Shown here one piece after another: positions 1 through 64,000 of a stretch of 64,000 nucleotides of DNA (its first letter is position 1; the number at the start of each line of letters is the position of its first letter). The position numbers and the translations under genes were made by a program. The notes under the pieces are model-generated. The model was not told where the DNA came from. It did not search any database and saw only the letters and a program-made list of their open reading frames with translations. The stretch is from a phage. The stretch lies in sequence record PZ386957.1. One strand, written 5' to 3'.

Positions 1-605
1 TTTGCGGCGTCAATAACAAGTAGTTTCTTGTACGCCTTCATTTTAACACTGTAAGTTTGCCAAATCAAGTCTTTGGCTACCTTGTCGTGTTCGTCGATTA
101 TATTTAGAAAGCTATCTAACAACATAAACGACTCAAACGATATAATCCGATTTTGCAGTAGTTTAAAAATACCGCTTGTTTCGGTTGCGGGATTATATGT
201 AATTAGCTCTTTAAGAGTAACCCCGCGTTTCTCTGAGAAGTATACCAGACTTTTAATGTCATCGTCAAATCGTGTTGCAGCATCAGTGATCTTACCGATA
301 TACTCCATGTAAAATCCGTATGCGTCAACATCAGTGATTTCACCTACCCATGCATCGGTATTAGCTACCAGATTGCTTAGGAATAGGAAGTATAATTCTC
401 TTAGATTGTACTTATCCGCTAATTTCGCGAAATAATACTTATCTCTGCGTTTATTGAATGCGGCATCAGACAACCGCATCCTCCAATTATATTTTACGCA
501 ATCATAACGCCCGTTCATATGAGCTTTCATCATGCAATATAACATATACACAGATTTAGCATTAACTCGCATATCTGGATCTGGAGGAAGACGGTTTCTG
601 ATCAT
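1..605 (-). CDS. 59: gp59 helicase loader (partial; 3' end lies beyond window start)
   Basis: Minus-strand translation from ATG at 605..603 gives MIRNRLPPDPDMRVNAKSVYMLYCMMKAHMNGRYD..., matching remembered T4 gp59 (KSVYKLY...HMNGKYD). Not in ORF track because it runs off the window edge. Confidence 0.8.
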   Translation of the reverse strand, partial: MIRNRLPPDPDMRVNAKSVYMLYCMMKAHMNGRYDCVKYNWRMRLSDAAFNKRRDKYYFAKLADKYNLRELYFLFLSNLVANTDAWVGEITDVDAYGFYMEYIGKITDAATRFDDDIKSLVYFSEKRGVTLKELITYNPATETSGIFKLLQNRIISFESFMLLDSFLNIIDEHDKVAKDLIWQTYSVKMKAYKKLLVIDAA

Positions 606-614
606 ACATACCCC

Positions 615-884
615 TTAAATATCGAGAGTGTTGGTCGGTTCGTCGATCACTCCCTTCCTGAGCGTTCTATTTACTATACATTCTTGTGTGATCTTGTCAA
701 TAATGGACACCGGAATATATTTCTGATAGTGACCATATTCTATAGAGTTTTCCTCTACAAACTGCGTTGTTGCTTCAAGATAAGTCAATCCCTCTTCAAC
801 AACCAGTTTTTCGATTGCAAGACCGTTTGCTGTTTTGTTCGCGGCTTTTACCGCATGTTCATTAAGCATTGAACACCCGATCAT
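615..884 (-). CDS. 33: gp33 late-transcription co-activator
   Basis: ORF track; segment EEGLTYLEATTQFVEENSI...IPVSIIDKI matches remembered T4 gp33; position between 59 and dsbA. True start may differ (overlaps upstream ORF). Confidence 0.75.
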   Translation of the reverse strand: MIGCSMLNEHAVKAANKTANGLAIEKLVVEEGLTYLEATTQFVEENSIEYGHYQKYIPVSIIDKITQECIVNRTLRKGVIDEPTNTLDI

Positions 885-1137
885 AGAGTTCTACCGCCTC
901 GTCGCGTTCTTCTTCGAATTGTTCGCGCTGCTGCTGGTGATACAGCTTAAACAGGATACCCCACATTTTACCGTCTACGCCCAATTCTTCTTTGGCGCGT
1001 TTCTTGATTTCCTTGATCTTATCGCCGTAGGCTTCTTGAATGGTTTTCTGATCGCTGGCTTCTTTAATCAGTTGTGCCAGGGTATTGCCGTGAATAGACT
1101 CGTCGAATACTACTTTATCTGCTTTTTGTTCAGTCAT
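862..1137 (-). CDS. dsbA: DsbA-like small dsDNA-binding protein (by size and synteny)
   Basis: 91 aa ORF directly upstream of gene 33 on minus strand, the T4 dsbA position; no motif independently recognised. Confidence 0.4.
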   Translation of the reverse strand: MTEQKADKVVFDESIHGNTLAQLIKEASDQKTIQEAYGDKIKEIKKRAKEELGVDGKMWGILFKLYHQQQREQFEEERDEAVELYDRVFNA

Positions 1138-1141
1138 AATA

Positions 1142-1744
1142 TTAACCCTCTTTACTAATTAATTGAAAACCACGTTCAGCTTTAGAAATCGTGCTAGGTT
1201 GTAAATCAGCGTTCACATATTCTAGCATCATTTCTCTGATAATGTCAAGTGCTTTTTCGTCACCTGATTTTAATTCGAACTCAAGTTCATAATGAGTATT
1301 AACAGCATCGAATTCACCATATACATCTCCATAGTAGAAATTGTCTTTGCACATTTCTACTATACCATATCCAACATCAAGTGTAAACACCCTGCGATTT
1401 GTCATTACTTGCAATCGCGGTAAAACATTATTGGAGTTTATGTCTAGACCATCAACAAACTTATCAAAATCAGAAAATGTTGAAAATGTAATTTCTTCTC
1501 GGTTGAATAACCCAGATTCACTACCACCAAACTTGACCATGATCAATTCTTTTTCAACGTCAAGTCGTGCGTAAATTCCTTTACGTCGTAGTGCTAGGTC
1601 ATCGGTGTCATAATAAAATTCGTTTTTGGTGTAGGCATTTCTGCTTACAATATGATAACCATCACACATTGCTACCCACGCATCTAATATAGAATCTTCA
1701 CCATCACATGAGCTTGCGTAGTATTTTAATTCAAGTTCTTTCAT
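1142..1744 (-). CDS. CYTH-domain (triphosphate tunnel metalloenzyme / CyaB-like) protein
   Basis: N-terminal ELELK (ExExK) motif, YYDTDDLALRRKGIYARL, and C-terminal LDVGYG...ELEFELK acidic strand pattern typical of CYTH fold; inserted between rnh and dsbA. Confidence 0.55.
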   Translation of the reverse strand: MKELELKYYASSCDGEDSILDAWVAMCDGYHIVSRNAYTKNEFYYDTDDLALRRKGIYARLDVEKELIMVKFGGSESGLFNREEITFSTFSDFDKFVDGLDINSNNVLPRLQVMTNRRVFTLDVGYGIVEMCKDNFYYGDVYGEFDAVNTHYELEFELKSGDEKALDIIREMMLEYVNADLQPSTISKAERGFQLISKEG

Positions 1745-1754
1745 ATGTCAACCC

Positions 1755-2702
1755 TTAGAATTCCCCTATTTTCTGCAACATTTTAACTAACGCATTTGTT
1801 ACAAAATAGTTATAAATTTTACCGCGTGGTGCTGGTTTAGATTTTTCCCATGACTCCAGAATCTGATTCTGGATATTGTCTGGGATCTCGTCAAAGTCAA
1901 TCAACTGACGGTTTTCATCAAATCGGCGTGCTTCTTCCTCTGTCATCAAAGACTTAGGATCTTCGGCATCGAAAATTTGCTCTAACCATTTGGTCGCAAC
2001 TGGTTTAGCTCGTTCACCTTCCAATCGAGAGATAATAAAATCACTACGGCACTTGACAGAAGCTACACCGTCTTTTGCGTCACCCTTAACACATTTTACC
2101 ATAAGGTCTTTGTACGGGCTACCATATTTGCATTTCTTCCATGCTTTTTGTACTGGTGCCCACTGCTTCACATTTTTGTATTTGTGTAACTGAGTGTAGT
2201 CACCGTCGCCGGAGTTAATAAGAACTTGACGTCCTTCAATAGAAAACTTTTTAGTTAATACAGCGATTATATCATCAGCTTCAACTTTGTCAACCTTAAT
2301 AACGTGATAAGGCATGTTTTCTTTAAACTCTTCGGTGATCTTATTGATCGCAGCAAAGATCATATCCCAATCACGCGGATCTGCGTCTCGCTTTTCCTTA
2401 CGGTTGCGCTTGTAATAAGGTGCAATATCGCGTCGCCAGTAACCTTTGCTCGAATCAAATGCAAGTACCGTAATCGGGTATTGCTCTTTGAATTTTGTCA
2501 TATTATAACGCATGGTGTCAAGGATAAGATGACGGATCATGCCTTCACTAATAGGATCTTCCGGTTTAAAGGTATGCGAGATAGTAGCAATCATAAGCTG
2601 TGACATATCAATCAAATGCACACCTTCCGGCAGTTTATCTTCTGGATCATCAAAAAAATCATTAAGTGTAGCGGTAGTTTTTGTAAACGGGTTATACGTC
2701 AT
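1755..2702 (-). CDS. rnh: RNase H (5'-3' exonuclease, FEN-1 family)
   Basis: 315 aa; GYWRRD, YYKRNR, KVEADDIIAVLTKKFS, SGDGDYTQLHKY, VKQWAP, ASVKCRSDF, PRGKIYNYF match remembered T4 RNase H. Confidence 0.92.
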   Translation of the reverse strand: MTYNPFTKTTATLNDFFDDPEDKLPEGVHLIDMSQLMIATISHTFKPEDPISEGMIRHLILDTMRYNMTKFKEQYPITVLAFDSSKGYWRRDIAPYYKRNRKEKRDADPRDWDMIFAAINKITEEFKENMPYHVIKVDKVEADDIIAVLTKKFSIEGRQVLINSGDGDYTQLHKYKNVKQWAPVQKAWKKCKYGSPYKDLMVKCVKGDAKDGVASVKCRSDFIISRLEGERAKPVATKWLEQIFDAEDPKSLMTEEEARRFDENRQLIDFDEIPDNIQNQILESWEKSKPAPRGKIYNYFVTNALVKMLQKIGEF

Positions 2703-2704
2703 AA

Positions 2705-2890
2705 TTAAGTTCTCTCCACTCTCACAACAACATATTCGCCAAACGAGCTAGATACTTCACGGTCATATCCGTACTTCTCCATAACTCGCAGAATTGCATT
2801 GTTTAATTCAGCACGAAAATAATTGTAATCCTTATCGGGGATTCTGTCAACTATCCATTTTGCACCATCTGACAAATCAACTTTAACCAT
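2705..2890 (-). CDS. hypothetical protein (61 aa)
   Basis: ORF track; stop abuts rnh start (2702/2705); no motif recognised. Confidence 0.4.
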   Translation of the reverse strand: MVKVDLSDGAKWIVDRIPDKDYNYFRAELNNAILRVMEKYGYDREVSSSFGEYVVVRVERT

Positions 2891-2925
2891 ATTATCACCC
2901 TCTTATTATTTGTCAAGTCTCATTT

Positions 2926-2933
2926 TATAAATA
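2926..2933 (+). promoter_or_regulatory. late promoter box TATAAATA upstream of gene 34
   Basis: Exact TATAAATA 29 nt upstream of gene 34 ATG, followed by AGGAG RBS. Confidence 0.7.
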
Positions 2934-2961
2934 ATCTCATACTATAACAGGAGATCATATA

Positions 2962-5900
2962 ATGGCAGATTTACTAAGTCAACATTTTAAGGCCACATTT
3001 GGCTTTGATGCTGGTAATGAAAAGGTCGTCAATGTAGCATTGGCTGATAAGAACACTCTCACCGATGCCGTTAACGTTGAATTTTTCAATTACCATAACG
3101 GTATTACGCAGTATGACACAACTCGCGGTTATGATCAATACGGTACTGCAATTTATCAAAACCGTCCTTACTATGCAAAGGAAAACATCGCGAAGCCAGC
3201 GGGAGAATTTGATCCGACTAAATGGCAAGCACTGCGTACTGATCCGCGTTGGGATTACATTGCAGCGACTTCCGGCGATACTCCCCTAAAGTCTGGTGAT
3301 TATATCGCTGCGGATTGCCAATTTGCAAACTTAACATTCTCCATGCCTACTAAGCCAGCCGAAGGCGATACTATAACAGTAAAAGATATCGGTGGCAAGT
3401 GCGGTGTAAACGAATTGTCGTTCCTCGCATCTGGTCATGAGTTCTATCATAATGGCACAGTATACAATAGAAAATGGTATTGCACAACTCCTTATTCGAT
3501 GATGTATTTCATCTTTGCTCGTGGACGTTGGCATGTATACCAGACTGGAACAGAGCCGCGCGGGGTATATGCACAGCCAGCTATTGATCCAATCCAGATG
3601 CAAAACGGAGATCAGGTATTCCGTCGCAGTTCATTAGGTAATATTGTATTGAAATTACCTAAGTTTGCAAATAACGGTGATATCATCAATACCACGGACC
3701 TGGATGGATTGACCGCAACAAATCACGTTACCATCAAGACACACGAAGGAGCGCCGGACCATTCTATTGGTGCAGTCGGTGTAAAAGAGATTGTAGGCAA
3801 ACGTAGTGGTCACGGTGTATTCATCTTTGATATTACTGAAAACTTATGGCGTGTTTGGGATGGTGATCAGTCTGTACGCTTAACGCCTATCGCATCGGAT
3901 ACCCGCTTGCTGCCTAACACGTATGTCGCTGTATTCGGTGATCGCAATGTCACTTTAACATTGCCTACTAACGTAGAGATCGGGGATCGTATTCAGGTCG
4001 CATTACAATACATGCACGGTACACAAACTTGCAAGATTGTAACGTCTGGGGCAGATACCAAAATTTTAATGCAGAAAAACATGCTGCAATTCCCTAAACG
4101 CAGCGAATATCCGTTTAATGGATCTGATACGTGGAAGGAAGTAACAGAGTTATCTTTCAGTGCTGCAACTGATTATGTTCCGTATCTGGAGTTCTCTTAT
4201 TCAGAAGGTGATGACGGTAAAAAACACTGGTTAGTAGCACATGCTCATCCTATCGTAGAACGGGTAGATCCGACTCGTAAAGATCGTGTGGGTGTAATTG
4301 CGCTGGCTACTCAAGACGAAACCAATAAAAACCATGAGCAGAATCCGAGCGACGAAGTAGCTGTTACCCCTCGTGTGTTGGCTAATAAAACCGCAACCGA
4401 AACACGACGCGGTATTGCAAGAATTGCTACGCAAGCAGAAACGCATCAAAATACTGGTTCTAACTTCCTTGATGATGTTATCGTTACACCTAAAAAATTA
4501 AATGATTGTGTTGCTACTGAATCACGTCGTGGTGTGCTGGAAATTGCAACGCAAGCAGAGACTAACGAAGGTTTAGACGATACCCGCGCTATTACTCCTA
4601 AGAAATTAGAAGAACGTCGCGCGAGTGAAACGTTGGCAGGGATTGCGGAAATTATTACGGCTGGCGGTAACGCTGCGGCAGTTCGTGGTCAAGCTGGTTC
4701 CGGTATCTACGATATCAATGACCATGCTAAAATCGTTACTCCCCATAACCTGAATGAAGTTAAAGCGACAGAAACATCTCGCGGTGTAGGTTATCTGGCA
4801 ACTGACGCAGAAGTACAGGGAGCGACCGAAGCAACACCGCAAGATGCATTGTTAATCACTACCCGTACTTTGACTAAGCGTATTGCAACAGAAACGCGCA
4901 CGGGGATCGCGGAAATCGCTACTCAAGCAGAAACCAATCAGGGGCAGCTTGATACCCATATTGTTACGCCGTTAAAACTCAATAACCGTCGTGCAACCGA
5001 AACGCTACATGGTCTAGCAGAAATCGCAACTCAGGTTGAATTTGACACAGGTCGAGATGATGCTCGCATTTCTACCCCATTGAAGATTAAAACCTTCTTT
5101 GAGAATGCACAGCGTTTGAAAGTAGATCCTACTCAGGGGCTTAACCTTACTGGCGATTTGTGGCAAGGTATTACTATTCGCGGTCTGGATGCTGACGAAG
5201 CAACTAAAGGCGTTGCTAAAGTCGCTACTGTCCAGTTAACCGACGCTGGTACTGATGATACCACAATCATTACGCCGAAGAAATTACAAGGTAAAAAAGC
5301 CACTGAAGTTAAAGAAGGTATTATTCGTGTTGGTACTCAAGCCGAAACCGTAGCAGGTATACTGGATGATGTGGCAGTATCGCCGAAGAACTTCAAATAT
5401 GTTGTTCAGGTTGATGACACATGGAAAGCAACGGAAGCGCGTCGCGGTTTTCTGAAAGTATCTACAAAAGAAAACTGTTTTGTTGGTAATGACCTTGCTG
5501 GTTCCACTCAAGCAATTGATCAATATCTGCATGATGGAATCGCAGTTACCCCGCGTGGTTTAAACTATGCACTGGCTAACTTCTTACCTAAAATGGCAAC
5601 CGCTCAGAATAGTTTGAAATTAGGCAACGTAGAAGCCGCTAAATGGGCGCGTAGAGACGTTGATCAGACTATCGAGGCCAATTACACGTTTAAGAAAAAT
5701 ATCAACGTGGAGGGTGATTTAGAGTGCTTAAAATCAGGTACGTTTGAAACACTGTATGTAACCAAAAATTCAACTGACGAGGCGAGCACCGGAAATCTGG
5801 TATTAGGTATCCGTGGTCAAAATGGTCATACCGGAATTGCATTGCATGGCACAACCGGAGATATTGAGAACTCATGGGCTATGCTCGTAGGCGGTACTGG

Positions 5901-6693
5901 TACTGGACAAATTACCAGCCCAACTGCAATTGCTTTCGGTGCGATTAGTGATATAGGGGCAATTGACCATTATGCATTCGCGGTAGAACGTAATGGTGAT
6001 GCGGCAGCATATCAGGACTTTATCGCAGGTCGTAACCTGTATGCTAAACAAGGTGGATTGTACATCGTCGATCACGAAAACGCAGCCATGACTTACTCAG
6101 GCGGTATTCTACATATTGGTCACGGTAAAGTCAATATTAAAGCTGGTTATCAGGAATTGACTACCGAAATCGCCGGACAAAAATATCAAATTGTCCATAA
6201 AGGAAACGCCGACGATGTTCTTGATCGTCAATTCGTCAAGAATGCTGGTGATACTATGGTCGGTAAACTGATTATGGACAATGCCGCAATTGTTTCTGTT
6301 AAGCATGAAGCTAGCGCAGCGACCGCCCCAGCCGTAGGTAATATCGGTTTCTGGAATATGCGCGTTACTACTCCATCAATCCGTGATTCTTATCCTGAAA
6401 AGAAAAACGGTACTTTGATGCAATGGGGTACTGATGCCGATGGTCTTACTCAGATGTGGTCGCCTGATGGTACACACAAACATTATATCCGTTCCGGTAC
6501 TGGTGGTCAATGGTCTGCGTGGGGTGAAATCTACACCAAACAGAACAAGCCTACCGCGCAGGAAATCGGTGCAATGGTTGCTGATGGCGGTTTAACCAAC
6601 TCTATGACCGTTCGAGATTGGGTTAAAATTGGTAACGTGAAAATCGTTGCAAATAACCTTACCCGGACAGTTGATTTTATTTGGGAAGATTAA
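2962..6693 (+). CDS. 34: gp34 long tail fibre proximal subunit
   Basis: 1243 aa; N-terminal NVALADK, repeated TETRRGIARIATQAET / TPKKLN motifs, C-terminal RDWVKIGNVKIV...FIWED as in T4 gp34. Confidence 0.92.
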   Translation: MADLLSQHFKATFGFDAGNEKVVNVALADKNTLTDAVNVEFFNYHNGITQYDTTRGYDQYGTAIYQNRPYYAKENIAKPAGEFDPTKWQALRTDPRWDYIAATSGDTPLKSGDYIAADCQFANLTFSMPTKPAEGDTITVKDIGGKCGVNELSFLASGHEFYHNGTVYNRKWYCTTPYSMMYFIFARGRWHVYQTGTEPRGVYAQPAIDPIQMQNGDQVFRRSSLGNIVLKLPKFANNGDIINTTDLDGLTATNHVTIKTHEGAPDHSIGAVGVKEIVGKRSGHGVFIFDITENLWRVWDGDQSVRLTPIASDTRLLPNTYVAVFGDRNVTLTLPTNVEIGDRIQVALQYMHGTQTCKIVTSGADTKILMQKNMLQFPKRSEYPFNGSDTWKEVTELSFSAATDYVPYLEFSYSEGDDGKKHWLVAHAHPIVERVDPTRKDRVGVIALATQDETNKNHEQNPSDEVAVTPRVLANKTATETRRGIARIATQAETHQNTGSNFLDDVIVTPKKLNDCVATESRRGVLEIATQAETNEGLDDTRAITPKKLEERRASETLAGIAEIITAGGNAAAVRGQAGSGIYDINDHAKIVTPHNLNEVKATETSRGVGYLATDAEVQGATEATPQDALLITTRTLTKRIATETRTGIAEIATQAETNQGQLDTHIVTPLKLNNRRATETLHGLAEIATQVEFDTGRDDARISTPLKIKTFFENAQRLKVDPTQGLNLTGDLWQGITIRGLDADEATKGVAKVATVQLTDAGTDDTTIITPKKLQGKKATEVKEGIIRVGTQAETVAGILDDVAVSPKNFKYVVQVDDTWKATEARRGFLKVSTKENCFVGNDLAGSTQAIDQYLHDGIAVTPRGLNYALANFLPKMATAQNSLKLGNVEAAKWARRDVDQTIEANYTFKKNINVEGDLECLKSGTFETLYVTKNSTDEASTGNLVLGIRGQNGHTGIALHGTTGDIENSWAMLVGGTGTGQITSPTAIAFGAISDIGAIDHYAFAVERNGDAAAYQDFIAGRNLYAKQGGLYIVDHENAAMTYSGGILHIGHGKVNIKAGYQELTTEIAGQKYQIVHKGNADDVLDRQFVKNAGDTMVGKLIMDNAAIVSVKHEASAATAPAVGNIGFWNMRVTTPSIRDSYPEKKNGTLMQWGTDADGLTQMWSPDGTHKHYIRSGTGGQWSAWGEIYTKQNKPTAQEIGAMVADGGLTNSMTVRDWVKIGNVKIVANNLTRTVDFIWED

Positions 6694-6696
6694 TTT

Positions 6697-6716
6697 AAGG
6701 GGGCTTTGCCCCCTTT
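6697..6716 (+). terminator. GC hairpin after gene 34 (weak terminator / attenuator)
   Basis: GGGGGCTTTGCCCCC followed by TTT then GGAG RBS of gene 35. Confidence 0.4.
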
Positions 6717-6725
6717 GGAGTTATT

Positions 6726-7865
6726 ATGTCAGAAGAAATCGAATTGCGCAATACAGGAATTAAATTTGCACATTTTGATCAAGATTCCGTAACATTTAAC
6801 AGCATATCAGAAAACAACTCTGTGATGTATAAGCTGGAAGTGCGCGGATCTAATAGTGATTCGACTAAACCAGCAAGGATCAGATTCAATGGCGTAGAGA
6901 TTACTGGCACTGGCTATCAAGTCGGTTTGAATTTTAAAGTGTTGACTCCAACCGGACAACTCCACGAAGAAAAGATATTCTATGGACGTGGTGCAGCCTT
7001 AGCAATGCGCGATTATCTCAATACCCTGAAAGGGGATTATATCATCGCAATGGCCTCGCATGGTAAATTGACACCTGATCCAGTAAATGATGAAATATTC
7101 AATCGATTAGGATCAGTATCATATCCAAATCATATTCTATTACAACAAATGCCGCAAGTTAGTTATGCAGCAATCTATTCTACTAAAATGGGTAAAGTCG
7201 TTTGTGAAGGTATGCAAGCATCACACGGAGAAGGGCAAGATTCATCTATACAAATAGAGAAAGTCTATGATACAATAGATGATTTGGCAATTACCGGAAT
7301 CCCTCAACGATTCTTAGATTATCCAGTGGAATATGTTAGCGAAGACGCAGAACACTTTGAATTAGTACAATGGCCTAAAAACGAAATATCCGCGCCTATG
7401 ACAGACTTTAATATCAAGGCAGGAGATAAGCTATCTATTTCATTTGAGCTATTCAGAGATGATGCAGCGGCTTCTGCTGGCGTGACCGCAAGGTTCTTCC
7501 ACAATTATTTTCTGGAAGGAACTTATAAAACTGGTGTACGTTACAATGCAACAAAACGCGATCAGTGGGAAAGGTTTGATGCGGTGTATACTGTACCGGA
7601 AGGAGTTGATAGTGTAGTAACTGGCTGTATCCGGTATCCAACTAACTCCAGTGAAGGGATTGTTAAGGTGCGCAATATTCTGATTACCCAGATTAGCGGA
7701 GTAGTCAAAACCGATGGTCCTACTTCCTTTGGTGTTAACGGTGTTAGAACTACAAGCATTCAAGATAACGGTGACTTCACTAATCCGGTTATGAGTCTGC
7801 TTAAATTACCGCGAGACAACAAACATCTTACTTCCAATAACTTTAAAGAATTTGATGTTGATTAA
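6726..7865 (+). CDS. 35: gp35 tail fibre hinge protein
   Basis: 379 aa ORF between 34 and 36, T4 gp35 size and position. Confidence 0.7.
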   Translation: MSEEIELRNTGIKFAHFDQDSVTFNSISENNSVMYKLEVRGSNSDSTKPARIRFNGVEITGTGYQVGLNFKVLTPTGQLHEEKIFYGRGAALAMRDYLNTLKGDYIIAMASHGKLTPDPVNDEIFNRLGSVSYPNHILLQQMPQVSYAAIYSTKMGKVVCEGMQASHGEGQDSSIQIEKVYDTIDDLAITGIPQRFLDYPVEYVSEDAEHFELVQWPKNEISAPMTDFNIKAGDKLSISFELFRDDAAASAGVTARFFHNYFLEGTYKTGVRYNATKRDQWERFDAVYTVPEGVDSVVTGCIRYPTNSSEGIVKVRNILITQISGVVKTDGPTSFGVNGVRTTSIQDNGDFTNPVMSLLKLPRDNKHLTSNNFKEFDVD

Positions 7866-7869
7866 CCAA

Positions 7870-7900
7870 AAAGCCGATCCTTGTGGTCGGCTTAATTTTT
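7870..7900 (+). terminator. rho-independent terminator after gene 35
   Basis: AAGCCGATCC-TTG-TGGTCGGCTT hairpin followed by AATTTTTAT. Confidence 0.65.
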
Positions 7901-8030
7901 ATGGGAATGGTTAAAACTTAACCAAAACGGTGATCTTTATTATCCTGAAAGATACACGTTTGATTAATAATTAATCATCAAACAAATAGTGCCTCCGGCA
8001 CTCGCGAAGCGATAATTTTTTACTTAATTT

Positions 8031-8038
8031 TATAAATA
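8031..8038 (+). promoter_or_regulatory. late promoter box TATAAATA upstream of gene 36
   Basis: Exact TATAAATA about 33 nt upstream of gene 36 ATG, with GAGGAAAT RBS. Confidence 0.7.
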
Positions 8039-8070
8039 CTCAGTATTATAACTAGATTTGAGGAAATCTT

Positions 8071-9561
8071 ATGGCAGATTTGAAACATGGATCTACAGTT
8101 GGTGGATCACCGATTTGGACTCAAGGTAACTTGACAATCCAACCAGCGGGAGATCAACTATTCTATAAAGGTCATAAAATATACACTGCTTCCGACCGAC
8201 CTTCTGCTGGTGATGTTGATTCGGTTAGTGCTACCGAAGGTGGTACATTTCAAAGACCAGTTCATTTCAATGAAGGATTGAGTGTAGGTAGCGCATCGGC
8301 AGGTGAGACAAAAAAGAACGGATTATTCCCCGGTCAAAGCGATGCTGCTAATTTTGACGGTGTAAGTTGGGGTTTGCATTCATGGAAGTCAATTGGCTTT
8401 GTAAATGCCCGTGATGGCGTTATAATGGCATATATTGACACAACCACAGGTGATTTTAATACTAAAGGTTCCATTAATGGTGTAAACGTCAAAGACTCAG
8501 GTCAACGCGTCTATAGTCCGGTTAATAAGCCGACAAATAATGATTTGGATTTAGTTTCTCGTCGCGGTGATACTCTCACCGGAACTTATAATCTAAACAC
8601 TGTTACCGTTAAATTGTCTGTTGATTCTAAATTGGTGGCGAGAGATCGTGATTTAATTAACTTTGATGCAAGCAAGATTTATTATGGGAATACCGTAGAT
8701 TCTTTGGTATTCCGTAGTAAAGCAGAGCCATTAATTTATGTTAATGGTAAAGAAGGTAAATTCTATCACACCAATAATAAACCGACTAAGGCCGACGTTG
8801 GTCTAGGTAATGTCACCAATGATGCACAGGTTAAGCGTGCCGGTGATATCATGGAAGGTAATTTGCAAGCGCCTAGAATGTTGGCTACAAATGATCCGGC
8901 TGGTCCTAATGAACTAGTTAGATTAAGCTATTTTGAGAAAAAATCAATGGTAGCCAATCCAACGATCATCGGTACTGCTGATTGGAATACACTTATTGAC
9001 CGTGGTATCTATCGTGTAGAGAATGCTGGTTCTGGTACTAATATACCCTCAGATAGTTATTACTATGGGGTGTTAATGATCTATCGACCAGAAGATGCAA
9101 CGGGAACTCGTCGAATTGTTCAAGTTTATTACCCAGAGTCGATTAATCATCCGGTTTGTTGGCGTTCTTGTTCTGGTACTTCGTGGACTGCATGGAACTA
9201 TGTAGATCACCGTAAATTGGCTGATGCTCGCTATGTTAATGTTACTGGCGATAAGATGTCTGGTGCTTTATCTGTTCCTGCTGGGAATGGTGTTCGTACT
9301 ATAAGCACTAACTATAACGGTGATAACTATTACGTTGGTCTTAATAGCTTAGACGGCGTTGCTATGATCGAGCGGGTGAGCGACCTTAAGGCAAAAGAGC
9401 GTTTAGGTATTACTCATGATTCTAAGATTGTATTTGTTCGTTCTAAGAACAACACACAAACACAAGAAACATTAGAATTATATCATGAAGGCCATAAACC
9501 TACTCCTGCCGAAGTTGGCGCTGTTCCGCTTAACGCAGTAATTGATTTCGGTACTTTCTAA
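8071..9561 (+). CDS. 36: gp36 tail fibre protein (enlarged, 496 aa)
   Basis: N-terminus MADLKHGSTVGGSPIWTQGN...PAGD resembles T4 gp36 N-terminus; position between 35 and 37. Confidence 0.75.
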   Translation: MADLKHGSTVGGSPIWTQGNLTIQPAGDQLFYKGHKIYTASDRPSAGDVDSVSATEGGTFQRPVHFNEGLSVGSASAGETKKNGLFPGQSDAANFDGVSWGLHSWKSIGFVNARDGVIMAYIDTTTGDFNTKGSINGVNVKDSGQRVYSPVNKPTNNDLDLVSRRGDTLTGTYNLNTVTVKLSVDSKLVARDRDLINFDASKIYYGNTVDSLVFRSKAEPLIYVNGKEGKFYHTNNKPTKADVGLGNVTNDAQVKRAGDIMEGNLQAPRMLATNDPAGPNELVRLSYFEKKSMVANPTIIGTADWNTLIDRGIYRVENAGSGTNIPSDSYYYGVLMIYRPEDATGTRRIVQVYYPESINHPVCWRSCSGTSWTAWNYVDHRKLADARYVNVTGDKMSGALSVPAGNGVRTISTNYNGDNYYVGLNSLDGVAMIERVSDLKAKERLGITHDSKIVFVRSKNNTQTQETLELYHEGHKPTPAEVGAVPLNAVIDFGTF

Positions 9562-9565
9562 TTTT

Positions 9566-9591
9566 AGCGGGGATTCTTTCCCCGCTTTTTC
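9566..9591 (+). terminator. rho-independent terminator after gene 36
   Basis: AGCGGGGA-TTCTTT-CCCCGCT followed by TTTTT. Confidence 0.65.
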
Positions 9592-9632
9592 TAAATAATA
9601 CTATTCTAATAACTGTTTAAGGATTTTATAAA

Positions 9633-12389
9633 ATGGCAGATTTAAGCAGAATCCAATTTAAACGCACTAGCACAGCCGGACGTAAACCTGATGCGAATAT
9701 TCTAACTCCGGGTGAACTTGCTATTAACCTAGCGGATCGAGAACTATATACAAAAGATGATGACAATAATGTAATTACTTTGGGACACTTTCGCGGTGAA
9801 TTGCCAACTGATGCAAATTTAGATAATTATGGACCTACTGGTAAGTTTACTGGTATTTGGTCTAAAGCAACTTCAACCAACGCTCAGCCAACACATAAAT
9901 TCCCAGAAGATAATGCTGTGGGTGTATTGGAAGTATTTGCCGCTGGACAATTTGCCGGAACTCAGCGTTATACTGTTCGGTCTGGTAACGTCTATATTCG
10001 TTCCTTATCTGCTAAATGGAATGGTGTAGATGGTCCGTGGGGTGCGTGGAGGAATATTCAAACTGGTACACGACCACTATCAACCACATTGGACTTGAAT
10101 ACTTTAGGTGATGCATCTCATTTTGGTTTATGGAGGAATAGTTCAAGTTCTATTGCATCATTTTCTCGAAATTACCCAGAAGAAGGCGGTCTCGCGCAAG
10201 GTCTTTTAGAAATTTATGAAGGCGGTAACTATTCGCGCACACAGCGTTATACTACACGTATGGGTGTTGTGTATGTTCGTTGTCTTGCTGGTGCATGGGA
10301 TTCAGAAGCACCGAATTGGGGAGCGTGGCAACAAGTTGGTAACGTGACACCAGCGACTTTCTATGACGGAGACCTTAATAATTTTCGTTCTCCTGGTTTA
10401 TATAATATTTTAGGCACTGATGCCGTTATTAACTGTCCTACAGGGGAAGGGCTACCAGCCGTTATTGTTGGTTTATTGGAAGTTAAACAACGTGCTTCTG
10501 GTGGTGCAATTTTCCAAAAATTCACTACTGCCGGAACGGGAACTACTACCCGTGGACGTATTTTCGAACGTGCGATGACCAATAATATTTGGGGTGCATG
10601 GAACGAAGTATATACGTCTTATTCTCTGCCAATTACTTTGGGTATGGGTGGTGTTAAAACTCAGTTAACCGCGCTTGACTGGCAAACTTTCGATTTTGTT
10701 CCTGGTGCTATGTATAGCGTACCGTTGAACAAGATGACCAATATACCAGCAAATATGGATTGGGGAACTATTGATGGAAACCTAGTAATGCTGGCAGTAG
10801 GTCCGAGCGAGCATACCGGAACAGGTCGCACCGTTCAGGTTTGGCGTGGTACTGTAAGTCAAGCGAACTACCGTTATTTTGTCGTTCGTGTCGCCGGTAA
10901 TCCAGGAAACAGGACTAACACTTGTCGCCGTGTTGTTGTGGAAGATGGTCGCCATACATGGACAGCACAACAAGATTTTAATGGTGCTGTTAACTTCGGT
11001 AGCTCAACAACGTTTAAATCAACTACGACATTTAATACAGAAGTTAAATTCCGCTCATCTAACGCATTTCGTATGTATGGTGGTAACTTCGGTGCATTCA
11101 TGCGCAATGACGGTGAAAGTCTTTATATTCTTTCCACCAACGAAAATGATCAAGATGGAAACTTTAACACCAATAGACCTTTCCGATATCAATTGAAAAC
11201 TGGCGATGTTACTCTTGGTGGAACTAGCGGTGCTAACGCTTTAGTATTAAAAGGTGGTTCTCTTGCTGCTACCTTTGGTGGTGACATTAACTTGAGTAAA
11301 GGATATTTGACGTTTGAGGCTGGGCGATTATATTCTCGCGATTACTTCCGGTTTAACCATTGGGGTGATAGTAATAATGCGCGTGATAACATTATTCAGT
11401 TAGAAGATAGTCAAGGAGCACATTTTTCTACTGAACGTCAAATGTCAAACGGTGCAATTAAAACTAAATTCTTTGGACAAGTTGAGTCGAATGGACGGTT
11501 AACAATCAATGCACCAGGTGATGCTATTGTATTATCAACAACTGCTGGTAATTCTTTGCATATTCGCGGTGACGTAGGCGGGAATAATAACTGGTATATT
11601 GGTAAGGGTGGTGCTGATAATTCGCTAGCATTTTATAGCTATGCTACTCAGGCGGCAGTACATATCACAAACAACGGTGAGATTGCGTTAAACCCGCAAA
11701 ATACCGCAGTGGTTAACGTTAACCGCGACCGTGTGCATATCAATGGAACAGGTTGGGTTGCCCGACATTCCGGCGCATGGGTTGGCCAATGGAGAGAAGA
11801 AGCACCATTATTCGTTGATCACGGTAACGTTGGAGAGGATAGCTATTATCCGATTTTGAAAGGAAAAAGCAACATCACGAATCAAGGATATACTACTGCC
11901 GTAGATTTTGGTATACGTCGTGTTCCTAGCAAATGGGGTCAAGCAATTATTCGAGTTGCTTCTGCGGAGGCTTCACCTGATGCTGGTCATCCTCAAGCTG
12001 TATTTGAATTTCATCATGACGGATTATTTTATTCGCCAGGTAACGGTAATTTTAACGATGTGTATATTCGTTCTGATTCTCGTCTTAAGATCAATAAAGA
12101 AGAATTGGAAGATGGTGCAGTTGAAAAGGTATGTAGACTGAAAGTTTATACCTACGATAAAGTTAAGTCTATTAAAGATCGTAGTGTTATTAAACGTGAA
12201 GTTGGTGTTCTTGCTCAAGATCTTGAAAAAGAATTGCCCGAAGCTGTATCTAAAGTTGAAGTTGATGGATCTGATGTTCTGACAATTTCTAACTCTGCTG
12301 TGAATGCTCTTTTAATTAAGGCTATTCAGGAAATGAGCGAAGAATTGAAAGCCGTTAAAGCTGAACTAGCGGAACTTAAAAAGAATTAA
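9633..12389 (+). CDS. 37: gp37 distal long tail fibre with C-terminal intramolecular chaperone (S74-like) domain
   Basis: N-terminus MADLSRIQFKRTSTAGRKPDANILTPGELAINL resembles T4 gp37; C-terminal ~110 aa (SDSRLKINKEE...VGVLAQDLEKELPEAV...coiled coil) resembles self-cleaving chaperone domains of tail fibres/endosialidases. Confidence 0.85.
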   Translation: MADLSRIQFKRTSTAGRKPDANILTPGELAINLADRELYTKDDDNNVITLGHFRGELPTDANLDNYGPTGKFTGIWSKATSTNAQPTHKFPEDNAVGVLEVFAAGQFAGTQRYTVRSGNVYIRSLSAKWNGVDGPWGAWRNIQTGTRPLSTTLDLNTLGDASHFGLWRNSSSSIASFSRNYPEEGGLAQGLLEIYEGGNYSRTQRYTTRMGVVYVRCLAGAWDSEAPNWGAWQQVGNVTPATFYDGDLNNFRSPGLYNILGTDAVINCPTGEGLPAVIVGLLEVKQRASGGAIFQKFTTAGTGTTTRGRIFERAMTNNIWGAWNEVYTSYSLPITLGMGGVKTQLTALDWQTFDFVPGAMYSVPLNKMTNIPANMDWGTIDGNLVMLAVGPSEHTGTGRTVQVWRGTVSQANYRYFVVRVAGNPGNRTNTCRRVVVEDGRHTWTAQQDFNGAVNFGSSTTFKSTTTFNTEVKFRSSNAFRMYGGNFGAFMRNDGESLYILSTNENDQDGNFNTNRPFRYQLKTGDVTLGGTSGANALVLKGGSLAATFGGDINLSKGYLTFEAGRLYSRDYFRFNHWGDSNNARDNIIQLEDSQGAHFSTERQMSNGAIKTKFFGQVESNGRLTINAPGDAIVLSTTAGNSLHIRGDVGGNNNWYIGKGGADNSLAFYSYATQAAVHITNNGEIALNPQNTAVVNVNRDRVHINGTGWVARHSGAWVGQWREEAPLFVDHGNVGEDSYYPILKGKSNITNQGYTTAVDFGIRRVPSKWGQAIIRVASAEASPDAGHPQAVFEFHHDGLFYSPGNGNFNDVYIRSDSRLKINKEELEDGAVEKVCRLKVYTYDKVKSIKDRSVIKREVGVLAQDLEKELPEAVSKVEVDGSDVLTISNSAVNALLIKAIQEMSEELKAVKAELAELKKN

Positions 12390-12431
12390 GGAAAACTCCC
12401 AGGGAAGGGAAACTACTAAGGAGAAACGGCT

Positions 12432-12671
12432 ATGGTCTATAATATCGTCATTGGTGCCTTGTCTAGTTTCGGAATGAAACTATTATCAAAGTTAATTAGT
12501 GAAAAGATGCTCACTAAAATTTTCTTCTATTGCGCTCGTCGTCTTGCGGCATATACCAATACGCCAATTGATGATCGTTTCGTGGAAGAACTTTATAAGG
12601 AGTTTAATAAAGATCAGTCAGAAGATAGCAACGAGCAGAATAAAACGGGTGACAGTCAAGTACCTAAATAA
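12432..12671 (+). CDS. hypothetical small protein with hydrophobic N-terminus (79 aa)
   Basis: Strong RBS AAGGAGAAACGGCT before ATG; occupies the T4 gene 38 position between 37 and t; no similarity to gp38 recognised. Confidence 0.5.
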   Translation: MVYNIVIGALSSFGMKLLSKLISEKMLTKIFFYCARRLAAYTNTPIDDRFVEELYKEFNKDQSEDSNEQNKTGDSQVPK

Positions 12672-12705
12672 TGGTACACTGTCATAGTTATTTTTAGGGC
12701 ATTAT

Positions 12706-13362
12706 ATGCAAGTTTCTGAAAAAGAGAAAGACTTTGCTATCTCAAATGTCCTGCGCGCTATTTTCACAACTAAAAGCACGGAGTTGCTCGTACTTCGTGT
12801 TTTTGCTGCCGTTGTGTTGTCTATATTAGCATTTGTCGTTTATAGCAAAAACGAGTTGTTTGCGCTTTATAAAGAAACTCGTTATGAGACTTATGCTCAC
12901 GTTCTCCAGGTAGAAAAAGACCGCAATTTTGATAATGCAGCACAGGAGCAGTTACAGATAGTTCATGTGTCGGCAGATGCCGATTTTTCTGCTGTTTTTA
13001 GCTTTCGTCCAAAAAACCTAAACTATTTCGTTGATTTGGTGGCATATGAAGGAAAGCTACCGCATACAATCGATGAAAAGAATTTAGGCGGATTCCCTAT
13101 CAATAAAACGAGTGAAGAATATCGTAGGCATCTTTTAGGTAAATCCTATTTTACCGATAAAGATTTCCAGTATATTCCGTCGAGGGAGAAAAAATTAGAG
13201 AATATCGATATAGGATTCATGTATTCTTGTCCTATATTCAATCTCGATAATGTCTATTCTGGTAGTATCGCCATTGCATGGAAGAATAAACCAGATATTG
13301 ACATTGAGAATTTAGATACTCTTTGTAGTCAATCTGCCAGAATCCTCGGAAGGATTAGATAA
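12706..13362 (+). CDS. t: holin T
   Basis: 218 aa; YKETRYETY, EQLQIVHVSADADFSAVFSFRPKNLNYFVD, YEGKLPHTIDEKNLGG, MYSCPIFNLDNVYSGSI, SARILGR match remembered T4 holin T. Confidence 0.95.
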   Translation: MQVSEKEKDFAISNVLRAIFTTKSTELLVLRVFAAVVLSILAFVVYSKNELFALYKETRYETYAHVLQVEKDRNFDNAAQEQLQIVHVSADADFSAVFSFRPKNLNYFVDLVAYEGKLPHTIDEKNLGGFPINKTSEEYRRHLLGKSYFTDKDFQYIPSREKKLENIDIGFMYSCPIFNLDNVYSGSIAIAWKNKPDIDIENLDTLCSQSARILGRIR

Positions 13363-13367
13363 ATTAA

Positions 13368-13400
13368 AGGGGGAGCCTTTCGGCCTCCCCTTCTTTTTTA
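13368..13400. terminator. bidirectional rho-independent terminator between t and the convergent minus-strand cluster
   Basis: AAGGGGGAGCC-TTTC-GGCCTCCCCTT with T-runs on both strands. Confidence 0.7.
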
Positions 13401-13646
13401 GTGACGCATAGAAGCGCCTGAATCGCATTTTGACGCAGTATGATGAAAACATGTGGCGTACCAGTCATCGGCTTGTTTGTCCTCGTCAGAGAACGCATAA
13501 TTTCGTTGTATGCCGTTTTCTACTTTGACCAGTGCAATAGCTGTTTCTGGAAGATCAATCAATCGGACAAAATCACCATCTTCCCACTCTACACGAGCAA
13601 TATCATAACCCATCTCAAAATATGCAATCGCTTGTTCTAATTTCAT
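13398..13646 (-). CDS. hypothetical protein (82 aa)
   Basis: ORF track; first gene of a tightly packed minus-strand array; no motif recognised. Confidence 0.45.
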   Translation of the reverse strand: MKLEQAIAYFEMGYDIARVEWEDGDFVRLIDLPETAIALVKVENGIQRNYAFSDEDKQADDWYATCFHHTASKCDSGASMRH

Positions 13647-13975
13647 TCTGGAAACTTCCCGTAAATGTTCTCTGCCAACATACGCGCATCGCTAATGATA
13701 TCTTTCATGCTATGACCGTAGTGTTCAGCCATTGAGTTGATACAATCAACAAATAAATTATAACGGCGACGGTTTAAGATTTCTTCTCTGTTATAGTTTT
13801 CATACTTGACGGTCGAGTGTGCTTTCTCGATTGCCTTAATCGCTATATTGACTTCATTAATAATGGTTTTAGCATTATATGCGCCACGACGGATCAGGAT
13901 ATTTGTCAATTCTCTTGCAATATCTTGCAATTCTTCATATTCATGTTCAAACATAATCAACCTCTCAAAATACAA
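13643..13975 (-). CDS. hypothetical protein (110 aa)
   Basis: ORF track; 4-nt overlap with neighbour; no motif recognised. Confidence 0.45.
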   Translation of the reverse strand: MYFERLIMFEHEYEELQDIARELTNILIRRGAYNAKTIINEVNIAIKAIEKAHSTVKYENYNREEILNRRRYNLFVDCINSMAEHYGHSMKDIISDARMLAENIYGKFPE

Positions 13976-13978
13976 TCC

Positions 13979-14311
13979 TTACAGATGAAAACCTGTTACG
14001 ATCACCGCATCGATCATACCGCTAGGGATAAACGGTTCGCCCTCTTTTATTTCAACTTTGAATTGATGCCATTTTGCTAATGCTTCTTCCGGTACACCCA
14101 GCGATTCGGCGTCTGCTTTAGTTTCATCCATAATCCAACTAGGCTGCATGAGGGCATAGTTTACATAGTCCATTTCTGGGGTCATGTCATCAATGTTAAT
14201 ATATTTGCAGTTGACGCGTTTCAGAATTTCAAATTCTTTATCGTCAACCTGTACCATATACAATTCAGTAGTTTCTGGAATCAGTTCCCATACAATCAGT
14301 ACATTTTTCAT
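13979..14311 (-). CDS. hypothetical protein (110 aa)
   Basis: ORF track; compact operon context. Confidence 0.45.
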   Translation of the reverse strand: MKNVLIVWELIPETTELYMVQVDDKEFEILKRVNCKYINIDDMTPEMDYVNYALMQPSWIMDETKADAESLGVPEEALAKWHQFKVEIKEGEPFIPSGMIDAVIVTGFHL

Positions 14312-14319
14312 AGTTCACC

Positions 14320-14688
14320 TCACTTAACAAAGATTTTCTTTAATGCTTTCAGGATCGTTGCTTCCGGCGCTTCTTCCGGTGGAGGAAGCAATTCTACCAC
14401 TTCCTCTTCCAACTCGATATAGTCTACCAGATATTCTACATAAAATGCAAGTGCTTCCATGAAATTAAATGCTACATCCGATTCACCGCACGCACCAACA
14501 TGCATTGTATAAACATCGCTGCGATCAAGTTTGTGGATACTGCCTAGATAGTTTCGGTTATACCAAACTTCCCACACTTTCAGTTTTCCGGTTTTGGTTG
14601 CTGTTTTATAGTCGGTTTCGTAGTGGTGCAATTGACGTTGCAGGTCATTGATAATAACACATTTTTCGTAATTGTTTTGAATTTCCAT
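14320..14688 (-). CDS. hypothetical acidic protein (122 aa)
   Basis: ORF track; compact operon context. Confidence 0.45.
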   Translation of the reverse strand: MEIQNNYEKCVIINDLQRQLHHYETDYKTATKTGKLKVWEVWYNRNYLGSIHKLDRSDVYTMHVGACGESDVAFNFMEALAFYVEYLVDYIELEEEVVELLPPPEEAPEATILKALKKIFVK

Positions 14689-14698
14689 GATGTAATCC

Positions 14699-14890
14699 TC
14701 ACTTATCGTTAAGAAGTTCTAAAACTTTCTGTCGTACTTTGTCAATATTAGTTGATTCAAAAACTGTACGGTATCCCCAGCTTTGACCGTATGATCGCGA
14801 GCAATCCCCATATCCCCATTGTTCAACCTGATAGTATTCAAGGAATGGGTGTTGCCGAACTATGATACCATCACGATTAAAAATTACCAT
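14699..14890 (-). CDS. hypothetical protein (63 aa)
   Basis: ORF track; preceded by the conserved AGAGGATTATATT-ATG style leader. Confidence 0.4.
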   Translation of the reverse strand: MVIFNRDGIIVRQHPFLEYYQVEQWGYGDCSRSYGQSWGYRTVFESTNIDKVRQKVLELLNDK

Positions 14891-14912
14891 AATATAATCC
14901 TCATGTCAAAAC

Positions 14913-15206
14913 TTATCTTCGGTTGTAATTCTGCCACTTTCGGTAATACTGCTTGTAAACCTGTTTTTCGTTTTCGCCATCTTTACTATACATGTTATCT
15001 ACCATCAAGTCAATAAGACCTTCCGGTGTCTGGTAGTTACCCGCTCGGATAAGTTCTTTAATTAAAGTGTCCTGATGATCTTTGTATACTACGTTAATGA
15101 TGGTCTTTTCTGCTTTCTTCGTCCCGATCATCCGGTGATTAGCTTTCATTGCATCCCACCAATCTTTTGTGATCTTCATGCTATTGAATTTCATAGTTAC
15201 TTGCAC
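14913..15206 (-). CDS. hypothetical protein (97 aa)
   Basis: ORF track; overlaps downstream gene start by 10 nt. Confidence 0.4.
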   Translation of the reverse strand: MQVTMKFNSMKITKDWWDAMKANHRMIGTKKAEKTIINVVYKDHQDTLIKELIRAGNYQTPEGLIDLMVDNMYSKDGENEKQVYKQYYRKWQNYNRR

Positions 15207-15961
15207 CCGTACTGGTCAATGTATGTTCTTGAATAATTTTTATGTACTTCTAAGCGAATCATATCTTGATTATCACGCCACACATAATATTTTTTGTTAT
15301 CCACTTGACCTTCATATTGCATAGCACCATTCTGATGCGTCACGGTTTTTGTTTTTGCTTTATGTGCGTTATAATTATCACGATACACAAATTCAATAAT
15401 TTCCCCGTCTTTTACTTTAAGTTTAAGTTCACCAGAGTTATAACGAGGATAACCAGGGTCTTTAACTACTTTTGTTTCTACCCCGTCGTGGATTTCCCAT
15501 TCATAGTGAACATCGCATTGTAATGTCATATCGCCTGTAAATCCTTTTGGTTTCTCTTCAACCTTCGGTTCTTCCACTACCTTTTCTTCCTGCTTTGGTT
15601 GTTCTTCAACCTTCACAGAAGTCTCTGAATCGCTCTCTGGCGATGTTTCTTCTTTAGGTAATACATTCATCAAGTTTTGGATTTGAGCGTTATACACAGC
15701 TTCCAGTGGCTGAATCTGCCCGATATTGATCATTGTATCACGAACAGTTTTATTCCAGTTGCGTTGCTCTTGTTTCAGAGACGGATCAATCTTAACAGCC
15801 TTAACATATACTTCATGGAGTTTAGAATCCAGTGCGGAGATTGACTCATTAGCACAAATAAACTTCTCTGATTTGGTAGTAGCCTTAGTGCAATCGAAGG
15901 ACGCAGCATTAGCACCGAAAGCAGTAGCAGAAAGAACTATAGCAGCGATAATGTTTTTCAT
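15197..15961 (-). CDS. secreted protein with N-terminal DUF1311 / LprI-like (lysozyme-inhibitor family) domain
   Basis: Signal peptide MKNIIAAIVLSATAFGANA; then SFDCTKATTKSEKFICANESISALDSKLHEVY...QRNWNKTVRD, the C..C...LD..L...Y...QR.W...RD pattern of DUF1311; Lys/Glu-rich linker; C-terminal beta-rich domain. Confidence 0.6.
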   Translation of the reverse strand: MKNIIAAIVLSATAFGANAASFDCTKATTKSEKFICANESISALDSKLHEVYVKAVKIDPSLKQEQRNWNKTVRDTMINIGQIQPLEAVYNAQIQNLMNVLPKEETSPESDSETSVKVEEQPKQEEKVVEEPKVEEKPKGFTGDMTLQCDVHYEWEIHDGVETKVVKDPGYPRYNSGELKLKVKDGEIIEFVYRDNYNAHKAKTKTVTHQNGAMQYEGQVDNKKYYVWRDNQDMIRLEVHKNYSRTYIDQYGCK

Positions 15962-15989
15962 AATATATTCCTCAGTGTTTTGTCTTGAT

Positions 15990-16024
15990 GGGAGTATCTT
16001 ACTACTCCCTTAATCCGGTGTCAA
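15990..16024 (-). promoter_or_regulatory. early sigma70-type promoter with inverted repeat around -10 (PeSL-like)
   Basis: Minus strand TTGACA-17 nt-TAAGAT; GGGAGTA/TACTCCC inverted repeat flanks the -10; AGGAATATATT ATG follows. Confidence 0.65.
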
Positions 16025-16031
16025 CTACTTT

Positions 16032-16187
16032 TTAAATTTCTTCTACAGTAAAGTCTTCAATGTTGTTGTGCTCGGAGAACGTTGCCAGACCAGCATCCCA
16101 CGCATCATCCTCAGAGAAGAATACACCATAACGTTCATATCCTTTAGCGCCTTCAAATTTAACCATTAATTTGTGAGTATGTTTCAT
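16032..16187 (-). CDS. hypothetical protein (51 aa; start moved to internal Met with RBS AAGGAGAATC)
   Basis: Track ORF 16032..16250 would overlap the promoter; internal ATG at 16187 has strong SD. Confidence 0.4.
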   Translation of the reverse strand: MKHTHKLMVKFEGAKGYERYGVFFSEDDAWDAGLATFSEHNNIEDFTVEEI

Positions 16188-16218
16188 TTTGATTCTCCTT
16201 CGTTGTCTTGATGAGTTC

Positions 16219-16247
16219 ATTGTAGGGGATCGGCGATCCCCTGTCAA
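16219..16247 (-). promoter_or_regulatory. early sigma70-type promoter with palindromic spacer
   Basis: TTGACA-GGGGATCGCCGATCCCC-TACAAT on minus strand. Confidence 0.6.
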
Positions 16248-16257
16248 CAACTATTTT

Positions 16258-16470
16258 TTAATTTTTACCCGCTAGTGCATTAATACGCATTTTCTGAATA
16301 GCCATGATCTGGCTTACTGCTTCTTCTTTACGTTCTTGTGTGATAACGTGACCAGATTCCGCAAACTCCCCCGCAACATCTTCTACAATCTCGCGAACTT
16401 GAGAACGTCCAAAGATGCGGTTTCCTTCGTAGCTCATAAACTCGGTCACTACTTGCTCAATAGATTTCAT
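16258..16470 (-). CDS. hypothetical protein (70 aa)
   Basis: ORF track; RBS AAAGGAGAATCATC before ATG. Confidence 0.45.
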   Translation of the reverse strand: MKSIEQVVTEFMSYEGNRIFGRSQVREIVEDVAGEFAESGHVITQERKEEAVSQIMAIQKMRINALAGKN

Positions 16471-16495
16471 GATGATTCTCCTTTCGTTTGGTATG

Positions 16496-16529
16496 GGAGT
16501 ATCTTACTACCGACGACCTTTGGCGTCAA
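16496..16529 (-). promoter_or_regulatory. early sigma70-type promoter (TTGACG-17-TAAGAT)
   Basis: Minus strand TTGACG, 17-nt spacer, TAAGAT, then ACTCCC. Confidence 0.6.
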
Positions 16530-16718
16530 CTAATTTTTATGGAATTTTAAATTATTTTCGACCTTCATCCATTCCGCGTATTCTTGCGCGGCTACTTTCG
16601 GATTTAGTCCGTCTTCGTACATTGCATCAAGTAATTCTTCGTCGGTGGGCTTATACCCTAGATAAGCCGCAACCTGATTTTTCCAAATCTTATACCAGTT
16701 CATATTATCACCAATCAA
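16530..16718 (-). CDS. hypothetical protein (62 aa)
   Basis: ORF track. Confidence 0.4.
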   Translation of the reverse strand: MIGDNMNWYKIWKNQVAAYLGYKPTDEELLDAMYEDGLNPKVAAQEYAEWMKVENNLKFHKN

Positions 16719-16980
16719 GAGCGCGTGTCTCTGCGTCTTCCCATGCTTGATTCATTACCGCCGTGAAAACATATTCTAAAGTATCATCTTTCGCAAATCC
16801 AAAGATCTTAGACGGGATATCTTCAATTGCTACTCCAGCAACTTCTGCATTACGCGCTTGGCAATAATGCAACTCTAAGTTATCGAGATAACGACCGCCT
16901 AATTTCTCCATATCATCCCAGCATTTCCAATAGCCTACTTTATCTGCGATTGCTAACACTATGCTGTTTTCGTTGTTCAT
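16708..16980 (-). CDS. hypothetical protein (90 aa; start moved to internal Met)
   Basis: Internal ATG at 16980 preceded by AGGAGAATCAAAG; track start 17046 would overlap the promoter. Confidence 0.45.
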   Translation of the reverse strand: MNNENSIVLAIADKVGYWKCWDDMEKLGGRYLDNLELHYCQARNAEVAGVAIEDIPSKIFGFAKDDTLEYVFTAVMNQAWEDAETRALDW

Positions 16981-17014
16981 CTTTGATTCTCCTAGTTCGT
17001 TTCGGTATGTGTGT

Positions 17015-17043
17015 ATTATGCAATGTTGGATTCTGGAAGTCAA
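17015..17043 (-). promoter_or_regulatory. early sigma70-type promoter (TTGACT-17-CATAAT)
   Basis: Minus strand TTGACT, 17-nt spacer, CATAAT. Confidence 0.6.
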
Positions 17044-17057
17044 CAACTTTTTTCAAA

Positions 17058-17084
17058 TAAAAAAGCCGACCACAAGGGTCGGCT
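17058..17084 (-). terminator. rho-independent terminator
   Basis: Minus strand GAGCCGACC-CTTGT-GGTCGGCT followed by TTTTTTAT. Confidence 0.7.
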
Positions 17085-17094
17085 CAATAATCAG

Positions 17095-17475
17095 TTACTT
17101 GCTAAATTTCTTTTTAGCTTCATCGACTGCATGAGATGCCAGCACCGCCGCCGCATGTGCACTTTTATCTGTGTTACAGAGAACACCCAGATAAACATCA
17201 CGCCAAAGTTTAATCATCTCATAGATCATATCAATATCATTTTCTTGCTTGTTGGCGATGGTATTCGTCGTTATCTGGTACGGTGACGGCTTAACCTGTG
17301 CTGGATCTGCCATCGGGCTAATCGGTGTCGAATCAGTCATAGGCTTTACTTTAAATACGTCATCATACCACGGTTTAACGGTTGTACCGTACAGTTTATA
17401 AGGATTTTTGTCTGGATCAACCATCCATGTATGATGAATATCTAAACCATTTGAAGTAATGCGTCGCTCAGTCAT
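17095..17475 (-). CDS. hypothetical protein (126 aa)
   Basis: ORF track; 4-nt overlap with upstream ORF. Confidence 0.45.
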   Translation of the reverse strand: MTERRITSNGLDIHHTWMVDPDKNPYKLYGTTVKPWYDDVFKVKPMTDSTPISPMADPAQVKPSPYQITTNTIANKQENDIDMIYEMIKLWRDVYLGVLCNTDKSAHAAAVLASHAVDEAKKKFSK

Positions 17476-17681
17476 GTTTTGCCCCCCTCTGATAATTCTT
17501 TCATCAAATTGTCAATCTTTGCTCGGTGTTCTGGTGTGTTTGTTATCTCTGCTAATTTGTTCAGAGATTCAATGGTGATGCGGTTTGCCTCTTCCATCGT
17601 TTCAACAACCATTGGCACGATCTTTTTATTGTTTAATAAGAAAGCGACATACCCACCAACCGGATAATCTTTCATAATCAC
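17472..17681 (-). CDS. hypothetical protein (69 aa)
   Basis: ORF track; 4-nt overlap with gene 52. Confidence 0.45.
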   Translation of the reverse strand: MIMKDYPVGGYVAFLLNNKKIVPMVVETMEEANRITIESLNKLAEITNTPEHRAKIDNLMKELSEGGKT

Positions 17682-19036
17682 CCCTTCAATTCTTTAAGGT
17701 CTTTCTTATACTCTTTCAAAGATGTGGTTTTCATCCAATAATCATATTCCTTATGGTGTTTTTCTGCATCTTTGACCAGTCGATCATATTCTTCTTGCGT
17801 TACGCTGTACAGTGGCATAGAAACGAGTTTATCAGCGTACTGGCGCAGTTTTTCGTGTTCCTTGATGGATTGCATTACCTCGGTCTTTTTCTTTCCCTGT
17901 AACGCGATCTCGCCCTTAATTACGCGATCAATAAATTCGGCTTTAGCCATTGCATAATTGTAGGCTTCGAGTGTCTCCGCTTGCATATGCTCAATTCGTT
18001 TATCGACATACCCTAAACGAATCTCGACAAATCGACGAATTAGGTCGCTTGCTTTCTCGAATACCTCTACTCGTCCACGTTCATTAACAACGACTATATT
18101 TTGTGCGACAAGCTGTGTCAGCTTAAAATCTTTCATGATCTGCTCATGTCGATGATCTTCGTTGTCGCTTTTGAAGTAGTCACGTTTCAGAGTAACTTCA
18201 AACCGAAAACCTTCTTTAGAGCACCGATCATTATATGAGACAATAGCGCCTTTTTCTTCCAGTACATCAAGTACAGCGACATAGCTTTCACGGTCAAACT
18301 TATAGGGAACTTCTGTTATTGTCAGCTTAGTTTTGCCGTTTAGTTCATATGTACCCTCTAGAATAACACCATCTCGGTCATCACGCGGGATAACTTTACC
18401 AGTAAATTTCGGGAATTGAACACTAGGTTCTTTATCCAGTTTTCCGGCTAGTGCTAGCTCTGTGCATTCAATAAGGCTTTCCAGTGAATGCGGTAAAATG
18501 TCAGTTTTATACCCTGTAGCAATACCACTAACACCATTAGCTAATACCATTGGCACAACTGGCAAGTAGAACGCTGGCGGAATATGTTCTAAATCTTCGT
18601 GCTTTGGTGCGCATTCCATATCTTTATAGATTTTAAAGAAGTTTTCATGCACACGAGCGAAGATATAACGTGCTGCACCTGCTTTCTGGACTAAACGCGA
18701 TCCAAAGTTCCCTTGACCGTCAAGCAGTGGAGTATTATTGCTCCACGTATTCGCCATGAGTGATCCTGCTTCTACGGCATTAGTTTCCCCGTGGTGATAA
18801 CCTAACTCAGCGACACCCGATCCAATATCTGCCATCTTACGGAATTTCTTACGGTCGCCTTTACTCTTTTGTAAAGCACATTCCATAACAAAGCGTTGCA
18901 CTGGTTTAAGTCCATCTACTAATTGAGGAATACCGCGTTCCTCTGCGGAATAGATCGCATATTCCTTAGCTTCATTATGTACAATGCTTTCAAGGCTGCG
19001 GTAAGTAACTGATTTATTCATCTTCACCTCATACAC
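17678..19036 (-). CDS. 52: DNA topoisomerase II medium subunit gp52 (GyrA-like)
   Basis: 452 aa; PQLVDGLKPVQRFV, GNFGS, ARYIFARV, GVSGIATGYKTDILPH are GyrA/ParC-type motifs as in T4 gp52. Confidence 0.92.
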   Translation of the reverse strand: MYEVKMNKSVTYRSLESIVHNEAKEYAIYSAEERGIPQLVDGLKPVQRFVMECALQKSKGDRKKFRKMADIGSGVAELGYHHGETNAVEAGSLMANTWSNNTPLLDGQGNFGSRLVQKAGAARYIFARVHENFFKIYKDMECAPKHEDLEHIPPAFYLPVVPMVLANGVSGIATGYKTDILPHSLESLIECTELALAGKLDKEPSVQFPKFTGKVIPRDDRDGVILEGTYELNGKTKLTITEVPYKFDRESYVAVLDVLEEKGAIVSYNDRCSKEGFRFEVTLKRDYFKSDNEDHRHEQIMKDFKLTQLVAQNIVVVNERGRVEVFEKASDLIRRFVEIRLGYVDKRIEHMQAETLEAYNYAMAKAEFIDRVIKGEIALQGKKKTEVMQSIKEHEKLRQYADKLVSMPLYSVTQEEYDRLVKDAEKHHKEYDYWMKTTSLKEYKKDLKELKG

Positions 19037-19391
19037 GCTTACAAATCACATTCTTTACTTTATCAGATTTATCAGCCCAATCCAATAGCCATTTTAACGG
19101 AAGGATTGACACAATAAACGGGGCAGCAATCAAAGCAAACATGATACACCGGATAATCAAGAAAACGCAAGTAACAAAGCTAGCGATAGTGATCCCGACA
19201 AAACAAAATACCATAGAAAACAGAGTAATGATATAGAAAGGCCAGAATACCCACTCCCGCATCTTAACGCCTTTGTATTCCCTGAATTGCTTAAAATCTA
19301 CAAACAATTCTCGGATAGACGCATACAGGACCGAAAAATCATCTTTCATTGCTCGAAATGAGCAATCTTCTATTTTGGAATGACCTAGCAT
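19029..19391 (-). CDS. small membrane protein (2-3 predicted TM helices)
   Basis: Hydrophobic stretches WVFWPFYIITLFSMVFCFVGITIASFVTCVFLII and FALIAAPFIVSILPL; real start may be internal Met. Confidence 0.45.
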   Translation of the reverse strand: MLGHSKIEDCSFRAMKDDFSVLYASIRELFVDFKQFREYKGVKMREWVFWPFYIITLFSMVFCFVGITIASFVTCVFLIIRCIMFALIAAPFIVSILPLKWLLDWADKSDKVKNVICKRV

Positions 19392-19393
19392 TA

Positions 19394-19687
19394 TTAACCG
19401 CCTTTCATCATTGATACTGGAATTGTTTTCTGATTTGTGTATAAGTGGCCTACTTCAAATTTTTCCTGAATCACCACAACGTTACAATATCCACTGTCTT
19501 TAAGTTTTCTGATAATGTCTCGCTTTTGTTCGTCGGTGATAGGATTGACGGTTCTCACCAATTCACCGCAAATAATAGCACCATCTTTACAATTACCAGT
19601 AACTTTCATGCTACGACCGTGAACAACAACCACATCACCGTAAATCACATTTTCGTCGTCGTATTTGGTAATAATCGTGACCGTCAT
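19394..19687 (-). CDS. hypothetical protein (97 aa)
   Basis: ORF track. Confidence 0.4.
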   Translation of the reverse strand: MTVTIITKYDDENVIYGDVVVVHGRSMKVTGNCKDGAIICGELVRTVNPITDEQKRDIIRKLKDSGYCNVVVIQEKFEVGHLYTNQKTIPVSMMKGG

Positions 19688-19732
19688 AATGTATTCCCTC
19701 TAAGAAAGGCCGCGCAAAGCGGCCTATGTTGA

Positions 19733-20050
19733 TTATTGTTCTACAGTATAGCCGTTGTTTTCAAGCCATGCAATAACAATCTTTTCACCAATTTCATCGA
19801 GCATTTCATCAGCGCCATATTCTTTAATGAAAGTCGATGGATCGTTATTGCTTACTACGTGCTGAATAACAACATGTTCAGGGATTGCATCTAGCAGTTC
19901 GCTATGATCATACTCATTAACGATATCTTCAACGGTAACATTATTAGCCAGATCCACATCGTCTAAAGTCACCGTAACGCGTCGAGATGTATATACTACC
20001 TGTTCTACTTCAACATGTGCACTTTCGCAAGTGACCTTCATATCAATCAT
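19733..20050 (-). CDS. hypothetical acidic protein (105 aa)
   Basis: ORF track. Confidence 0.4.
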   Translation of the reverse strand: MIDMKVTCESAHVEVEQVVYTSRRVTVTLDDVDLANNVTVEDIVNEYDHSELLDAIPEHVVIQHVVSNNDPSTFIKEYGADEMLDEIGEKIVIAWLENNGYTVEQ

Positions 20051-20064
20051 AATTAATTCCTCTA

Positions 20065-21066
20065 TTAGTAATGGCTAAAACCTTCGGTTACATCTTCAAC
20101 CACATAGTAACGATGACAGCGCATTTTGGCATTCGCATAATCTTTCGGGATACTTACAACGTGACGCGGATCAACTTTGCATTTAATGATTCGGCCTCGC
20201 CCACCGCCATAGTGCGGAATATAGTGTTTCGCTGCAACGTGGAGGCCATTAGAGCAAGTACGGTCATCATCTGGGTCCACATCTTTACGTTTCATTTTAA
20301 CCGTTCGTCCTGGGCTATTATCAAACGTATGCGTAAAGAAATCTTTATAATCAACATCAACACGTTTCCATGCATAGAAACAACCGTCTTCCACGATCTC
20401 AATGTCGTTGTGCTCTAAGAAGTCAAACAAACGATCTACAGCCTTACGGCTAGGGTTTTTCTTGCACTTCTCAAAGAAGTTCAGATAGTGCGTATATGGC
20501 TTATTCTCTTTAATCGACTCCACAACTCGACGAGTCAGATTATTATCAAGAACAATATTATGATAATACACAATACCATTTTCGATACGGAAAGCACCGT
20601 GATAATATACTTCAACCGCTTTCTTAATGTCAATCAGCGTAATTGCTTTAATGAAATCATTCTGCTTAACTGCCTCCAGTGCTTCATTAAAGTTAACATG
20701 TGATGGATCAGCAGTATAAACAATGTCACCACATGTAATAGTAATAAATTTAGATGAGGCTATTGCTACGATTTTTGAGGAAGTAGTCACGGGCTTTTTT
20801 GCGCGTTCACCACCTTTTCCTTTACTGGTTTTACGGCGTGTTTTACGGTTTTCTAGTGCCTTGCGACCTTCCGCTACTGCGTCTTTCTGAATCAGTAATA
20901 CACGGGAGGCAGTGCGACGAGATACGCCAAATGCTGCCGCAAGTGCTTCGCGGGTAGTAAACTTACCTTCGCCCCACTGTTTAGCCAGTTTGATTTGTTT
21001 TGCAGAGTCCAGACATTGAACGTTACGGTCAGAGACGGTGATTTTTGCTTTAGTCATATTATTCAT
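20065..21066 (-). CDS. rIIB: RIIB lysis-inhibition / rapid-lysis protein
   Basis: 333 aa; N-terminal HTH (TTREALAAAFGVSRRTASRVL) and C-terminal CSNGLHV...KVDPRHVVSIPKDYANAKMRC...VVEDVTE resemble remembered T4 rIIB; immediately downstream of rIIA. Confidence 0.75.
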   Translation of the reverse strand: MNNMTKAKITVSDRNVQCLDSAKQIKLAKQWGEGKFTTREALAAAFGVSRRTASRVLLIQKDAVAEGRKALENRKTRRKTSKGKGGERAKKPVTTSSKIVAIASSKFITITCGDIVYTADPSHVNFNEALEAVKQNDFIKAITLIDIKKAVEVYYHGAFRIENGIVYYHNIVLDNNLTRRVVESIKENKPYTHYLNFFEKCKKNPSRKAVDRLFDFLEHNDIEIVEDGCFYAWKRVDVDYKDFFTHTFDNSPGRTVKMKRKDVDPDDDRTCSNGLHVAAKHYIPHYGGGRGRIIKCKVDPRHVVSIPKDYANAKMRCHRYYVVEDVTEGFSHY

Positions 21067-21119
21067 TCCTCTATTAGTTGGGCGACTCTCGCCGCCCGAT
21101 TCACATCATTATACCAGAA

Positions 21120-21251
21120 TTATTTTGCTTCTACAACCTTGCGGATTGTGCGGTCTGATACATTATAGATTCGTGCCAGTTCGCCTTTAGTCAAGCCGCG
21201 AGCGTATTGTTTACGGATGGTTTCTTTCTGGATAGCGGTCAGTTTAGTCAT
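21120..21251 (-). CDS. small HTH protein (43 aa) between rIIA and rIIB
   Basis: Not in ORF track (<60 aa). ATG 11 nt after rIIA stop, SD AAGAGGTGA; MTKLTAIQKETIRKQYARGLTKGELARIYNVSDRTIRKVVEAK, an HTH resembling the rIIB N-terminus. Confidence 0.5.
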   Translation of the reverse strand: MTKLTAIQKETIRKQYARGLTKGELARIYNVSDRTIRKVVEAK

Positions 21252-21262
21252 AATATCACCTC

Positions 21263-23371
21263 TTAAAATTTAACATTCTTAACCAGTTTCATAAAGTCTT
21301 GTGCGCGTTTGTCGTTATGTAGAATACGATACCAGTTATCTACAATATCATACAGTAACGGGCTATTCTCTTTAAACTTCGCACAGACTGCTTTAATTCG
21401 TTCGTTTGCTGCCGTGAATTTTTCATCACAGATCTTTTTAGTTTCTTCGTCCATAATCCAACGAGTACGAAGGAGTAACTTGGAAACCTCTTTATTATAA
21501 TGACGACCGTACAGTCTGTCAATAAATTCTGGAATACAGCGTTCTAATTCATCGTCATGATACAGCATAGTGATCACGCCCAGATATTCGCCATACCCCA
21601 GATGGTTGGTCTTAACCTTCTTAGCCAGACCAGCCAGCTTACCGCGAACAAATTCTAGCGCACATTCCAGTTGTTCGTCAACGAGATATTTTTGTGTCTC
21701 GTTACGGGTAATAATATACTTTGTTACCCCGAAGTAGTCAAGCGCCTTGTGTAAGGTATCTTCATTGTAAATCGATTGACGGCTGCGGCTTTCAAATGCA
21801 TCACCTACACGGAACATATGCAAACCGGACAGTTCGCGGATCTCAGCCGCTTTCATGTGATGGCTGGTTTGGTGCCAATCATCACCAATCTTTTCCATGA
21901 TATACACGTTAGGCAGCTTAGGAGTCGTTTCACGCTGTGTACGCTCGGTCTTCTCCGGCTTAACTGCTTTAGCACGCAGATCATCGGCCTCAGACACTTT
22001 AATCACGGTCATTTCCGATTCATCATAATACTGTTTGATATACTCGAAAGTCTCCATGTGTTTTTCGTTGCTCTGACGGAACACCAGTACTTTTTTATTG
22101 ATGCCGTATTCCTGGACCATGCCGTTAAGAGTCAGTGCACGCAATTTCGGTTTATCGGTATCATCAATTACACACAGAATATCTTCTTTATGAATCCATA
22201 CAAAGTGCGTAATGTTGTATTGACTGCTAACGAAAGCAGGGCGCAATTTGCTGATCGTGTGTCGAGTACGATACAGAGTATACACTTGACCTTCTACGTC
22301 ATTAGGTGAATCTTTACCAGCATTCACAAACTTATTATAGATTTCTACCGGGTCATCCCACTGTCCGATCTTACCCATCTTGCTAATAATATTACGTTGA
22401 GTCGATGAATACTCGCTCATAAATTGCGCAAGTTTACGCTCTGTTTTAATGTTGGCGATCTTCTCTTTAACCTTTTCCAACATCATTTCATTGATTTCTG
22501 CAATGCGTTTTTCGATGTTCGCTTTAGTCTCAATTGACAAGTGAACTTCTTCACGCGATGGCATCAGGTCCAGATCACCTAACTCGAAATTGATGTAAAT
22601 GGTCTGGTGCTGGCGGTTTACAGCTTCTAACCATGTCCCGCGAACATATTCATACGGGATCGGATACTGGATCTTACCCATGATTGCATATACCACGTAG
22701 GAATCGTTATCACGTCCATCACAAACATAATAATTATCAAAGCTAGGGAAATAATTAATTTCGATTGCATTGATATTAGGTTTGTGTTCCCCAAAATGAC
22801 GCAGTACAAATTGCGCTTCTCGATGCCATGTCTGAATGTCTTTTTCTTTCACTGGAATAGTGATTTTCAGACCATTGTCTTCATCGGTCGGTTCGTCGAA
22901 AATCTGCACCATTTTCGGCATAGAGTTTTGCACAAATGCCGTAAAGCCATAAGCGCGACCATTGTAATAGTTTACGATTGTAAAGGTGTCGGTGTAGCTA
23001 TACGCAGATTTCGCACCTAAACCAAAAGATCCAATATAATCATTAGTCTGGTCTTTTGTTGATTCAAAGTAAACCGTAAACAGTTTTTCTAATTCCTTCT
23101 TAGATACAATGCCAGTACCATAGTCACGCACAGAGAAATAAGGTTCAATTGCGGTAGGCAAATGAATATCAAACGGACGATCTAAGGTTCCGGCTTCTTT
23201 GTGAGTGTCGGTAGCATTGCATGAATACTCACGGACGCAAGCACGCTCACAATATTGATAAGTGTTCTTAGAAAGCACCATAAAAGCCTTGCTGCTTGCT
23301 TTCAGAGAAAAATCAACCGCACCGCTCAGATCACTGCCAAATACTTCTTCATTATCAATATGCATTTTCAT
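21263..23371 (-). CDS. rIIA: RIIA protein (GHKL-type ATPase domain)
   Basis: 702 aa; SVRDYGTGI, DYIGSFGLGAKSAYSYTDTFTI, YGFTAF and overall architecture match remembered T4 rIIA. Confidence 0.88.
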   Translation of the reverse strand: MKMHIDNEEVFGSDLSGAVDFSLKASSKAFMVLSKNTYQYCERACVREYSCNATDTHKEAGTLDRPFDIHLPTAIEPYFSVRDYGTGIVSKKELEKLFTVYFESTKDQTNDYIGSFGLGAKSAYSYTDTFTIVNYYNGRAYGFTAFVQNSMPKMVQIFDEPTDEDNGLKITIPVKEKDIQTWHREAQFVLRHFGEHKPNINAIEINYFPSFDNYYVCDGRDNDSYVVYAIMGKIQYPIPYEYVRGTWLEAVNRQHQTIYINFELGDLDLMPSREEVHLSIETKANIEKRIAEINEMMLEKVKEKIANIKTERKLAQFMSEYSSTQRNIISKMGKIGQWDDPVEIYNKFVNAGKDSPNDVEGQVYTLYRTRHTISKLRPAFVSSQYNITHFVWIHKEDILCVIDDTDKPKLRALTLNGMVQEYGINKKVLVFRQSNEKHMETFEYIKQYYDESEMTVIKVSEADDLRAKAVKPEKTERTQRETTPKLPNVYIMEKIGDDWHQTSHHMKAAEIRELSGLHMFRVGDAFESRSRQSIYNEDTLHKALDYFGVTKYIITRNETQKYLVDEQLECALEFVRGKLAGLAKKVKTNHLGYGEYLGVITMLYHDDELERCIPEFIDRLYGRHYNKEVSKLLLRTRWIMDEETKKICDEKFTAANERIKAVCAKFKENSPLLYDIVDNWYRILHNDKRAQDFMKLVKNVKF

Positions 23372-23385
23372 AATATAATCCTCAA

Positions 23386-23643
23386 TTAATTAAACTCTTC
23401 TTTGTCCATTTCTGCGTAGATTACATCCCACGCCCACAAATCAACAAATGCATTATATGTCACTGTGCAATCGTTGTCAATCACTTCTTTCGCATATTTC
23501 TTGATGTTTTGGTAGGAAATTTGCGAATCAATTTTGTGCTTACGAAGGTGCGCATATTCAAACCTCAAGCATTTCATAAACAAATCCATTGATTTCTTGT
23601 CTCTGTTGTGATGCGAGACCATAAAATCAAAACTTCGATTCAT
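23386..23643 (-). CDS. hypothetical protein (85 aa)
   Basis: ORF track; upstream of rIIA. Confidence 0.4.
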   Translation of the reverse strand: MNRSFDFMVSHHNRDKKSMDLFMKCLRFEYAHLRKHKIDSQISYQNIKKYAKEVIDNDCTVTYNAFVDLWAWDVIYAEMDKEEFN

Positions 23644-23654
23644 TTTTCTACTCC

Positions 23655-23849
23655 TTATACATTTTCAATCACCCATTGCAGATGGGCTTCTGCGTCAACC
23701 AGTTCAGCGCGGCTTTTCTCTAAGCACTTGCTGTATTCTTTACGTTCCCAATCAGCAATTTCGTTATTCAGGACTTCTTCATAGTAAGCAATTACGCCTT
23801 TCAGGTCTGAAACTTTACGGCTTGCCAGTTCGATGTAATGGTTACGCAT
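23655..23849 (-). CDS. hypothetical protein (64 aa)
   Basis: ORF track. Confidence 0.4.
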   Translation of the reverse strand: MRNHYIELASRKVSDLKGVIAYYEEVLNNEIADWERKEYSKCLEKSRAELVDAEAHLQWVIENV

Positions 23850-23887
23850 TTTGATTCTCCTACTTGGTATCTCGTTTCGATGGGGAC

Positions 23888-23916
23888 ATTATGATATATC
23901 CCCGATCCAGTGTCAA
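23888..23916 (-). promoter_or_regulatory. early sigma70-type promoter (TTGACA-17-CATAAT)
   Basis: Minus strand TTGACA, 17-nt spacer, CATAAT, flanked by GGGGA/TCCCC. Confidence 0.55.
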
Positions 23917-23924
23917 CAACTTTT

Positions 23925-24224
23925 TTAATCTTTTTTCAGTGCATCCATTACTCGCTCTGCGATCAGTTCTCTTAAGCACTGATAACCATGATATTTGATT
24001 GCAATGTCACGCAGATCATTAACCAGTTCCCGTACTTCATGGTCTTTCAAATCGTCTCTGTATTTCGATTTAACCGTGTCTTTAGGTGGATTGCGGATAA
24101 CCTGAAAACCTTGTTCTGCAATCACTGCGGCTTCTCGTTGGCGTTCATGCTGTACGGTGTTTTTGATCAAATCAGCTTCCATGAACTTTAATACATTAGC
24201 CATCATATTACCTTTCTTACTCAT
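23925..24224 (-). CDS. hypothetical protein (99 aa; start moved to internal Met MSKKGN)
   Basis: Track start 24305 overlaps the promoter and gene 60 end; internal ATG at 24224 has SD GAGGA. Confidence 0.45.
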   Translation of the reverse strand: MSKKGNMMANVLKFMEADLIKNTVQHERQREAAVIAEQGFQVIRNPPKDTVKSKYRDDLKDHEVRELVNDLRDIAIKYHGYQCLRELIAERVMDALKKD

Positions 24225-24258
24225 TGTTAAATCCTCATAAAATAAAAGGGAGACTCTC

Positions 24259-24286
24259 ATTATAGAGAATCTCCCTTGTATGTCAA
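24259..24286 (-). promoter_or_regulatory. early sigma70-type promoter with inverted repeat around -10
   Basis: TTGACA-16-TATAAT with GGGAGATTCTC / GAGAGTCTCCC flanking the -10. Confidence 0.6.
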
Positions 24287-24289
24287 GTG

Positions 24290-24815
24290 TTATGATTGCA
24301 TCCAATCACGGCGTAAACTTGGATCATCGCCGTAGAGCATATCGAATAGCTCTTTGTAATTTTCTGGTAAAGTGATAATTTCCGTAACTGGTTCGTTAAT
24401 CACCTTGTGATAGTCTGATTCAGTCAAAGATGCCAACCCTTTGATGTATCGAATGTTATAACCTTTGATGTTATCACGGTCGGCTTCAAAGTCGTCAAGG
24501 CTATAGTACCAGCGTACATCATCACCTTTCTTTGGTTCCGCAATGATAATAGGTGTTTTCACAAACTTAATTCTACCTTCCTCGAACATTTCAGGCCAGC
24601 GAGCAAAGAAAGAAATAAGAGACGGTTTAATAGACCCTAAGCCAATAATCTCGATGTAAAGTTAGTTAGCCCGAAGGCTAACCATCGGTATCTGCGTCAG
24701 TCATTATCGCGATGTTTTTATACATTGTCGTTGGAGTCCGACGACGGCGTACATTCGTTTGCGCTTTGTATGCTACCATGTTCACATTCTGTGTGTCGAT
24801 TTTCTTTAATTTCAT
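24290..24815 (-). CDS. 60: gene 60 topoisomerase II subunit (GyrB C-terminal-like) with programmed translational bypass (coding gap)
   Basis: Segment 1 (24815..24681) encodes MKLKKIDTQNVNMVAYKAQTNVRRRRTPTTMYKNIAIMTDADTDG then TAG; after a 37-nt gap the frame resumes at GGC 24643 as LGSIKPSL...RYIKGLASL...DWMQS (track ORF 24290..24589). Both halves align with remembered T4 gp60 either side of its hop. Confidence 0.8.
24644..24680 (-). other. translational bypass (hop) coding gap with take-off hairpin
   Basis: Take-off GGT (24683..24681) followed by UAG and hairpin AGCC-UUCG-GGCU, as at the T4 gene 60 take-off site; landing GGC at 24643..24641. Confidence 0.75.
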
Positions 24816-25650
24816 CGATATACCTCACTAATTCTTCGTCATTATATGGATTATAACCATCTTTAAATCTGTCAAACATCTTAACGACCGATTTTCTAGG
24901 ACAGCTAAGGTTTAACGCTTTATGACATTTAGCCGCGCCAGTAGCTTTAAATCGATTAGGATCGTAGTTTGACACAAACCAATCATAAATGTCAATCGTG
25001 TGGATAATCGCTTCTTTTGGTGTTAATGGTTGTTTATACCATTTCATGCTACGCATTACAGCAGCACCAGCAAGAGACGCTTTTCTAATTAATTCTTTGT
25101 TGTGTTTGTTTATTCCGTAGAACTCACCTGATAGAACAAGCGGATCATCGACCGCTAATTGTCTACGTTCGCCTTTATCGTTGATATAGATTGTTCTGCC
25201 TTTTGCTTTCTTATTATCAAAGTGTCGGCCTTTATTCAGTCCTACATAAAGATCCTTGTTTTGTTTGTATTCCTCTTTAGAAATTATAACACATTTACCA
25301 TCACTGACGCGTTTAACAGACAAACGACCTACCATCATTTCTTTAGAGAAGTTGGAAACTACTGTTCTATGTTGTTCTCTCGCGAATTGGTACATTGCAC
25401 CTGTCTTATATTTTCCGCTATTTGTCATGCGGTTTAAGGCGTAGTGCATTTTTCTGTTGTTATAAATCTTGGTTAACAGTATATGAGCAAGAAAGTGCTC
25501 TCTATATGTAAACGAAACAAGATTGGAATCGTCATCACTCCCACCCATAGATTTGGGTAGGATGTGATGAACTTCGATACCTTTATCACGAACGAGACCT
25601 CGTAACCGGCCTTTTTCTACTAGTTGGTTATAGATCTTTTGATAATTCAT
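24718..25650 (-). CDS. HNH homing endonuclease (MobA-like) inserted between gene 39 and gene 60
   Basis: 310 aa; EVHHILPKSMGGSDDDSNLVSFTYREHFLAHIL is an HNH motif; 4-nt overlap with gene 39 stop; 3' end overlaps gene 60 segment 1 in another frame. Confidence 0.8.
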   Translation of the reverse strand: MNYQKIYNQLVEKGRLRGLVRDKGIEVHHILPKSMGGSDDDSNLVSFTYREHFLAHILLTKIYNNRKMHYALNRMTNSGKYKTGAMYQFAREQHRTVVSNFSKEMMVGRLSVKRVSDGKCVIISKEEYKQNKDLYVGLNKGRHFDNKKAKGRTIYINDKGERRQLAVDDPLVLSGEFYGINKHNKELIRKASLAGAAVMRSMKWYKQPLTPKEAIIHTIDIYDWFVSNYDPNRFKATGAAKCHKALNLSCPRKSVVKMFDRFKDGYNPYNDEELVRYIDEIKENRHTECEHGSIQSANECTPSSDSNDNV

Positions 25651-27185
25651 AACATTCTCTTAACCTCCACCCATTCACCGTTAATCAATACTTCATCGTT
25701 AATATTAACAATAATTTTCTCACCTTGCAAGTCTAGCTCGAAAAACTCACCATCTACCATTTCTTCGGAGGTGGGAACACCAAACTGTAAACCAGTGATC
25801 GCCATAATGTTAAAAATTTCGGCATTTTTAACAATTGCAGTTTCTGGTTGTCCCCACGTTGTAAGAGTTTTACCTCGCAACGGGAAACCGCCATGTAAAT
25901 CTTGATCACGTACAGAGATCAGATAGTTGATCGCGGAATCACCTTCCGTCAAAAACAGGGTAGTTTCTGCGTCAGTTCCAATAAGGTTAGCTTTAACGTG
26001 TTTTGCTACCTTAGCCCGTTTTGCTGCCTTTGCTGCCTTAGTCGCTGCCGCTTTATCTGCTGCCTCTTTGCGTGCCAATACGACCGCGATAATAGGCATG
26101 ATAATATTTTCTTTCTTCGCAATGACTTTAGCCAGCTTTTTAAAATCCAGATCAATGTGACGCTTGATATCACCAGTAGGGTTAGTCAAACGTTCTTTCG
26201 TCTGGGAATCAAAACGCAAGTTAGGCAATTCACGAACAATCAAAATACAGGTCAAACCAGACTTAACCGCAGCTTTAGTAACATCAACTTTATATTCTTT
26301 CTTGATTCGTTTTACAATTTCCTCACATAGATCATCTGTTACATAGTCTACGTGTGTTCCCCCGTTTTTGGTAAACAGACCATTAGCAAAGGATACTGAT
26401 TTAAAACCTTCACCTTCAACCGCAGGAACTAGAGCAAGTGAAAAGTTTTTATCCTCGATGACAAACGGATCATCATTGTAGAGTTTAGCATACTCTTTGA
26501 ACTTGCTGGTGATTCTCTTTCCGTTAAACTTAAACGTGATTTTAGGAAAGATAACACTCAAAGAATACAGACGGTCACAAATCACATCTGCAATCTCTTG
26601 TGACATAATCATCCCTTCAAAATGATCAAAATCAGGACAAAATGTAACCTTTGTTCCCTTTAATTTTGATGGCTTAGATGACCATGTAATATTTTCCGCA
26701 CCGTTGGTACATTGTACGGTTAATTCATTCTCGCCATCGCACGTTACACCCGTAAACCATGCGGAGAAGTATGCAGTTAACGCGCTGCCGATCCCATTCA
26801 TTCCCATAGTAACGCGGTTGGTATCATCAAAGTTAGATCCGGCTTTAGCTCGTGTCCATGCAGCGACTGGTTGCGGGATCTGTTTTCCTTCCGGTGTCGT
26901 TACGATATGTTGAGGAATACCGCGACCATTATCCGTTACCGATACAATGTTATCTTGAATATCTACGCTGATTACATTAGCAAAATCAAAATTTGTTCGG
27001 ATTGCTTCGTCTACAGAGTTGTCGATGATCTCATCGATGATTTTAACTAGCCCAGGAACATATGATACAGTTGTCCATTTACCATACAGGAATCTATTAT
27101 GTGATTCGTATGTAGTAGACCCGATATACATCGATGGTCTCTTAAGGCAGTGAGCACGATCATCTAAGAGTAAAAATTCACTCAT
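25647..27185 (-). CDS. 39: DNA topoisomerase II large subunit gp39 (GyrB-like ATPase/Toprim)
   Basis: 512 aa; IIDNSVDEA, DNGRGIP, GKQIPQ, GLTCILIV and Toprim region typical of GyrB-type ATPase, as in T4 gp39. Confidence 0.92.
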   Translation of the reverse strand: MSEFLLLDDRAHCLKRPSMYIGSTTYESHNRFLYGKWTTVSYVPGLVKIIDEIIDNSVDEAIRTNFDFANVISVDIQDNIVSVTDNGRGIPQHIVTTPEGKQIPQPVAAWTRAKAGSNFDDTNRVTMGMNGIGSALTAYFSAWFTGVTCDGENELTVQCTNGAENITWSSKPSKLKGTKVTFCPDFDHFEGMIMSQEIADVICDRLYSLSVIFPKITFKFNGKRITSKFKEYAKLYNDDPFVIEDKNFSLALVPAVEGEGFKSVSFANGLFTKNGGTHVDYVTDDLCEEIVKRIKKEYKVDVTKAAVKSGLTCILIVRELPNLRFDSQTKERLTNPTGDIKRHIDLDFKKLAKVIAKKENIIMPIIAVVLARKEAADKAAATKAAKAAKRAKVAKHVKANLIGTDAETTLFLTEGDSAINYLISVRDQDLHGGFPLRGKTLTTWGQPETAIVKNAEIFNIMAITGLQFGVPTSEEMVDGEFFELDLQGEKIIVNINDEVLINGEWVEVKRML

Positions 27186-27284
27186 TATTAAACCTCTTCA
27201 TAACATATCCATAACTTACTGCAACCGACACAAAGACGGCTGCAACAATCATATTAAAAATTGAGTGATTGTCAAGTATATGAC

Positions 27285-27458
27285 TCATGATACGCGAACA
27301 TTTTTATCATAATACCCGCCATTGATACCGCGCGGGGCAGTTAATCCCTGTTTGCATTCTTTACCACATTCAGGGCATTCTGCCTTTTCACGCTCTGAAA
27401 TTTTGCGGATTTTCTGAAACTGACCGTGTTCTTCACAAGAATAATCATATAACGGCAT
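27285..27458 (-). CDS. FmdB-type zinc-ribbon protein (57 aa; start at internal Met)
   Basis: MPLYDYSCEEHGQF...CPECG; CxxC...CxxC zinc ribbon; ATG right after dexA stop with SD AAGGGGA. Confidence 0.5.
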   Translation of the reverse strand: MPLYDYSCEEHGQFQKIRKISEREKAECPECGKECKQGLTAPRGINGGYYDKNVRVS

Positions 27459-27459
27459 A

Positions 27460-28128
27460 TTATCCCCTTTGTTTCTTAACTGAATTTGGATCTGGATTTT
27501 CTGGTAGGTCTTCCAGACCCATAGCATAACGTTGTGCATAGATTAGCATAAGAATATCGCGAGCGCAATCATGAATTGCATCATGCGCGATAAATCCGTC
27601 TAGCGTACCCATTGGTAAAGGACATTCACACATACCACGATGCATTAATGTACGCTCAATGGCGGTACGAACATCTCGGATATTCCAGAATCGCACAGGT
27701 TCAAGATTGAACGTCTCACGGGTATTATGAGCACGTCGAATCATATCAACTAGCAACGGAATATCAAAAGCATTACCGCGTGACCACATTACGGATTTAA
27801 CCGGATCTACCCCTATAGACTCACAGAAAGCGTTAAAACGAGCTAATCCGGTGTTGGTTGATACTTCCGTACCATTTGTGATTAATTGCTTTCTCATGCC
27901 TTCTGAGGCGGTATTCTTCCACCATTCAACCACACCATGATCAAACACCCTTACACCTTTCTGGGAAGGAATATCAAATTTTACCAGAAAGGAATTATCA
28001 ACCAGTTCTTTAAAAGTCGGTGGATTGTGCGGATCTTCTTTAAAACCAATTGCAGCCATATTGATTACCGCTCCATCAGGCGGATAACCTAGACTTTCAA
28101 AGTCAATCATTAAATCCACTGGAAGCAT
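27460..28128 (-). CDS. dexA: exonuclease A (DnaQ-like 3'-5' exonuclease)
   Basis: 222 aa; IDFESLG, VEWWKN, NAFDIPLL, LEPVRFWNIRDVRT, CPLPMGTLDGFIAHDAIHDCARDI, YAQRYAMGLED match remembered T4 DexA. Confidence 0.9.
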   Translation of the reverse strand: MLPVDLMIDFESLGYPPDGAVINMAAIGFKEDPHNPPTFKELVDNSFLVKFDIPSQKGVRVFDHGVVEWWKNTASEGMRKQLITNGTEVSTNTGLARFNAFCESIGVDPVKSVMWSRGNAFDIPLLVDMIRRAHNTRETFNLEPVRFWNIRDVRTAIERTLMHRGMCECPLPMGTLDGFIAHDAIHDCARDILMLIYAQRYAMGLEDLPENPDPNSVKKQRG

Positions 28129-28371
28129 TTAAATATCCTCCGCGATGTGTCGGCATAACTCCAGATCGTTTTTATCCAGAATGAAACCGCTACAATCAAT
28201 AATTCCTTTACCGTAATTATCGGCTAACAGTCGGTCCGTTGCCATGTATGCGCGTACCTTGTTGTTAAAATTCATTACATGTTGTGCATAATCACAATGA
28301 ATCTTTTGACGGTTCCACGCAACAATTGATTGTAGATGTATTACATTAGCCATATCATTAATAACAACCAT
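28129..28371 (-). CDS. hypothetical protein (80 aa)
   Basis: ORF track; abuts dexA. Confidence 0.4.
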   Translation of the reverse strand: MVVINDMANVIHLQSIVAWNRQKIHCDYAQHVMNFNNKVRAYMATDRLLADNYGKGIIDCSGFILDKNDLELCRHIAEDI

Positions 28372-28372
28372 A

Positions 28373-28555
28373 TCAAAAACCTCGCTTAGTGAAATGTTCG
28401 ATCATTTTATTGATACATGCAGCTTCACTATCGCCGGACACGTTCCAGCCGTATAGACCCCATCTAAAACACATGGTAACAGTTCCATTGTGACGGCTGA
28501 CCGTCACATTATCAAATTCTGGGATACTTCGCATAATCATAATAATATTCCTCAA
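28373..28555 (-). CDS. hypothetical protein (60 aa)
   Basis: ORF track; 4-nt overlap with dda. Confidence 0.35.
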   Translation of the reverse strand: MRNIIMIMRSIPEFDNVTVSRHNGTVTMCFRWGLYGWNVSGDSEAACINKMIEHFTKRGF

Positions 28556-29943
28556 ATATAGTCTACACGATACCGCGCACGGGTAACACCGACATATAAT
28601 AACTGCATTGCCAATTCAAAGTCAACATTATCTGTACACATGCAAGGAGTATACAGGAACACGCGGTCTACGCTGATCCCTTGTGACTTATGAATGGTGC
28701 AAGCTGGCAATGCTTTTACATTCAAGAACATACGTTTCATCGTCCAGAAGGAATCCCAATCTGGTTTAAATTTTGGATTCTCTTTCTTCATTTCGCGATA
28801 TTGTCCGGCGACCGTATTCAGATAGATATAGAAAATGTTCTTCTGACGTTGTTCTGTCAGAATGTTGATTTCTACCAAATCTGGTTTATCTGTAGTGATT
28901 CCGACTGCATCTAAACCGACTTTCTGATTTAGGATTTCTTTGTCTTCGTCATCATCGACGCTTTCCACTTTCAGAGTATAGCCTAAAACTGGTTGCGGAT
29001 CTACCCCCGTGCAACGTAATGTAAATTCGCGCGGGATAACCTCTTTAACTCGGATCATCTCACCATTGTTAAAAATAACATTGGGAATCTTCTTCCCGCG
29101 TTCATCTCGCAGATATTCGATCAACGGTTCCTGAGTAACCAGAATTTCATCTACAATCACGGGTTCATCGGTGTTATAAACGCGCTTACGCACAATTTCA
29201 TTGAGTTTTTCGACGCTCTTGTTAGTGTAGGCCAGAATACGGTTTTCCAGCAAGTCTTCCGGCGTTTTAACGGCTTCAAAATAATGCTTCATGAACTCTG
29301 GCAGCGTTGAGCTATGGAATACACCCTCGTTGTCGCACTGCTTTTCGAATACCCATTTACCATTACGGACAGCGGTCGCCACATCAATTATTGGTGCATT
29401 GGATCGTTTAATCTCTGTAAGTTCTACATTCTGGAACTTTTCATCCGTGAAGAAAGGAGAAATTGACGTTGCACCACTCGGATCGACTGGTCGCAACTGG
29501 TGCGGATCTCCTACTGCAATAACCACAATTCGCCCGTTGATACTCTTCATGAGGATATCAAATAGTTTCTTATCGACCATACTCGCTTCATCAACAATGA
29601 TGATCTGCACATCATCAAGTTTAGGAGTATCTTTTTGCTCAAATACTTGAGTGTCTTCATAGTTGGTCGGATTGAGTCGCAGAAGTGCATGTAAGGTAAA
29701 CGCTTGACGGCCTACCGCTTTACTCAAAACCTTTTTAGCCTGGTGGGTAGGTGTTGCCAAAACCACACCAGTTACACCACGGCGGACCATTTCTTGAACA
29801 ATGAATTTCATCATTGCAGTTTTACCAGTACCAGCCGCACCACGGACCGTTGTGTGCTTCTTTTGTTCAATGCGTTTCATTAGAACATCAAAAGCATGTT
29901 TTTGTCCGTCTGTCAACATATCGAAAGTTAATACTCTGCTCAT
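28552..29943 (-). CDS. dda: Dda DNA helicase (SF1B)
   Basis: 463 aa; GAAGTGKT, ATPTHQAKKVLSK, VDEASMVD, GDPHQLRPV, ISPFFT, EIKRSNAPIIDVATAVRNGKW, LYVGVTRAR match remembered T4 Dda. Confidence 0.92.
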   Translation of the reverse strand: MSRVLTFDMLTDGQKHAFDVLMKRIEQKKHTTVRGAAGTGKTAMMKFIVQEMVRRGVTGVVLATPTHQAKKVLSKAVGRQAFTLHALLRLNPTNYEDTQVFEQKDTPKLDDVQIIIVDEASMVDKKLFDILMKSINGRIVVIAVGDPHQLRPVDPSGATSISPFFTDEKFQNVELTEIKRSNAPIIDVATAVRNGKWVFEKQCDNEGVFHSSTLPEFMKHYFEAVKTPEDLLENRILAYTNKSVEKLNEIVRKRVYNTDEPVIVDEILVTQEPLIEYLRDERGKKIPNVIFNNGEMIRVKEVIPREFTLRCTGVDPQPVLGYTLKVESVDDDEDKEILNQKVGLDAVGITTDKPDLVEINILTEQRQKNIFYIYLNTVAGQYREMKKENPKFKPDWDSFWTMKRMFLNVKALPACTIHKSQGISVDRVFLYTPCMCTDNVDFELAMQLLYVGVTRARYRVDYI

Positions 29944-30257
29944 TATCCTAAAATCCTCACCTTGCGAACACAGATAGTATTGAGTTCTCGTCGTACCCGT
30001 TCTTTTTCATATTCAGGAATTTTGTATTCTATACCATCCCGAACAATTTCAGAAGACCGGATTATACCAAATTTTCGTTTAGGTACAACCTTGTATTTCG
30101 GTTCACCCGCCAATAGACTCTCACAATAATCTATCTGATCACACATTGACGCTAACGCAGCATCATGTGTTTCGCAAGTTAGGACGCGACCTTTAGCGTC
30201 CACCGAGTATTGAAAGAATCCGTCTTTATCACGATAACATACAGCAAATACATGCAT
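29943..30257 (-). CDS. hypothetical protein (104 aa)
   Basis: ORF track; start overlaps dda stop. Confidence 0.4.
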   Translation of the reverse strand: MHVFAVCYRDKDGFFQYSVDAKGRVLTCETHDAALASMCDQIDYCESLLAGEPKYKVVPKRKFGIIRSSEIVRDGIEYKIPEYEKERVRRELNTICVRKVRILG

Positions 30258-31012
30258 TATAAACCTACCTTCGCTTTCATCAATTCAATCCACGACGCAT
30301 CAATCGGAAGCCCGTATTTCACGCGTTCTTTTTGTGCTGGCGTTAAGTTCTCATACTTAGAAAGAGATTCAATCAAAACGCTGGTATATTTTAGCACGAT
30401 TTCGGTATTGTTTGCAATAGCCTTAAGTTTTTCCTCTTTCTTGTTTATTTCGCTAAGGGCTTGCTTGAGATCTGCGATTTTCTGATAACGTTCCTCCATA
30501 CGGAAGAGAGTATTTTTAATCGCTCTTTCTGCTGCCTCTGCTTTCTCCGGTTCGTTGTGCTTTTTGTGGCGCTCGATTGCTAATTTCTTTTCTTCGATCG
30601 CCATTTCCTGATTCTTAATGCGACTCTCGTTAAGTTCGATCCATTCGATGTACTTCGCACGTAGGGCAATTTCATCATCAGAAAGTTTACCGTTAGTTCC
30701 TAGTTCCTGGATCTCTTTAAGAGATTCGATAGTGTGATTACCACGGAAAGAATTGTATTTCAGTTTAACCGGAATTACGTTGCCATCAACATAGCCCAGA
30801 TTGCAATCAATGCGCTCTAAGGAGAGTCCATCATCACCTTCACCGAAAGCCTCACCGGAATAGGCGCAATGAGTCTGACGGTAAATGTTGCGAACAGTGA
30901 CTAAGCTCATAGAGAAGTCTTTGTTACGACGTGAAGCGCCAGCCATGATAGAGTTCAGACGGAAAACAACCAGCGCCAATTCTTCGTTAGATTTAAAAGC
31001 AAACAGTTTCAT
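30257..31012 (-). CDS. srd: Srd-like protein (tentative, by size and position after dda)
   Basis: 251 aa with long C-terminal coiled coil; located where srd lies in T4. Assignment is from synteny and size only. Confidence 0.35.
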   Translation of the reverse strand: MKLFAFKSNEELALVVFRLNSIMAGASRRNKDFSMSLVTVRNIYRQTHCAYSGEAFGEGDDGLSLERIDCNLGYVDGNVIPVKLKYNSFRGNHTIESLKEIQELGTNGKLSDDEIALRAKYIEWIELNESRIKNQEMAIEEKKLAIERHKKHNEPEKAEAAERAIKNTLFRMEERYQKIADLKQALSEINKKEEKLKAIANNTEIVLKYTSVLIESLSKYENLTPAQKERVKYGLPIDASWIELMKAKVGL

Positions 31013-31073
31013 AATTGATTCTCCTTAGTTGGTATGTGTGTATTATTGTCTATCTGGTTTGTGTTGTCAACAC

Positions 31074-31577
31074 TTAAATTAAAGAAAATTTGTAAATTTC
31101 TATCAGGTCGCCGTTGCACGCGTAAACTTCCTCGATCTCATCTAAGATCATGGTCGTTCCGATCTTGTAAATGCACTCTCGCTCATCCGCTAACATCGCA
31201 TACAGAGACAAACGGGTAGTCGGGTTATCATATTCTTTCGACACCACGCGATCAATAGCATGTTCGTAATAATTCATGCAAGGCTTAGTTGGTTTTATTG
31301 CAATAACCTTCCCGGTTGCATAAACATCTGTTGCAAAGTCTTCTGCTGTTGATTGTAGTGGCGTAAAGCTCATAGGACGCTCTACAACGAAAGAATCACC
31401 CACAATTAAGGTATCCAGCTTACGACCTTCTCTTTTGCTCACACCGCGATACAGGGCTTCGTGGTGCACTAATCTTTCTGTCTTCTCAATAAGTGAATTA
31501 AGGATGTTCATGTCGATGTTATCCTTAGAGTTCATCACTTCATCAATAACATTAAGTTCTTCCGGTGTAAATTGCAT
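31074..31577 (-). CDS. putative ADP-ribosyltransferase (ModA/ModB-like), tentative
   Basis: R (LYRGVS), S-T (PLQSTAEDF) and E-x-E (ADERECIY) elements in ART-like order; start moved to Met with SD GGAGG. Low confidence. Confidence 0.35.
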   Translation of the reverse strand: MQFTPEELNVIDEVMNSKDNIDMNILNSLIEKTERLVHHEALYRGVSKREGRKLDTLIVGDSFVVERPMSFTPLQSTAEDFATDVYATGKVIAIKPTKPCMNYYEHAIDRVVSKEYDNPTTRLSLYAMLADERECIYKIGTTMILDEIEEVYACNGDLIEIYKFSLI

Positions 31578-31644
31578 AATAAAAAGCCTCCAATCTTTCG
31601 ACTGGAGGCATGATAAAACCATTATAGAGTAGTGTCAACTAATT

Positions 31645-32169
31645 TTAGTAGCCGCGTTCTTGACGGGCGAAATTTTCGGCATTTTTCAGGTAATACAGAA
31701 TAAACAATTCTTTAGCATCAATGCCCAACGGAATCAACTTAGACAAAATGAAATGGAGTGCGTCCACGGCCTCAAATTTCGCCTCAAGTTGGTCTTCTGG
31801 TGACAGTTCGGAGAATTTACGCGCTCGCGCTTCCCCGTGGTTCTTTTTCCATACTTTCCAAACCGCGCTTGCATCTTTACCGTTAGACATTCCACCTAGT
31901 GATGTGTAAAGCTCTCGTGTTTCGTCTGCGATTGCGTCATCCATCAGGCGCATCCAATCAAGGATTTCACCACAAGTCTCTAGCTTAGTTGGGTTCGCCA
32001 CCCAATCAAATTTTTCTGATAAAGAAACCTGTAGACCTGTTTGCATGTCCAGCATCACCTGAAACGGATCTTTACCGTCCATAATCGCACCATGATAAGC
32101 GGCGATTGCCGCATCGAGATCTTTTTCGTTAACCAGTTTAGCGCAAGAATTAAATTCTGACATATTCAC
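31645..32169 (-). CDS. 56: dCTP pyrophosphatase gp56
   Basis: 174 aa; DPFQVMLDMQ, ASAVWKVWKK, SPEDQLEAKFE, LYYLKNAENFARQERGY match remembered T4 gp56. Confidence 0.85.
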   Translation of the reverse strand: MNMSEFNSCAKLVNEKDLDAAIAAYHGAIMDGKDPFQVMLDMQTGLQVSLSEKFDWVANPTKLETCGEILDWMRLMDDAIADETRELYTSLGGMSNGKDASAVWKVWKKNHGEARARKFSELSPEDQLEAKFEAVDALHFILSKLIPLGIDAKELFILYYLKNAENFARQERGY

Positions 32170-32173
32170 CTCA

Positions 32174-33202
32174 TTAAAATTTACAATATTTCATAAACCG
32201 CATTTTAGCCATCAGACCTTGTACGGTGTTCTCTTTGATATATTCCATGATCTGGTCGCGTGTAGCGCCCTCGTCCTGAATCATGGCGTTAACGTCTTTA
32301 GAATGCCACGGGCAACGATCCCACAAAACAATCTTTTCCCCCGCATTGATAAACTTTTCCAGTCGGTGCATTGTATCGGCTGACCGTGGTTCCGCATCAA
32401 GTACAAACACTCGCTGGTCTGGGAAAGGGATTTCATCTAATCCCAGAGTACCGCCAGTAATTGCACACCCGTTATCAATAAACAATGAATCGATCGGACC
32501 TTCTAAGAAATACACTGGCTTACTCGGATCGGCGCGTTCAAGACCATAGACCTTACTCGCTAACTCGTGAGTTTTAATCGTCATATATTTGGTCTTTCCG
32601 TAATCCTTTCTCAATGCTCGCCCCTGAATGGATTCTATCTTGTTCTCGCGGTTAAAGATAGGAATCACTAAACGCGGTTCAGGTTGTGGATTCTTGAAAG
32701 TATCAGCCTTAATGTGATTTGCTACCTTTTGCCATTCTCTCGTGAAATACAGAAGATCCCATTTATCGTGGGGAATGCAACGATCACTGACATACTTTAT
32801 TATAGGATGATTAGCCGGAAGAGTATCTAATCTTTCACAGAAAGGCAATGTTTGCACTTTCTTAATTTCCGGCTTTTCAACTTTTTTCAGTGGTTTAAAC
32901 GTAGTGCTTTTATGATCGCCTTGTTCTTTTCGTCTTTCCATAAGCCATTCCCTGAATAGGTCCGGCTTATACTGCTTGAGGAACTCCCCTAGCGGCTGAT
33001 TATAGTTACAGTTGAAACAGCCGCATCGCAAACTATCTTTATATGTATAGATACGGAATCGCGCTTGAGTATGATTTTTCTTTGAGTCACCGCAGATCGG
33101 ACAACTTGCTACCAGTGTAAATGAGCTAGTATGCAACCGTTTAAAATTTCGTTCGCCGTATATGGCTTTTTCCGCTATTTCATAATCTGCGTAGTAAATC
33201 AT
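32174..33202 (-). CDS. 61: DNA primase gp61
   Basis: 342 aa; N-terminal zinc ribbon CPICGDS...CGCFNC, Toprim FLEGPIDSLF and VLDAEPR; T4 gp61 size. Confidence 0.9.
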   Translation of the reverse strand: MIYYADYEIAEKAIYGERNFKRLHTSSFTLVASCPICGDSKKNHTQARFRIYTYKDSLRCGCFNCNYNQPLGEFLKQYKPDLFREWLMERRKEQGDHKSTTFKPLKKVEKPEIKKVQTLPFCERLDTLPANHPIIKYVSDRCIPHDKWDLLYFTREWQKVANHIKADTFKNPQPEPRLVIPIFNRENKIESIQGRALRKDYGKTKYMTIKTHELASKVYGLERADPSKPVYFLEGPIDSLFIDNGCAITGGTLGLDEIPFPDQRVFVLDAEPRSADTMHRLEKFINAGEKIVLWDRCPWHSKDVNAMIQDEGATRDQIMEYIKENTVQGLMAKMRFMKYCKF

Positions 33203-33211
33203 AATAACCTC

Positions 33212-33415
33212 TTATAGCTCAAATTTCATGAAAGTTCCCACACTTTCATTTTCATTCTCTCCGTTTTCATCTAAGCCAAATTTGTAGACACTACCATCTG
33301 GCGATGTGTAAGAGAATACACGAAAACGGCCTACCGGATCAAGTTCTTCAAGAACATATTCTTTTCCGGCTTCAAAAAGTGCATATGTGCTTTTAAGACA
33401 TTTCATCGTAATCAT
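33212..33415 (-). CDS. hypothetical protein (67 aa)
   Basis: ORF track. Confidence 0.4.
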   Translation of the reverse strand: MITMKCLKSTYALFEAGKEYVLEELDPVGRFRVFSYTSPDGSVYKFGLDENGENENESVGTFMKFEL

Positions 33416-33603
33416 TTAAGCGCCACCGACAACAGAATGAGAACTACACCAACATACATTGTGATCTCGGATAACTTTTCTGTTTTTGTTTTGTGTCCAG
33501 ATAATCCGAAAACAACAACACCGATAATAGCGGACAGCAAGCCAACGATAAACATGATGATACTAAGCACCGTCTTTCTCCTTCTTGCGTTTTTCTTTAC
33601 CAA
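33412..33603 (-). CDS. small membrane protein (63 aa, two TM helices)
   Basis: Basic N-terminus then LSIIMFIVGLLSAIIGVVVFGL and ITMYVGVVLILLSVAL hydrophobic helices. Confidence 0.45.
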   Translation of the reverse strand: MVKKNARRRKTVLSIIMFIVGLLSAIIGVVVFGLSGHKTKTEKLSEITMYVGVVLILLSVALK

Positions 33604-33735
33604 CTACACTAGGTCCACGATTGGTAATAGATCCGCTCGTTTCCCCTGCTGCGATCTTCTCAGGATTGCCGCCAGCATCGCCAGCGGTCATATCTTCTTT
33701 GAGTTTATTTTCTTCAACAAACTGTTTAAAGCCAA

Positions 33736-34110
33736 TCATAGAATAATCTCTTTCAGTAAGTCAACAATCTGGTCTTTCGTCAGTTTATCCTGATTCTCTA
33801 CAATCTTGATAACACAAGCGTTAACGTCTTTTCGAGTCACGCGGGAGATCGTTTTAATACGATGAAACGGTTCGTAGAAATATACTGCTTCATTATAGAG
33901 CGCAGCAATTTTTCGACGCATTTGATCTTTATCCGCCAGAAAAACAATTGCAGTTTTCGGATCTACACCAGCCACATCATAAAGTTCGGCGACTCCCCAG
34001 CGTCCTTCCGGTTCAACCATACCAGCATGTTTACCGTTAATGAAGATGAGAACATCCCCGTTGTTCGCGGTTTTAAATGCTACATCTTCCGGCGTAATCA
34101 TATTTTTCAT
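33736..34110 (-). CDS. hypothetical protein (124 aa)
   Basis: ORF track. Confidence 0.4.
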   Translation of the reverse strand: MKNMITPEDVAFKTANNGDVLIFINGKHAGMVEPEGRWGVAELYDVAGVDPKTAIVFLADKDQMRRKIAALYNEAVYFYEPFHRIKTISRVTRKDVNACVIKIVENQDKLTKDQIVDLLKEIIL

Positions 34111-34140
34111 AATATAGTCTCCTTAGAGTTTCATTATAGA

Positions 34141-34776
34141 TCAATCGAATGTAGAAAGCAAATGTTTTGTTTCTTTCAGTTGTCGTTCAAGATCTTTGCG
34201 TTTCTCTTTAAGTTGCATTTTAGCATTATTTCGCTCTCTTGTAACCTCTTTATCAATGCTCTTATTCCACTTATCAATATCAGAATAAGTTGGCATACCC
34301 AATTCTAGACCTAATGCGGTTGGATACAGGGTAACAGTCCATAAACCGCTAATCTTCTTAAATAGGTCGGGGTGTAGTGTACTATCTACATCTTCCGGTG
34401 TCAACTCTTTTTCTTCTTTCAGTGGTGGGATCTCGTCATATGGTTCCAGTGCATTTACTTTAATATCAGATACCTCATCAAAGAATCCGCGTACATCCGC
34501 AGGAAATACACAAGCAATTTCCCAACCGTGATCACGCAGAGAAGTAATATTTTTCACTCCCCCACCATGTGTGATGATTGATGTGACATTGCCATCAAGG
34601 TCCACCGAATTTACGAGAAATGGCTTATCGTCTGTCAGATCATTATAAAACTGTGCTTCGGCTGTAGTCATCTCCAGAAACAGATCTCGGATCGGACGAC
34701 CATCAGGTGCGTTACCTTCCTTGAGAGTATAAAAGCGACTTACGATCCATTTTTGCGGTAAAGCATTAGCGATCAT
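34141..34776 (-). CDS. hypothetical protein (211 aa)
   Basis: ORF track; C-terminal coiled coil. Confidence 0.45.
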   Translation of the reverse strand: MIANALPQKWIVSRFYTLKEGNAPDGRPIRDLFLEMTTAEAQFYNDLTDDKPFLVNSVDLDGNVTSIITHGGGVKNITSLRDHGWEIACVFPADVRGFFDEVSDIKVNALEPYDEIPPLKEEKELTPEDVDSTLHPDLFKKISGLWTVTLYPTALGLELGMPTYSDIDKWNKSIDKEVTRERNNAKMQLKEKRKDLERQLKETKHLLSTFD

Positions 34777-34826
34777 GTTATATCTCCTATCAAATCATTC
34801 ACCAGCGCCCCGTAGGGCGCATTTTA

Positions 34827-36239
34827 TTAGAAAGTCATGTTATTTGCTAGCTCGTCGAGTTTTTCGCGTTTCTCGGCTTGCTGTGCGCTTTGTGGTTTAA
34901 TTTGTGCGTTCTCCTGGTCGGCGATCTGGTTTGGAACTTCATACCAACGCTGATTTCCTTTTTTCACACCAACGTTAAAGCGAGAATAATAGTTCTTATC
35001 GCCGTAACGAGATTTGATCTGCTTGAGCAGTTGAACGCCCATTTTTGCAAGGTCTTCGGTTTCAATCACACCCAACATAAAATCGGCTGTAGCCGGAAGA
35101 CCTGCGGATTCAGCGGTATCACTCATGTTAAGGTCCGATGCATCCCATCCCGCGCGAGTAGTCTGTGCCGCAGTCCAGCCAACAACATCCCACTTAACAA
35201 AAAATCCTCGCAGTTCTTCCGCAATAGCCTTAACTAGTGTGTAACTGTTTTCAGAGTATACACGCAAACGAGACGATGCGCAAATCCCCAGATAGTCAAC
35301 AATTACAACATCAGGTTTAAACTGTTTCTTGAGTCGCAATTCATTCATTAACGCCTCAAAGTGGTTGGAGTTCGCGCCACCAGTCGGATATTGCTTGATC
35401 ATCAGCTTGCCGATTGGACGTTCTCCGGCTTTCTTATTCTTAACACGTTTCATACGTGCCGAATATTCAGCAAAAGAAACATTACCATTATCCAATTCAT
35501 CTAAGGTAATGTCAAGCAAGTTTGCGTCAATACGTTTTGCTACTACGTGCTCTGCCATCTCCATTGAGATATACAGGACATTATAACCACATTCCATATA
35601 ATCGGCAGCGAGAGAACATAAGCCCAATGATTTACCAACGTTTACACCAGCAAGCAACACATTCAAGGTCTTTTTCTCTGCCCCACCTTTCGTTATTTTA
35701 TTCAGACTAGGCAGCTTAAACGGGATCTTATTCGCTTTAGTCTGATATAACAAGAATCGTTTTTCAAAGTCATTAAACCAGTCATGACCTACATCAGAAT
35801 CAAACGTAATGGATAGTGCCTCCTGCATGATCTCAGGAATAGCGCCCTCGCCTGGCAATTTCTTATTCTGTTTTTCTTTTGGTAGCTGTGCGTTCGCCTG
35901 AATCTCTAGCGCCCGTGACATTGCATTATACATAGCACGGTCACGAATAAATTTTTCTGTTTCCTTCATTAACCAATCAAGGTCTTCCGGTGTATTCTCC
36001 AAAGAATCAAGAAGAGTTTTAGCCCCTTCATATGTTGTCTGATTGCCTCTCTCCTTGTCTAAAGCAATCTGTAATGCTGTAGGGGTAGGAATATTGGAAT
36101 ATTCGTCTACATGCTTTTTAATCAGCTTATAAATCAGTTTTTCTTCGTCTTCGGTGAAGTAGTCCGCTTTAAGATGAGGCCATACATTCGTGAAGAATGT
36201 GCCATTATAAATCAACTGTGAAAAGATAGTTTTAATCAT
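34827..36239 (-). CDS. 41: replicative DNA helicase gp41 (DnaB-like)
   Basis: 470 aa; Walker A GVNVGKS, VLYISMEM, PDVVIVDYLG, RecA-like core as in T4 gp41. Confidence 0.9.
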   Translation of the reverse strand: MIKTIFSQLIYNGTFFTNVWPHLKADYFTEDEEKLIYKLIKKHVDEYSNIPTPTALQIALDKERGNQTTYEGAKTLLDSLENTPEDLDWLMKETEKFIRDRAMYNAMSRALEIQANAQLPKEKQNKKLPGEGAIPEIMQEALSITFDSDVGHDWFNDFEKRFLLYQTKANKIPFKLPSLNKITKGGAEKKTLNVLLAGVNVGKSLGLCSLAADYMECGYNVLYISMEMAEHVVAKRIDANLLDITLDELDNGNVSFAEYSARMKRVKNKKAGERPIGKLMIKQYPTGGANSNHFEALMNELRLKKQFKPDVVIVDYLGICASSRLRVYSENSYTLVKAIAEELRGFFVKWDVVGWTAAQTTRAGWDASDLNMSDTAESAGLPATADFMLGVIETEDLAKMGVQLLKQIKSRYGDKNYYSRFNVGVKKGNQRWYEVPNQIADQENAQIKPQSAQQAEKREKLDELANNMTF

Positions 36240-36241
36240 AC

Positions 36242-36553
36242 TTAGCCTCCAACTACACGCATAACAAAGGTCTTGAGTTTATACCAGAAAGTTTCTTTTT
36301 TCAACTTTTCTTCTGCTTCTTTGATCTGCGCGGTTAACGCCTTAATGACGTGAGGATATACCACATCACGATCTGACGGCGTGGAGTAGTCGACCACAAT
36401 ACCTTTAGTGTCTGGATCGTATTCAACATTATGAATATAGACAATATGATGCTCTCCCTCTTCATCAACAATTATCAGTTCCTGAATAACTGTCTTCATT
36501 GCTTCTTGAATCAAGCCGTGTGCTTCTTCTAAACTCGTTGGTTTCTTATCCAT
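36242..36553 (-). CDS. 40: gp40-like head vertex assembly protein (tentative, by synteny)
   Basis: 103 aa between 41 and uvsX as in T4; hydrophobic C-terminus. Confidence 0.45.
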   Translation of the reverse strand: MDKKPTSLEEAHGLIQEAMKTVIQELIIVDEEGEHHIVYIHNVEYDPDTKGIVVDYSTPSDRDVVYPHVIKALTAQIKEAEEKLKKETFWYKLKTFVMRVVGG

Positions 36554-36575
36554 AATATAATCCTCTCTAGATATG

Positions 36576-36598
36576 AAAAAGGGGCACGTAGCCCCTTT
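36576..36598 (-). terminator. rho-independent terminator downstream of uvsX
   Basis: Minus strand AAAGGGGC-TACGT-GCCCC followed by TTTTT. Confidence 0.65.
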
Positions 36599-36608
36599 AC
36601 TACCATTG

Positions 36609-37679
36609 TTATGCTAACATATCTTCGATTTCTTTGTCAACTGCTTCGTCGCTGATCACTTGCCCCAGCTTATAATGGTCATTGATTGCTTCGTTAAACT
36701 TATCGTTTGTCAGAAGTGGTTTCCAGAACTCAATGCTGTTGGTTTCTTTAGCACGGAACTTTCGTTCTTCGGTTTCCATCTCTCCGGTCTCAGTATTCAG
36801 GATGGAACGAGAATACCAGCCGTTTGACGGTTTCACTACCCAACCTAACTCTACAGCCAATTCTAGCAAACCGGAATAAGGATCGATACCACCGCTAAAG
36901 GTTACGCTAATCGGGAACTTAGATTTTTCTTTAACGGTTCGTGATTTTTCCGCATTCAGGATAAAATCATAACCAGTAATTTCGGTTCCTTCTTTCTGTT
37001 GACGACGACCGATAATAAAGCATTCGTTGGCGCTGTACATTGCGCCCGTACCACCGGACATAACGGTCTTGCTAAACATTTCTTGCGTTTCGTATGTGTG
37101 GTTAATCGCAATGCACGGAATGTCATTCATAGTCAGATATGGTGTAATCATACGGAACAAGCCTTTAAGTGCTTTAGCTCGCGTCATATCCTGCGCCGAT
37201 TTCTCATTAATCGCGTCTTCAACTTCTTTTTTGCTTGCTAAGTTACCGATTGAGTCAATAAAGATGATCACTTTATCTTCACGGGTAATTTGCTCAAGCT
37301 GGTTCATGATCTCAAATTTAAGTTCTTCGATGTTCTTGATTGGAACGTGTACCACGCGATCAGGATCTACACCCATAGATGACAGATATGCGGAAGTAAT
37401 ACCAAACTCAGAATCAAAGAACAAACAAGCCGCATCAGGATTCTGTTTCATGTATGCACTAACACAAGTTAATCCCATGTTTGATTTAAAGTGCTTAGAT
37501 GGACCAGCAAAGAAAATCAGACCAGATTGAAAGCCTTTTTTAAGATCACCAGAAAACGCAATATTCAGCATCGGGATCTTAGTGCGAGTATTTGTTTTTT
37601 CGTTAAAGAAGCTGGATTTAGACAGTACCGCAGTAGTTTTCAGGGTAGAGTTCTTTTTCAGTTTTTCCAGTACAGACAT
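36609..37679 (-). CDS. uvsX: UvsX recombinase (RecA-like)
   Basis: 356 aa; TKIPMLNIAFSG, GPSKHFKSN, FDSEFGIT, CIAINHTYETQEMFSKTVMSGGTG, EKSRTVKEKSKF match remembered T4 UvsX. Confidence 0.92.
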   Translation of the reverse strand: MSVLEKLKKNSTLKTTAVLSKSSFFNEKTNTRTKIPMLNIAFSGDLKKGFQSGLIFFAGPSKHFKSNMGLTCVSAYMKQNPDAACLFFDSEFGITSAYLSSMGVDPDRVVHVPIKNIEELKFEIMNQLEQITREDKVIIFIDSIGNLASKKEVEDAINEKSAQDMTRAKALKGLFRMITPYLTMNDIPCIAINHTYETQEMFSKTVMSGGTGAMYSANECFIIGRRQQKEGTEITGYDFILNAEKSRTVKEKSKFPISVTFSGGIDPYSGLLELAVELGWVVKPSNGWYSRSILNTETGEMETEERKFRAKETNSIEFWKPLLTNDKFNEAINDHYKLGQVISDEAVDKEIEDMLA

Positions 37680-37690
37680 TATTAATACCT

Positions 37691-37918
37691 CTATTCAGTT
37701 AATCCGTAATACTTTAATTGCTTCATTGTTATTCGATCTTTGTAGTGCTCTTGAATTAACTTTTTCATCGCATCAACATCGATCGTCACAAATACTTCGT
37801 TGCTGTGATTTCCGTGAACTTTCTTGAAGTGCTCTATCGCGTCCTCTCGTTCACGTCTAATCTTTTCGATATCTCTCATAGTATATTTCTCACGCTGGCG
37901 GGTATCGTCACCCAACAC
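37691..37918 (-). CDS. hypothetical protein (75 aa)
   Basis: ORF track; only ORF between uvsX and polymerase 43B. Confidence 0.4.
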   Translation of the reverse strand: MLGDDTRQREKYTMRDIEKIRREREDAIEHFKKVHGNHSNEVFVTIDVDAMKKLIQEHYKDRITMKQLKYYGLTE

Positions 37919-37940
37919 CCGCCATTATACACACTTTATC

Positions 37941-39380
37941 TTAAATGTCAAACAGGTCCGTAAGCGATGCCACTTTTTCATATTGCAGCTTTGCAGCCGT
38001 GGTAATGTTCTCCAGTGGTTTGACGAAAGTCTTATTGAACAACAAAGACCAGTCCAACCACTTTAACACCTCTGATTCAATTTCTGGAGGAATACGAGTA
38101 CCAGACAACCAACCAAAACAGATTTCTCCAAACGGATTTCGATCTTTGAGCGGTACGATCATAACTTTCTCGCCCTCACGAATCGGATCTAGTCCAAATT
38201 TTCGAGCATTACGATTATAACACAATACGCTCTTAACCGCATACGGACAGCCCTTAATCGGATACCCGTTTGAATCGCTGTATTTCTGTAGGTTGTTTGC
38301 AGATGATACCGCAGCAACCTCAAGATAGTCAAGTTTTCTAAATTCTTGCTCAAAAATACCGTAGTATTCCTGCAATGACTCTTCACCTTCCTGCAACATA
38401 CGACGAATACATTCTTTCAGTGATTTCTGACATGCTTTAGGTGTAGAACTACGTTGCGTTTCTAAGCCCATGATTTTTAGCTTAGGTTCAGCAAAGCGAG
38501 TTCCTTCCATATCCCAAACATTAAGAGCATAACGCTTTTTACCAGTCCAGAATCCACCGATACCCGCAGATTTCAACGGAGGACCAGCAATTGCCTCACG
38601 GTCCATAAACATCAAGTGCTCATAGTTGTTCATGTACTCGCATAACTCGCGATATCCCTTGTCGATAATAGGTTCCATTCGATGTTTACCGAAATTATCA
38701 AGGAAGTCAACAAGTTTTTCGGTATCGTCGAAACGGTCTTCCCCACCAACCTTATCAACAACATTGTTAACCAGCACATAAACGGAGTCAGTATCACAAT
38801 AACGAACATATGCAAAATCGGTTGTTCCGCAAAGTTCGTTTAAGTATTCGTTAATCTTACGCTCAATCCACTGAATTGCAAGCTGACCGAACAAAGTGAT
38901 CGCACTAGCATTACGCAGATCATACAAACGAAATTTCGGATTTCCTACATATTTTCAATGAGTCGCGCAACCAACTCACCCGCCGTTAGGCTGCTGCATA
39001 TCGCTATGCAGATAAGACTATATCACCTATCAACCGAAGTCAATAGCCCACCATTTCGAGCGCCATTAGCTTGCACCCTACACCGTTACACTCATCACGG
39101 TTAGTCGTTAGGCATTTACAGCATTATAGCTGATTTAGCACGGGATTGTCAACCAGTCCGTATACGTTGATATTCCCCGTTTAGATGGGTTTAAGGTGCG
39201 CTAGGATGTTTACGCACCATAAAGGCTGTTAATCAATACCTTTCGTGAAAGTTGGTTTGTGTTACATAGAATAGACTCGTCTTGACATATCGCTAGATGC
39301 CGTTCTAATTCCTCGATTGGTAACGAATCAAGATAGGCCAATTCTTCATCGGTGAAGTCTTTACGATGATCTATATTCAT
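37941..39380 (-). CDS. 43: DNA polymerase subunit 43B (motifs B and C), interrupted by a group I intron; exon 1 39380..39212, exon 2 38947..37941
   Basis: Exon 1 from ATG 39380 encodes MNIDHRKDF...CNTNQLSRKVLINSLYGA (motif B); spliced to exon 2 gives YGA-LGNPKFRLYDLRNAS...YCDTDSVYV (motif C). Track ORF 37941..38927 is the exon 2 part. Confidence 0.8.
38948..39211 (-). ncRNA. group I self-splicing intron (td-like, subgroup IA2-type core), ORF-less, 264 nt
   Basis: Minus strand has ACGGGGAA, GACAATCCCGTGCTAAAT, TAAATGCCTAACGACTA, TAGGGTGCAAG, CTCGAAA, GATATAGTCT, CTGCAT...ATGCAG as in the T4 td intron; P1 pairs exon GGUGCGU with GCGCACC (U.G at splice site); ends in G. Confidence 0.8.
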
Positions 39381-40198
39381 GATATATCTTTCTCCTTAAG
39401 CCGACAATTGTTAAAATGCCAGCGTTTTAAAGACTGTGCAACTCCAGATTTACCGCAATGTGGACATACAGCAATAATTTTCTTGCTTTCTTCCCAGCGT
39501 TTCTTTGCGGCTTCTTTCATCTTTTCTTTAGAGTCGTCAGACATTTTCTTACCTTTCATGCCCTTAACGCAATCTGGATTTTCTGCTATTCTAGCAAGCA
39601 TTCTTTGTCTTTGCAACTCTTTTTTCTCGTCGCTCCACCCTGCGGATATTTTATCACGTTCTTCCTGTGATAGCGTCTTACCAACTTGTTTGTGTGGATT
39701 TTTAGAATAATATTCTTTTAATCCTTTAGCGATCTTTGCCTTTGTATCATCAGAGTGAGATTTGTCAATATCTTTGTTGCTATTATACTTCTCGATGTTT
39801 CTTTTTGAAACGGCATCATAAAATTCTTTGTTTGACTTTCTCGTCTTTTTGATACCGTTAGAAACTTTGACAGCAATTACCGGATTTTTCATCGGGTTAT
39901 TGTCGCCGGAAGTGTCGATGTGATAGAAGCCACCGACACCGCCTAACGTGATGTTATATGTATCAGACCGCTTTAGAAAGTCTTCGTTTACGATCTCGGC
40001 CTCTTTGTCATAAGCGTCTTTCTCGTTATCATATTCAAACAGAATATCTTTATGGAAGTTTTCGACCCCATACTTCGCGATAGCTCGTTTGATATGAATA
40101 CCGCTACCCATATATGAATCATCTGGGTCGTCGGTCTTGTGTACACCAACATAGATCATATTGTTTATCTTATTTGTGATCCGATACACATAATACAT
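39377..40198 (-). CDS. GIY-YIG homing endonuclease (Seg-like), free-standing between 43A and 43B
   Basis: 273 aa; N-terminal YYVYRITNKINNMIYVGVHKT...YMGSG GIY-YIG motif, basic C-terminal region with CPHCG zinc finger; ATG overlaps 43A stop (TAATG), stop overlaps 43B ATG (ATGA). Confidence 0.85.
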   Translation of the reverse strand: MYYVYRITNKINNMIYVGVHKTDDPDDSYMGSGIHIKRAIAKYGVENFHKDILFEYDNEKDAYDKEAEIVNEDFLKRSDTYNITLGGVGGFYHIDTSGDNNPMKNPVIAVKVSNGIKKTRKSNKEFYDAVSKRNIEKYNSNKDIDKSHSDDTKAKIAKGLKEYYSKNPHKQVGKTLSQEERDKISAGWSDEKKELQRQRMLARIAENPDCVKGMKGKKMSDDSKEKMKEAAKKRWEESKKIIAVCPHCGKSGVAQSLKRWHFNNCRLKEKDIS

Positions 40199-41715
40199 TA
40201 TTCACCTCGTCGTTTCTTTAACATCTCCTTAATCTTTTCAGCATTACGGTCACACGCCAACATCATGTTTTTGTACTGTTTACGCTGGTCGAACACCTTT
40301 TTGATTTCAATCGGTACTACACCCTGAATATCTTTTCGATACATCCAACCGTTAGGAGAACATGAGTATTCATCGCTAGGCCGTTCCGCTGTTTTATTAA
40401 TATAGTCGATCATTGGCGCGGTGTCAAATGATCCAGCTATAGTTTCCGGCGAAATGTTAACCTGTCGGATGATAGACGGATACAGACTTGTTAAGTCAAA
40501 GCTCATCATCCAACGGTAAGCATTAGGTACTGGTTCTTTTACAAAAGCACCTGGATACGTCTGCTTAGGCTGTATCTTATTTTCCGGTACTACTTTACCC
40601 TCAGCTTTCAGAGATCCGAAGATAATAGCATCCCATACCTTCATCGGGTTATACACATGGTTAAATTTAATCTTTGCATAGTAGCATAGACTATACACAA
40701 GATCGATAAATCCGCGCTTTTTATCAATCGCCAATACACGATCAACGTCGCCGATGTTATAATCGATGTAAAGTTGATGGTTGTCATCACGCAATTTCTT
40801 TAACGGACCATCATAATCAACCTTACCGATTCCTGTCTCATATTCAGCAACATAATCTAATGCATATGTTGGTTGAGTCGTAAAGCTGAATTTCTTGTAC
40901 AGGTCAATGTAATCAAGGCTTTCGATCCCCATGATCGTAAATGCTTCACGCTCGTTGCCAAAATCATCCTGTGAGATTCGGGATTTAATCTTACCGCACG
41001 GGCTTAATCGGTTTGCCGTTCGACTTCCAAACTTATTACTGATACGCTTAATGATATACGGGATATCGAATGTTTCTGTGTTCCAGCCAGTGAAACCAAC
41101 TGGTCGATTTTCCTCAAAGAATCGGATGTATTCTAACAGCAATTCATCTTCCGTATCGTAGACGTTATAAACAACACGCTCTACTATATCAGGTCGAAGA
41201 ATAGACTTTCTTGCTTCCCATATTTCACCGTTTTTGCCTTTCAAATCAAAGACAAAGAAACGATCATGTACGGAATCATAATGCGTAATTGCATCAATAG
41301 GATATTTTGCTTCTTCTGGCTTCGGGAATTCCGGCGCAGTAACCTCAATATCAACCCATGCTACACGGATTTTATTTCGGTCATATCGAATCTCACCCTT
41401 GTATGTGTCGGATAGATAGGAGATGATAAAATCATCCATTCCTAACGCCTCTTGCCCCATCTCTCCCATCTTTTTACGCCATTTGTTGGCCTCGTTCATA
41501 GATGGGAATTTTTTAGCAATGCAAGGCTTGCCATAGATATCTTTATAATTAGTAACCATACCAGGCGCGGCATGATGAAATAAAGTTGGCGTATACTCAA
41601 CGTAACGCTCTTGTTCTTGTCCGGTATCATCAATATAACGCTCGTAGATCTTATCACCTACTCTCTCACATGACAGAAAATACATAATATAAACTCCTTC
41701 ACTTACGAAAGACAC
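40198..41715 (-). CDS. 43: DNA polymerase subunit 43A (3'-5' exonuclease domain and polymerase motif A)
   Basis: 505 aa; exo motifs (VAWVDIEV, YNIGDVD) and motif A SFDLTSLYPSII; ends ~60 residues before motif B relative to remembered T4 gp43. Confidence 0.88.
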   Translation of the reverse strand: MSFVSEGVYIMYFLSCERVGDKIYERYIDDTGQEQERYVEYTPTLFHHAAPGMVTNYKDIYGKPCIAKKFPSMNEANKWRKKMGEMGQEALGMDDFIISYLSDTYKGEIRYDRNKIRVAWVDIEVTAPEFPKPEEAKYPIDAITHYDSVHDRFFVFDLKGKNGEIWEARKSILRPDIVERVVYNVYDTEDELLLEYIRFFEENRPVGFTGWNTETFDIPYIIKRISNKFGSRTANRLSPCGKIKSRISQDDFGNEREAFTIMGIESLDYIDLYKKFSFTTQPTYALDYVAEYETGIGKVDYDGPLKKLRDDNHQLYIDYNIGDVDRVLAIDKKRGFIDLVYSLCYYAKIKFNHVYNPMKVWDAIIFGSLKAEGKVVPENKIQPKQTYPGAFVKEPVPNAYRWMMSFDLTSLYPSIIRQVNISPETIAGSFDTAPMIDYINKTAERPSDEYSCSPNGWMYRKDIQGVVPIEIKKVFDQRKQYKNMMLACDRNAEKIKEMLKKRRGE

Positions 41716-41767
41716 TCATTATAGGGGAATCGACTTAGTTTGTCAATACCCCTATCCCATCAGTATC

Positions 41768-42130
41768 TTAGCGTCCGATCTGATACTTTTCGATCAGTGT
41801 CCATTCTTCTTTCTGTTTGAAAGACAGAACACGGAAGTTATTCACTTCGGTAGTTTCAAAATCACTATCAATCAGGGTACACAGATTCCACTGCGCAAGA
41901 AGTTTTGCAATGTTATTACGGCGTAACTCATCTTCCCACGTCATTTTAACACTACGACCATCTAATTTCAATAACTCCTTGAAGTGAACGATATAATAGC
42001 GCCCTTTCTTCTGGAGAATATGACAAGATTGATACAGTGTCTTGTCTCGATTATTGGCAATGCCGCAGCGGGTTAAAGTCTCCTTAATTTTAAGGAAGTT
42101 TTCAGGATTAATCAAATTAATTTCAATCAT
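41768..42130 (-). CDS. regA: RegA translational repressor
   Basis: 120 aa; PENFLKIKETLTRCGIANNRDKTLYQSCHILQKKGRYYIVHFKELL...NNFRVLSFKQK matches remembered T4 RegA. Confidence 0.92.
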   Translation of the reverse strand: MIEINLINPENFLKIKETLTRCGIANNRDKTLYQSCHILQKKGRYYIVHFKELLKLDGRSVKMTWEDELRRNNIAKLLAQWNLCTLIDSDFETTEVNNFRVLSFKQKEEWTLIEKYQIGR

Positions 42131-42131
42131 T

Positions 42132-42710
42132 TTACCACCTTTCTATAATCTTTTTAAGTCGTTTCCTTTCTGTTTGGTTCTTAGTAACACCCGCCAAAAG
42201 TTCATCGGTCGCATACGGTTTAATGTGCTTCAATAACTTGTCCATATATCCCTTTTCATTAGCCAAATCGAGATAAAACCGGGCGTCATCCATATTTACA
42301 CAATATGCTTTCGCCACTGCCATTAAAACCAATTTTTGGTCCAATTCTTCTGTTAGTTTAGCCCATTTACCGTATCGTTTCCCCTTAGAAATACTCTGTA
42401 AGAGATAATCAAAATGCATTTGATCTGGGAGGCCATGACCGATTAAATTCATCACATACGCGCTATATAGGCAATCTGCGTGCTGGGAAAGAGCGGTGTT
42501 AATCCATCTCTGGTTATATGCAGAATTGTTTCCCACATTAACGTGCTGTTTATCTAAGGTGATATGATCCATCAGAGCAAATAATGCATTGTCGGTTTTC
42601 TCGGTGAATGTATCCGCTAATTCAGACACCTTTTCCCAATCACGAGAGCGCCATGCAATTTCATGCTCGTTTAATTGTGTATCATCTTCACCGAAAAATT
42701 GACCTAACAT
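42132..42710 (-). CDS. 62: clamp loader small subunit gp62
   Basis: 192 aa between regA and gene 44; size and synteny of T4 gp62. Confidence 0.75.
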   Translation of the reverse strand: MLGQFFGEDDTQLNEHEIAWRSRDWEKVSELADTFTEKTDNALFALMDHITLDKQHVNVGNNSAYNQRWINTALSQHADCLYSAYVMNLIGHGLPDQMHFDYLLQSISKGKRYGKWAKLTEELDQKLVLMAVAKAYCVNMDDARFYLDLANEKGYMDKLLKHIKPYATDELLAGVTKNQTERKRLKKIIERW

Positions 42711-43699
42711 TATACGAACTCCAATTCAACCATTAATTGCATTAACAAAAAGACAATGTGAATCTCTTTATCAGCCGCGTGCGCAAACATCTGATTATTT
42801 TCACCGATAATCTCAGTGAGACGAATAATAGACGCTGGCTTAACTTGAGTATACAACTCATTATAAAGTTTCTTGACAAATTGAGCGTATGTATTGGTAT
42901 AGCGTGGTGCGAGTTTACGCACATTAGCAAACTGTTTAGTTTTAAGTGCTTCCACCACATCGGTTACTTCGGTATTGCTACTTTCGATAACCATGCTCAA
43001 TACGCCAGCATCAATTTTACCATGTTTAGCGTAGCGGTCCAAAAGTTTCATTACGCGTCGGAAGTCTGGGAAGTTCTGCTTAACCAGTTCCGCCAATACG
43101 CGCATTTCTTCTACTGGCACACCTTCTTTATCAAGAATTGCTTTGCACCGGACGATCATTTCTTTCATCATGCGAAGCTGATCATCTTTAGTCGGAGATC
43201 CAAACGTGATGGGATCAAATCGAGATCGCAACGCTGGGATAATACCTTCTAGATCGTTTGCTGTGATAATGAATGTCACGTTGTTTGAGTATGCCTCAGA
43301 GAAACTACGCAAGTGTCTTTGAGCGTCAGCCAACCCCGCTCGGTCATACTCATCGATAATAACAACTTTGCCTTTTTCTCGTTTTTCTTCATCGAGTGAT
43401 ACACTCTGCGCAAAGCGTGTAATCTCATCGCGGATAAAATCAATCTTACAATCTGCGCCGTTAACAAACAGATAATCAACACCCACATCTTCGCAAAGCG
43501 CCTTAGCAACGGTTGTTTTACCAGTACCCGGCGATGGGCTATGCAGGATCATAGAAGGGATTCGGCCTTGCTTAACAATCTGCGCGAAGATCTTTTTATC
43601 TGCTTCCGGCAGAATACATTCAGAAATTGATTTCGGACGGTATTTCTGTTCCCACTGAAACTCATTTTCATTAACACTCAGCATATAATCACCTCTCAC
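42710..43699 (-). CDS. 44: clamp loader large subunit gp44 (AAA+)
   Basis: 329 aa; Walker A SPSPGTGKTT, Walker B VIIDEYD, arginine finger region; T4 gp44 size. Confidence 0.9.
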   Translation of the reverse strand: MRGDYMLSVNENEFQWEQKYRPKSISECILPEADKKIFAQIVKQGRIPSMILHSPSPGTGKTTVAKALCEDVGVDYLFVNGADCKIDFIRDEITRFAQSVSLDEEKREKGKVVIIDEYDRAGLADAQRHLRSFSEAYSNNVTFIITANDLEGIIPALRSRFDPITFGSPTKDDQLRMMKEMIVRCKAILDKEGVPVEEMRVLAELVKQNFPDFRRVMKLLDRYAKHGKIDAGVLSMVIESSNTEVTDVVEALKTKQFANVRKLAPRYTNTYAQFVKKLYNELYTQVKPASIIRLTEIIGENNQMFAHAADKEIHIVFLLMQLMVELEFV

Positions 43700-43749
43700 A
43701 AATTACATCATTAAAACGGGGAGTATTTACACTCCCCACAAACATTATA

Positions 43750-44439
43750 TTAGTCGGTGTAGCTGGAGTCAAGGTCACACGCGATCATATAAGATACGGT
43801 TTCACTTGCCAGCCATACAGCCTTACGGCGAGTGAAGCTCAATTTGTAATCGCCGAAGTCGGTAGCAACCAGTTTCATGTTATCTTTACGAATAAAGAAA
43901 TGGAAGTCTGCGGTTCCGGCATATTCGCCCATATCAAGACAAAACATCTCATTCGGATTATTTTTGTCAATTTCTTCCCAACCTTTGATCATAAGACGAC
44001 CATCAATCGGTAGAAACTCAAGGCGATCCACTTTAAGCTGATTGCTCATTTTCATAAGCTGTTTCAGATCGTCGTTGCTCAGTTCGTAATCTACATCGCT
44101 TGCAGGTGGAGTAACTCGGCCTTTCGGTGATACGATAGCAGCAGCACTAGCACCAGGATAATTAATTTTCAGACGATCGTTAGACACACGAATGTTACCA
44201 GTGCGGTTATCAACCGTAATATCTGCTTCATCGCCTACCAGATTCAGGATACCCAAGAAAGAGTTAAGATCATAGATCCCGATTTCGTGTTCCAGTTCTT
44301 GATTCAGAGTCGCTTCACCATATACAACGTTTGTCATGTTTTTGGTGATCAGGACGTTTCCTTTTTTCAGGATGATACCTGGGTTAATAGCGGAAAAGTT
44401 TTTCAGGGTAGCAATGGTTTCTTTAGTCAGTTTCATCAA
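43750..44439 (-). CDS. 45: sliding clamp gp45
   Basis: 229 aa directly downstream of 44 on minus strand; T4 gp45 size. Confidence 0.85.
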   Translation of the reverse strand: MMKLTKETIATLKNFSAINPGIILKKGNVLITKNMTNVVYGEATLNQELEHEIGIYDLNSFLGILNLVGDEADITVDNRTGNIRVSNDRLKINYPGASAAAIVSPKGRVTPPASDVDYELSNDDLKQLMKMSNQLKVDRLEFLPIDGRLMIKGWEEIDKNNPNEMFCLDMGEYAGTADFHFFIRKDNMKLVATDFGDYKLSFTRRKAVWLASETVSYMIACDLDSSYTD

Positions 44440-44466
44440 ATCACCTTTATCATGTTAATCAATTAA

Positions 44467-44871
44467 TTACGGGTTTACTTCGTGTTCGTTACGAATCTTG
44501 AGCATTTTGTTTTGGAAGTTTTCCGCAGCTTGCTCATCAATAGTATGAGTATACTTAAATCCAATGTATGCTGTCAAGTATTGTTGCAGAGCATAGACAG
44601 TAACAGGATTCTTTGCGGTCTTCTTGCCTTCTAGATATACCAGATCACCACGAACATCAAACGCAAGTTTACGACGAATCACATTATCAACAAACTCATC
44701 AACAACAAAATGCCAAATGTTGCTATCGGTTCCAATATCAAAATTAATCACACAGCCTTGTTTGACATAATCAAACGGTATCGGGAATAGTTTATAGTCA
44801 AGTTCGATAAACATTAATTGTTCTTTTAAGCTCATACGTTTCATTCTATCACTTCCCATCAGCAATTGCAA
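44467..44871 (-). CDS. hypothetical protein (134 aa; possible RpbA by position)
   Basis: ORF track; between 45 and 46 where rpbA lies in T4; no motif recognised. Confidence 0.4.
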   Translation of the reverse strand: MQLLMGSDRMKRMSLKEQLMFIELDYKLFPIPFDYVKQGCVINFDIGTDSNIWHFVVDEFVDNVIRRKLAFDVRGDLVYLEGKKTAKNPVTVYALQQYLTAYIGFKYTHTIDEQAAENFQNKMLKIRNEHEVNP

Positions 44872-45241
44872 TCAGACGAGTTACCACTACGCTAGCGGCT
44901 TCAATCAGCAGTTCATCGGTGTCAATCTGATAACCCTTTTCGAGAATATCTTTACCACGAATAGTTTTAGCGCCTTTAGCAATTGAATCATCGTAATACT
45001 TGCGCATTGCCGCGATCCATTCTTTTTGTACCATATCATCAATATGCGCGTACAGTTCAAAGCGTGCTTGCTGCGGGATAACCTTCATTTTAGCTTTCTC
45101 GCTTTCCGGCATTTGCAGTACCCACGCTTTACGGATCTTGTTCATTGCTCGGTCAAATTCGAGGCTGGTTTTCTTGTTCTGAATGTCTGCTACAGTAATT
45201 TTAGCCAGGTTTGCGGAAGTAGTCATAATATTAATCTCCAA
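44849..45241 (-). CDS. hypothetical protein (130 aa)
   Basis: ORF track. Confidence 0.4.
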   Translation of the reverse strand: MEINIMTTSANLAKITVADIQNKKTSLEFDRAMNKIRKAWVLQMPESEKAKMKVIPQQARFELYAHIDDMVQKEWIAAMRKYYDDSIAKGAKTIRGKDILEKGYQIDTDELLIEAASVVVTRLIAIADGK

Positions 45242-45256
45242 AATAAAATCAGTATA

Positions 45257-45487
45257 TCACGTTCTAAAGTTTGTTGCAACCCCAGCATCAGGGTAATCAA
45301 GTTTATCAAAGTTGGGGACCAGCATAAACTCATGATGACGACAAGACAACATTTTTGTTATGTCTTCATCGCTGTATATGCTGTTTTTCATATCCCCCAT
45401 ACTAACGACATATTCTTCACCGGAATATAGATTGATTAAGGTATACAATTCTAACTCCGGCTGCGTTACTCTGTCAAATGTTAACAT
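45257..45487 (-). CDS. hypothetical protein (76 aa)
   Basis: ORF track. Confidence 0.4.
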   Translation of the reverse strand: MLTFDRVTQPELELYTLINLYSGEEYVVSMGDMKNSIYSDEDITKMLSCRHHEFMLVPNFDKLDYPDAGVATNFRT

Positions 45488-47171
45488 TCATTTCAGTGAA
45501 TCGCCCACGTTTAACCATCTTGAGATGACGGCTAAAATCATCAGGGTTATGGTCACGATGGCTGATAATATACACGTTATCATCTAACTTGTCAATGATG
45601 GAATCAAGTGCTTTTACGCCTTGAACGTCCGTAGCCCCATCATAAATTTCGTCGAGTACCAACAAAGAAATATTAGTACCAGATACTTTACCAGCAACAT
45701 CACGCCACGTAAAGAGCATCGCAAGATCAATACGTGCTTTTTCGCCTTGACTGAATGATGTATACGAAAACGATTCACGCCCCCGTGATTTAATTGTTTC
45801 GTTAAACTCTTCATCTAACGTAAAGATATAATCCGCTTCCATGATATCAAGATAATACGCAATCCGATCATTGAAATATGGAATATATTTCTTGACGATA
45901 GACGCCTTAACACCGGAATCCTTCAACATTTCTGTCACAAATCCACGATGATATTTTTCAAGAACTAGCTTTGATTTTTCATTAGTGATCTCTACCAGTT
46001 CGTGTTCCAGTTTAGCAAGTTCTTCGGAATTGTCAACCCTTTCTTTTTGCAATTCCTGCATTGCTTTCTGAATCTGTTTAGCACGACCTACAGATGCCGT
46101 TAAATTCGCTCTCTGCGACTCTATAGCGCGTTTAATTTCCAAGACCTTAGTTTGTGCTGTCTGGAAAGAATTGGCTTTCTCTGCGTATTCTACGCGTTTC
46201 TCGTCAATCAGAGACAGTTTATGTTCCGCTTGTGCTTTTTGTTCGCGTACAGCTTGATCATTACCTTGAATGATCGGTTGTGTGCACGTAGGACAGACCC
46301 CGCCTTTCTCATGCATATGAATAACACGGTCAAAGTTCTGGATCTGCGCACCAATCTGTGCGATAGCCGTATTAATTTTAGCCAATGCCGCGCTAGGATC
46401 TTCCGGCATAACAACAGCCAATAGCTCATCGGTCAAGCGAGTTTCTTCGGCTTTAAATGCTTTAGCCGATTCTACCTCTTTATCATACATATTCTGTAAA
46501 CGCTGGAGATTCTCGGCACTCGCCTTGCCAGCGTCTTCTATGTACTTTTTATGAGTGTTGATTTGTTGCTGAACGTGATTAGCTTTCATTTCCTGCATTT
46601 GGATATTCTGGGTTATCTCGCGCACATACGCTTTATTCAGTTTATCCATTTCGCCTAGCGTAGCAATATCAAGCAAATCCTCGACCAGTTTACGGCGACC
46701 CGCTGCCGGAAGACTCATAAACGGAACATAACCAGCAGTGCCTAAAACAACGATCTGTTTAAAGCTGGCTAGGTTCATGCCTATGATACCTTCAAAATAT
46801 TCCTGAAAGTCTTTGGTGCTTGCGCTCTCGTCGATCTTTTGACCGTCGCGATGCACTTCGAATACTTCCGGTTTTTGACCACGTTTGATGTAAAACTCTT
46901 TCCCGTCCAGTTCAAACCAGACTTCGACTAACAGTTTCTTTTTGTTGACGCTGTTAATCAATTGGCCTTTCTTGATACTACGAAACGGTTTACCGAACAA
47001 CACAAAGCAAAGCGCCTCGATCATTGTTGATTTACCAGCACCGTTAACACCAGTGATTAGTGTCTTTTTGAATCCGTCTAGCTGAATCTCAACAGGTTCA
47101 GCACCCACGCTCATTATATTTTGATAGCGCAAGGTTTTAAAATTTAACTTTGCCATTAATCCACTCCGCAA
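45474..47171 (-). CDS. 46: recombination endonuclease subunit gp46 (SbcC/Rad50-like ATPase)
   Basis: 565 aa; Walker A GVNGAGKST, long central coiled coil with CPTC zinc hook, C-terminal signature/Walker B LLVLDE. Confidence 0.9.
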   Translation of the reverse strand: MRSGLMAKLNFKTLRYQNIMSVGAEPVEIQLDGFKKTLITGVNGAGKSTMIEALCFVLFGKPFRSIKKGQLINSVNKKKLLVEVWFELDGKEFYIKRGQKPEVFEVHRDGQKIDESASTKDFQEYFEGIIGMNLASFKQIVVLGTAGYVPFMSLPAAGRRKLVEDLLDIATLGEMDKLNKAYVREITQNIQMQEMKANHVQQQINTHKKYIEDAGKASAENLQRLQNMYDKEVESAKAFKAEETRLTDELLAVVMPEDPSAALAKINTAIAQIGAQIQNFDRVIHMHEKGGVCPTCTQPIIQGNDQAVREQKAQAEHKLSLIDEKRVEYAEKANSFQTAQTKVLEIKRAIESQRANLTASVGRAKQIQKAMQELQKERVDNSEELAKLEHELVEITNEKSKLVLEKYHRGFVTEMLKDSGVKASIVKKYIPYFNDRIAYYLDIMEADYIFTLDEEFNETIKSRGRESFSYTSFSQGEKARIDLAMLFTWRDVAGKVSGTNISLLVLDEIYDGATDVQGVKALDSIIDKLDDNVYIISHRDHNPDDFSRHLKMVKRGRFTEMNVNI

Positions 47172-47400
47172 TCACACATTCCATAATATTAAATGCTAAC
47201 ACATCTTCATCAATGTTGTAAACACTTGCCGCCTTCACTTTAACTAATGTGTCTCTGCGATCTGGCAGCATGATCACATAATCCAGTGTCGCAGGGTCAT
47301 ATGTCATAAAGGGATCAATGTAAATCCCTTTATTCAATGCCAGATATTCGCGAAGACCTTCTATAACCCTGTGTCTAAGGTAGGTCATCGATAGAATCAT
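47137..47400 (-). CDS. hypothetical protein (87 aa)
   Basis: ORF track; between 46 and 47. Confidence 0.4.
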   Translation of the reverse strand: MILSMTYLRHRVIEGLREYLALNKGIYIDPFMTYDPATLDYVIMLPDRRDTLVKVKAASVYNIDEDVLAFNIMECVIAEWINGKVKF

Positions 47401-47981
47401 TTTAGTTTATGTTCCTCTAAAAATTCTTCAATTTCACCTTGCAGGTCTTCCGCTTGCTGTTCCAGAATATCGCGAAACTCACCTACACTCAAGCGGTAAT
47501 CACATTTCACCAGTCGATGCGGGAGAATATACCCTTTATACATCGTCTCTGACGCTTCCAGGAATACCCCGCTATGCATAACAGAGATCCACCCTGTTAA
47601 CGTCAAAGGTGTATTCGGAAAATAATATTTGCTGGATTGTTTCCACTGGACGAAAGCACCATATACAATCGGATTATATTCACCGACAACACTCTTAATA
47701 ATGGATTCTACCCTGTCTTTTACAAAGTCGCCAATGTCCATAGTCACCATCAACTCTTGTGGGTGAATCACTTTAAGGTAACGACGATAATCATCATCAT
47801 AGTACAGCTTAACCACTGGTCCACCCCACATAGACGAAATATTCGCTTTCAGATATCCATAAATCGGATTCTTATCATAGGATTGTTTTAGCGTGTAGTT
47901 ATGCAACAGCGTAATAAAATGTTGCATCACCTCAACCGCGCCCGTAATCGTATTCATAATATGTCCCCCTTTCAATTTCAT
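47397..47981 (-). CDS. hypothetical protein (194 aa)
   Basis: ORF track. Confidence 0.45.
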   Translation of the reverse strand: MKLKGGHIMNTITGAVEVMQHFITLLHNYTLKQSYDKNPIYGYLKANISSMWGGPVVKLYYDDDYRRYLKVIHPQELMVTMDIGDFVKDRVESIIKSVVGEYNPIVYGAFVQWKQSSKYYFPNTPLTLTGWISVMHSGVFLEASETMYKGYILPHRLVKCDYRLSVGEFRDILEQQAEDLQGEIEEFLEEHKLK

Positions 47982-48276
47982 ATTGTTTCAGGTCTTCTAA
48001 AAGCTCATCCATTGCTTGTTTCAGCACATGACGCAGAGTAAAGTAATAGCTTTCATCAAATTCTATTTCCGCGCGAGGGATAGAGCGAATCTTACACTTA
48101 ACGGTAGTATCAGTGAGTCGCTTTTCGACCATCATCCGAACTTCTTCATGCTCTTTGGAATACCATACATCAACGGAGATCCCCTTACGTCGAGCAAACA
48201 TAGGCAAAGCTGCATTAAATTCTACTACTTTTTGTGCAAGTGTTTTCATTTTACATACTCCACGATTCACGGGCAA
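47932..48276 (-). CDS. hypothetical protein (114 aa)
   Basis: ORF track. Confidence 0.4.
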   Translation of the reverse strand: MPVNRGVCKMKTLAQKVVEFNAALPMFARRKGISVDVWYSKEHEEVRMMVEKRLTDTTVKCKIRSIPRAEIEFDESYYFTLRHVLKQAMDELLEDLKQYEIERGTYYEYDYGRG

Positions 48277-48496
48277 TCACATTCTGGGTAATATCAGCAA
48301 TCTTACGGGATACGATGTTTGTTAGCCCCTCTTTGGTGATATTTTCACGATCAAATGGGATTTCGTCATGAGTCCATAACCCAGAGTTAGACCGAAATGA
48401 TAGCATATACTGACCATCTCGTACAACCTCAAATACATGGATCTTAGTGAACTTCGCTAAACCTTCGTTGATTTTGTTCAGTGCATCAGTAATCAT
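48251..48496 (-). CDS. hypothetical protein (81 aa; start moved to ATG with SD GGAGG)
   Basis: Track start is a non-ATG codon; ATG at 48496 preceded by GGAGGTTATATT. Confidence 0.4.
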   Translation of the reverse strand: MITDALNKINEGLAKFTKIHVFEVVRDGQYMLSFRSNSGLWTHDEIPFDRENITKEGLTNIVSRKIADITQNVIARESWSM

Positions 48497-48523
48497 AATA
48501 TAACCTCCAATCAATTTTTAGAG

Positions 48524-48552
48524 AGTATAACGGGGATTTCTCCCCGCGTCAA
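48524..48552 (-). promoter_or_regulatory. early sigma70-type promoter with inverted-repeat spacer
   Basis: TTGACG-CGGGGAGAAATCCCCGT-TATACT on minus strand. Confidence 0.55.
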
Positions 48553-49578
48553 CTAATTTTTTGCGCTATTTACTTCGGCTAAAAGTTCATCAGAAATACG
48601 CTTGACCGCCGCAAGTTCTTCCGGTTCTAGGTTTTGTTCTTCCAGATATTCATAGACCATCTGAATAGTGCTTTTAACCTCAATAACACCAGTTTCCTGT
48701 GATGCGCTACTCTCCAGCTTATGGACCACTTTTAGCTTGTGTACAACGGCCTCTAACGCGCTTTCTAACTTAGTTAACCCATTATCAGCGACCGTTGCGA
48801 TAAGACGCACACTAAGCCCCTTATAGCGTTCTACATCGATTTTATCATCTGACGGGTAAGTGATACGCACATGATAAGTTTTGTCGTTCTGGATAAACTC
48901 TTTTTTGTGTGTATCGGTATCAAATACCCAAAAACCACGCGGATCATTTTCGTCACCAGCCGTTAGTGTGTATGGTGTACCGATATACGTTACGTTACCG
49001 CCATCACTGATAGTATGAAAGTGACCAGAAAACACTTCACGGTATTTCTTGAGGAAGTCCGCGCTATAACCTTCGGATTTTAACCCTTTATAGAAATAGT
49101 AACCGGACAATTCCCAATGACCTACACAATATTCGCTAAATGAATTTTGAATAAACTCTAAAACCTCGGATTTATTGTCATCACAAAACCACGGGAACAG
49201 GTCGAATGATACCCCGTCAAAGCTAACGGTTTCCGGCTTATCAATGACCTTAATGCAATCATACTGGCTTAACACTTCACGCGGTGCGTTAGGCTGGATC
49301 TTGTTTCGTTTAAACATATCATGATTGCCTACCGTGATATAACAGGTGATTCCTGCCTCTTCCAGTAATGGGATGACCTTAGTACGGTTAAATTTCATGG
49401 TTTCATGAGTTATCGCCTTGCGGCAATCAAACCAATCCCCTGTCTGAATCCATGTCTTAATATCATGTTCTTTTGAGTATTCAACCGCTTTCTTGATGGT
49501 ATCAAGAATATAATCATGTACCCACGGATCATCGCCACCGATACCAGTATGCAGATCACCCAAAAGCAAAATTTTCAT
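48553..49578 (-). CDS. 47: recombination endonuclease subunit gp47 (SbcD/Mre11-like phosphoesterase)
   Basis: 341 aa; MKILLLGDLH, GDWFD, VGNHD, GHFH metallophosphatase motifs. Confidence 0.9.
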   Translation of the reverse strand: MKILLLGDLHTGIGGDDPWVHDYILDTIKKAVEYSKEHDIKTWIQTGDWFDCRKAITHETMKFNRTKVIPLLEEAGITCYITVGNHDMFKRNKIQPNAPREVLSQYDCIKVIDKPETVSFDGVSFDLFPWFCDDNKSEVLEFIQNSFSEYCVGHWELSGYYFYKGLKSEGYSADFLKKYREVFSGHFHTISDGGNVTYIGTPYTLTAGDENDPRGFWVFDTDTHKKEFIQNDKTYHVRITYPSDDKIDVERYKGLSVRLIATVADNGLTKLESALEAVVHKLKVVHKLESSASQETGVIEVKSTIQMVYEYLEEQNLEPEELAAVKRISDELLAEVNSAKN

Positions 49579-49668
49579 AGTCTCTTCCTCTCTTCGTTTT
49601 CGATGCTCTCACTATATCATAGAAAAATAAAAAGGGAAACCCCTTTCAGAGTCTCCCTTATAAAGCCA

Positions 49669-49956
49669 TTACAGCATACTTAATACCGTTTGACGTGTAC
49701 TAACCCACATAGCGGAAAGCAGTTCTGGAGTGTGTGGCTGTTTGTAGATATCACGTAATTTTCCGATAGCGTAGATATACGCATCACGGTTATCATCGAT
49801 GATAGCTTGTTCAGCCCACCGCTTAAGGCGTGCAATCTCTCGCGAGTTCTTACGCAAGATCTTTTCCGCTTTCTTAGCGGCTTTCGCCTCTAGTTCTGCT
49901 TGTACTTTGTCTACTTCATTCACTACAATCTGGTCATGTTGTTCATCGTAAGTCAT
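49669..49956 (-). CDS. hypothetical protein (95 aa)
   Basis: ORF track; between 47 and 55. Confidence 0.4.
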   Translation of the reverse strand: MTYDEQHDQIVVNEVDKVQAELEAKAAKKAEKILRKNSREIARLKRWAEQAIIDDNRDAYIYAIGKLRDIYKQPHTPELLSAMWVSTRQTVLSML

Positions 49957-49957
49957 A

Positions 49958-50191
49958 TTATTTTCCTTCTGGGATATAGTCGATGATTAAAGAAAATTCA
50001 TCTTCTGATACATTATAGCTATGTGAGATTGTACCCGTCAAGACCTCAAGATCCGGTGACTTGATATTACACGGATCGATAATCACCGGAACGCCGCAAT
50101 CTCTCAAAAATAATTTGGCGAAATACGGCACAAGGTCAGTTTCAAACTCTGCTTCTTCCAGCAAACGGGAAATATTAATTTTCAATCTCAT
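49958..50191 (-). CDS. hypothetical protein (77 aa)
   Basis: ORF track. Confidence 0.4.
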
Positions 50192-50708
50192 AGAATTGGT
50201 CCAGGCTAGGCAATTCCTCGGTCAATACATCTTCAACCTTCGGCGCTTTCGGCTTATTGACCGATTCCTCGTAATTGTTGATCTTATCGTAAATGTCCTG
50301 AATGAATGCCTCATCAGCAATCTGGCACATATCAGCGTCGCGTTCGTCATATACATGATGCACAAAATACTTATATTTTGCGGCTGTCGCTGTTCTTTCT
50401 TTTTTAATGCGCTGTACAAAGGCATTAAAGCACGCTTGCGTAATGTAAGCATGAGGATTTTTATACTTTGTCTCGTCAAAATTAATCAAACCTTTGACCG
50501 CCGCTTCGATTCCATCGTCGATCATTTCTTCGCGCCATGTTTGACTATAACCAGAAAAGTTAAAACGCCGTGATAGATTTTTAGAGATTTGCATAATTGC
50601 TAGACCGATTTGATCGCTCATTGGAACTTGTCGACCTTCGGCTGCAATTCGCTGTTTCCAACGACAAATTTCTTCGTAAAGTTCTTTATTGTTTACATAA
50701 TCAGACAC
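50175..50708 (-). CDS. 55: late sigma factor gp55
   Basis: 177 aa; [76 protein letters not shown] match remembered T4 gp55. Confidence 0.92.
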
Positions 50709-50748
50709 TTCGCACCCTCGCTATTATTTAGGAAATAACCCTTTCGGG

Positions 50749-52221
50749 CTATCTCCATTCTCGTTTATATTTGCGGTCTTTATCAATCCACTGTTGCACC
50801 ATCTCTATTGATTCAGGATCATTTTCATCAAGGGTAAACCCTTTCTTCTTCATGCGGTATTTGAAACCATCAAATCTTTTAGCCTCATCACTGGTCATAT
50901 TATGTTTCTTTTTAAATGATTGCTTACTCTTACGTTGACCACAATCAAGCTGAATCATTTTATCAGTGATAATTTTTGCATTAGGGAAAAATTCTTTGAT
51001 GTATTCAGCCAAAGGCCAATCAGGAACATAGAGATTTACTTCCTGTGTTGATTCGTTATCACGCAAATTGCTACGGAGACACAACTGAAAAGCCGAATCA
51101 AGATAATCGGTTAAATGACGCGCATCAACAAAATCATTGACAGGAAGATCACAACTACGTGCTAATCCGCGAAGAATATCAATTTCCCACGGACGAGCGT
51201 TATAGCTATACAATACCGCAACATTAGTATGATGTATATAATAGTTAAGACCATGTGGACCATATGATAAGCGAACACCTTTACCGCGTGTTGCGTATTC
51301 ACGGTCTTTGTTTACTGTATAGATGAAATTATCACCACATTCATTTATAACCAGGTCAATCATCTTTTCAAATGTACCATTAACCTTAGATTGATTTCGT
51401 GACCATCTCTCGGAATCGGTCATCAAAATGATGTTAACCCGGTGAGTATTCTTATACTCAGTAAAATACAATCTAGATCTTAACTCACTTTCGACAAATT
51501 CGCAACCAACATAATGTTTAAGATACTTCCCGCTATATGTTCGTTCCAGTTCAGCACTTGCTATAGTGACTTTCTTGAAATTTTCCCATACATGATGCTT
51601 TGTGTCGTTCAGGAAAATAACCCGTGATCCATTTTCTCGATGGCCATCATTATGCTTCACCATAACGCGAATCTTACTATTCAATAACGCTCCATAAAGC
51701 GATGTAAGCGCACTATCGATATAATCTAACCCTTTCTTACCCTCATCTAGTTTTTGCTTGATATAGGGCGTTTCAGAAGGTTTTAGAATTAATTCCTGCA
51801 TATCTTCCGATTTATCGGCTATTGGTTCGCAATATTTCAGAATCATACCCAAATTAGATTTAAGTGCGCATTCTTCAAACTCAACCAATTTAGGAACTTC
51901 GTCAATATAAAGGCTATAATCATTGAATAGCTTAGAAGGTTCCAGCGAGGCAAGCGCGTTATGTGTAATAAACAACACATCAATATCATCTCTAAGAGAT
52001 TGAATAATAGACGCTTGCACTGTCATGTAACTTTTTAGTTTGCTGTCACTATCAATCAAGACAGCACGACCGCCTAACTTCATAAACTTATTGTAAGATT
52101 GTTCACTTAAAACACGCGTTGGTGAAGCAATAACCGCTTTTTCTTTTGTCTCTAGGACGTGGGAAAGAATTGCGTCAGTCTTCCCCGCTGCTGGTAATGC
52201 GATTAATGTTTCAATTTTCAT
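50749..52221 (-). CDS. helicase-like P-loop NTPase (Walker A, motif Ia-like, DE-box)
   Basis: 490 aa; ALPAAGKT (Walker A), SPTRVLSEQ (motif Ia-like), LYIDEVP (Walker B/DExx), basic C-terminal tail; no T4 counterpart recognised. Confidence 0.5.
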   Translation of the reverse strand: MKIETLIALPAAGKTDAILSHVLETKEKAVIASPTRVLSEQSYNKFMKLGGRAVLIDSDSKLKSYMTVQASIIQSLRDDIDVLFITHNALASLEPSKLFNDYSLYIDEVPKLVEFEECALKSNLGMILKYCEPIADKSEDMQELILKPSETPYIKQKLDEGKKGLDYIDSALTSLYGALLNSKIRVMVKHNDGHRENGSRVIFLNDTKHHVWENFKKVTIASAELERTYSGKYLKHYVGCEFVESELRSRLYFTEYKNTHRVNIILMTDSERWSRNQSKVNGTFEKMIDLVINECGDNFIYTVNKDREYATRGKGVRLSYGPHGLNYYIHHTNVAVLYSYNARPWEIDILRGLARSCDLPVNDFVDARHLTDYLDSAFQLCLRSNLRDNESTQEVNLYVPDWPLAEYIKEFFPNAKIITDKMIQLDCGQRKSKQSFKKKHNMTSDEAKRFDGFKYRMKKKGFTLDENDPESIEMVQQWIDKDRKYKREWR

Positions 52222-52526
52222 TAGAAACCCTTACGTCGTGCTTTCTGGCATTTCTTGATCGCCTTATCCGAAATTTCACGTTTCGGGGCGATCTCTTTAA
52301 CGCCAAATGCTTTCACTCCAAATTCAGAAAGAATATATTCTACCATCAATTCACGCACACGCGCTTTACCGATATTCACACCATTATTTTTCAGATATTG
52401 CTGGCCTTCTACTTGCATAAGGTCCAGATCTGCATCAGTGATATTAATCTCTTCCATGCGTCCAAATCGAGAGTAAACCATGTGTGCGATTGCATTGTGT
52501 ACTAACATAATATATTCCTCACTCAA
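52221..52526 (-). CDS. hypothetical protein (101 aa)
   Basis: ORF track; start overlaps upstream ORF stop. Confidence 0.4.
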   Translation of the reverse strand: MSEEYIMLVHNAIAHMVYSRFGRMEEINITDADLDLMQVEGQQYLKNNGVNIGKARVRELMVEYILSEFGVKAFGVKEIAPKREISDKAIKKCQKARRKGF

Positions 52527-52529
52527 GAA

Positions 52530-52688
52530 TTACTTAATGATACTTACTTTACCAGATCCGTGACAATGAGCGCAACACCCATCACCACGCAATCCTGTTC
52601 CGTTACAGTGTTTACACTTCTTCAAAGGTAAAGCCATTATGGCAAATAAAGCAATAATGAACACCGAAACTAAATTCTCAATAATCAT
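52530..52688 (-). CDS. small membrane-anchored zinc-ribbon protein (52 aa; not in ORF track)
   Basis: MIIENLVSVFIIALFAIMALPLKKCKHCNGTGLRGDGCCAHCHGSGKVSIIK: one hydrophobic helix then two CxxCxGxG DnaJ-like units; SD GAGGG; alternative start at internal ATG 52637. Confidence 0.4.
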   Translation of the reverse strand: MIIENLVSVFIIALFAIMALPLKKCKHCNGTGLRGDGCCAHCHGSGKVSIIK

Positions 52689-52947
52689 AAATCGCCCTCA
52701 GTTCTTTATAGCCTCCAATGTGCTCGTTGTCAATGAATATCTGGGGGTATACAAATCGGAGGCTGTCTTTACCCAACCTCCCCGCCAGTTCTTCAATCAT
52801 ATCACGGTCGGGAATAATGTCAACCCCGACCTGCTTGAATACTGGTTTAAGTGTATACGGAATACCCAGATCATCCAGTAGCTTCATTGCACTAATACAA
52901 CCATAACAATGATAAGCCTCTTTCGGTATACCGTATATCTCGATCAT
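52678..52947 (-). CDS. glutaredoxin-like protein (NrdH-like)
   Basis: 89 aa; CYGC active site near N-terminus and VYPQIFIDNEHIGGYKEL glutaredoxin C-terminal motif. Confidence 0.75.
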   Translation of the reverse strand: MIEIYGIPKEAYHCYGCISAMKLLDDLGIPYTLKPVFKQVGVDIIPDRDMIEELAGRLGKDSLRFVYPQIFIDNEHIGGYKELRAIYDY

Positions 52948-53420
52948 TTCTCAGCCTTTAATCTTTCCAGTTCTTCTTCCAGTTCCTTGATGCGTTGTTC
53001 TCGTTCAAAATCACGCTGTAACTTAGTGGCGAATACTCGTTTAAACTGATTGTAATCATCGATTTTAAACACTTCTTCTTCGCCATAGCGACGTACAGAA
53101 ACTTCGTAGTTATTGAAGAATTGTTGCATCATTGCTTCGGATGATAGTTCTGCTGATACTACTTTAAAATATTGATCTTCTGTAGGCGAAAACCAATTGC
53201 AAGCATAAAGATAAACCTTTTCATTGTCTGGACACTGGTAAGCCTTACCATCGATTTCAATCACAGAAACATATTCAGGTATAGTAGATGAATCAATAGC
53301 TAAGACTTTAAACTGACGGTCCCCGATAAACTCGGAGATCGCACGATTCGCATCACTGATCGCAAATGCTTTACGCGCTTGTTCGTTTTTCCACTGATAG
53401 GTCATGCCAACAACAAACAT
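52944..53420 (-). CDS. member of repeat-containing paralogous family (one N-terminal repeat unit plus coiled-coil tail)
   Basis: MTYQWKNEQARKAF...FKVLAIDSS...IEIDGKAY resembles the repeat unit in neighbouring genes; start moved to Met with SD GAGG. Confidence 0.5.
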   Translation of the reverse strand: MFVVGMTYQWKNEQARKAFAISDANRAISEFIGDRQFKVLAIDSSTIPEYVSVIEIDGKAYQCPDNEKVYLYACNWFSPTEDQYFKVVSAELSSEAMMQQFFNNYEVSVRRYGEEEVFKIDDYNQFKRVFATKLQRDFEREQRIKELEEELERLKAEK

Positions 53421-53421
53421 A

Positions 53422-54255
53422 TTACCAACCTCGCTCTTTACCAATCAAAAATTCAACTTCACGACGTTTAATGTCTTCTTGAAGGTCTTTAATCTTCTGG
53501 CGATCTTGCATGATTTCGTCCATTTTGTCAAGTGCTGCGATGAAATCATCGAAACGTTCAAAGGTTTTACCTTCATTTGCTTCGCCAAATTTAACCATTG
53601 TCAGGCCGTAACGACTACTAAACAGACGTTTCAACTGTCCAACGACCTTAGAATCATCGTTCACCTTTTCTTCTGGTTCTTTCACTGTTTCAACTTCACG
53701 AAAATATTTTCGTTCAAGCCCAACAAACCACACAGCATCAACATCATCATCAACACCCGCCGAATGAGGATTAAATGTTCCACAAGCATTATCATTATTG
53801 ACGTCGATCATAGTAACGAAACCAACAGAATCAACGGAAGATACCGTAAAAGTCTCATCTCCTATCCAATCAGCAATTTTACGGTTGATATTAGAACAGT
53901 GAGAAAACGTCACTTTTGCGTTTACATCTTTCCAAGTATAAGTTTTACCAACTTCCCATTTAGGAGGAACTTCTTCAACTTCACGAAAGAATTTTCTATC
54001 GAATGGACTAAAGAAATATGTTGATGTCCAAATGTCTTTTCCTGTAGCAGTTTTCGCCGTATGATAAACACCGTCTAGCTCTATTGCATCAATCCAACCG
54101 TTACCCTCGATCTCGATGATGGTAAATGGCTTGTCACCAATAGCTACACTAATATCGCTGTTAAGTGGAGAAAGACAACCGTCTACGTTAGTAATAAACT
54201 CAGTTTTAGCGTTTTCGTCTTTCCAAGTGTAAGTTTTACCAATTTCCCATTTCAT
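53422..54255 (-). CDS. member of repeat-containing paralogous family (two tandem repeat units)
   Basis: KWEIGKTYTWKDENAKTEF...RKFFREV and KWEVGKTYTWKDVNAKVTF...RKYFREV; preceded by AGAGGATTATATT-ATG. Confidence 0.55.
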   Translation of the reverse strand: MKWEIGKTYTWKDENAKTEFITNVDGCLSPLNSDISVAIGDKPFTIIEIEGNGWIDAIELDGVYHTAKTATGKDIWTSTYFFSPFDRKFFREVEEVPPKWEVGKTYTWKDVNAKVTFSHCSNINRKIADWIGDETFTVSSVDSVGFVTMIDVNNDNACGTFNPHSAGVDDDVDAVWFVGLERKYFREVETVKEPEEKVNDDSKVVGQLKRLFSSRYGLTMVKFGEANEGKTFERFDDFIAALDKMDEIMQDRQKIKDLQEDIKRREVEFLIGKERGW

Positions 54256-54267
54256 AATATAATCCTC

Positions 54268-54732
54268 TTAACCGATTTTATCAAGTTCGTTTAATGCTTT
54301 CTCTGCTTCCTGTATAGCTTGCACCCTTTCCGGCATTTTGTCAAGAAAATCTTTCAACTCTTCAAAACTGGAGATATGACGCAAGGCGTTAGCACCGATA
54401 GCCGCATGTGATTTGCATTCAAAGCGAATTTTATAATTATCCATCGCCAACTTGAGAAGATCAATTAGTTTAGATTCTTCTGGAATAATAATTTCTTCAA
54501 ATCTGCTACGGTCATGATCCAGAAACCAACAAGATAGACCTACATCGGTTGAACTCATATAAGTTCCATCATGAAGATATACAGACCGCACGTATCCTTT
54601 TTTCGCATCAACCGACGCAACTTTAAACGGTAATCTCAGATATTTCAAATAATCAACATCATACCATTTAAAAAATTGGTTTGCATCTTTTACATCTTTC
54701 CACGCATAGGTCTTACCAGCTTCCCATTTCAT
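54268..54732 (-). CDS. member of repeat-containing paralogous family
   Basis: MKWEAGKTYAWKDVKDANQFF... plus conserved C-terminal helical module (FLDKMPERVQAI). Confidence 0.5.
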   Translation of the reverse strand: MKWEAGKTYAWKDVKDANQFFKWYDVDYLKYLRLPFKVASVDAKKGYVRSVYLHDGTYMSSTDVGLSCWFLDHDRSRFEEIIIPEESKLIDLLKLAMDNYKIRFECKSHAAIGANALRHISSFEELKDFLDKMPERVQAIQEAEKALNELDKIG

Positions 54733-54736
54733 AATA

Positions 54737-55267
54737 TCATCTCTCATTTTTGATACGTGATTCTAATTGGATCATACGGTCGCGCGTTTGCTTGTATTCA
54801 CGGATAGCACCGATCCGGCTAGGCATACCATCTAGGACGCTCTTAATCCCTTCTAGGGTAGTGATTTTAGCAATGCTATTATGTAACCCCATCTTATCGA
54901 TCAACTGAATGTCGTAGGCTTCCATAAGCAGTCCCAGACGTTCTAAGGTTAAATCTTGTTCTTTATCTTCTTCCGATTCTGGAATCTTAGGTTCAATAGT
55001 AACTTCGGTAAAGAAACGACGCTCACCACCCCAAAACCACACACCGGAACAGTCAATAGGGGATTCTTTTAAAGTCATGGAGTCGAAATCACTACCAATA
55101 ATAGTAATTTCTCTAACATCACCATCGTCGTCAATGTCTTCTACCTTAAACGGGCGACCAGCCAACAGGTCCATAATACATCTGTTAATACCAGACGAAA
55201 ATTTAGTCAGTTCGGCTTTCGACGCTTCGCATTCAATCTTGTAAGTTTTACCAACTTCCCATTCCAT
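54737..55267 (-). CDS. member of repeat-containing paralogous family
   Basis: MEWEVGKTYKIECEASKAELTKF...GERRFFTEV plus C-terminal helical module (VLDGMPSRIGAI). Confidence 0.5.
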   Translation of the reverse strand: MEWEVGKTYKIECEASKAELTKFSSGINRCIMDLLAGRPFKVEDIDDDGDVREITIIGSDFDSMTLKESPIDCSGVWFWGGERRFFTEVTIEPKIPESEEDKEQDLTLERLGLLMEAYDIQLIDKMGLHNSIAKITTLEGIKSVLDGMPSRIGAIREYKQTRDRMIQLESRIKNER

Positions 55268-55277
55268 AATAATCACC

Positions 55278-55787
55278 TCAAATAATTTTCACTGGAATAC
55301 TATTAACAATCTTGTATTGTACTTGATTGTCAGACCCCCGCCACGGCTTCTTCGTTGGCATATCTTTAATATAACGCCCATCGATGAACATGTCAACTGA
55401 TTCTACAATTTTTCTTTGCTCATCATTCAATTGGTCAAGGGTATAACCGGACCATAGCCAAATATCTTTATTTGGCATCCATGATTTTACTTCATCGATG
55501 ATCCGCTGTACACCCTTTAAATTGCGTTTATACAGTGGATCACCACCTAAGAATGTTAGCCCCTGAATAAAATCAGGTCTAAGCAGATCCAGAATCAATC
55601 CCATTGTATCATCGGTGAATGGTTCCCCGTTCTTAGGATTGAGTAGGCTAGCATTAAAGCAACCATCACATGCGTGTGAACATCCGGTAACGTAAAGGGA
55701 GACTCTCACTCCCTCACCGTTAACCATATCACAATCTTTAATATCGGCATAGCGTAGTTTGCCGTATGTATCAGAACTCATATTCAA
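55278..55787 (-). CDS. nrdG: anaerobic ribonucleotide reductase activating protein NrdG (radical SAM)
   Basis: 169 aa; CSHACDGC cluster motif (CxxxCxxC), GLTFLGGDPL; adjacent to the nrdD region. Confidence 0.88.
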   Translation of the reverse strand: MNMSSDTYGKLRYADIKDCDMVNGEGVRVSLYVTGCSHACDGCFNASLLNPKNGEPFTDDTMGLILDLLRPDFIQGLTFLGGDPLYKRNLKGVQRIIDEVKSWMPNKDIWLWSGYTLDQLNDEQRKIVESVDMFIDGRYIKDMPTKKPWRGSDNQVQYKIVNSIPVKII

Positions 55788-55923
55788 TTACCCCGAACTC
55801 GTTTACAATCTGCGCTTTATAGTAACCACCGCGAGATGCTAATAGATAAGCTGGGCTTAGGTATTCGTATTCACGGATTTCTACTTGTGCGTTTTCAGTT
55901 TCCCAAATCAGTAAAGTCCACAT
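55771..55923 (-). CDS. hypothetical protein (50 aa; start moved to internal Met)
   Basis: ATG at 55923 preceded by AGGAGAATCAAAT and an upstream promoter. Confidence 0.35.
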   Translation of the reverse strand: MWTLLIWETENAQVEIREYEYLSPAYLLASRGGYYKAQIVNEFGVIEYEF

Positions 55924-55965
55924 ATTTGATTCTCCTGTAAAGTTGTATCTCGTCTTGATGAATAT

Positions 55966-55994
55966 AGTATAGGGGATCTCGCGATCCCCGTCAA
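55966..55994 (-). promoter_or_regulatory. early sigma70-type promoter with palindromic spacer
   Basis: TTGACG-GGGATCGCGAGATCCCC-TATACT on minus strand. Confidence 0.6.
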
Positions 55995-55998
55995 GCAT

Positions 55999-56547
55999 TT
56001 ATTTTAAATTTTTTCGAATGTATTCAGACCATTCCTTCCCTGTCAGTTCGGTCCCATTCTGGAAACTGAAATATTCATACGGCATCGAGTCAAGATAAAA
56101 CAGGATCATACATCGCGCCATATAATACCAATCACGATTAAAGTAAACTACGTTATCACCAGTACCATCAACCCCTTTATCATAACCATCGCTGGTACGG
56201 GCGACCCATTGAATAGTATCATTTTTCTCACGGATAGTCACAGGTTCCCAATATCCAGCACATCCAGCATGACCACACGAACAAGTAAGGAAATATTGCC
56301 CTTTTGCTTTGTTGTCATCCCATTCACGATGGATTGGTTCGATCTCGTGAAACAGTGCCAAACAATCATGATTATGCAACACTGGCTTACCATCAATCAA
56401 TGCATGGAATGTATACAAACGACCCGTAGACAAATAGCTATCCTCACGCTCAACCAGTTCAATAGCAATCTTTTTAGCTCGTTCTTTGTGTCGTTGTGCT
56501 TTACGCTTACGGTTTAATGATTTCATATTCACCTCACACATTATCAA
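55999..56547 (-). CDS. hypothetical Cys-rich protein (182 aa)
   Basis: ORF track; HNHDCLALFH and CSCGHAGCAGYW could bind metal; function unknown. Confidence 0.45.
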   Translation of the reverse strand: MIMCEVNMKSLNRKRKAQRHKERAKKIAIELVEREDSYLSTGRLYTFHALIDGKPVLHNHDCLALFHEIEPIHREWDDNKAKGQYFLTCSCGHAGCAGYWEPVTIREKNDTIQWVARTSDGYDKGVDGTGDNVVYFNRDWYYMARCMILFYLDSMPYEYFSFQNGTELTGKEWSEYIRKNLK

Positions 56548-57083
56548 AGGTCGCGATATAGTACATTATGAAAATGAGAACTTGCATTACCAATATTGTA
56601 GATAACAAATTCTTCATCCGGCGCTTGCGCTACAAATTGAGTATGAGCAACCGCTACGACTTTAAAAATACGATCCGTGATCTTGTGCTTAATTTCTGCC
56701 CCTACTTCCATAGGAACATATTCATTTGTTTCTGTTTCAGTCGCAAAACAGCCATCTTCTTCATAAGCACGAACAAATCGGTCGCAATCAGTACGCTTAA
56801 CAAATTCAAGAGTATATAATTCTCGTGAATTGTCGGTATAGACCAATACAGAATTATTATGATAGCGAATCACATACAGGTTATTATCATCGTCAATTAC
56901 GCAAAAGCTACGGATTCCTTCGCCTTGACTCCAGCAGATATTAACCACCGTTCCTCTAATAAAAAAACTTTCCTTTAAATTAAAACTAGTCAATGTGCTA
57001 GCGTGCATTTTAACAACAACACCATCACCAATTTCCAGTTTACGAAGTTTAACTTCTTTGCTCAGTACACAAAACATCATCAT
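56544..57083 (-). CDS. hypothetical protein (179 aa; start moved to MMMF Met)
   Basis: ATG at 57083 preceded by AGAGAGGACAAT and promoter TTGACA-16-TATAAT. Confidence 0.45.
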   Translation of the reverse strand: MMMFCVLSKEVKLRKLEIGDGVVVKMHASTLTSFNLKESFFIRGTVVNICWSQGEGIRSFCVIDDDNNLYVIRYHNNSVLVYTDNSRELYTLEFVKRTDCDRFVRAYEEDGCFATETETNEYVPMEVGAEIKHKITDRIFKVVAVAHTQFVAQAPDEEFVIYNIGNASSHFHNVLYRDL

Positions 57084-57111
57084 ATTGTCCTCTCTTTGTT
57101 TCGATGTGAGC

Positions 57112-57139
57112 ATTATACATGAGCTAATCATGTTGTCAA
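57112..57139 (-). promoter_or_regulatory. early sigma70-type promoter (TTGACA-16-TATAAT)
   Basis: Minus strand consensus -35 and -10. Confidence 0.6.
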
Positions 57140-57150
57140 CACCCCAAAAC

Positions 57151-57177
57151 GAAAAAGCCGACCCTTTCGGATCGGCT
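57151..57177 (-). terminator. rho-independent terminator downstream of nrdD
   Basis: Minus strand AGCCGATCC-GAAA-GGGTCGGCT followed by TTTTC. Confidence 0.7.
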
Positions 57178-57182
57178 AAAAA

Positions 57183-59045
57183 TTACATGTGCTTAACGCG
57201 GTTTACCATCTCGGAGTGTTTCCCGTGGTTAAATGGACGCAGATCAACAGATCCAAGATATCCACTAACGCGGCGGATAACATTCATCTTTTCCAGATTG
57301 TCATTGCCGCAATCAGGGCAAACAAAACCAGACTCGGTCGCTCTCATTTCCTTATTAGATCCGCATACATGACATACATCAGAAGGAGTATTAACACCGA
57401 AGTAGTGCAATTTATCCATTGCATAGTCTACTACAGTTTCAAGACCTTTCAGGTTGTTTTTCATGTCTGGGAACTCAACATAAGAGATCATGCCACCGGA
57501 CGCCAGACAGTGATAATCTTTCTCAAAGTCGATTTTCTCAAACGGTGTAACCTTCCGGTCTACGTCAAGGTGGAATGAGTTGGTGTACCAGTCTTTATCG
57601 GTAGCACCCTTAACAATACCAAATTGCTCTCGGTCCAGTCGATTAAATCGATAGCAAAGGCTCTCGGCTGGCGTACCGTAAAGACTAAAACCAAGTCCGG
57701 TTTCGTCCTTCCATTTTTCAGTATAATGACGCAAGATCTTAAGAATATGTTTACCGTATCGCTGCGCATCTTCCGAATCAAACGGATGAACACCAAACAG
57801 GACGCTCAATACCTCATGTAAACCAATATACCCAAGAGAGATACTAGCGCGACCATCTTTCAGCACTTCCAAAATTTCATCGTTTTGATGAATACGGAAA
57901 AATGCACCTTCGGTATACAGTACAGGGGCAACATTGGCTTTAGCACCTTTTAAAGCGTCTACGCGACTCATGAGAGCATCAAAACAAATAGGCATACGAT
58001 TAGCTAGCTCTTGTTCGAATAGCTCAATTCTGCGCATTACAGACGCTTTACCAGCACGACGCGCGGCAATAAGGGCAATACGCGGAAGATTCAGAGTCAC
58101 AACACCCAAGTTATTACGTCCGTCTAATACTTCTTCGCCTTTCTCATTATGCCACACACCCAGGAAGCTACGACAACCCATCGGGCTAACCGGAACACTA
58201 GATCCGGTGATACTACGGTTATTCTTCGCAGAGATATAATCAGGGTAAAGACGCTTACTAGAACATTCCAATGCAAGTTGCTTAATGTCGTAGTTCGGAT
58301 CTTCCGGTTTAAGGTTTAATCCTTCTTCTAAGAACATCACCAGCTTAGGAAACACCGGAGTTATACCATCTTTACCTAAACCTTTAGTTCGAACTTTCAG
58401 GATCGCTTTCTGAATCAGTTTTTCTTCCCAGCTAGTACCCATACCAAAGGTTAAAGTCACAAAAGGCGTTTGACCGTTGGTGGAGAACAAAGTGTTGATT
58501 TCATATTCCAACGCTTGATACCCGTCTAAAGTTTCTTTTTCTGTCTTCTCTTGTGCATAGAGAGTATCAGCTTTGATTCCGTAGGTTTCGGCATCAGCAA
58601 GGTGTTTATGATATGTTTTCTCAACATACGGTGCTAACACCTGATCGATGTTTGCAATTGTGGTCCCGCCATATTGATGACTTGCCACCTGTGCGATAAT
58701 TTGAGCGGTTACAGCACAAGCAACGCCGATTGATCTCGGACTTTCGATTTGTGCACTACCCAATTTAAAACCATTCTCTAACATGTCCTTGAGATTAACA
58801 AGACAGCAGTTAGTAAACGGCATAGCGGGTGCATAATCCATATCATGATAATGAATATCACCGTCTACATGCGCTTTATAGATGTGCTCAGGTAACACGG
58901 TTTTAGCAATCTGTTTAGACACAGCGCCAGCAATCAGATCTCGACGTGTCGGGAATGTTCGCGCGTCTTTGTTCGCGTTCTCTTTGCTTACTTCGTTTTC
59001 TTTACCCGTTGCAATCTCTGTAATGTCTTTGATTAGTTTTTCCAT
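57183..59045 (-). CDS. nrdD: anaerobic ribonucleoside-triphosphate reductase NrdD (glycyl radical enzyme), uninterrupted
   Basis: 620 aa; C-terminal zinc ribbon CHVCGSN...CPDCG and glycyl radical motif RRVSGYLG; T4 NrdD size without intron. Confidence 0.92.
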   Translation of the reverse strand: MEKLIKDITEIATGKENEVSKENANKDARTFPTRRDLIAGAVSKQIAKTVLPEHIYKAHVDGDIHYHDMDYAPAMPFTNCCLVNLKDMLENGFKLGSAQIESPRSIGVACAVTAQIIAQVASHQYGGTTIANIDQVLAPYVEKTYHKHLADAETYGIKADTLYAQEKTEKETLDGYQALEYEINTLFSTNGQTPFVTLTFGMGTSWEEKLIQKAILKVRTKGLGKDGITPVFPKLVMFLEEGLNLKPEDPNYDIKQLALECSSKRLYPDYISAKNNRSITGSSVPVSPMGCRSFLGVWHNEKGEEVLDGRNNLGVVTLNLPRIALIAARRAGKASVMRRIELFEQELANRMPICFDALMSRVDALKGAKANVAPVLYTEGAFFRIHQNDEILEVLKDGRASISLGYIGLHEVLSVLFGVHPFDSEDAQRYGKHILKILRHYTEKWKDETGLGFSLYGTPAESLCYRFNRLDREQFGIVKGATDKDWYTNSFHLDVDRKVTPFEKIDFEKDYHCLASGGMISYVEFPDMKNNLKGLETVVDYAMDKLHYFGVNTPSDVCHVCGSNKEMRATESGFVCPDCGNDNLEKMNVIRRVSGYLGSVDLRPFNHGKHSEMVNRVKHM

Positions 59046-59089
59046 TGTATCACCTATGAAAAAGCGGGATTTCTCCCGCTCGTTGATAG

Positions 59090-59584
59090 TTATTTTACCA
59101 GTTCTGCTAATTCTTTTTCCGCCGCTTCCAGTTCAGCTTTCAGTTGTTTGATCTCTTGTCGCTTCTTATTAGCGGCTTCCTGCTTACTATTTCGGATAAC
59201 CTGATCTAGATACAACTCCCAATCCTGAATATTTTTGATAATGTAGCCGTCAACATTAATTGGTCGGAGATTCAGTACAGCTTCCAGTTTAGTTGCAAAA
59301 ACTTTAATTGCTGGGGTGAAGTATTCATATTCGTTATCTTCAAACCAATAACCTAGACTTGCATTCTCAATACGAAGATGAAGTTTAAGATCAAGGTCTT
59401 TATCATCGGTATATAGGTCTTTTACACACCCCATAGAATTAACAACAACTTTAAAACGAATTTTATCTACACCACCAAAAACATCTTCAAGAATATCAGC
59501 AATTGAGCTATTAGCGCAAGATTGGTCGCTGAATGCGTCAAGGTTTTCTTTAGTTACAGTATACCAAACATCTTGTACCCACAT
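59090..59584 (-). CDS. hypothetical protein with C-terminal coiled coil (164 aa)
   Basis: ORF track; AGAGGATTATATT-ATG leader. Confidence 0.45.
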   Translation of the reverse strand: MWVQDVWYTVTKENLDAFSDQSCANSSIADILEDVFGGVDKIRFKVVVNSMGCVKDLYTDDKDLDLKLHLRIENASLGYWFEDNEYEYFTPAIKVFATKLEAVLNLRPINVDGYIIKNIQDWELYLDQVIRNSKQEAANKKRQEIKQLKAELEAAEKELAELVK

Positions 59585-59614
59585 AATATAATCCTCTCGT
59601 TGTTAAGTGGGAGT

Positions 59615-59642
59615 ATTATAGCATACTCCCTTCGCATGTCAA
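59615..59642 (-). promoter_or_regulatory. early sigma70-type promoter with inverted repeat around -10 (PeSL-like)
   Basis: TTGACA-16-TATAAT with GGGAGTA/TACTCCC flanking the -10. Confidence 0.65.
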
Positions 59643-60817
59643 GCACTAACTTTTTTCTTTACTGCTTTCACCTTCTGGCGAATTGCTCGAATCTCTTCGA
59701 TCTCTTTTTCAGTCTCTTTAACAATTTCTTTGCGATTCTGAATATCTGTATCGAGATTATCATCAAGTTTAGGCAGCATGTCAATCAAGAACTTTTTAAA
59801 GTCTTTCAGGTTTCGAATAACAGCACCTTCGCCCATTACCGCAACACCCACACCATCCGGCAGATCACCAAACAGCTTAACCAGTTCAGACAGATGATCA
59901 TGATCTTCTAGTGCTTCTTCCGGTTCAGATGGCAGTTCAACAAAGTTATAACGTTCATCATTGCTGATCAAGTGATACCAGCAAAGCCCGAAAGATTTCG
60001 GTGTATATTCTACACCATCAATTTCAACCGCGTCAACACTTCCATAATCATCTACTTTAGTTACCTTAAATCCTTGTCCCAGCTTTTGAACAATTTCAAC
60101 AACATGACTTGATACAGTTTCAGCGGTAAACCAATATGGCAAATTATGCTGATTTGGCTTGTAGCGTTCACCTACTTTAAATCTCTGACCATCCGCTTGC
60201 ATAGAATGAAATTGTTGTTTCGTGATTTCCGCGAAGTATTCAAATTCGCCACCATCAAACACACAAGCCCATTGATCACAAAAACGATCTGCCTTAACAG
60301 TTTCACCTTTCGCGGTGATCATGGTAGCTGATCCGTGCAATTCTTCTTCAACTAAAAAGCCATATTCGACAAAATCAACAAGTTTCATAGCTTCTTTGTG
60401 ATCTGGATCATGCTCTCCCCAGAATCGCTTAAATTCTTGCAAACCTTCTGGGGTAAACGAATAACATTTACCTTTTTCAAAGTAAGTCGGCATTGCATCC
60501 TCTTTCTTGTTCATCGCTTCGTATGCCTCTTTTGAGATGCGTTTAAAGTATTTACGCTCATTGTGCATAATCATAGTAGCCCAATAATCAACAATATCAT
60601 TAGCGGAATAAACTACATCTCCAGCTTCAATAGTAATAACATGACCGTGGTCATCTTTTTCTAATACTTTAAAGCCCTTTTCTACGATTTCAGCAACCCG
60701 AATATGACCACGGCGCGAAGCATCGGTCAGAATAATTGAATAGCGAGAAAAGTCTAGAAACTCATCTTTACCGCCTTCACGGAATGCATAGTAATGACCT
60801 TCAAAGAATTTAGCCAT
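59639..60817 (-). CDS. member of repeat-containing paralogous family (three or more repeat units plus C-terminal helical module)
   Basis: 392 aa; repeated units around NERKYFKRISKEAYEAM, GKCYSFTPEGLQEFKRFW, GFKVLEKDD, GFKVTKVDDYGSVDAVEIDGVEY; C-terminal LKDFKKFLIDMLPKL module. Confidence 0.55.
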   Translation of the reverse strand: MAKFFEGHYYAFREGGKDEFLDFSRYSIILTDASRRGHIRVAEIVEKGFKVLEKDDHGHVITIEAGDVVYSANDIVDYWATMIMHNERKYFKRISKEAYEAMNKKEDAMPTYFEKGKCYSFTPEGLQEFKRFWGEHDPDHKEAMKLVDFVEYGFLVEEELHGSATMITAKGETVKADRFCDQWACVFDGGEFEYFAEITKQQFHSMQADGQRFKVGERYKPNQHNLPYWFTAETVSSHVVEIVQKLGQGFKVTKVDDYGSVDAVEIDGVEYTPKSFGLCWYHLISNDERYNFVELPSEPEEALEDHDHLSELVKLFGDLPDGVGVAVMGEGAVIRNLKDFKKFLIDMLPKLDDNLDTDIQNRKEIVKETEKEIEEIRAIRQKVKAVKKKVSA

Positions 60818-60848
60818 AATATAATCCTCTCGTTGTTTAGATGGGAGT

Positions 60849-60877
60849 ATCTTACTACTCCCGTTTCATCATGTCAA
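60849..60877 (-). promoter_or_regulatory. early sigma70-type promoter with inverted repeat around -10 (PeSL-like)
   Basis: TTGACA-17-TAAGAT with GGGAGTA/TACTCCC flanking the -10. Confidence 0.65.
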
Positions 60878-61440
60878 GCGTTAAATGACTTTTGGATCTC
60901 TTTCAGTTCAGCTACTTTATCGGCGCTATATTTTGCTTGATGTTCCATGCGCTTAAGCTCACCTTTGATATAGGTTTCTAGCTTAGGTTTATTCTCAATC
61001 AGAAAATCTTTCAAGTCATCGGCATTTTTAAAGTATAGCTGATTATCAAAGCTAAAATCTTCCAGCGTCAAGGATACCAAAGAAGATTTCGCAAACAAGT
61101 TAATCAGATCTTCCAGAGATTCTTCTTTCTTAACTGGTTTCATTTCTTCAAACTGCTTTTTAGTGATGCGTTTAAAGTATTTGCGCTCGTTTGCAGCAAT
61201 CAGAACAGATGCACCTTCATACCCATGAGTTTCTACCAGATACACACGCCCCATCGCATCAACAGTGAGAACTTTAAAGCCGTTACAAAGCACGTCATAC
61301 AAGAACTTATTATGTTGCGGACATCGTTTGATAAATTCTGCGGCTGTTTCTGCACTACGGAAAGTGTAATAACGACCTCGTTCAAAAGCAGCATCATTTG
61401 AAGACTTAGCCGGATACAATTTATACGTTTTCTGTACCAT
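60874..61440 (-). CDS. member of repeat-containing paralogous family
   Basis: GRYYTFRSAETAAEF...GFKVLTVDAMGRVYLVE...NERKYFKRITKKQFEEM plus C-terminal LKDFLIENKPKL module; start moved to Met with AGAGGATTATATT leader. Confidence 0.5.
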   Translation of the reverse strand: MVQKTYKLYPAKSSNDAAFERGRYYTFRSAETAAEFIKRCPQHNKFLYDVLCNGFKVLTVDAMGRVYLVETHGYEGASVLIAANERKYFKRITKKQFEEMKPVKKEESLEDLINLFAKSSLVSLTLEDFSFDNQLYFKNADDLKDFLIENKPKLETYIKGELKRMEHQAKYSADKVAELKEIQKSFNA

Positions 61441-61454
61441 AATATAATCCTCTA

Positions 61455-61727
61455 TCATTTCACTAATTGAACAGCACGAAACAGAATGCGGTCACACGGA
61501 AGAAGCATAAATTCCCAACGCGGATCAAAGTCTTTAGCGGTATATGTTTTCCCATCAACCGAGATTTCACTTACATAACCAATAGGTGACACTTTAAGAA
61601 CAGTAAACCCATTCTTGATGACTTCGTAGGTATCTTTCAAACCTTCGTAGTCATCCTCTAGGAAGTCTTTACGTGCTTGCTCAGATTTAAAAACATAGGC
61701 CACACCGGATTTAAACATCTTACGCAT
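61455..61727 (-). CDS. member of repeat-containing paralogous family (single repeat unit, 90 aa)
   Basis: MRKMFKSGVAYVFKSEQARKDFL...GFTVLKVSPIGYVSEISVDGKTY; start moved to Met with AAGGAGAATCAACA leader. Confidence 0.5.
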   Translation of the reverse strand: MRKMFKSGVAYVFKSEQARKDFLEDDYEGLKDTYEVIKNGFTVLKVSPIGYVSEISVDGKTYTAKDFDPRWEFMLLPCDRILFRAVQLVK

Positions 61728-61757
61728 TGTTGATTCTCCTTCTTGATTAGATGGGAG

Positions 61758-61786
61758 TATTTTACTACTCCCATTTCTTATTGTCA
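61758..61786 (-). promoter_or_regulatory. early sigma70-type promoter with inverted repeat around -10 (PeSL-like)
   Basis: TTGACA-17-TAAAAT with GGGAGTA/TACTCCC flanking the -10. Confidence 0.65.
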
Positions 61787-61790
61787 ACTA

Positions 61791-62279
61791 CTATCTTAAT
61801 CTTTGTATAAATTGTTTCTTATACTTCTTCGTGATCTCTTCTCTTGTATCAGCGTCACAGTAATCGAAACCTTCTGCGTCCATAATAGCAACCATCTCCG
61901 CGCGTGTCAAGCGTGAAAATCGTTTTACTTTATCAACAGCATATTGAGGATGTAAATGATTGTTGGTGTAGTCTCCTTTGATGTAATTAACATAGTTTGT
62001 AGCCCAAACAACGAAATCAGCACCTAAAGCACCAACACCAAACCGTTTAAAGTCTCCGGTCAACGATCCTTCTAGGCGGTTGCAACACGAATGAAGCAAT
62101 CCCCTTACGCGGCCTTGCCCTTTACCATCTAGATCGTGGTCGTGGTCAAGATGGTTTTTGCTCATATCCTCAAAAAGTGGCAATTGACAAAGGGGGCAAA
62201 TGCCCCCCTGTTTTTCGAATAGTTCTTGTTTGTACTCTTTAGCACTCTTAGCAGTCAGTAACATAAATTCACCCTCCAA
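61791..62279 (-). CDS. 49: endonuclease VII (Holliday junction resolvase) gp49
   Basis: 162 aa; CPLCQ...NHLDHDHDLDG...GRVRGLLHSCCN zinc-binding/HNH-like core and C-terminal helix match remembered T4 endo VII. Confidence 0.9.
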   Translation of the reverse strand: MEGEFMLLTAKSAKEYKQELFEKQGGICPLCQLPLFEDMSKNHLDHDHDLDGKGQGRVRGLLHSCCNRLEGSLTGDFKRFGVGALGADFVVWATNYVNYIKGDYTNNHLHPQYAVDKVKRFSRLTRAEMVAIMDAEGFDYCDADTREEITKKYKKQFIQRLR

Positions 62280-62288
62280 AGAAGGTAT

Positions 62289-62582
62289 TTAACCATGAAT
62301 CTTGTTTTTGACTACAAAGGATCGGAACTCATCAAAGCCACCAATATAATCACCATCATAGAAAATCTGCGGCATGGTGGCAATAACTTCTACCCCTGCG
62401 CGATCCTGAATATCGGCAATGATAGAATCAATCTTTACAGGGCGACCGTTTTCGTCCACACCATCATTAACCGGAATGTAGATGTAAGGGATCTTACGCG
62501 CTTCACAAAGGCGCTTTGCATTCTGGCAATACTTACAGTTGTAACCTTCAAAACCAAAAATTTCTACCATGTTATACCTCAA
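62289..62582 (-). CDS. nrdC: thioredoxin/glutaredoxin NrdC
   Basis: 97 aa; CKYCQNAKRL active site and MPQIFYDGDYIGGFDEF match remembered T4 NrdC. Confidence 0.88.
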   Translation of the reverse strand: MRYNMVEIFGFEGYNCKYCQNAKRLCEARKIPYIYIPVNDGVDENGRPVKIDSIIADIQDRAGVEVIATMPQIFYDGDYIGGFDEFRSFVVKNKIHG

Positions 62583-63391
62583 TCTACGTTAGTTACATAA
62601 ACTTCTTGCGTATCAGAAGACTTGCCACCTGAACGATCTAGGCAATAGGTCTTATTCAACAGGACGCAGTTTAAATCATTCCGCTTGATAAAATCAAGCA
62701 AATGGTTGTTAACTTTCCCTTTGTGGTGAGTAACATTGCTTAATCCAAACTTAGTACCGCTAGACATTAATGATTCTATCCACATGTAGAATTTAATCTC
62801 TTCTTCTTCACTCCAGAACTTATTATATTCTGCCGACGTGATCCAATATGGCGGGTCCAAATAAACGAAATCACCGGGCAAGATCTCGATCTCGTCATAA
62901 CGACCAGACGTAAAATTGATTCGACCGTCTTTGTTTTCTTCTTTAAAATTCAGGACACGCTCTACCGCGTTTTCGTTAAAAGTCCGGCGACCAAAATTAG
63001 CATTAAATTCGCCCTTTCGGTTATGGCGGTTAATGTTGCTAAAACTATGCTGAATCAGAACAAACAGAGATAGCGGATCTGGATTCTCGTTATACTTCTT
63101 GCGGAATGCCATATAAGAATCTTTATCATCACGAGACAAACCATTCTCGGCAATAATCCGCTTGATCGTAGAAACCGGATCAGGGCACTCGTCAATCGCT
63201 TTGTAAGCATCAATTAAGCGGTGATCATAGTCATTAGCCAGAACATCCCCTTCGACGTACAGAGACACGCTCAAACCGCCACAAAAGGCATCGACAAAGC
63301 GGTTATAGTGCTTAGGGAAATACTTACTAACACCTGGCAATAACTTTTCCTTATTGCCAGTATAGGGAATTAAACCTAATGCTTTCTTCAT
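62579..63391 (-). CDS. dam: DNA adenine methyltransferase Dam
   Basis: 270 aa; AYTGNK-like N-terminus (PYTGNKEKLLP), RFVDAFCGGLSVSL (motif I), DFVYLDPPY (motif IV), YNKFWSEEEE match remembered T4 Dam. Confidence 0.9.
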   Translation of the reverse strand: MKKALGLIPYTGNKEKLLPGVSKYFPKHYNRFVDAFCGGLSVSLYVEGDVLANDYDHRLIDAYKAIDECPDPVSTIKRIIAENGLSRDDKDSYMAFRKKYNENPDPLSLFVLIQHSFSNINRHNRKGEFNANFGRRTFNENAVERVLNFKEENKDGRINFTSGRYDEIEILPGDFVYLDPPYWITSAEYNKFWSEEEEIKFYMWIESLMSSGTKFGLSNVTHHKGKVNNHLLDFIKRNDLNCVLLNKTYCLDRSGGKSSDTQEVYVTNVD

Positions 63392-63822
63392 TATCCCTTC
63401 CTCAAATAAGTTCTTTCAATTTCTACCAGTTCGAAAAATTCATCCCAATCACACGGAAAATTGCAGTTTCCGAAATGATCCTCTTTGTAAAGTTCTTTAC
63501 CGGATGGCAGCTTAATATCTGTTACGCTGTAGTATCCGCAACAATCGCAATCACCATCTGTATATTCTGTTTTGGTAGGAATATCCATCATTGCCAGATA
63601 CAAAGGTACATCGTCTTGCTCAAAGTTCATGTAACCTTCATGGTCGAATGAAACAAAGTTATCATCGCCACCGAAAGGGATATAGTGGTCATAATCGGTT
63701 ACAGGTTGACCGTGCAATTCCCATTCTACAATTTTAACATTACCGCTAAACTTGATACCCATAATTTCAACAAGAAAATGAGTATCGTCAATGTAAATCT
63801 TACTAGGAGTTGGATAAACCAT
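63391..63822 (-). CDS. hypothetical Cys-rich acidic protein (143 aa)
   Basis: ORF track; DGDCDCCGYY and GNCNFPCDW Cys clusters; leader GAGGATTATATA-ATG. Confidence 0.45.
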   Translation of the reverse strand: MVYPTPSKIYIDDTHFLVEIMGIKFSGNVKIVEWELHGQPVTDYDHYIPFGGDDNFVSFDHEGYMNFEQDDVPLYLAMMDIPTKTEYTDGDCDCCGYYSVTDIKLPSGKELYKEDHFGNCNFPCDWDEFFELVEIERTYLRKG

Positions 63823-63832
63823 TATATAATCC

Positions 63833-64000
63833 TCATATCTCAGAGAATAGAATCTCTGTTAGCTTCACTGACTGCTCTCTGAATGTTAGCGTATACTCGA
63901 AAGGAAAGTCAACACCCAATTTCAGAAGAGAATAGCCTACCGCCTCTTTATGCTTGTCGGTTAGGGCGATCCTAACCAATTCCCGTTGAATCTCTTTAGG
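63833..64000 (-). CDS. hypothetical protein, C-terminal fragment (5' end beyond window)
   Basis: Open minus-strand frame to window edge ending ...FREQSVKLTEILFSEI with stop at 63833; its stop abuts the RBS of the next gene. Confidence 0.3.
   Translation of the reverse strand, partial: PKEIQRELVRIALTDKHKEAVGYSLLKLGVDFPFEYTLTFREQSVKLTEILFSEI

Follow-up and report, generated by a model that had tools for sequence, protein, structure and literature searches.

A putative gene 60-type translational bypass cassette at the 3' end of a MobA element in a Krischvirus topoisomerase gene

The split topoisomerase gene and its inserted element

The window, that is, the whole stretch of 64,000 nucleotides analysed here, represents an RB49/Phi1-like Escherichia coli phage (Krischvirus), with approximately 94% nucleotide identity over 25 kb. 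On its minus strand, the Krischvirus 60+39 topoisomerase gene is divided into a gp39-like reading frame (ORF1) and a gene 60, and a gene for a MobA-family HNH homing endonuclease lies between them (Table 1). In blastn comparisons with Shigella phage JK32 and Escherichia phage Phi1, homology breaks off at 25776 and restarts at 24637, and 66 nt of the parental gene are replaced by the 1138-nt element, the break falling after amino acid 470. The parts of the element follow one another in the order C-terminal extension, MobA, N-terminal extension, and putative bypass cassette with the resume codon.

Table 1. Coordinates of gene 60, of the putative bypass signals and of the inserted element (window positions)
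Feature	Position	Strand	Remarks
ORF1 (gp39-like), 512 aa	25647..27185	-	N-terminal 470 aa of topoisomerase II large subunit + 42-aa extension
C-terminal extension of ORF1, 42 aa	25775..25650	-	Element-encoded, in frame
Whole MobA mobile element, 1138 nt	24638..25775	-	Limits from blastn with JK32 and Phi1
MobA-family HNH homing endonuclease, 310 aa	24718..25650	-	Apparently intact; alignment with six MobAs
Shine-Dalgarno GAGG of gene 60	24823..24826	-	7 nt 5' of ATG; read from sequence
Gene 60 segment 1 (N-terminal extension, 45 codons)	24681..24815	-	ATG 24815..24813; end ...AIMTDADTDG
Putative take-off codon GGT	24683..24681	-	Last codon of segment 1
Stop TAG	24680..24678	-	Directly after the take-off GGT
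Take-off stem-loop UGGUUAGCC-UUCG-GGCUAACUA	24663..24684	-	9 bp; spans take-off codon and UAG
Putative non-coding gap, 40 nt	24641..24680	-	UAG, remainder of stem-loop, AU-rich spacer, mini-Shine-Dalgarno, landing codon
Mini-Shine-Dalgarno GAG	24650..24652	-	6 nt (AUUAUU) 5' of landing codon
Putative landing codon GGC	24643..24641	-	37 nt past take-off codon
Gene 60 segment 2	24290..24640	-	Resume codon TTA; 116 codons LGSIKPSL...WMQS; TAA 24292..24290

The MobA element has been defined by Manning and Atkins (2022; bioRxiv 10.1101/2022.08.31.505936) as an insertion of 1097–1106 nt that splits the topoisomerase II gene in the Toprim region near amino acids 466–473, with the deletion of 55–75 nt, and that carries a C-terminal extension of approximately 44 aa and an N-terminal extension of 44–46 aa. 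Take-off in such elements is at an invariant Gly codon, or at the Asp codon before it, with a stop or a rare codon next, and the mini-Shine-Dalgarno stands 5–7 nt 5' of the landing codon in AU-rich surroundings. The element in the window is slightly longer than those published, and all of its defining traits that can be read from a sequence are present: the insertion site, MobA, both extensions, the take-off codon with its stop, the hairpin, the codon pair, and the mini-Shine-Dalgarno. All of the Krischvirus records matched in INPHARED have one continuous 60+39 gene at the insertion site, and no carrier of the element was found among them; when the gene 60 / MobA region was compared with INPHARED at near identity, the only match was the unsplit Krischvirus gene 3' of the landing site.

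ORF1 contains the Pfam domains HATPase_c and DNA_gyraseB and shares approximately 89% nucleotide identity with Krischvirus up to amino acid 470. Its element-encoded extension aligns with seven others (..EE..DGE.F.....G..IVN.NDEV.I.G.W..V) and is homologous to the extensions of T4, S16, KARL-1, Stupor, R13, and Thanatos. The MobA of the window can be aligned over its full length with six MobAs, with 34–43% identity and invariant HNH motif columns, and gives a weak Pfam HNH score (20.4 bits against a cut-off of 21.4). The C-terminus of this MobA runs approximately 24 aa beyond those of other MobAs, giving an overlap of 98 nt with gene 60 (published overlaps, 8–32 nt), and an extension of the same length is found in a related contig described below (L074). 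Judged from the sequences, the extension probably arose when gene 60 changed synonymously (ATT GAT to ATC GAC) and the usual MobA stop was thereby lost.

A preliminary description of this DNA had placed here a gene 60 written in two frames, and both the frames and their positions are borne out (minus strand, 45 + 116 codons). The GAGGT motif before gene 60 is also present in T4, S16, and KARL-1. Segment 1 encodes MKLKKIDTQNVNMVAYKAQTNVRRRRTPTTMYKNIAIMTDADTDG (45 codons), composed of a putative nascent-peptide signal of approximately 31 aa followed by 14 aa (YKNIAIMTDADTDG) that substitute for deleted parental codons, and the frame of segment 2 (TTA GGG TCT..., that is, LGSIKPSL...) is +1 relative to that of segment 1. 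Joined, the two would give a product of 45 + 116 = 161 aa. Counted from the stop codon through the landing codon, the gap measures 40 nt in the window and 50 nt in T4 (misc_feature of the T4 record), and the GGU/GGC pair and the gap of about 40 nt, against a longer one in T4, can be read directly, as had been described.

Several further features of the region were observed. Identity to Phi1 falls to 75–85% in segment 2 (24290..24637) against a background of 94–96%, and a second divergent patch, with 69–81% identity, occupies 26550..27150 in the gp39 N-terminal region. On sequence comparison, either co-conversion during homing or mosaicism would fit both patches. Insert-free Shigella phage JK32 (L010, 461-1189) carries another gene, annotated as 'endonuclease', directly upstream of its unsplit topoisomerase gene, and this gene has no counterpart there in the window. 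A perfect sigma-70 consensus (TTGACA-16 nt-TATAAT, 12/12) lies just 3' of the gene 60 stop at 24246-24286 on the minus strand and overlaps a 13-bp terminator-like hairpin that is followed by a T-run.

Signals around the gap and the relation of the two segments

The hairpin following the UAG, given in the preliminary description as AGCC-UUCG-GGCU, is present, but its stem is longer than was indicated there, extending to 9 bp and taking in the take-off codon and the stop. RNAfold gives it a free energy of -12.9 kcal/mol. The sequence TAGCCTTCGGGCTA, which is the same in T4, occurs once in the window and in none of 100 shuffles. Covariation of the take-off helix was assessed over seven cassettes, those of the window, T4, HY01, Proteus Pm5461, S16, Thanatos, and KARL-1: 90.5% of the cells are paired, both partners change in six of the pairs, and the score was reached in 0/500 shuffles, while in a control in which the 3' partners were slid by 1–3 columns pairing dropped to 27–41%. 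The third base of the take-off codon itself covaries, being U-A in the window, S16, Thanatos, and KARL-1, A-U in T4, and G-C in Proteus. The stem of the window is the shortest UUCG-capped one among the seven (9 bp versus 10–15 bp), and the 71-nt region folds with z = -1.9 relative to shuffles; both values count against bypassing. An Rfam search of the cassette region returned no family.

Past the hairpin the stretch is 76% A+U, and the 11 nt GAGAUUAUUGG, comprising the mini-Shine-Dalgarno and the spacer, are the same in the window and T4, in which the role of GAG at gap nt 39-41 as a mini-Shine-Dalgarno has been described (PMC5009743). Within the gap, the only triplet cognate to a GCC anticodon is a GGC at nt 10-12, inside the hairpin. 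This GGC, followed by UAA, could serve as an unproductive landing site, and in that respect it likewise counts against bypassing; T4 has a GGG at the equivalent place (gap nt 9-11), in a part of the gap that is normally unscanned (PMC5009743), and the confinement of the only cognate triplet to the hairpin, as in T4, speaks for bypassing.

Comparison with the parental gene bears on whether the two segments form one protein. Read as one, the two segments run colinear with the unsplit topoisomerases of JK32 and Phi1. The alignment to JK32 has no gap; the junction reads YKNIAIMTDADTDG|LGSIKPSLISFFARWPE in the window and YKNIAIMTDADTDG-IGSIKPSLISFFARWPE in the unsplit JK32 protein. The 14 replacement codons before take-off differ from the Krischvirus parent by nine synonymous and no non-synonymous changes, leaving the encoded amino acids unaltered. 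After landing, 17 codons show six synonymous changes and one non-synonymous change (I to L), and the remainder of segment 2 shows 28–33 synonymous and 18–19 non-synonymous codon differences. These substitutions show purifying selection acting on either side of the gap. In the nascent peptide, residues Y16, Q19, V22, R24, Y32, M38, and T39 are conserved in T4 and in other clades as well and correspond to all seven of the T4 residues (Y16, Q19, V22, R24, Y33, M39, and T40) whose roles are described by Manning and Atkins (2022). The divergence of this region claimed at the outset is confirmed, the N-terminal extension being 56% identical to that of T4, with the seven key residues kept.

Two other routes between the frames were considered and ruled out. 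A +1 frameshift at GGU_UAG would enter a frame that reaches TAA after five codons, and take-off from GAU with landing on the GAU inside GAGAUU would lead into a frame that stops after six codons.

The strongest alternative, though an improbable one, is that the two segments are expressed separately, as a 45-aa peptide ended at the UAG and a C-terminal fragment initiated at the AUG at 24589 or at a non-canonical codon near the mini-Shine-Dalgarno. The database annotations of S16, KARL-1, AC4, and Stupor as two separate CDSs agree with such expression, as does the presence of AUU AUU in frame just before the GGC, beside GAG. The annotations, however, are automatic ORF calls and not experiments, and a GAG at 0–3 nt from the AUU codons is poorly spaced for initiation. 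The ATG at 24589 is the first in segment 2, and 17 codons precede it; their frame has a TAA seven codons ahead of the landing codon and no ATG, GTG, or TTG between the two, and therefore ordinary initiation cannot express these 17 codons. They match the parent protein except for the I to L change, despite their six synonymous changes, and belong to a conserved GSI.PSL..FF..WPE block. In addition, T4, with an identical GAGAUUAUUGG, makes a single bypassed product (PMC5009743).

Related copies in public assemblies

Sister copies of the cassette were reached via protein-database searches of public assemblies. One of them, L074 (Logan SRR7892483), carries MobA, shares 84% nucleotide identity with the window, and has a 40-nt GGU/GGC gap that is identical at 36/40 nt, the four differences all lying in the spacer that separates GAG from GGC. 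Another seven contigs, each from a different sample (L075-L081; JGI 3300005711, ENA ERZ28586303, and Logan DRR827126, SRR21291508, DRR827173, SRR6109211, and SRR22896080), have the gene order of the window, with MobA cleanly deleted and both extensions and a 41-nt GGU/GGC cassette kept. More distant are L083 (Logan SRR29026054, 2162-2400), a 152.8-kb contig with MobA that keeps the layout and has GGU/GGC with a 42-nt gap, and L082 (Logan SRR14301313, 102-330), with GAU/GAC, a 32-nt gap, and a 7-bp hairpin (GAUUAGC-UUCG-GCUAAUC). A much more divergent topoisomerase accompanies the GGG/GGA pair and 54-nt gap of L072 (JGI Ga0209174_10012078). No copy has a disrupted segment 2.

The coding flanks of the window, L074, and L075 share 73–84% identity with one another, those of L074 and L075-L081 being 75–84% identical to the window, and the first 31 gap nt match those of the window at 31/31 positions in L074 and 28/31 in L075; GGU, UAG, GAG, and GGC are invariant in the three. 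Conservation of the gap amid diverged coding flanks is, as far as sequence comparison can tell, the pattern expected of a functional signal.

Pattern scans recovered few relatives. In IMG/VR, the pattern ATGACNGAYGCNGAYN{3,9}TAGCCTTCGGGCTA gave one match, Proteus phage Pm5461, and the window-specific gap gave none, while MobA peptide patterns gave 60 loci that had the generic N-terminal HNH domain only, none with a bypass cassette. A metagenome scan for GAYGGTTAGCCTTCGGGCTAA returned no match, a weak negative given that the JGI contig L075 contains the exact pattern, and a second, broader scan returned T4 itself and the divergent GGG/GGA cassette of L072. Nothing was on record in an exact-protein look-up of the 45-aa segment 1 peptide.

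These copies also bear on the possibility that the cassette is a decaying relic, in which the loss of gp60 is tolerated (for example, through host gyrase) and the bypass signals have merely not yet eroded. The T4 topoisomerase is not strictly essential, so the viability of the phage alone is no proof that bypassing works. The short stem of the window hairpin would fit decay, as would the loss of MobA from many sister copies, which indicates that the element does decay. However, segment 2 has stayed open throughout, the take-off codon, stop, hairpin, mini-Shine-Dalgarno, and landing codon are invariant where segment 2 is only 75–80% identical in nucleotides, and the MobA-less form with an intact cassette was assembled from seven different samples. 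Decay is therefore judged slightly less probable again than separate expression. A sequencing or assembly error that made an uninterrupted ORF look as if it held a stop and a frameshift, named beforehand as a finding that would overturn the interpretation, is scarcely credible, as the interruption is a structured 40-nt insertion within a 1138-nt element rather than a single-base indel and the same cassette recurs in independent assemblies from at least nine samples.

Proposed decoding and comparison with known cassettes

Taken together, the locus is best read as a gene 60-type programmed translational bypass cassette at the 3' end of a MobA element in the Krischvirus 60+39 gene, with a probability of roughly 0.87. 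Bypassing, the interpretation originally offered, is supported by the clean boundaries of the insert and the replacement of the 66 deleted parental nt by element-encoded codons; by the colinearity, the mostly synonymous differences flanking the gap, and the 17 start-less codons after landing; by the homology of both extensions and MobA to those of T4, S16, KARL-1, Stupor, R13, and Thanatos; by the hairpin covariation and a mini-Shine-Dalgarno, 6-nt spacing, and AU-rich spacer matching T4; and by the diverged sister copies, which keep GGU, UAG, hairpin, GAG, and GGC. From homology with T4 and from conservation, we infer the occurrence and efficiency of the bypass and the identity of the tRNA.

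In the proposed sequence of events, the 45 codons of segment 1 would be translated and the nascent peptide (..Y16..Q19..V22-R-R24..) would engage the exit tunnel. Once GGU in the P site holds peptidyl-tRNA-Gly and the A site contains UAG, this tRNA would unpair, the UUCG-capped hairpin would form, and the ribosome would slide across 37 nt without decoding. The same tRNA-Gly would then re-pair at GGC, 6 nt downstream of the mini-Shine-Dalgarno GAG, and decoding would restart at UUA in the +1 frame to give one 161-aa subunit. One tRNA-Gly(GCC) decodes both GGU and GGC, and the host tRNA-Gly with anticodon GCC would be the expected one; no tRNA gene was found in the window, and a phage-encoded tRNA-Gly thus plays no part, as far as the 64 kb extend. 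At the DNA level, the 40-nt insert probably keeps the element's own MobA from cutting the gene in which the element resides, as demonstrated for T4.

Programmed bypassing of tens of nucleotides is among the most extreme departures from linear decoding, and to our knowledge T4 gene 60 was its sole example for 30 years. The survey of 2022 made the gene 60 bypass a family (Manning and Atkins, 2022), to which the window adds a further clade in the RB49-like genus. The element has homed into a phage genus whose matched database genomes all have the unsplit gene, and since this genus grows on laboratory E. coli, the 40-nt gap, the GGU/GGC pair, and the intact MobA are testable in the T4 host and assays. 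The understanding of the bypass mechanism is unchanged by the window.

In the non-identical codon pairs collected here (loci L002-L009, L072, and L074-L083), take-off is always wobble-paired and landing always Watson-Crick: GGU to GGC occurs in six groups, GAU to GAC in two, and GGG to GGA in two, with no reversed pair. This asymmetry could be a design rule, in which weak pairing eases take-off and strong pairing secures landing, or it could reflect the common ancestry of a few cassette types; because the cassettes are of common ancestry, it is only suggestive. For Asp, a queuosine-modified anticodon may weaken the argument from wobble to Watson-Crick pairing. No discussion of the asymmetry was found in the accessible portions of Manning and Atkins (2022). 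It can only tentatively be proposed, and is on balance rather doubtful, that the window represents an independent, uncatalogued Krischvirus clade of the MobA-bypass element in a phage growing on laboratory E. coli (the T4 gap minus approximately 10 nt, with tRNA Gly-GCC) that adds to this one-directional pattern.

Alignment with T4 gene 60 and its relatives, the comparison first suggested for this locus, found every part of the element in the window to be homologous to its counterpart in the T4 gene 60 / MobA element. The insertion site in the topoisomerase large subunit and the order of parts are as in T4, and the two have in common the UAG after a Gly codon, the TAGCCTTCGGGCTA hairpin core, the GAGAUUAUUGG stretch, and the UUA resume codon. 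The codon pair is GGU/GGC in the window and GGA/GGA in T4, implying tRNA-Gly(GCC) rather than the tRNA-Gly2(UCC) of T4. Approximately 10 nt of the AUACCUCAUAAUUAA stretch between the hairpin and the mini-Shine-Dalgarno are absent in the window, the frame shift is +1 instead of +2, and the N-terminal extension has 45 codons instead of 46. The MobAs are 40% identical, that of the window being intact and that of laboratory T4 a pseudogene.

Salmonella phage S16 (Gelderlandvirus) resembles the window in its GGU/GGC pair, the compensating U-A pair, UAG, and GAG 6 nt before landing, with an N-terminal extension 58% and a MobA 38% identical to those of the window, but differs in its 48-nt gap, in resuming in frame, and in its 15-bp stem. 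The Acinetobacter phages (Lazarusvirus) Stupor and Abraxas have GGU/GGC with 42 nt, and KARL-1, Aci03, and AC4 have GAU/GAC with 43 nt; these cassettes are like the window in their short gaps without the ACCUCA segment and in a similar 3' part (UUUCGAG + AU spacer). The KARL-1-type N-terminal extension is the closest to that of the window (64% identity), whereas take-off in KARL-1 occurs one codon earlier, at Asp, and Stupor has a GCAA-loop hairpin and a sense AGG codon instead of the stop. The closest MobA, at 43% identity and with insertions in common, is that of Aeromonas phage 50AhydR13PP and relatives, the R13-type cassettes of which differ from the window in a gap of 17–20 nt, a vestigial hairpin, and a GAC/GAC pair. 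Gap lengths re-derived from the GenBank records are 48 nt for S16, 42 for Stupor, 43 for KARL-1, 17 for R13, 52 for Thanatos, and 51 for Proteus. Compared by description, the 'byp' elements of the mitochondria of the yeast Magnusiomyces capitatus are also translational bypasses whose codon pairs tolerate wobble, but they are unrelated in sequence, numerous, short, spread over many genes, and without Shine-Dalgarno or MobA.

The novelty implied for the non-identical codons and the shorter gap does not hold. [quoted passage not shown] No Krischvirus or lineage sequence or accession was found in the accessible text and supplements, in which line wrapping could hide a match, and no later paper extending the catalogue was found in the literature. 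Set against these sources, what is new is the host clade, Krischvirus, as the GGU/GGC pair and the short gap had already been described in 2022, and from the sequences compared the Krischvirus lineage is arguably a new clade of the known MobA-bypass element.

What the first reader, a model, noticed from the sequence alone, without database searches (positions are those of the whole stretch)
24290..27185. Topoisomerase II large subunit split by an intact HNH homing endonuclease cassette
The GyrB-like gene is divided into gene 39 (512 aa) and gene 60 (~161 aa) by a 310-aa HNH endonuclease ORF. The HNH start overlaps the gene 39 stop, and its 3' end overlaps the first 98 nt of gene 60 in another frame. 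The HNH motif appears intact. This fits the picture of an endonuclease plus bypass element as one mobile cassette that invaded an ancestral single topoisomerase gene.
Basis: partly seen in the sequence, partly recalled or inferred. Interest (0 to 1): 0.65.

Follow-up and report, generated by a model that had tools for sequence, protein, structure and literature searches.

The report
Homing endonuclease plus ribosome-bypass cassette
An RB49-like (Krischvirus) coliphage has its topoisomerase large-subunit gene split by a T4 mobA-type homing endonuclease that brings its own ribosome-hopping (gene 60-type bypass) signal; this kind of element is already known, and this is a new lineage and sequence variant of it.

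Summary
On the minus strand lie gp39 (27185..25647, 512 aa), an intact 310-aa HNH ORF (25650..24718, ATGA overlap with the gp39 stop), and gene 60 starting at 24815, 98 nt inside the HNH ORF. Gene 60 gives 161 aa only if ribosomes skip a 40-nt gap (24680..24641). That gap has take-off GGU, UAG, a UUCG hairpin, a GAG mini-SD 6 nt before the landing codon, and landing GGC.

The window is a Krischvirus, about 94% identical to Phi1/RB49-type phages elsewhere. All 59 Krischvirus records have one unsplit 60+39 gene. A 1138-nt insert replaces 66 nt of that gene with clean junctions.

This is the MobA/bypass mobile cassette known from T4 (Bonocora 2011) and from six other phage clades plus metagenomes (Manning & Atkins 2022). 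It is a new member, not a new kind. It differs in its Krischvirus host, a longer MobA, a 40-nt gap and GGU/GGC codons. Homing and bypass activity are inferred, not tested.

In passing, the same take-off hairpin interrupts phosphoesterase and RNase HII genes of uncultured large phages, next to other putative homing endonucleases. This looks unreported and more interesting than the finding itself.

The parts
27248..27275 (-). sigma-70-like promoter upstream of gene 39 (TTGACA-16-TATGAT, 11/12)
   Evidence: Consensus scan. It is a pattern match only. The total number of promoter-like sites in the region is not above the shuffled expectation.
25647..27185 (-). gene 39: topoisomerase II large subunit, N-terminal piece (512 aa, GHKL ATPase + transducer + first half of Toprim). 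Native part 27185..25776; element-encoded C-terminal extension (CTE, 42 aa, PTSEEMVDGEFFELDLQGEKIIVNINDEVLINGEWVEVKRML) 25775..25650; stop 25649..25647
   Evidence: Pfam HATPase_c, DNA_gyraseB. Alignment with the unsplit Phi1/E26 protein and with T4/S16 gp39 shows the CTE is homologous to the T4 and S16 CTEs.
24638..25775 (-). MobA-type mobile element (about 1138 nt) that replaces 66 nt (nt 1411-1476) of the ancestral 60+39 gene
   Evidence: BLAST and junction alignment against Phi1 and E26. The 5' break is clean after GGTGTT. The 3' boundary is ambiguous by a few nt (24637-24643).
24718..25650 (-). mobA-like HNH homing endonuclease gene, 310 aa, intact
   Evidence: It is 39-41% identical to the MobA of T4-like, Aeromonas, Proteus and Acinetobacter phages, all of which sit between split topoisomerase genes. 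The H-H-N-H-H residues are invariant. It is 80% identical to one 310-aa protein from a Logan contig.
24823..24826 (-). GAGG Shine-Dalgarno 7 nt upstream of the gene 60 ATG
   Evidence: Read from the sequence. Conserved in L011.
24681..24815 (-). gene 60 segment 1: element-encoded N-terminal leader (NTE, 45 aa). It comprises 30 unique residues (24815..24726) and a 15-aa 'homR' copy of the deleted Toprim segment, MYKNIAIMTDADTDG (24725..24681). The take-off codon GGT is at 24683..24681
   Evidence: homR differs from the parental sequence at 8 of 42 nt, all synonymous. The nascent-peptide residues reported as conserved (Y16, Q19, V22, R24, Y32/33, M, T) are present.
24663..24684 (-). take-off stem-loop UGGUUAGCC-UUCG-GGCUAACUA (9 bp), which includes the take-off GGU and the UAG stop (24680..24678)
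   Evidence: Fold: -12.9 kcal/mol, z = -3.96, 0 of 200 shuffles as stable. Across 5 distinct clade sequences, 100% of cells are paired and the pairs involving the take-off codon covary as UA/AU/GC.
24641..24680 (-). 40-nt coding gap: UAG + hairpin + AU-rich spacer + mini-SD GAG (24652..24650) + 6 nt + landing codon GGC (24643..24641)
   Evidence: spacer 72% A+U; no GG dinucleotide between the hairpin and the landing codon. The first 33 nt of the gap are identical in L011, although the two elements are only about 80% identical overall.
24290..24640 (-). gene 60 segment 2: second half of Toprim + TOPRIM_C (116 codons + TAA). TTA 24640..24638 is probably still element-derived
   Evidence: It is only 80-82% identical to MobA-less Krischvirus phages, which are 97% identical to each other here.
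24246..24277 (-). intrinsic-terminator-like hairpin after gene 60, overlapped by a 12/12 promoter-like site (24286..24259) for the next gene
   Evidence: The sequence is shared with Krischvirus relatives and with L011.

Best explanation
This is a MobA-type homing-endonuclease cassette with a gene 60-type programmed translational bypass, inserted into the Toprim domain of the single topoisomerase II large-subunit gene of a Krischvirus (RB49/Phi1-like) coliphage. Shown: the insert, its parts and their homology. Inferred from the T4 system: (1) Genes 39, mobA and 60 are probably transcribed as one unit, from the promoter-like site upstream of gene 39 to the terminator after gene 60. (2) gp39 ends in a 42-aa element-encoded tail, and mobA is translationally coupled through the ATGA overlap. 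(3) Ribosomes start gene 60 at 24815 and translate 45 codons. With GGU in the P site and UAG in the A site, the nascent leader peptide and the UUCG take-off hairpin make peptidyl-tRNA-Gly (anticodon GCC, which reads GGU and GGC) let go. The ribosome slides 37 nt, the GAG mini-SD pairs with 16S rRNA, the tRNA re-pairs with GGC at 24643..24641, and decoding resumes at UUA, giving a 161-aa gp60. (4) gp39, gp60 and gp52 assemble into active topoisomerase, with the element-encoded tails acting as an assembly bracket. (5) In mixed infections MobA nicks the intact Toprim-coding site of cassette-free relatives, and repair copies the cassette together with flanking DNA. The 40-nt gap plus synonymous changes in homR protect the carrier from its own enzyme.
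For: Unsplit gene in all Krischvirus relatives and clean junctions. MobA homology with intact HNH residues. CTE and NTE homologous to those of T4 and S16. Every bypass feature listed by Manning & Atkins is present: matched wobble pair GGU/GGC, UAG, UUCG hairpin, GAG 6 nt before landing, AU-rich spacer free of cognate triplets, and the conserved leader residues. Hairpin pairs covary with the take-off codon across clades. A second, 80%-identical element (L011) keeps the first 33 gap nucleotides unchanged, keeps the same 40-nt length and keeps a 310-aa MobA. The flank downstream of the insert is 80-82% identical to relatives, against about 94% for the genome background and 91-96% for the next gene, as expected for co-conversion during homing from a diverged donor. 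The homing, self-immunity and bracket functions come from T4 work as summarised.
Against: No experiment was done: neither bypassing nor MobA cleavage was tested here. There is no solved-structure relative by sequence. The Pfam HNH score of 20.4 is just below the gathering cut-off of 21.4. The nearest cassette-free relatives are only 85-89% identical in this gene, not 96-99% as in the published clades, so no donor or recent recipient has been sampled. The divergent flank could also reflect faster evolution after the split, or ordinary mosaicism: another divergent patch, 26500-27100, lies far from the insert. The MobA C-terminal 25 residues are read from the NTE-coding DNA in another frame and may be a functionless extension.
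Confidence: 0.85

Rival explanations
1. This is a domesticated or decaying relic. The cassette is fixed in this lineage, bypassing is still needed to make gp60, but MobA no longer homes: it is inactive or has no targets.
For: In T4, KARL-1 and Aes012 the endonuclease is a pseudogene while the bypass persists. No cassette-free relative closer than 85-89% in this gene was found. The two known members are already 20% diverged. The Pfam HNH score is marginally sub-threshold.
Against: The ORF is full length and the catalytic H/N residues are invariant. Its length of 310 aa is conserved in L011 despite 20% divergence, which argues for purifying selection on the protein.
Confidence: 0.2
2. There is no bypass. 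The 45-aa leader ORF and the downstream 99-aa ORF (ATG 24589) are translated separately, or the C-terminal piece is dispensable.
For: An in-frame ATG at 24589 opens a 99-aa ORF.
Against: That ORF would lack LGSIKPSLISFFARWPE, and the leader carries the essential Toprim DxDxD motif (IMTDADTDG), so neither piece alone restores the domain. The take-off/landing pair, hairpin, mini-SD and gap length are conserved between two elements that are 80% identical overall, and the hairpin covaries across clades. T4 biochemistry shows bypassing for the homologous signal.
Confidence: 0.03
3. The split or insert is an assembly chimera between a Krischvirus and another T4-like phage.
For: Identity to Krischvirus phages drops in the flanks of the insert.
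Against: The junctions are in frame and give the canonical CTE/NTE architecture. homR encodes exactly the Krischvirus peptide YKNIAIMTDADTDG. An independent contig from another sample (SRR7892483) has the same arrangement followed by a Krischvirus downstream gene.
Confidence: 0.01

Closest known systems
Phage T4 mobA / gene 60 cassette (Huang et al. 1988; Bonocora et al. 2011, PNAS 108:16351, cited and from my own knowledge)
   Same: The insertion site in the Toprim domain is the same (after the ...GLxxG codons, up to the DxDG Gly). The order is the same: gp39+CTE, HNH MobA, NTE+homR, UAG, CC-UUCG-GG take-off hairpin, GAG mini-SD 6 nt before landing, then ...LGS. The leader residues Y16, Q19, V22, R24, M39 and T40 are shared.
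   Different: MobA is only 39% identical. Take-off/landing is GGU/GGC (tRNA-Gly GCC) rather than GGA/GGA (tRNA-Gly UCC). The gap is 40 nt rather than 50. The NTE is 45 aa rather than 46. mobA is intact here but a pseudogene in laboratory T4. The host phage is a Krischvirus, not a Tequatrovirus.
Salmonella phage S16 cassette (clade 3 of Manning & Atkins 2022)
   Same: GGU/GGC take-off and landing, UAG, UUCG hairpin and a 45-aa NTE.
   Different: The S16 gap is 48 nt, its MobA is 269 aa and 38% identical, and its mobA/NTE overlap is short.
Acinetobacter-phage clade 5 (fHyAci03, KARL-1, Stupor, Abraxas, metagenomic MGS1)
   Same: These have short gaps: 43 nt in fHyAci03 and 40 nt with GGU/GGC in MGS1. 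The spacer sequence is similar (..ACUUCGAG..).
   Different: fHyAci03 takes off from Asp GAU. MGS1, Stupor and Abraxas have no in-frame UAG (they use the hungry codon AGG) and have GNRA loops. The window combines the 40-nt gap with an in-frame UAG and a UUCG loop.
MobE insertion inside nrdA of Aeromonas phage Aeh1 (as summarised)
   Same: A free-standing HNH endonuclease splits an essential gene, and the two halves reassemble with the help of added tails.
   Different: It has no bypass cassette and sits in a different target gene.

Membership tests
MobA mobile element (HNH endonuclease + bypass cassette in Topo2L; Bonocora 2011, Manning & Atkins 2022) | Inserted in the Toprim-coding part of the topoisomerase II large-subunit gene. 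The 5' end lies near codons 466-473 and the 3' end lies just after the DxDG glycine. 55-75 nt of the host gene are deleted. | tested here: met
   The break is after Phi1 nt 1410 (codon 470), homology resumes at nt 1477, and 66 nt are replaced.
MobA mobile element | Encodes an HNH endonuclease homologous to T4 MobA. | tested here: met
   tblastn E=1e-54 with 39% identity over residues 1-284 to T4-type MobA. Best hits are 40% identical MobA genes between split topoisomerase genes of Aeromonas phages. phrog_655 at E=4e-51. Catalytic residues are invariant.
MobA mobile element | Adds an in-frame C-terminal extension of about 44 aa to ORF1, and adds to ORF2 an N-terminal extension of 44-45 aa made of about 30 unique residues plus about 15 aa of homR. 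| tested here: met
   The CTE is 42 aa. The NTE is 45 aa (30 unique + 15 homR). homR is 81% identical in DNA to the parental sequence, and all differences are synonymous.
MobA mobile element | Published size ranges: element 1097-1106 nt, MobA 269-279 aa, mobA/NTE overlap 8-32 nt. | tested here: not met
   The element is about 1138 nt, MobA is 310 aa and the overlap is 98 nt. The same 310 aa is found in L011. This is a descriptive range from 28 genomes, not a mechanistic requirement. The excess comes from a missing stop codon that lets mobA read on through the NTE-coding DNA.
MobA mobile element | Closely related genomes lack the insert (independent, recent insertion). | tested here: met
   59 of 59 Krischvirus records lack it. 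However, the nearest are 85-89% identical in this gene, not 96-99%.
MobA mobile element | The endonuclease nicks cassette-free targets and drives cassette inheritance, and the bypass insert confers self-immunity. | not testable with these tools
   This needs biochemistry and phage crosses. The only indirect sign is the divergent downstream flank.
Gene 60-type programmed translational bypass | [quoted passage not shown] | tested here: met
   GGU 24683..24681 and GGC 24643..24641. GGU/GGC pairs are already recorded in S16, Stupor, Abraxas, MGS1 and MGS12.
Gene 60-type programmed translational bypass | [quoted passage not shown] | tested here: met
   UAG. 9-bp UUCG hairpin, -12.9 kcal/mol, z = -3.96. 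Covariation across clades.
Gene 60-type programmed translational bypass | A mini Shine-Dalgarno lies 5-7 nt 5' of the landing codon, within an AU-rich spacer that has no premature cognate triplets. | tested here: met
   GAG at 24652..24650, 6 nt before GGC. The spacer is 72% A+U and has no GG after the hairpin.
Gene 60-type programmed translational bypass | The nascent-peptide signal in the leader is present (Y16, Q19, V22, R/K24, Y/F33, M39, T/S40). | tested here: met
   MKLKKIDTQNVNMVAYKAQTNVRRRRTPTTMYKNIAIMTDADTDG has all of them, shifted by one after residue 31.
Gene 60-type programmed translational bypass | Ribosomes actually skip the gap and make one polypeptide. | not testable with these tools
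   This needs a reporter assay or mass spectrometry.

The most novel reading that the evidence does not exclude
The take-off module of this cassette (Gly codon GGU + UAG + CC-UUCG-GG hairpin) may not be confined to topoisomerase genes. It may be a portable 'bypass plug' that unrelated free-standing homing endonucleases use to disrupt their own target sites inside essential genes without destroying the protein. The exact 18-mer from this window recurs in uncultured large phages in three other genes. It lies inside a metallophosphoesterase gene (22- or 26-nt gap between G and H of DTHFGH), an RNase HII gene (35-36-nt gap in DEAG|RG) and a glycosyltransferase-like gene (21-nt gap). In the first two it sits directly downstream of NUMOD3/HNH-like or PHROG 'homing endonuclease' ORFs. 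Close relatives have the uninterrupted gene and no endonuclease. For the window itself, the corresponding reading is that the Krischvirus cassette is an active seventh genomic clade. It would offer a natural 40-nt, tRNA-Gly(GCC) variant that can be tested directly in E. coli.
Probability: 0.5. Interest if true: 0.8.

Novelty: new member of a known kind. Interest (0 to 1): 0.35.

Why it matters
For the finding itself the value is modest. It extends the MobA/bypass element to the Krischvirus genus, which is not among the six genomic clades listed in 2022. It also supplies a natural variant that infects E. coli and could be tested in the standard bypass assays: 40-nt gap, GGU to GGC, in-frame UAG, UUCG loop, and a 310-aa MobA overlapping the leader by 98 nt. 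The unusually divergent flank and a second element 20% diverged suggest the cassette has circulated among RB49-like phages for some time. The larger potential value is the side observation. Gene 60-like take-off hairpins interrupt other conserved genes next to other homing endonucleases. If confirmed, this would overturn the view that programmed bypassing in phages is exclusive to the topoisomerase gene, and it would make its biological role as endonuclease self-immunity testable in several independent systems.

Tried and rejected
(1) A PDB sequence search with MobA gave no hit at E<=0.01, so there was no structural check of the active site.
(2) The 5.8-billion-protein search returned only one relative at E<=1e-20, the 80%-identical Logan protein. 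The exact MobA protein is not on record.
(3) An IMG/VR search with MobA found only N-terminal HNH-domain matches of other endonucleases and no cassette relative.
(4) Exact 18-mer scans of IMG/VR and JGI metagenomes found no further topoisomerase cassettes of this type.
(5) Scans with the T4-type take-off (GGATAGCCTTCGGGCTATC) and the Asp-type take-off gave only four intergenic, terminator-like hits and none, respectively.
(6) The window's gap, leader and MobA strings are absent from the supplementary files of Manning & Atkins. Gapped alignments there could hide a match.
(7) Bonocora et al. 2011 is not held in the library, so its results are cited second-hand.
(8) No second MobA paralogue and no second take-off hairpin exist in the window.
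(9) Internal initiation at ATG 24589 and assembly chimerism were considered and rejected (see rivals).
(10) Eight metagenomic hits of the 18-mer (L088 and similar, '..RWEPG GGT TAG..') look like part of a structured RNA and were not analysed.
Full report
OBSERVATION. Gene 39 runs 27185..25647 (512 aa; Pfam HATPase_c and DNA_gyraseB). A 310-aa ORF runs 25650..24718, and its ATG overlaps the gene 39 TGA as ATGA. Gene 60 starts at ATG 24815, behind a GAGG Shine-Dalgarno at 24826..24823. This start is 98 nt inside the 310-aa ORF and in another frame.

The quoted '~161 aa' for gp60 is reached only if translation skips a gap. Forty-five codons end in GGT (24683..24681) followed by TAG. The Toprim reading frame resumes after GGC (24643..24641) with TTA GGG TCT..., and 116 further codons run to TAA at 24292..24290. 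The joined protein hits TOPRIM_C.

WHAT THE WINDOW IS. Megablast places the window in the genus Krischvirus (RB49, Phi1 and GEC-3S-like coliphages). It is about 94% identical over 22 kb of the replication module. Across the topoisomerase gene it is only 85-89% identical, and the middle 37% of the query has no match.

Every one of the 59 Krischvirus records covers only the topoisomerase parts. The three inspected (E26, G5211, Phi1) annotate one continuous 60+39 gene of about 607 codons. Their other endonuclease genes lie outside that gene.

ANATOMY OF THE INSERT. Homology with the unsplit gene ends cleanly at window 25776 (Phi1 gene nt 1410, after GGTGTT) and resumes at 24637 (nt 1477). About 1138 nt therefore replace 66 nt. 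The protein alignment shows what the insert supplies:
- a 42-aa in-frame tail on gp39 (PTSEEMVDGEFFELDLQGEKIIVNINDEVLINGEWVEVKRML), homologous to the tails of T4 and S16 gp39;
- the endonuclease;
- a 45-aa leader for gp60, made of 30 unique residues plus MYKNIAIMTDADTDG.

This last 15-aa stretch is a copy ('homR') of the deleted Toprim segment. It encodes exactly the Krischvirus peptide but differs from the parental DNA at 8 of 42 positions, all synonymous.

THE ENDONUCLEASE. The protein is 39-41% identical over almost its whole length to MobA of T4-like phages (E=1e-54). It is similarly close to the endonucleases that sit between split topoisomerase genes in Aeromonas, Proteus and Acinetobacter phages. 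It matches phrog_655 'homing endonuclease' at 4e-51.

In an alignment with five homologues, H28, H29, N43, H52 and H56 of the HNH motif are invariant. The Pfam HNH hit is marginal (20.4 bits against a cut-off of 21.4), and no solved structure is detectable by sequence.

The protein is about 30 residues longer than published MobAs. The usual stop is missing, so the frame reads on through the leader-coding DNA. The only close relative found is also 310 aa.

THE BYPASS SIGNAL. The 40-nt gap reads UAG CCUUCGGGCUAACUAACUUUACAUCGAGAUUAUU GGC. All features that define the gene 60 signal, as listed by Manning & Atkins, are present:
- Take-off GGU and landing GGC are readable by one tRNA-Gly (anticodon GCC; my own knowledge for E. 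coli).
- An in-frame UAG follows the take-off codon.
- A 9-bp take-off hairpin with a UUCG loop spans 24684..24663 (-12.9 kcal/mol, z = -3.96).
- A GAG mini-SD lies exactly 6 nt before the landing codon.
- The spacer is 72% A+U and has no GG after the hairpin.
- The leader residues Y16, Q19, V22, R24, Y, M and T are present.

Across the window, T4, S16, Pm5461 and fHyAci03, every hairpin cell pairs. The three pairs that involve the take-off codon covary: U-A, A-U and G-C at the third codon position.

Read-through of UAG would stop four codons later at UAA. The gap shifts the frame by +1, so no simple alternative restores gp60.

A SECOND MEMBER. The protein search found one relative, an 80%-identical 310-aa protein on a 1951-nt Logan contig from SRR7892483. 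That contig (L011) has the same layout: CTE, mobA, leader MNLKKIKLENVDLIAYKAQTNVRRRRTPTTMYKNIAIMTDADTDG, GGT TAG, and a 40-nt gap ending in GGC. A Krischvirus-type gene follows.

The two elements are about 80% identical overall. The first 33 nt of the gap are nevertheless identical, and the differences cluster in the 6 nt between the mini-SD and the landing codon. This indicates nucleotide-level constraint on the hairpin, spacer and mini-SD.

SIGNS OF HOMING. The native 3' part of gene 60 is 80-82% identical to cassette-free Krischvirus phages, which are 97% identical to each other there. It is 77% identical between the two cassette carriers. The next gene downstream is 91-96% identical.

This fits co-conversion of the flank from diverged donors. 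Faster evolution after the split, or ordinary mosaicism, cannot be excluded: a second divergent patch lies at 26500-27100. No cassette-free sibling at 96-99% identity was found, unlike in the published clades.

COMPARISON WITH WHAT IS KNOWN. This is the mobA/gene 60 cassette of T4. It was shown to be one mobile element by Bonocora et al. 2011 (cited; the paper itself is not held). Manning & Atkins (bioRxiv 2022) found it in 28 genomes of six Myoviridae clades plus 13 metagenomic cases.

That paper does not mention RB49 or Krischvirus. The window's gap, leader and MobA strings are absent from its supplements.

GGU/GGC pairs (S16, MGS1 and others) and 40-nt gaps (MGS1) are already known. What differs here is the combination of a 40-nt gap with an in-frame UAG and a UUCG loop, together with the 310-aa MobA, the 98-nt overlap and the 1138-nt element length. 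These last values lie outside the published ranges of 269-279 aa, 8-32 nt and 1097-1106 nt.

The cryo-EM study of T4 and T6 topoisomerase II supports the view that the added tails act as an assembly bracket without affecting activity.

VERDICT. The novelty is 'new member of a known kind', and interest is about 0.35.

SIDE OBSERVATION (outside the window). I scanned IMG/VR and JGI metagenomes for the window's take-off 18-mer GGTTAGCCTTCGGGCTAA. This gave no topoisomerase hits. Instead, the motif interrupts other conserved genes of uncultured phages, on contigs up to 570 kb.

(a) Metallophosphoesterase. The sequence reads ...MIYFTSDTHFG GGT TAG CCTTCGGGCTAACTAA GGT CAT AAT AAT ATA..., a 22-nt gap between the G and H of the metal-binding DTHFGH motif with matched GGT/GGT. 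One subgroup has a 26-nt gap with GGT/GGA, and one locus has GAC at the landing position.
- The joined protein aligns in one piece, residues 2-184, with uninterrupted phosphoesterase genes of more than 1100 phage records and hits Metallophos from the N-terminus.
- Among 28 IMG/VR relatives, 23 have the continuous gene and no endonuclease nearby.
- Five carry the insert. Two of those have, directly upstream, a Zn-ribbon/NUMOD3 ORF with an HNH-like C-terminus. Three have the insert alone, two of them with a UGCG loop variant.

(b) RNase HII. The interruption is GIDEAG GGT TAG hairpin ...AAAA GGT | AGA GGT CCT (RGPLAGP), a 35-nt gap. A second locus has a 36-nt gap with AGT at the landing position. 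In the 388-kb contig the upstream ORF hits DUF7487 and two PHROG 'homing endonuclease' families.

(c) A glycosyltransferase-like gene is interrupted by 21 nt with two in-frame stops, with GGT/GGC as the codon pair.

Literature searches found no report of these cases. Manning & Atkins state that MobA elements are found only in Topo2L and call the bypass cassette unique.

An 18-mer is expected to occur by chance a few tens of times in about 1e12 nt. Chance does not explain three things: the restoration of conserved motifs across the gap in three unrelated genes, the presence/absence polymorphism among relatives, and the link with endonuclease ORFs. Because the stem must pair with GGU-UAG, part of the sequence identity could be convergent rather than homologous.

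Noticed in passing
L013, L014, L016-L020, L084, L087, L095, L096, L100, L103, L104, L106, L109, L116, L121, L123, L125 (IMG/VR and JGI contigs; e.g. L096 4660-4720, L087 8300-8400): The window's take-off motif (GGT TAG CCTTCGGGCTAA) interrupts a phage metallophosphoesterase gene between the G and H of DTHFGH. The gap is 22 nt (TAG + hairpin + TAA + GGT), or 26 nt in one subgroup, with matched GGT/GGT codons. The joined protein is collinear with more than 1100 uninterrupted phage phosphoesterases. Of 28 close relatives, 23 lack the insert and lack the upstream NUMOD3/HNH-like ORF. Of the 5 with the insert, 2 have that ORF. This is a candidate gene 60-like bypass plus homing endonuclease pairing in a non-topoisomerase gene, and no report was found in the searched literature.
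   Followed up: partly
L094 445-485; L083 (= L012, 388-kb contig) oriented 2758-2800, endonuclease-like ORF L083 8177..9064 (-): The RNase HII-like gene is interrupted after GIDEAG/GLDEVG by GGT TAG + the same hairpin + an AU-rich spacer. The gap is 35 nt with GGT/GGT in L094 and 36 nt with GGT/AGT in L083. The frame resumes with RGPLAGP/RGSLAGP and an intact 175-aa remainder. In L083 the upstream ORF hits Pfam DUF7487 and two PHROG 'homing endonuclease' families, and it overlaps the start of the RNase HII gene.
   Followed up: partly
L015 10231-10255: A glycosyl/heptosyltransferase-like ORF (RILIFRSGAFG|DNIILTP) is interrupted by a 21-nt in-frame insert with two stop codons (GGT TAG CCTTCGGGCTAACTA GGC). 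No endonuclease gene was seen nearby.
   Followed up: no
L088, L090, L092, L093, L097, L101, L102, L107: Eight metagenomic hits of the same 18-mer share a conserved context (..GAGCCTGGTTAGCCTTCGGGCTAATACGATG.CTCCCTGTT.AAAA..ACAGGGTATCAAAA..). It looks like part of a structured RNA rather than a coding interruption. It was not identified.
   Followed up: no
window 26500-27100: A patch inside the N-terminal half of gene 39 is only 73-86% identical to Phi1/E26, whereas the neighbouring 25900-26500 is 93-96% identical. This is mosaicism about 0.7-1.3 kb from the cassette. It could be a second recombination tract or part of a long, discontinuous co-conversion tract.
   Followed up: no
L001 1620-2348; L002 1620-2348 and 4180-4743 (Krischvirus E26, G5211): Some cassette-free Krischvirus genomes carry other free-standing endonuclease genes immediately upstream (729 nt, 'putative endonuclease') or downstream (HNH_3, 564 nt) of the intact 60+39 gene. 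The topoisomerase locus is therefore a recurrent landing zone for different homing endonucleases in this genus.
   Followed up: no
window 24641-24695 and L011 1108-1162: In both Krischvirus-type cassettes, CGAUG (covering the Asp codon before take-off) can pair with CAUCG, which lies immediately 5' of and overlaps the GAG mini-SD. This would extend the take-off hairpin into a two-tier structure that brings the mini-SD next to the take-off site. It appears in the MFE fold of the window and partly in that of L011. Its significance is unknown.
   Followed up: no

What the first reader, a model, noticed from the sequence alone, without database searches (positions are those of the whole stretch)
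36553..37941. No dCMP hydroxymethylase or beta-glucosyltransferase gene at the expected position between uvsX and gene 43
In T4, beta-gt and gene 42 lie between uvsX and gene 43. Here only a 75-aa ORF separates uvsX from polymerase 43B, and no alpha-gt-sized ORF lies between 47 and 55, although dCTPase gp56 and Dam are present. The cytosine-modification genes are either elsewhere in the genome or absent, which bears on how this phage evades restriction.
Basis: partly seen in the sequence, partly recalled or inferred. Interest (0 to 1): 0.4.

Follow-up and report, generated by a model that had tools for sequence, protein, structure and literature searches.

The report
RB49-like phage lacks T4 cytosine-modification genes
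The window comes from an RB49-like (Krischvirus) relative of phage T4 that has no genes for making glucosylated hydroxymethylcytosine; this is a long-known trait of the group, whose genomes have instead lost most restriction-enzyme sites.

Summary
On the minus strand the order is gene 40, uvsX (36609-37679), one small ORF (37691-37918, probably 62 aa), a perfect sigma-70 promoter, then the end of gene 43 (stop 37943-37941). T4 has 3.6 kb here carrying segA, beta-gt, 42, imm and imm.1. Between genes 47 and 55 there are only two small ORFs. gp56 and Dam are present.

The window is about 95% identical to phage RB49, and RB49 has the same junction. T4 gp42, alpha-gt, beta-gt and Alc find nothing in the window or in the complete RB49 genome. 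The one exception is a weak hit of gp42 to RB49 thymidylate synthase, which carries Asn, the thymidylate-synthase residue, where gp42 has Asp.

The literature already records this. RB49-type phages lack 42, alc and denB, and RB49 DNA is cut by cytosine-modification-sensitive enzymes.

As a new supporting result, 22 of 64 six-base palindromes are absent from RB49 and 23 from the window. The syntenic T4 DNA shows no such depletion. This points to unmodified DNA that escapes restriction by site avoidance.

One caveat: a 2026 paper reports one modified Krischvirus with no known pathway.

Verdict: real, already known, low interest. In passing I found two homing-endonuclease cassettes, in gene 43 and in gene 39/60; the second includes a T4-like ribosome "hop".

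The parts
36242..36553 (-). gene 40 (head vertex assembly chaperone), downstream neighbour of uvsX
   Evidence: Pfam Phage_head_chap E 5.6e-25; syntenic with RB49p023
36609..37679 (-). uvsX recombinase (356 aa)
   Evidence: Pfam T4_UVSX_C and RecA; 63% identical to T4 UvsX; matches RB49p024
37691..37918 (-). the only ORF between uvsX and gene 43. It is 75 aa from a GTG and most likely 62 aa from ATG 37878. Function unknown.
   Evidence: phrog_12120 (unknown function) E 1.9e-40 over residues 14-75; no Pfam hit; homologue RB49p025 is 62 aa; sequence read
37924..37951 (-). sigma-70-type early promoter (TTGACA, 16 nt, TATAAT) overlapping the end of gene 43
   Evidence: 12 of 12 consensus match; RB49 annotates an early promoter at the same place
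37941..38947 (-). gene 43B exon 2 (C-terminal part of the DNA polymerase); stop codon at 37943-37941
   Evidence: The spliced 43B product (391 aa) is 93.6% identical to RB49 gp43 residues 503-892
31645..32169 (-). gene 56 (dCTPase/dUTPase-type NTP pyrophosphohydrolase)
   Evidence: 52% identical to T4 gp56, E 4e-54; phrog_173
62579..63391 (-). dam (D12-class N6-adenine DNA methyltransferase)
   Evidence: Pfam MethyltransfD12 E 1.4e-30; 46% identical to T4 Dam
48553..49578 (-). gene 47
   Evidence: collinear with RB49 gene 47
49669..50191 (-). two small ORFs (95 and 77 aa, homologues of a-gt.4 and a-gt.5), the only content between 47 and 55; no alpha-gt
   Evidence: T4 alpha-gt finds nothing
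50175..50708 (-). gene 55 (late sigma factor)
   Evidence: collinear with RB49 gene 55

Best explanation
The window comes from a Krischvirus, an RB49-like 'pseudo-T-even' phage. In this lineage the uvsX-43 and 47-55 intervals are short junctions, and the T4 network for glucosyl-hydroxymethylcytosine DNA is missing altogether: gene 42, alpha-gt, beta-gt, alc and denB. The phage therefore replicates and packages DNA with ordinary cytosine.

Shown here:
- The junctions are as described.
- Homologues are absent from the window and from the complete RB49 genome.
- RB49's single thymidylate-synthase-family gene has the thymidylate-synthase-type residue at the position that differs in gp42.
- Six-base palindromes are strongly depleted.

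Taken from the literature:
- RB49 DNA is cut by HpaII and NheI.
- RB49 transduces plasmids.

Inferred:
- Restriction is escaped mainly by loss of Type II and EcoKI recognition sites.
- GATC sites are kept because Dam methylates them.
- gp56 serves dUTP clearance and the dCMP to dUMP to dTMP supply rather than exclusion of dCTP.
For: - The window is about 95% identical to RB49 and to 59 other Krischvirus records across 34000-42000.
- RB49 has the same order: uvsX, a 62-aa ORF, then 43.
- T4 carries segA, b-gt, 42, imm and imm.1 in this interval, and a-gt and mobB between 47 and 55.
- tblastn and phmmer --max with T4 gp42, a-gt, b-gt and Alc find nothing in the window or in all 164,018 bp of RB49. 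The best result is gp42 against RB49 td, at E 0.008 and 0.084.
- RB49 td is a Pfam thymidylate synthase (E 1e-84) with GLPFN aligned to gp42 GFRND.
- Pfam and PHROG scans of 27 further window ORFs show no glycosyltransferase or thymidylate-synthase-like domain.
- Apart from tail-fibre divergence (9762-12039) and three short stretches of 208-358 bp, the segments of the window with no match in RB49 are two homing-endonuclease cassettes.
- Palindrome avoidance: 22 of 64 six-base palindromes are absent from RB49 and 23 of 64 from the window. Examples for RB49: TCCGGA 0 against 65 expected, AAGCTT 0 against 38, GGATCC 0 against 34, GAATTC 2 against 46. Summed observed/expected is 0.70 for RB49 and 0.66 for the window.
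- T4 control: 46 kb of syntenic T4 DNA gives observed/expected 0.92, with HindIII 32 against 31 and EcoRI 19 against 21.5.
- EcoKI sites: 0 in RB49 (about 14 expected) and 1 in the window (5.5 expected). GATC is not depleted (945 against 889).
- Literature: PMC2993671 Table 4 (42, alc and denB absent from RB49-type phages; 56 and denA present); PMC4041780 (RB49 lacks the hydroxymethylase and beta-gt; HpaII and NheI cut its DNA); PMC12115623 and PMC8056088 (plasmid transduction by RB49).
Against: - Only 64 kb, about 39% of a roughly 165-kb genome, of this particular phage is visible. Its full genome was not found in the public collections I could query. Absence elsewhere therefore rests on RB49 as a proxy.
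- PMC13390438 (2026) reports that Krischvirus SAP carries 5-hmdC and alpha-gentiobiosyl-methyl-dC, while its 99.96%-identical sibling TB34 has canonical C, and no responsible genes were found. If that is real, lack of homologues does not prove lack of modification.
- Homology searches cannot exclude a non-homologous pathway among the many ORFs of unknown function.
- The roles proposed for gp56 and Dam are inferences, not tested here.
Confidence: 0.9

Rival explanations
1. The modification genes exist in this phage but lie outside the 64-kb window, moved to another hyperplastic region.
For: About 100 kb of this genome is unseen. T4-like genomes shuffle accessory genes between hyperplastic regions. 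The full genome could not be retrieved.
Against: - The complete genome of RB49 (82-96% nucleotide identity block by block) has no such genes anywhere.
- The literature describes the whole genus as lacking them (PMC13390438, PMC12115623, PMC2993671).
- The window itself shows extreme palindrome avoidance, which would not be maintained on glucosyl-hmC DNA. T4 shows none.
Confidence: 0.03
2. Krischviruses, possibly including this one, modify cytosine by a cryptic pathway not homologous to gp42 and the T-even glucosyltransferases, as reported for phage SAP.
For: PMC13390438 reports HPLC/MS detection of 5-hmdC and alpha-gentiobiosyl-methyl-dC in SAP DNA and BrxU sensitivity, with no candidate genes. 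Many window ORFs have no known function, for example four tandem phrog_5347 paralogues at 52944-55276 and ORFs at 55999-57131.
Against: - SAP's modification profile is the same as that of seven Tequatrovirus phages in the same collection, and its 99.96%-identical sibling TB34 is unmodified. My reading, which is an inference, is that a stock or sample mix-up has not been excluded.
- RB49 DNA is cut by modification-sensitive enzymes (PMC4041780).
- Genome-wide loss of Type II sites indicates long-term exposure of unmodified DNA to restriction.
- No thymidylate-synthase-like or glycosyltransferase domain was found in the window.
Confidence: 0.05
3. The gap is a recent deletion or an assembly artefact specific to this isolate.
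For: None found.
Against: Fifty-nine independent Krischvirus records cover at least 80% of the 8-kb query spanning this junction. The intergenic promoter and the small ORF are conserved with RB49.
Confidence: 0.01

Closest known systems
Escherichia phage RB49 and other Krischvirus genomes (phi1, JSE, GEC-3S, TB34 and others)
   Same: About 95% nucleotide identity and the same gene order: 40, uvsX, small ORF, 43, and 47, a-gt.4, a-gt.5, 55. Also the same presence of 56 and dam, the same absence of 42, a-gt, b-gt and alc, and the same set of missing six-base palindromes.
   Different: - Gene 43 here is split by a GIY-YIG endonuclease gene and carries a group I intron.
- Gene 39 is split by an HNH endonuclease gene with a bypass element.
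- The HNH ORF that RB49 has between 47 and a-gt.4 is missing here.
- The tail-fibre tip differs.
Phage T4 glucosyl-hydroxymethylcytosine system (genes 42, 56, 1, a-gt, b-gt, alc, denB, arn)
   Same: Shares the flanking replication and recombination genes, as well as gene 56, dam and, in RB49, denA, cd, td, frd and gene 1.
   Different: Lacks the hydroxymethylase, both glucosyltransferases and Alc, and denB and arn according to PMC2993671. T4 shows no palindrome avoidance in the syntenic 46 kb.
Restriction-site avoidance in phages with unmodified DNA (general phenomenon; PMC6286503)
   Same: Selective, near-total loss of many Type II palindromic sites and of EcoKI sites, with other palindromes at the expected frequency.
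   Different: Here it occurs in a T4-like myovirus whose famous relatives rely on base modification instead. GATC is retained, alongside a phage Dam methylase.

Membership tests
T-even type glucosyl-hmC DNA modification system | dCMP hydroxymethylase (gp42; thymidylate-synthase fold with Asp at the pyrimidine-specificity position) | tested here: not met
   No match in the window or the RB49 genome apart from td (E 0.008 and 0.084). td has Asn (GLPFN) where gp42 has Asp (GFRND).
T-even type glucosyl-hmC DNA modification system | DNA alpha- and/or beta-glucosyltransferase | tested here: not met
   tblastn and phmmer --max gave nothing below E 0.02, and the best hit is 10 bits on the antisense strand of the holin gene. 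No glycosyltransferase domain in the scanned ORFs.
T-even type glucosyl-hmC DNA modification system | dCTPase/dUTPase gp56 | tested here: met
   Window 31645-32169, 52% identical to T4 gp56. Not diagnostic, because gene 56 occurs in almost all T4 relatives (PMC2993671 Table 4).
T-even type glucosyl-hmC DNA modification system | Functions that discriminate against dC-DNA (Alc, DenB) | tested here: not met
   Alc gave no hit in the window or RB49. I did not search for denB; it is reported absent from RB49-type phages (PMC2993671 Table 4; PMC12115623).
T-even type glucosyl-hmC DNA modification system | Virion DNA actually contains hmC or glucosyl-hmC | not testable with these tools
   For RB49, restriction digests show unmodified C (PMC4041780). 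For this phage, LC-MS is needed.
Genus Krischvirus (RB49-like phages) | High nucleotide identity and collinearity with RB49 | tested here: met
   82-96% identity in collinear blocks across the whole window; about 95% over 34000-42000.
Restriction-site avoidance strategy | Recognition sites far below expectation while comparable words are not depleted, with a modified relative as control | tested here: met
   22 of 64 (RB49) and 23 of 64 (window) six-base palindromes are absent against expectations of about 8-65 for most; the others are near expectation. The T4 control gives observed/expected 0.92.
Split gene 43 with seg-like endonuclease plus group I intron (Aeromonas phage 25 type) | 43A and 43B cistrons, a free-standing GIY-YIG gene between them, and a group I intron in 43B | tested here: met
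   Splicing, endonuclease cleavage and polymerase assembly cannot be tested here.
MobA / translational-bypass cassette of the topoisomerase gene (T4 gene 60 type) | Split gene 39/60; an HNH MobA-like ORF; take-off and landing codons read by one tRNA; a stop codon after take-off; a UUCG stem-loop; GAG 6 nt before the landing codon | tested here: met
   compared with 10.1101/2022.08.31.505936. Actual bypassing cannot be tested here.

The most novel reading that the evidence does not exclude
Some Krischviruses, perhaps this one, may make hydroxymethyl- or glycosyl-cytosine DNA by enzymes unrelated to gp42 and the T-even glucosyltransferases. This would fit the unexplained 2026 report that phage SAP is fully modified while its 99.96%-identical sibling TB34 is not. 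The missing genes at uvsX-43 would then mark an undiscovered pathway rather than unmodified DNA.
Probability: 0.05. Interest if true: 0.75.

Novelty: already known. Interest (0 to 1): 0.12.

Why it matters
It matters little as a discovery. The absence of gene 42 and the glucosyltransferases from RB49-type phages, and their unmodified cytosine, have been in the literature since the early 2000s. RB49 is routinely used as the unmodified T4-like control.

The useful outcomes are practical:
- The window is identified as a Krischvirus.
- gp56 and Dam should not be read as signs of an hmC pathway.
- The genome-wide loss of restriction sites gives a concrete, testable account of how such a phage copes with Type II and EcoKI restriction. 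It also argues from sequence alone that the lineage's DNA has long been unmodified, which bears on the puzzling 2026 SAP report.

Tried and rejected
- I looked for the complete genome of this exact phage. A 45-nt exact pattern from the gene-43 endonuclease found nothing in IMG/VR, and an exact-protein look-up found nothing. RB49 was therefore used as the whole-genome proxy.
- I asked whether RB49's unusually long td (410 aa) could be a disguised hydroxymethylase. It is not: Pfam calls it a thymidylate synthase (E 1e-84), matched in two stretches with extra sequence between them, and it has Asn at the position where gp42 has Asp.
- I scanned 27 window ORFs of unknown or uncertain function with Pfam and PHROGs for glycosyltransferase, thymidylate-synthase-like or other base-modifying domains. 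None were found.
- I checked whether the window carries extra genes relative to RB49 that could encode a modification pathway. The segments with no RB49 match are tail-fibre divergence, three short stretches of 208-358 bp and two homing-endonuclease cassettes.
- I checked whether the few residual 'avoided' sites sit in the newly acquired cassettes. They do not, so this was uninformative.
- The Rfam gathering-threshold scan of the whole window returned nothing. The intron was found only when the short region was searched.
- I did not fetch the SAP and TB34 genomes to repeat the published SNP comparison, and I did not use the large protein-database or structure tools, because the answer did not depend on them.
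Full report
**Identity of the window.** An 8-kb query around the finding (34000-42000) matches 69 phage records. The best are Krischvirus genomes (RB49, GEC-3S, UPWr_E1, TB34, SAP and others) at about 95% identity. A blastn of the whole window against the concatenated RB49 genome gives collinear blocks of 82-96% identity. These run from RB49 position 142081 through the end of the record and on to 41343. The window is therefore about 39% of an RB49-like genome, with the early genes on the minus strand.

**The observation.**
- On the minus strand the order is gene 40 (36242-36553), uvsX (36609-37679), one small ORF (37691-37918), then the end of gene 43 (stop codon 37943-37941).
- The small ORF matches phrog_12120 (unknown function) over residues 14-75, and the RB49 homologue RB49p025 is 62 aa. 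Its real start is therefore probably ATG 37878.
- A perfect TTGACA-16-TATAAT promoter lies at 37951-37924, where RB49 annotates an early promoter.
- The uvsX-43 interval is 261 bp. In T4 the same interval is about 3.6 kb and holds segA, b-gt, 42, imm and imm.1.
- Between gene 47 (48553-49578) and gene 55 (50175-50708) there are only homologues of a-gt.4 and a-gt.5, of 95 and 77 aa. T4 has 47.1, a-gt, mobB and a-gt.2 to a-gt.5 there.
- gp56 (31645-32169, 52% identical to T4) and Dam (62579-63391, 46% identical, D12-class methyltransferase) are present.

**Are the genes elsewhere?**
- I fetched the whole RB49 genome and the T4 proteins.
- tblastn at E<=10 with T4 gp42, b-gt, a-gt and Alc against RB49 plus the window gave only chance-level hits. 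The exception was gp42 against RB49 td (23% identity, E 0.008), the expected thymidylate-synthase-family paralogy.
- The positive controls gp56, Dam, DenA and UvsX were all found.
- phmmer with filters off against every six-frame ORF of at least 50 aa gave the same answer.
- RB49 td is a Pfam thymidylate synthase (E 1e-84, matched in two stretches) and has no paralogue.
- In the pairwise alignment td shows GLPFN where T4 gp42 has GFRND. From established knowledge of the family, that Asn/Asp position sets dUMP against dCMP specificity, so td is not a hidden hydroxymethylase.
- Pfam and PHROG scans of 27 window ORFs found no glycosyltransferase or thymidylate-synthase-like domain.
- Apart from tail-fibre divergence and three short stretches of 208-358 bp, the window segments with no RB49 match are two homing-endonuclease cassettes.
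- The exact phage is not in IMG/VR or in the assembly index, so absence from its unseen 100 kb is inferred from RB49.

**What is already known.**
- Petrov et al. 2010 (PMC2993671, Table 4) list gene 42, alc and denB for T-even, JS98, RB69, CC31, Acinetobacter and some Aeromonas phages, but not for the RB49 type. Gene 56 and denA are listed for almost all.
- Yaung et al. 2014 (PMC4041780) use RB49 as the unmodified T4-like control. They state that it lacks the hydroxymethylase and beta-gt, and they show that HpaII and NheI cut its DNA.
- PMC12115623 and PMC8056088 note that Krischvirus lacks the hydroxymethylase and endonuclease IV, keeps DenA and gp56, and transduces plasmids.
- The finding is thus a correct rediscovery of a known genus trait.

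**How restriction is evaded.**
- I counted palindromes against Markov expectations. In RB49, 22 of the 64 six-base palindromes are completely absent. Examples: TCCGGA 0 against 65 expected, AAGCTT 0 against 38, ACCGGT 0 against 35, GGATCC 0 against 34, GAATTC 2 against 46.
- The 64-kb window lacks 23 of them. The remaining palindromes sit near expectation, so the distribution is bimodal.
- Summed observed/expected is 0.70 for RB49 and 0.66 for the window. It is 0.92 for 46 kb of syntenic T4 DNA, where HindIII and EcoRI sites occur as expected (32 against 31, 19 against 21.5).
- EcoKI sites number 0 in RB49 (about 14 expected) and 1 in the window (5.5 expected).
- GATC is not depleted (945 against 889), consistent with protection by the phage Dam.
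- RB49 also encodes an Eco57I/MTS-type methyltransferase outside the window.
- This pattern is the signature of unmodified DNA under selection by Type II and Type I enzymes. It supplies a mechanism: site avoidance plus adenine methylation, in place of cytosine hypermodification. That this is the operative mechanism is an inference.
- The suggestion that gp56 works mainly in dUTP clearance and in feeding dCMP to the cd-td route is also an inference.

**A caveat from 2026.** PMC13390438 reports that Krischvirus SAP contains 5-hmdC and alpha-gentiobiosyl-methyl-dC and is BrxU-sensitive. Its 99.96%-identical sibling TB34 has canonical cytosine, and no responsible gene could be found. The SAP profile equals that of seven Tequatrovirus phages from the same collection. 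I consider a stock or sample problem not excluded, which is my inference. The palindrome depletion argues that the lineage has long carried unmodified DNA. I give the cryptic-pathway reading about 5%.

**Noticed in passing: gene 43.**
- Gene 43, a single ORF in RB49 and in all 70 Krischvirus records matched, carries about 1.07 kb of extra DNA here.
- 43A runs from 41715 (GTG; the RB49-homologous start is ATG 41685) to a TAA stop at 40200-40198.
- A 273-aa GIY-YIG/NUMOD3 endonuclease gene follows at 40198-39377, overlapping both neighbours.
- 43B starts at ATG 39380.
- A 264-nt group I intron at 39211-38948 interrupts the SLYGA|LG motif. It scores 52 bits against Rfam RF00028 (gathering score 50; E 1.8e-12). 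The 5' exon ends in U and the intron ends in G.
- The spliced 43B product is 93.6% identical to RB49 gp43 residues 503-892.
- The endonuclease's nearest relatives (37-47% identity) are the seg-like genes in the split gene 43 of Aeromonas phages 25, phiAS4 and Aes508, and of E. coli phage G2285.
- The architecture is that described for phage 25 (PMC2988022).

**Noticed in passing: gene 39/60.**
- Gene 39, one 607-aa ORF in RB49, carries a 1138-bp insertion at 24638-25775.
- Gene 39 now occupies 27185-25647 (512 aa). A 310-aa HNH ORF follows at 25650-24718. It is 37-41% identical to MobA-type genes in the split topoisomerase genes of Aeromonas, Acinetobacter, Proteus and E. coli phages.
- A gene 60 then starts at 24815. 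Its reading frame stops after ...MTDADTDG at GGU UAG and resumes 37 nt later at GGC UUA GGG.
- The gap begins UAGCCUUCGGGCUA and ends GAGAUUAUU, exactly as in the T4 gene 60 'hop'.
- The joined product is 85% identical to RB49 gp39 residues 478-607 across the junction.
- The take-off stem-loop is predicted to form. The change of the take-off codon from GGA to GGU is matched by a U-to-A change in the pairing partner.
- Such cassettes, including GGU/GGC codon pairs and shorter gaps, were catalogued in a 2022 preprint. That preprint does not mention RB49-like phages.
- Both cassettes are new members of known kinds.

**Verdict.** The finding is already known and of low interest (0.12). The most novel reading still open is a cryptic Krischvirus cytosine-modification pathway.

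Noticed in passing
window 37941-41715 (minus strand): DNA polymerase gene 43 is split, unlike in RB49 and all 70 matched Krischvirus records. The layout is: 43A (to stop 40200-40198); a 273-aa GIY-YIG/NUMOD3 homing endonuclease gene (40198-39377); 43B from ATG 39380; and a 264-nt ORF-less group I intron (39211-38948; Rfam RF00028 52 bits, E 1.8e-12) inside the SLYGA|LG motif. This is the same architecture as Aeromonas phage 25, and the endonuclease is only 37-47% identical to those relatives.
   Followed up: yes
window 24290-27185 (minus strand): Topoisomerase gene 39 (one ORF in RB49) is split by a 1138-bp insertion that carries a 310-aa HNH MobA-like gene (25650-24718). It also carries a T4 gene-60-type translational bypass element: take-off GGU (24683-24681), UAG, a CCUUCGGG hairpin, a 37-nt gap, and landing GGC (24643-24641). 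The coding gap is 40 nt against 50 in T4, and the flanking motifs are identical to T4. This is a new, divergent member of the MobA/bypass cassettes catalogued in bioRxiv 10.1101/2022.08.31.505936, which lists no RB49-like phage.
   Followed up: yes
whole window; RB49 genome (L003-L006): Extreme, bimodal avoidance of six-base palindromes. 23 of 64 are absent from the window and 22 of 64 from RB49, with expectations of about 8-65 for most. EcoKI sites are nearly absent. GATC and about half of the palindromes are at expectation. No such avoidance is seen in 46 kb of syntenic T4 DNA.
   Followed up: yes
window 52944-55276 (minus strand): Four adjacent ORFs (166, 277, 159 and 179 aa) between nrdH and nrdG all match the same family of unknown function, phrog_5347 (E 1e-59 to 1e-70), with weaker goF-like matches. 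This is a tandem paralogue array with no Pfam domain.
   Followed up: partly
window 50749-52221 (minus strand): A 490-aa ORF directly downstream of gene 55, annotated as hypothetical in RB49 (RB49p044), has a DEAD/DEAH helicase-like N-terminus (Pfam E 1.3e-06) and matches phrog_2467.
   Followed up: partly
window 49579-49668, compared with RB49 26380-26934 (L003): RB49 has an HNH/AP2 endonuclease gene (RB49p040) between gene 47 and a-gt.4. The window lacks it and has a 90-bp spacer instead.
   Followed up: partly
L005 36870-38102 (RB49 td, outside the window): RB49 thymidylate synthase is 410 aa, about 125-145 aa longer than usual. Pfam matches it in two stretches, with extra sequence of unknown nature inserted in the middle of the domain.
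   Followed up: partly
window 9762-12039 (plus strand): The distal long-tail-fibre gene region has no detectable nucleotide similarity to RB49 apart from a 230-bp match at 11247-11476, so the receptor-binding tip presumably differs.
   Followed up: no
window 38948-39211: Methodological note: the Rfam gathering-threshold scan of the full 64-kb window reported no family. The group I intron nevertheless scores above the gathering threshold when only 451 bases are searched. A negative whole-window scan therefore does not exclude introns.
   Followed up: yes
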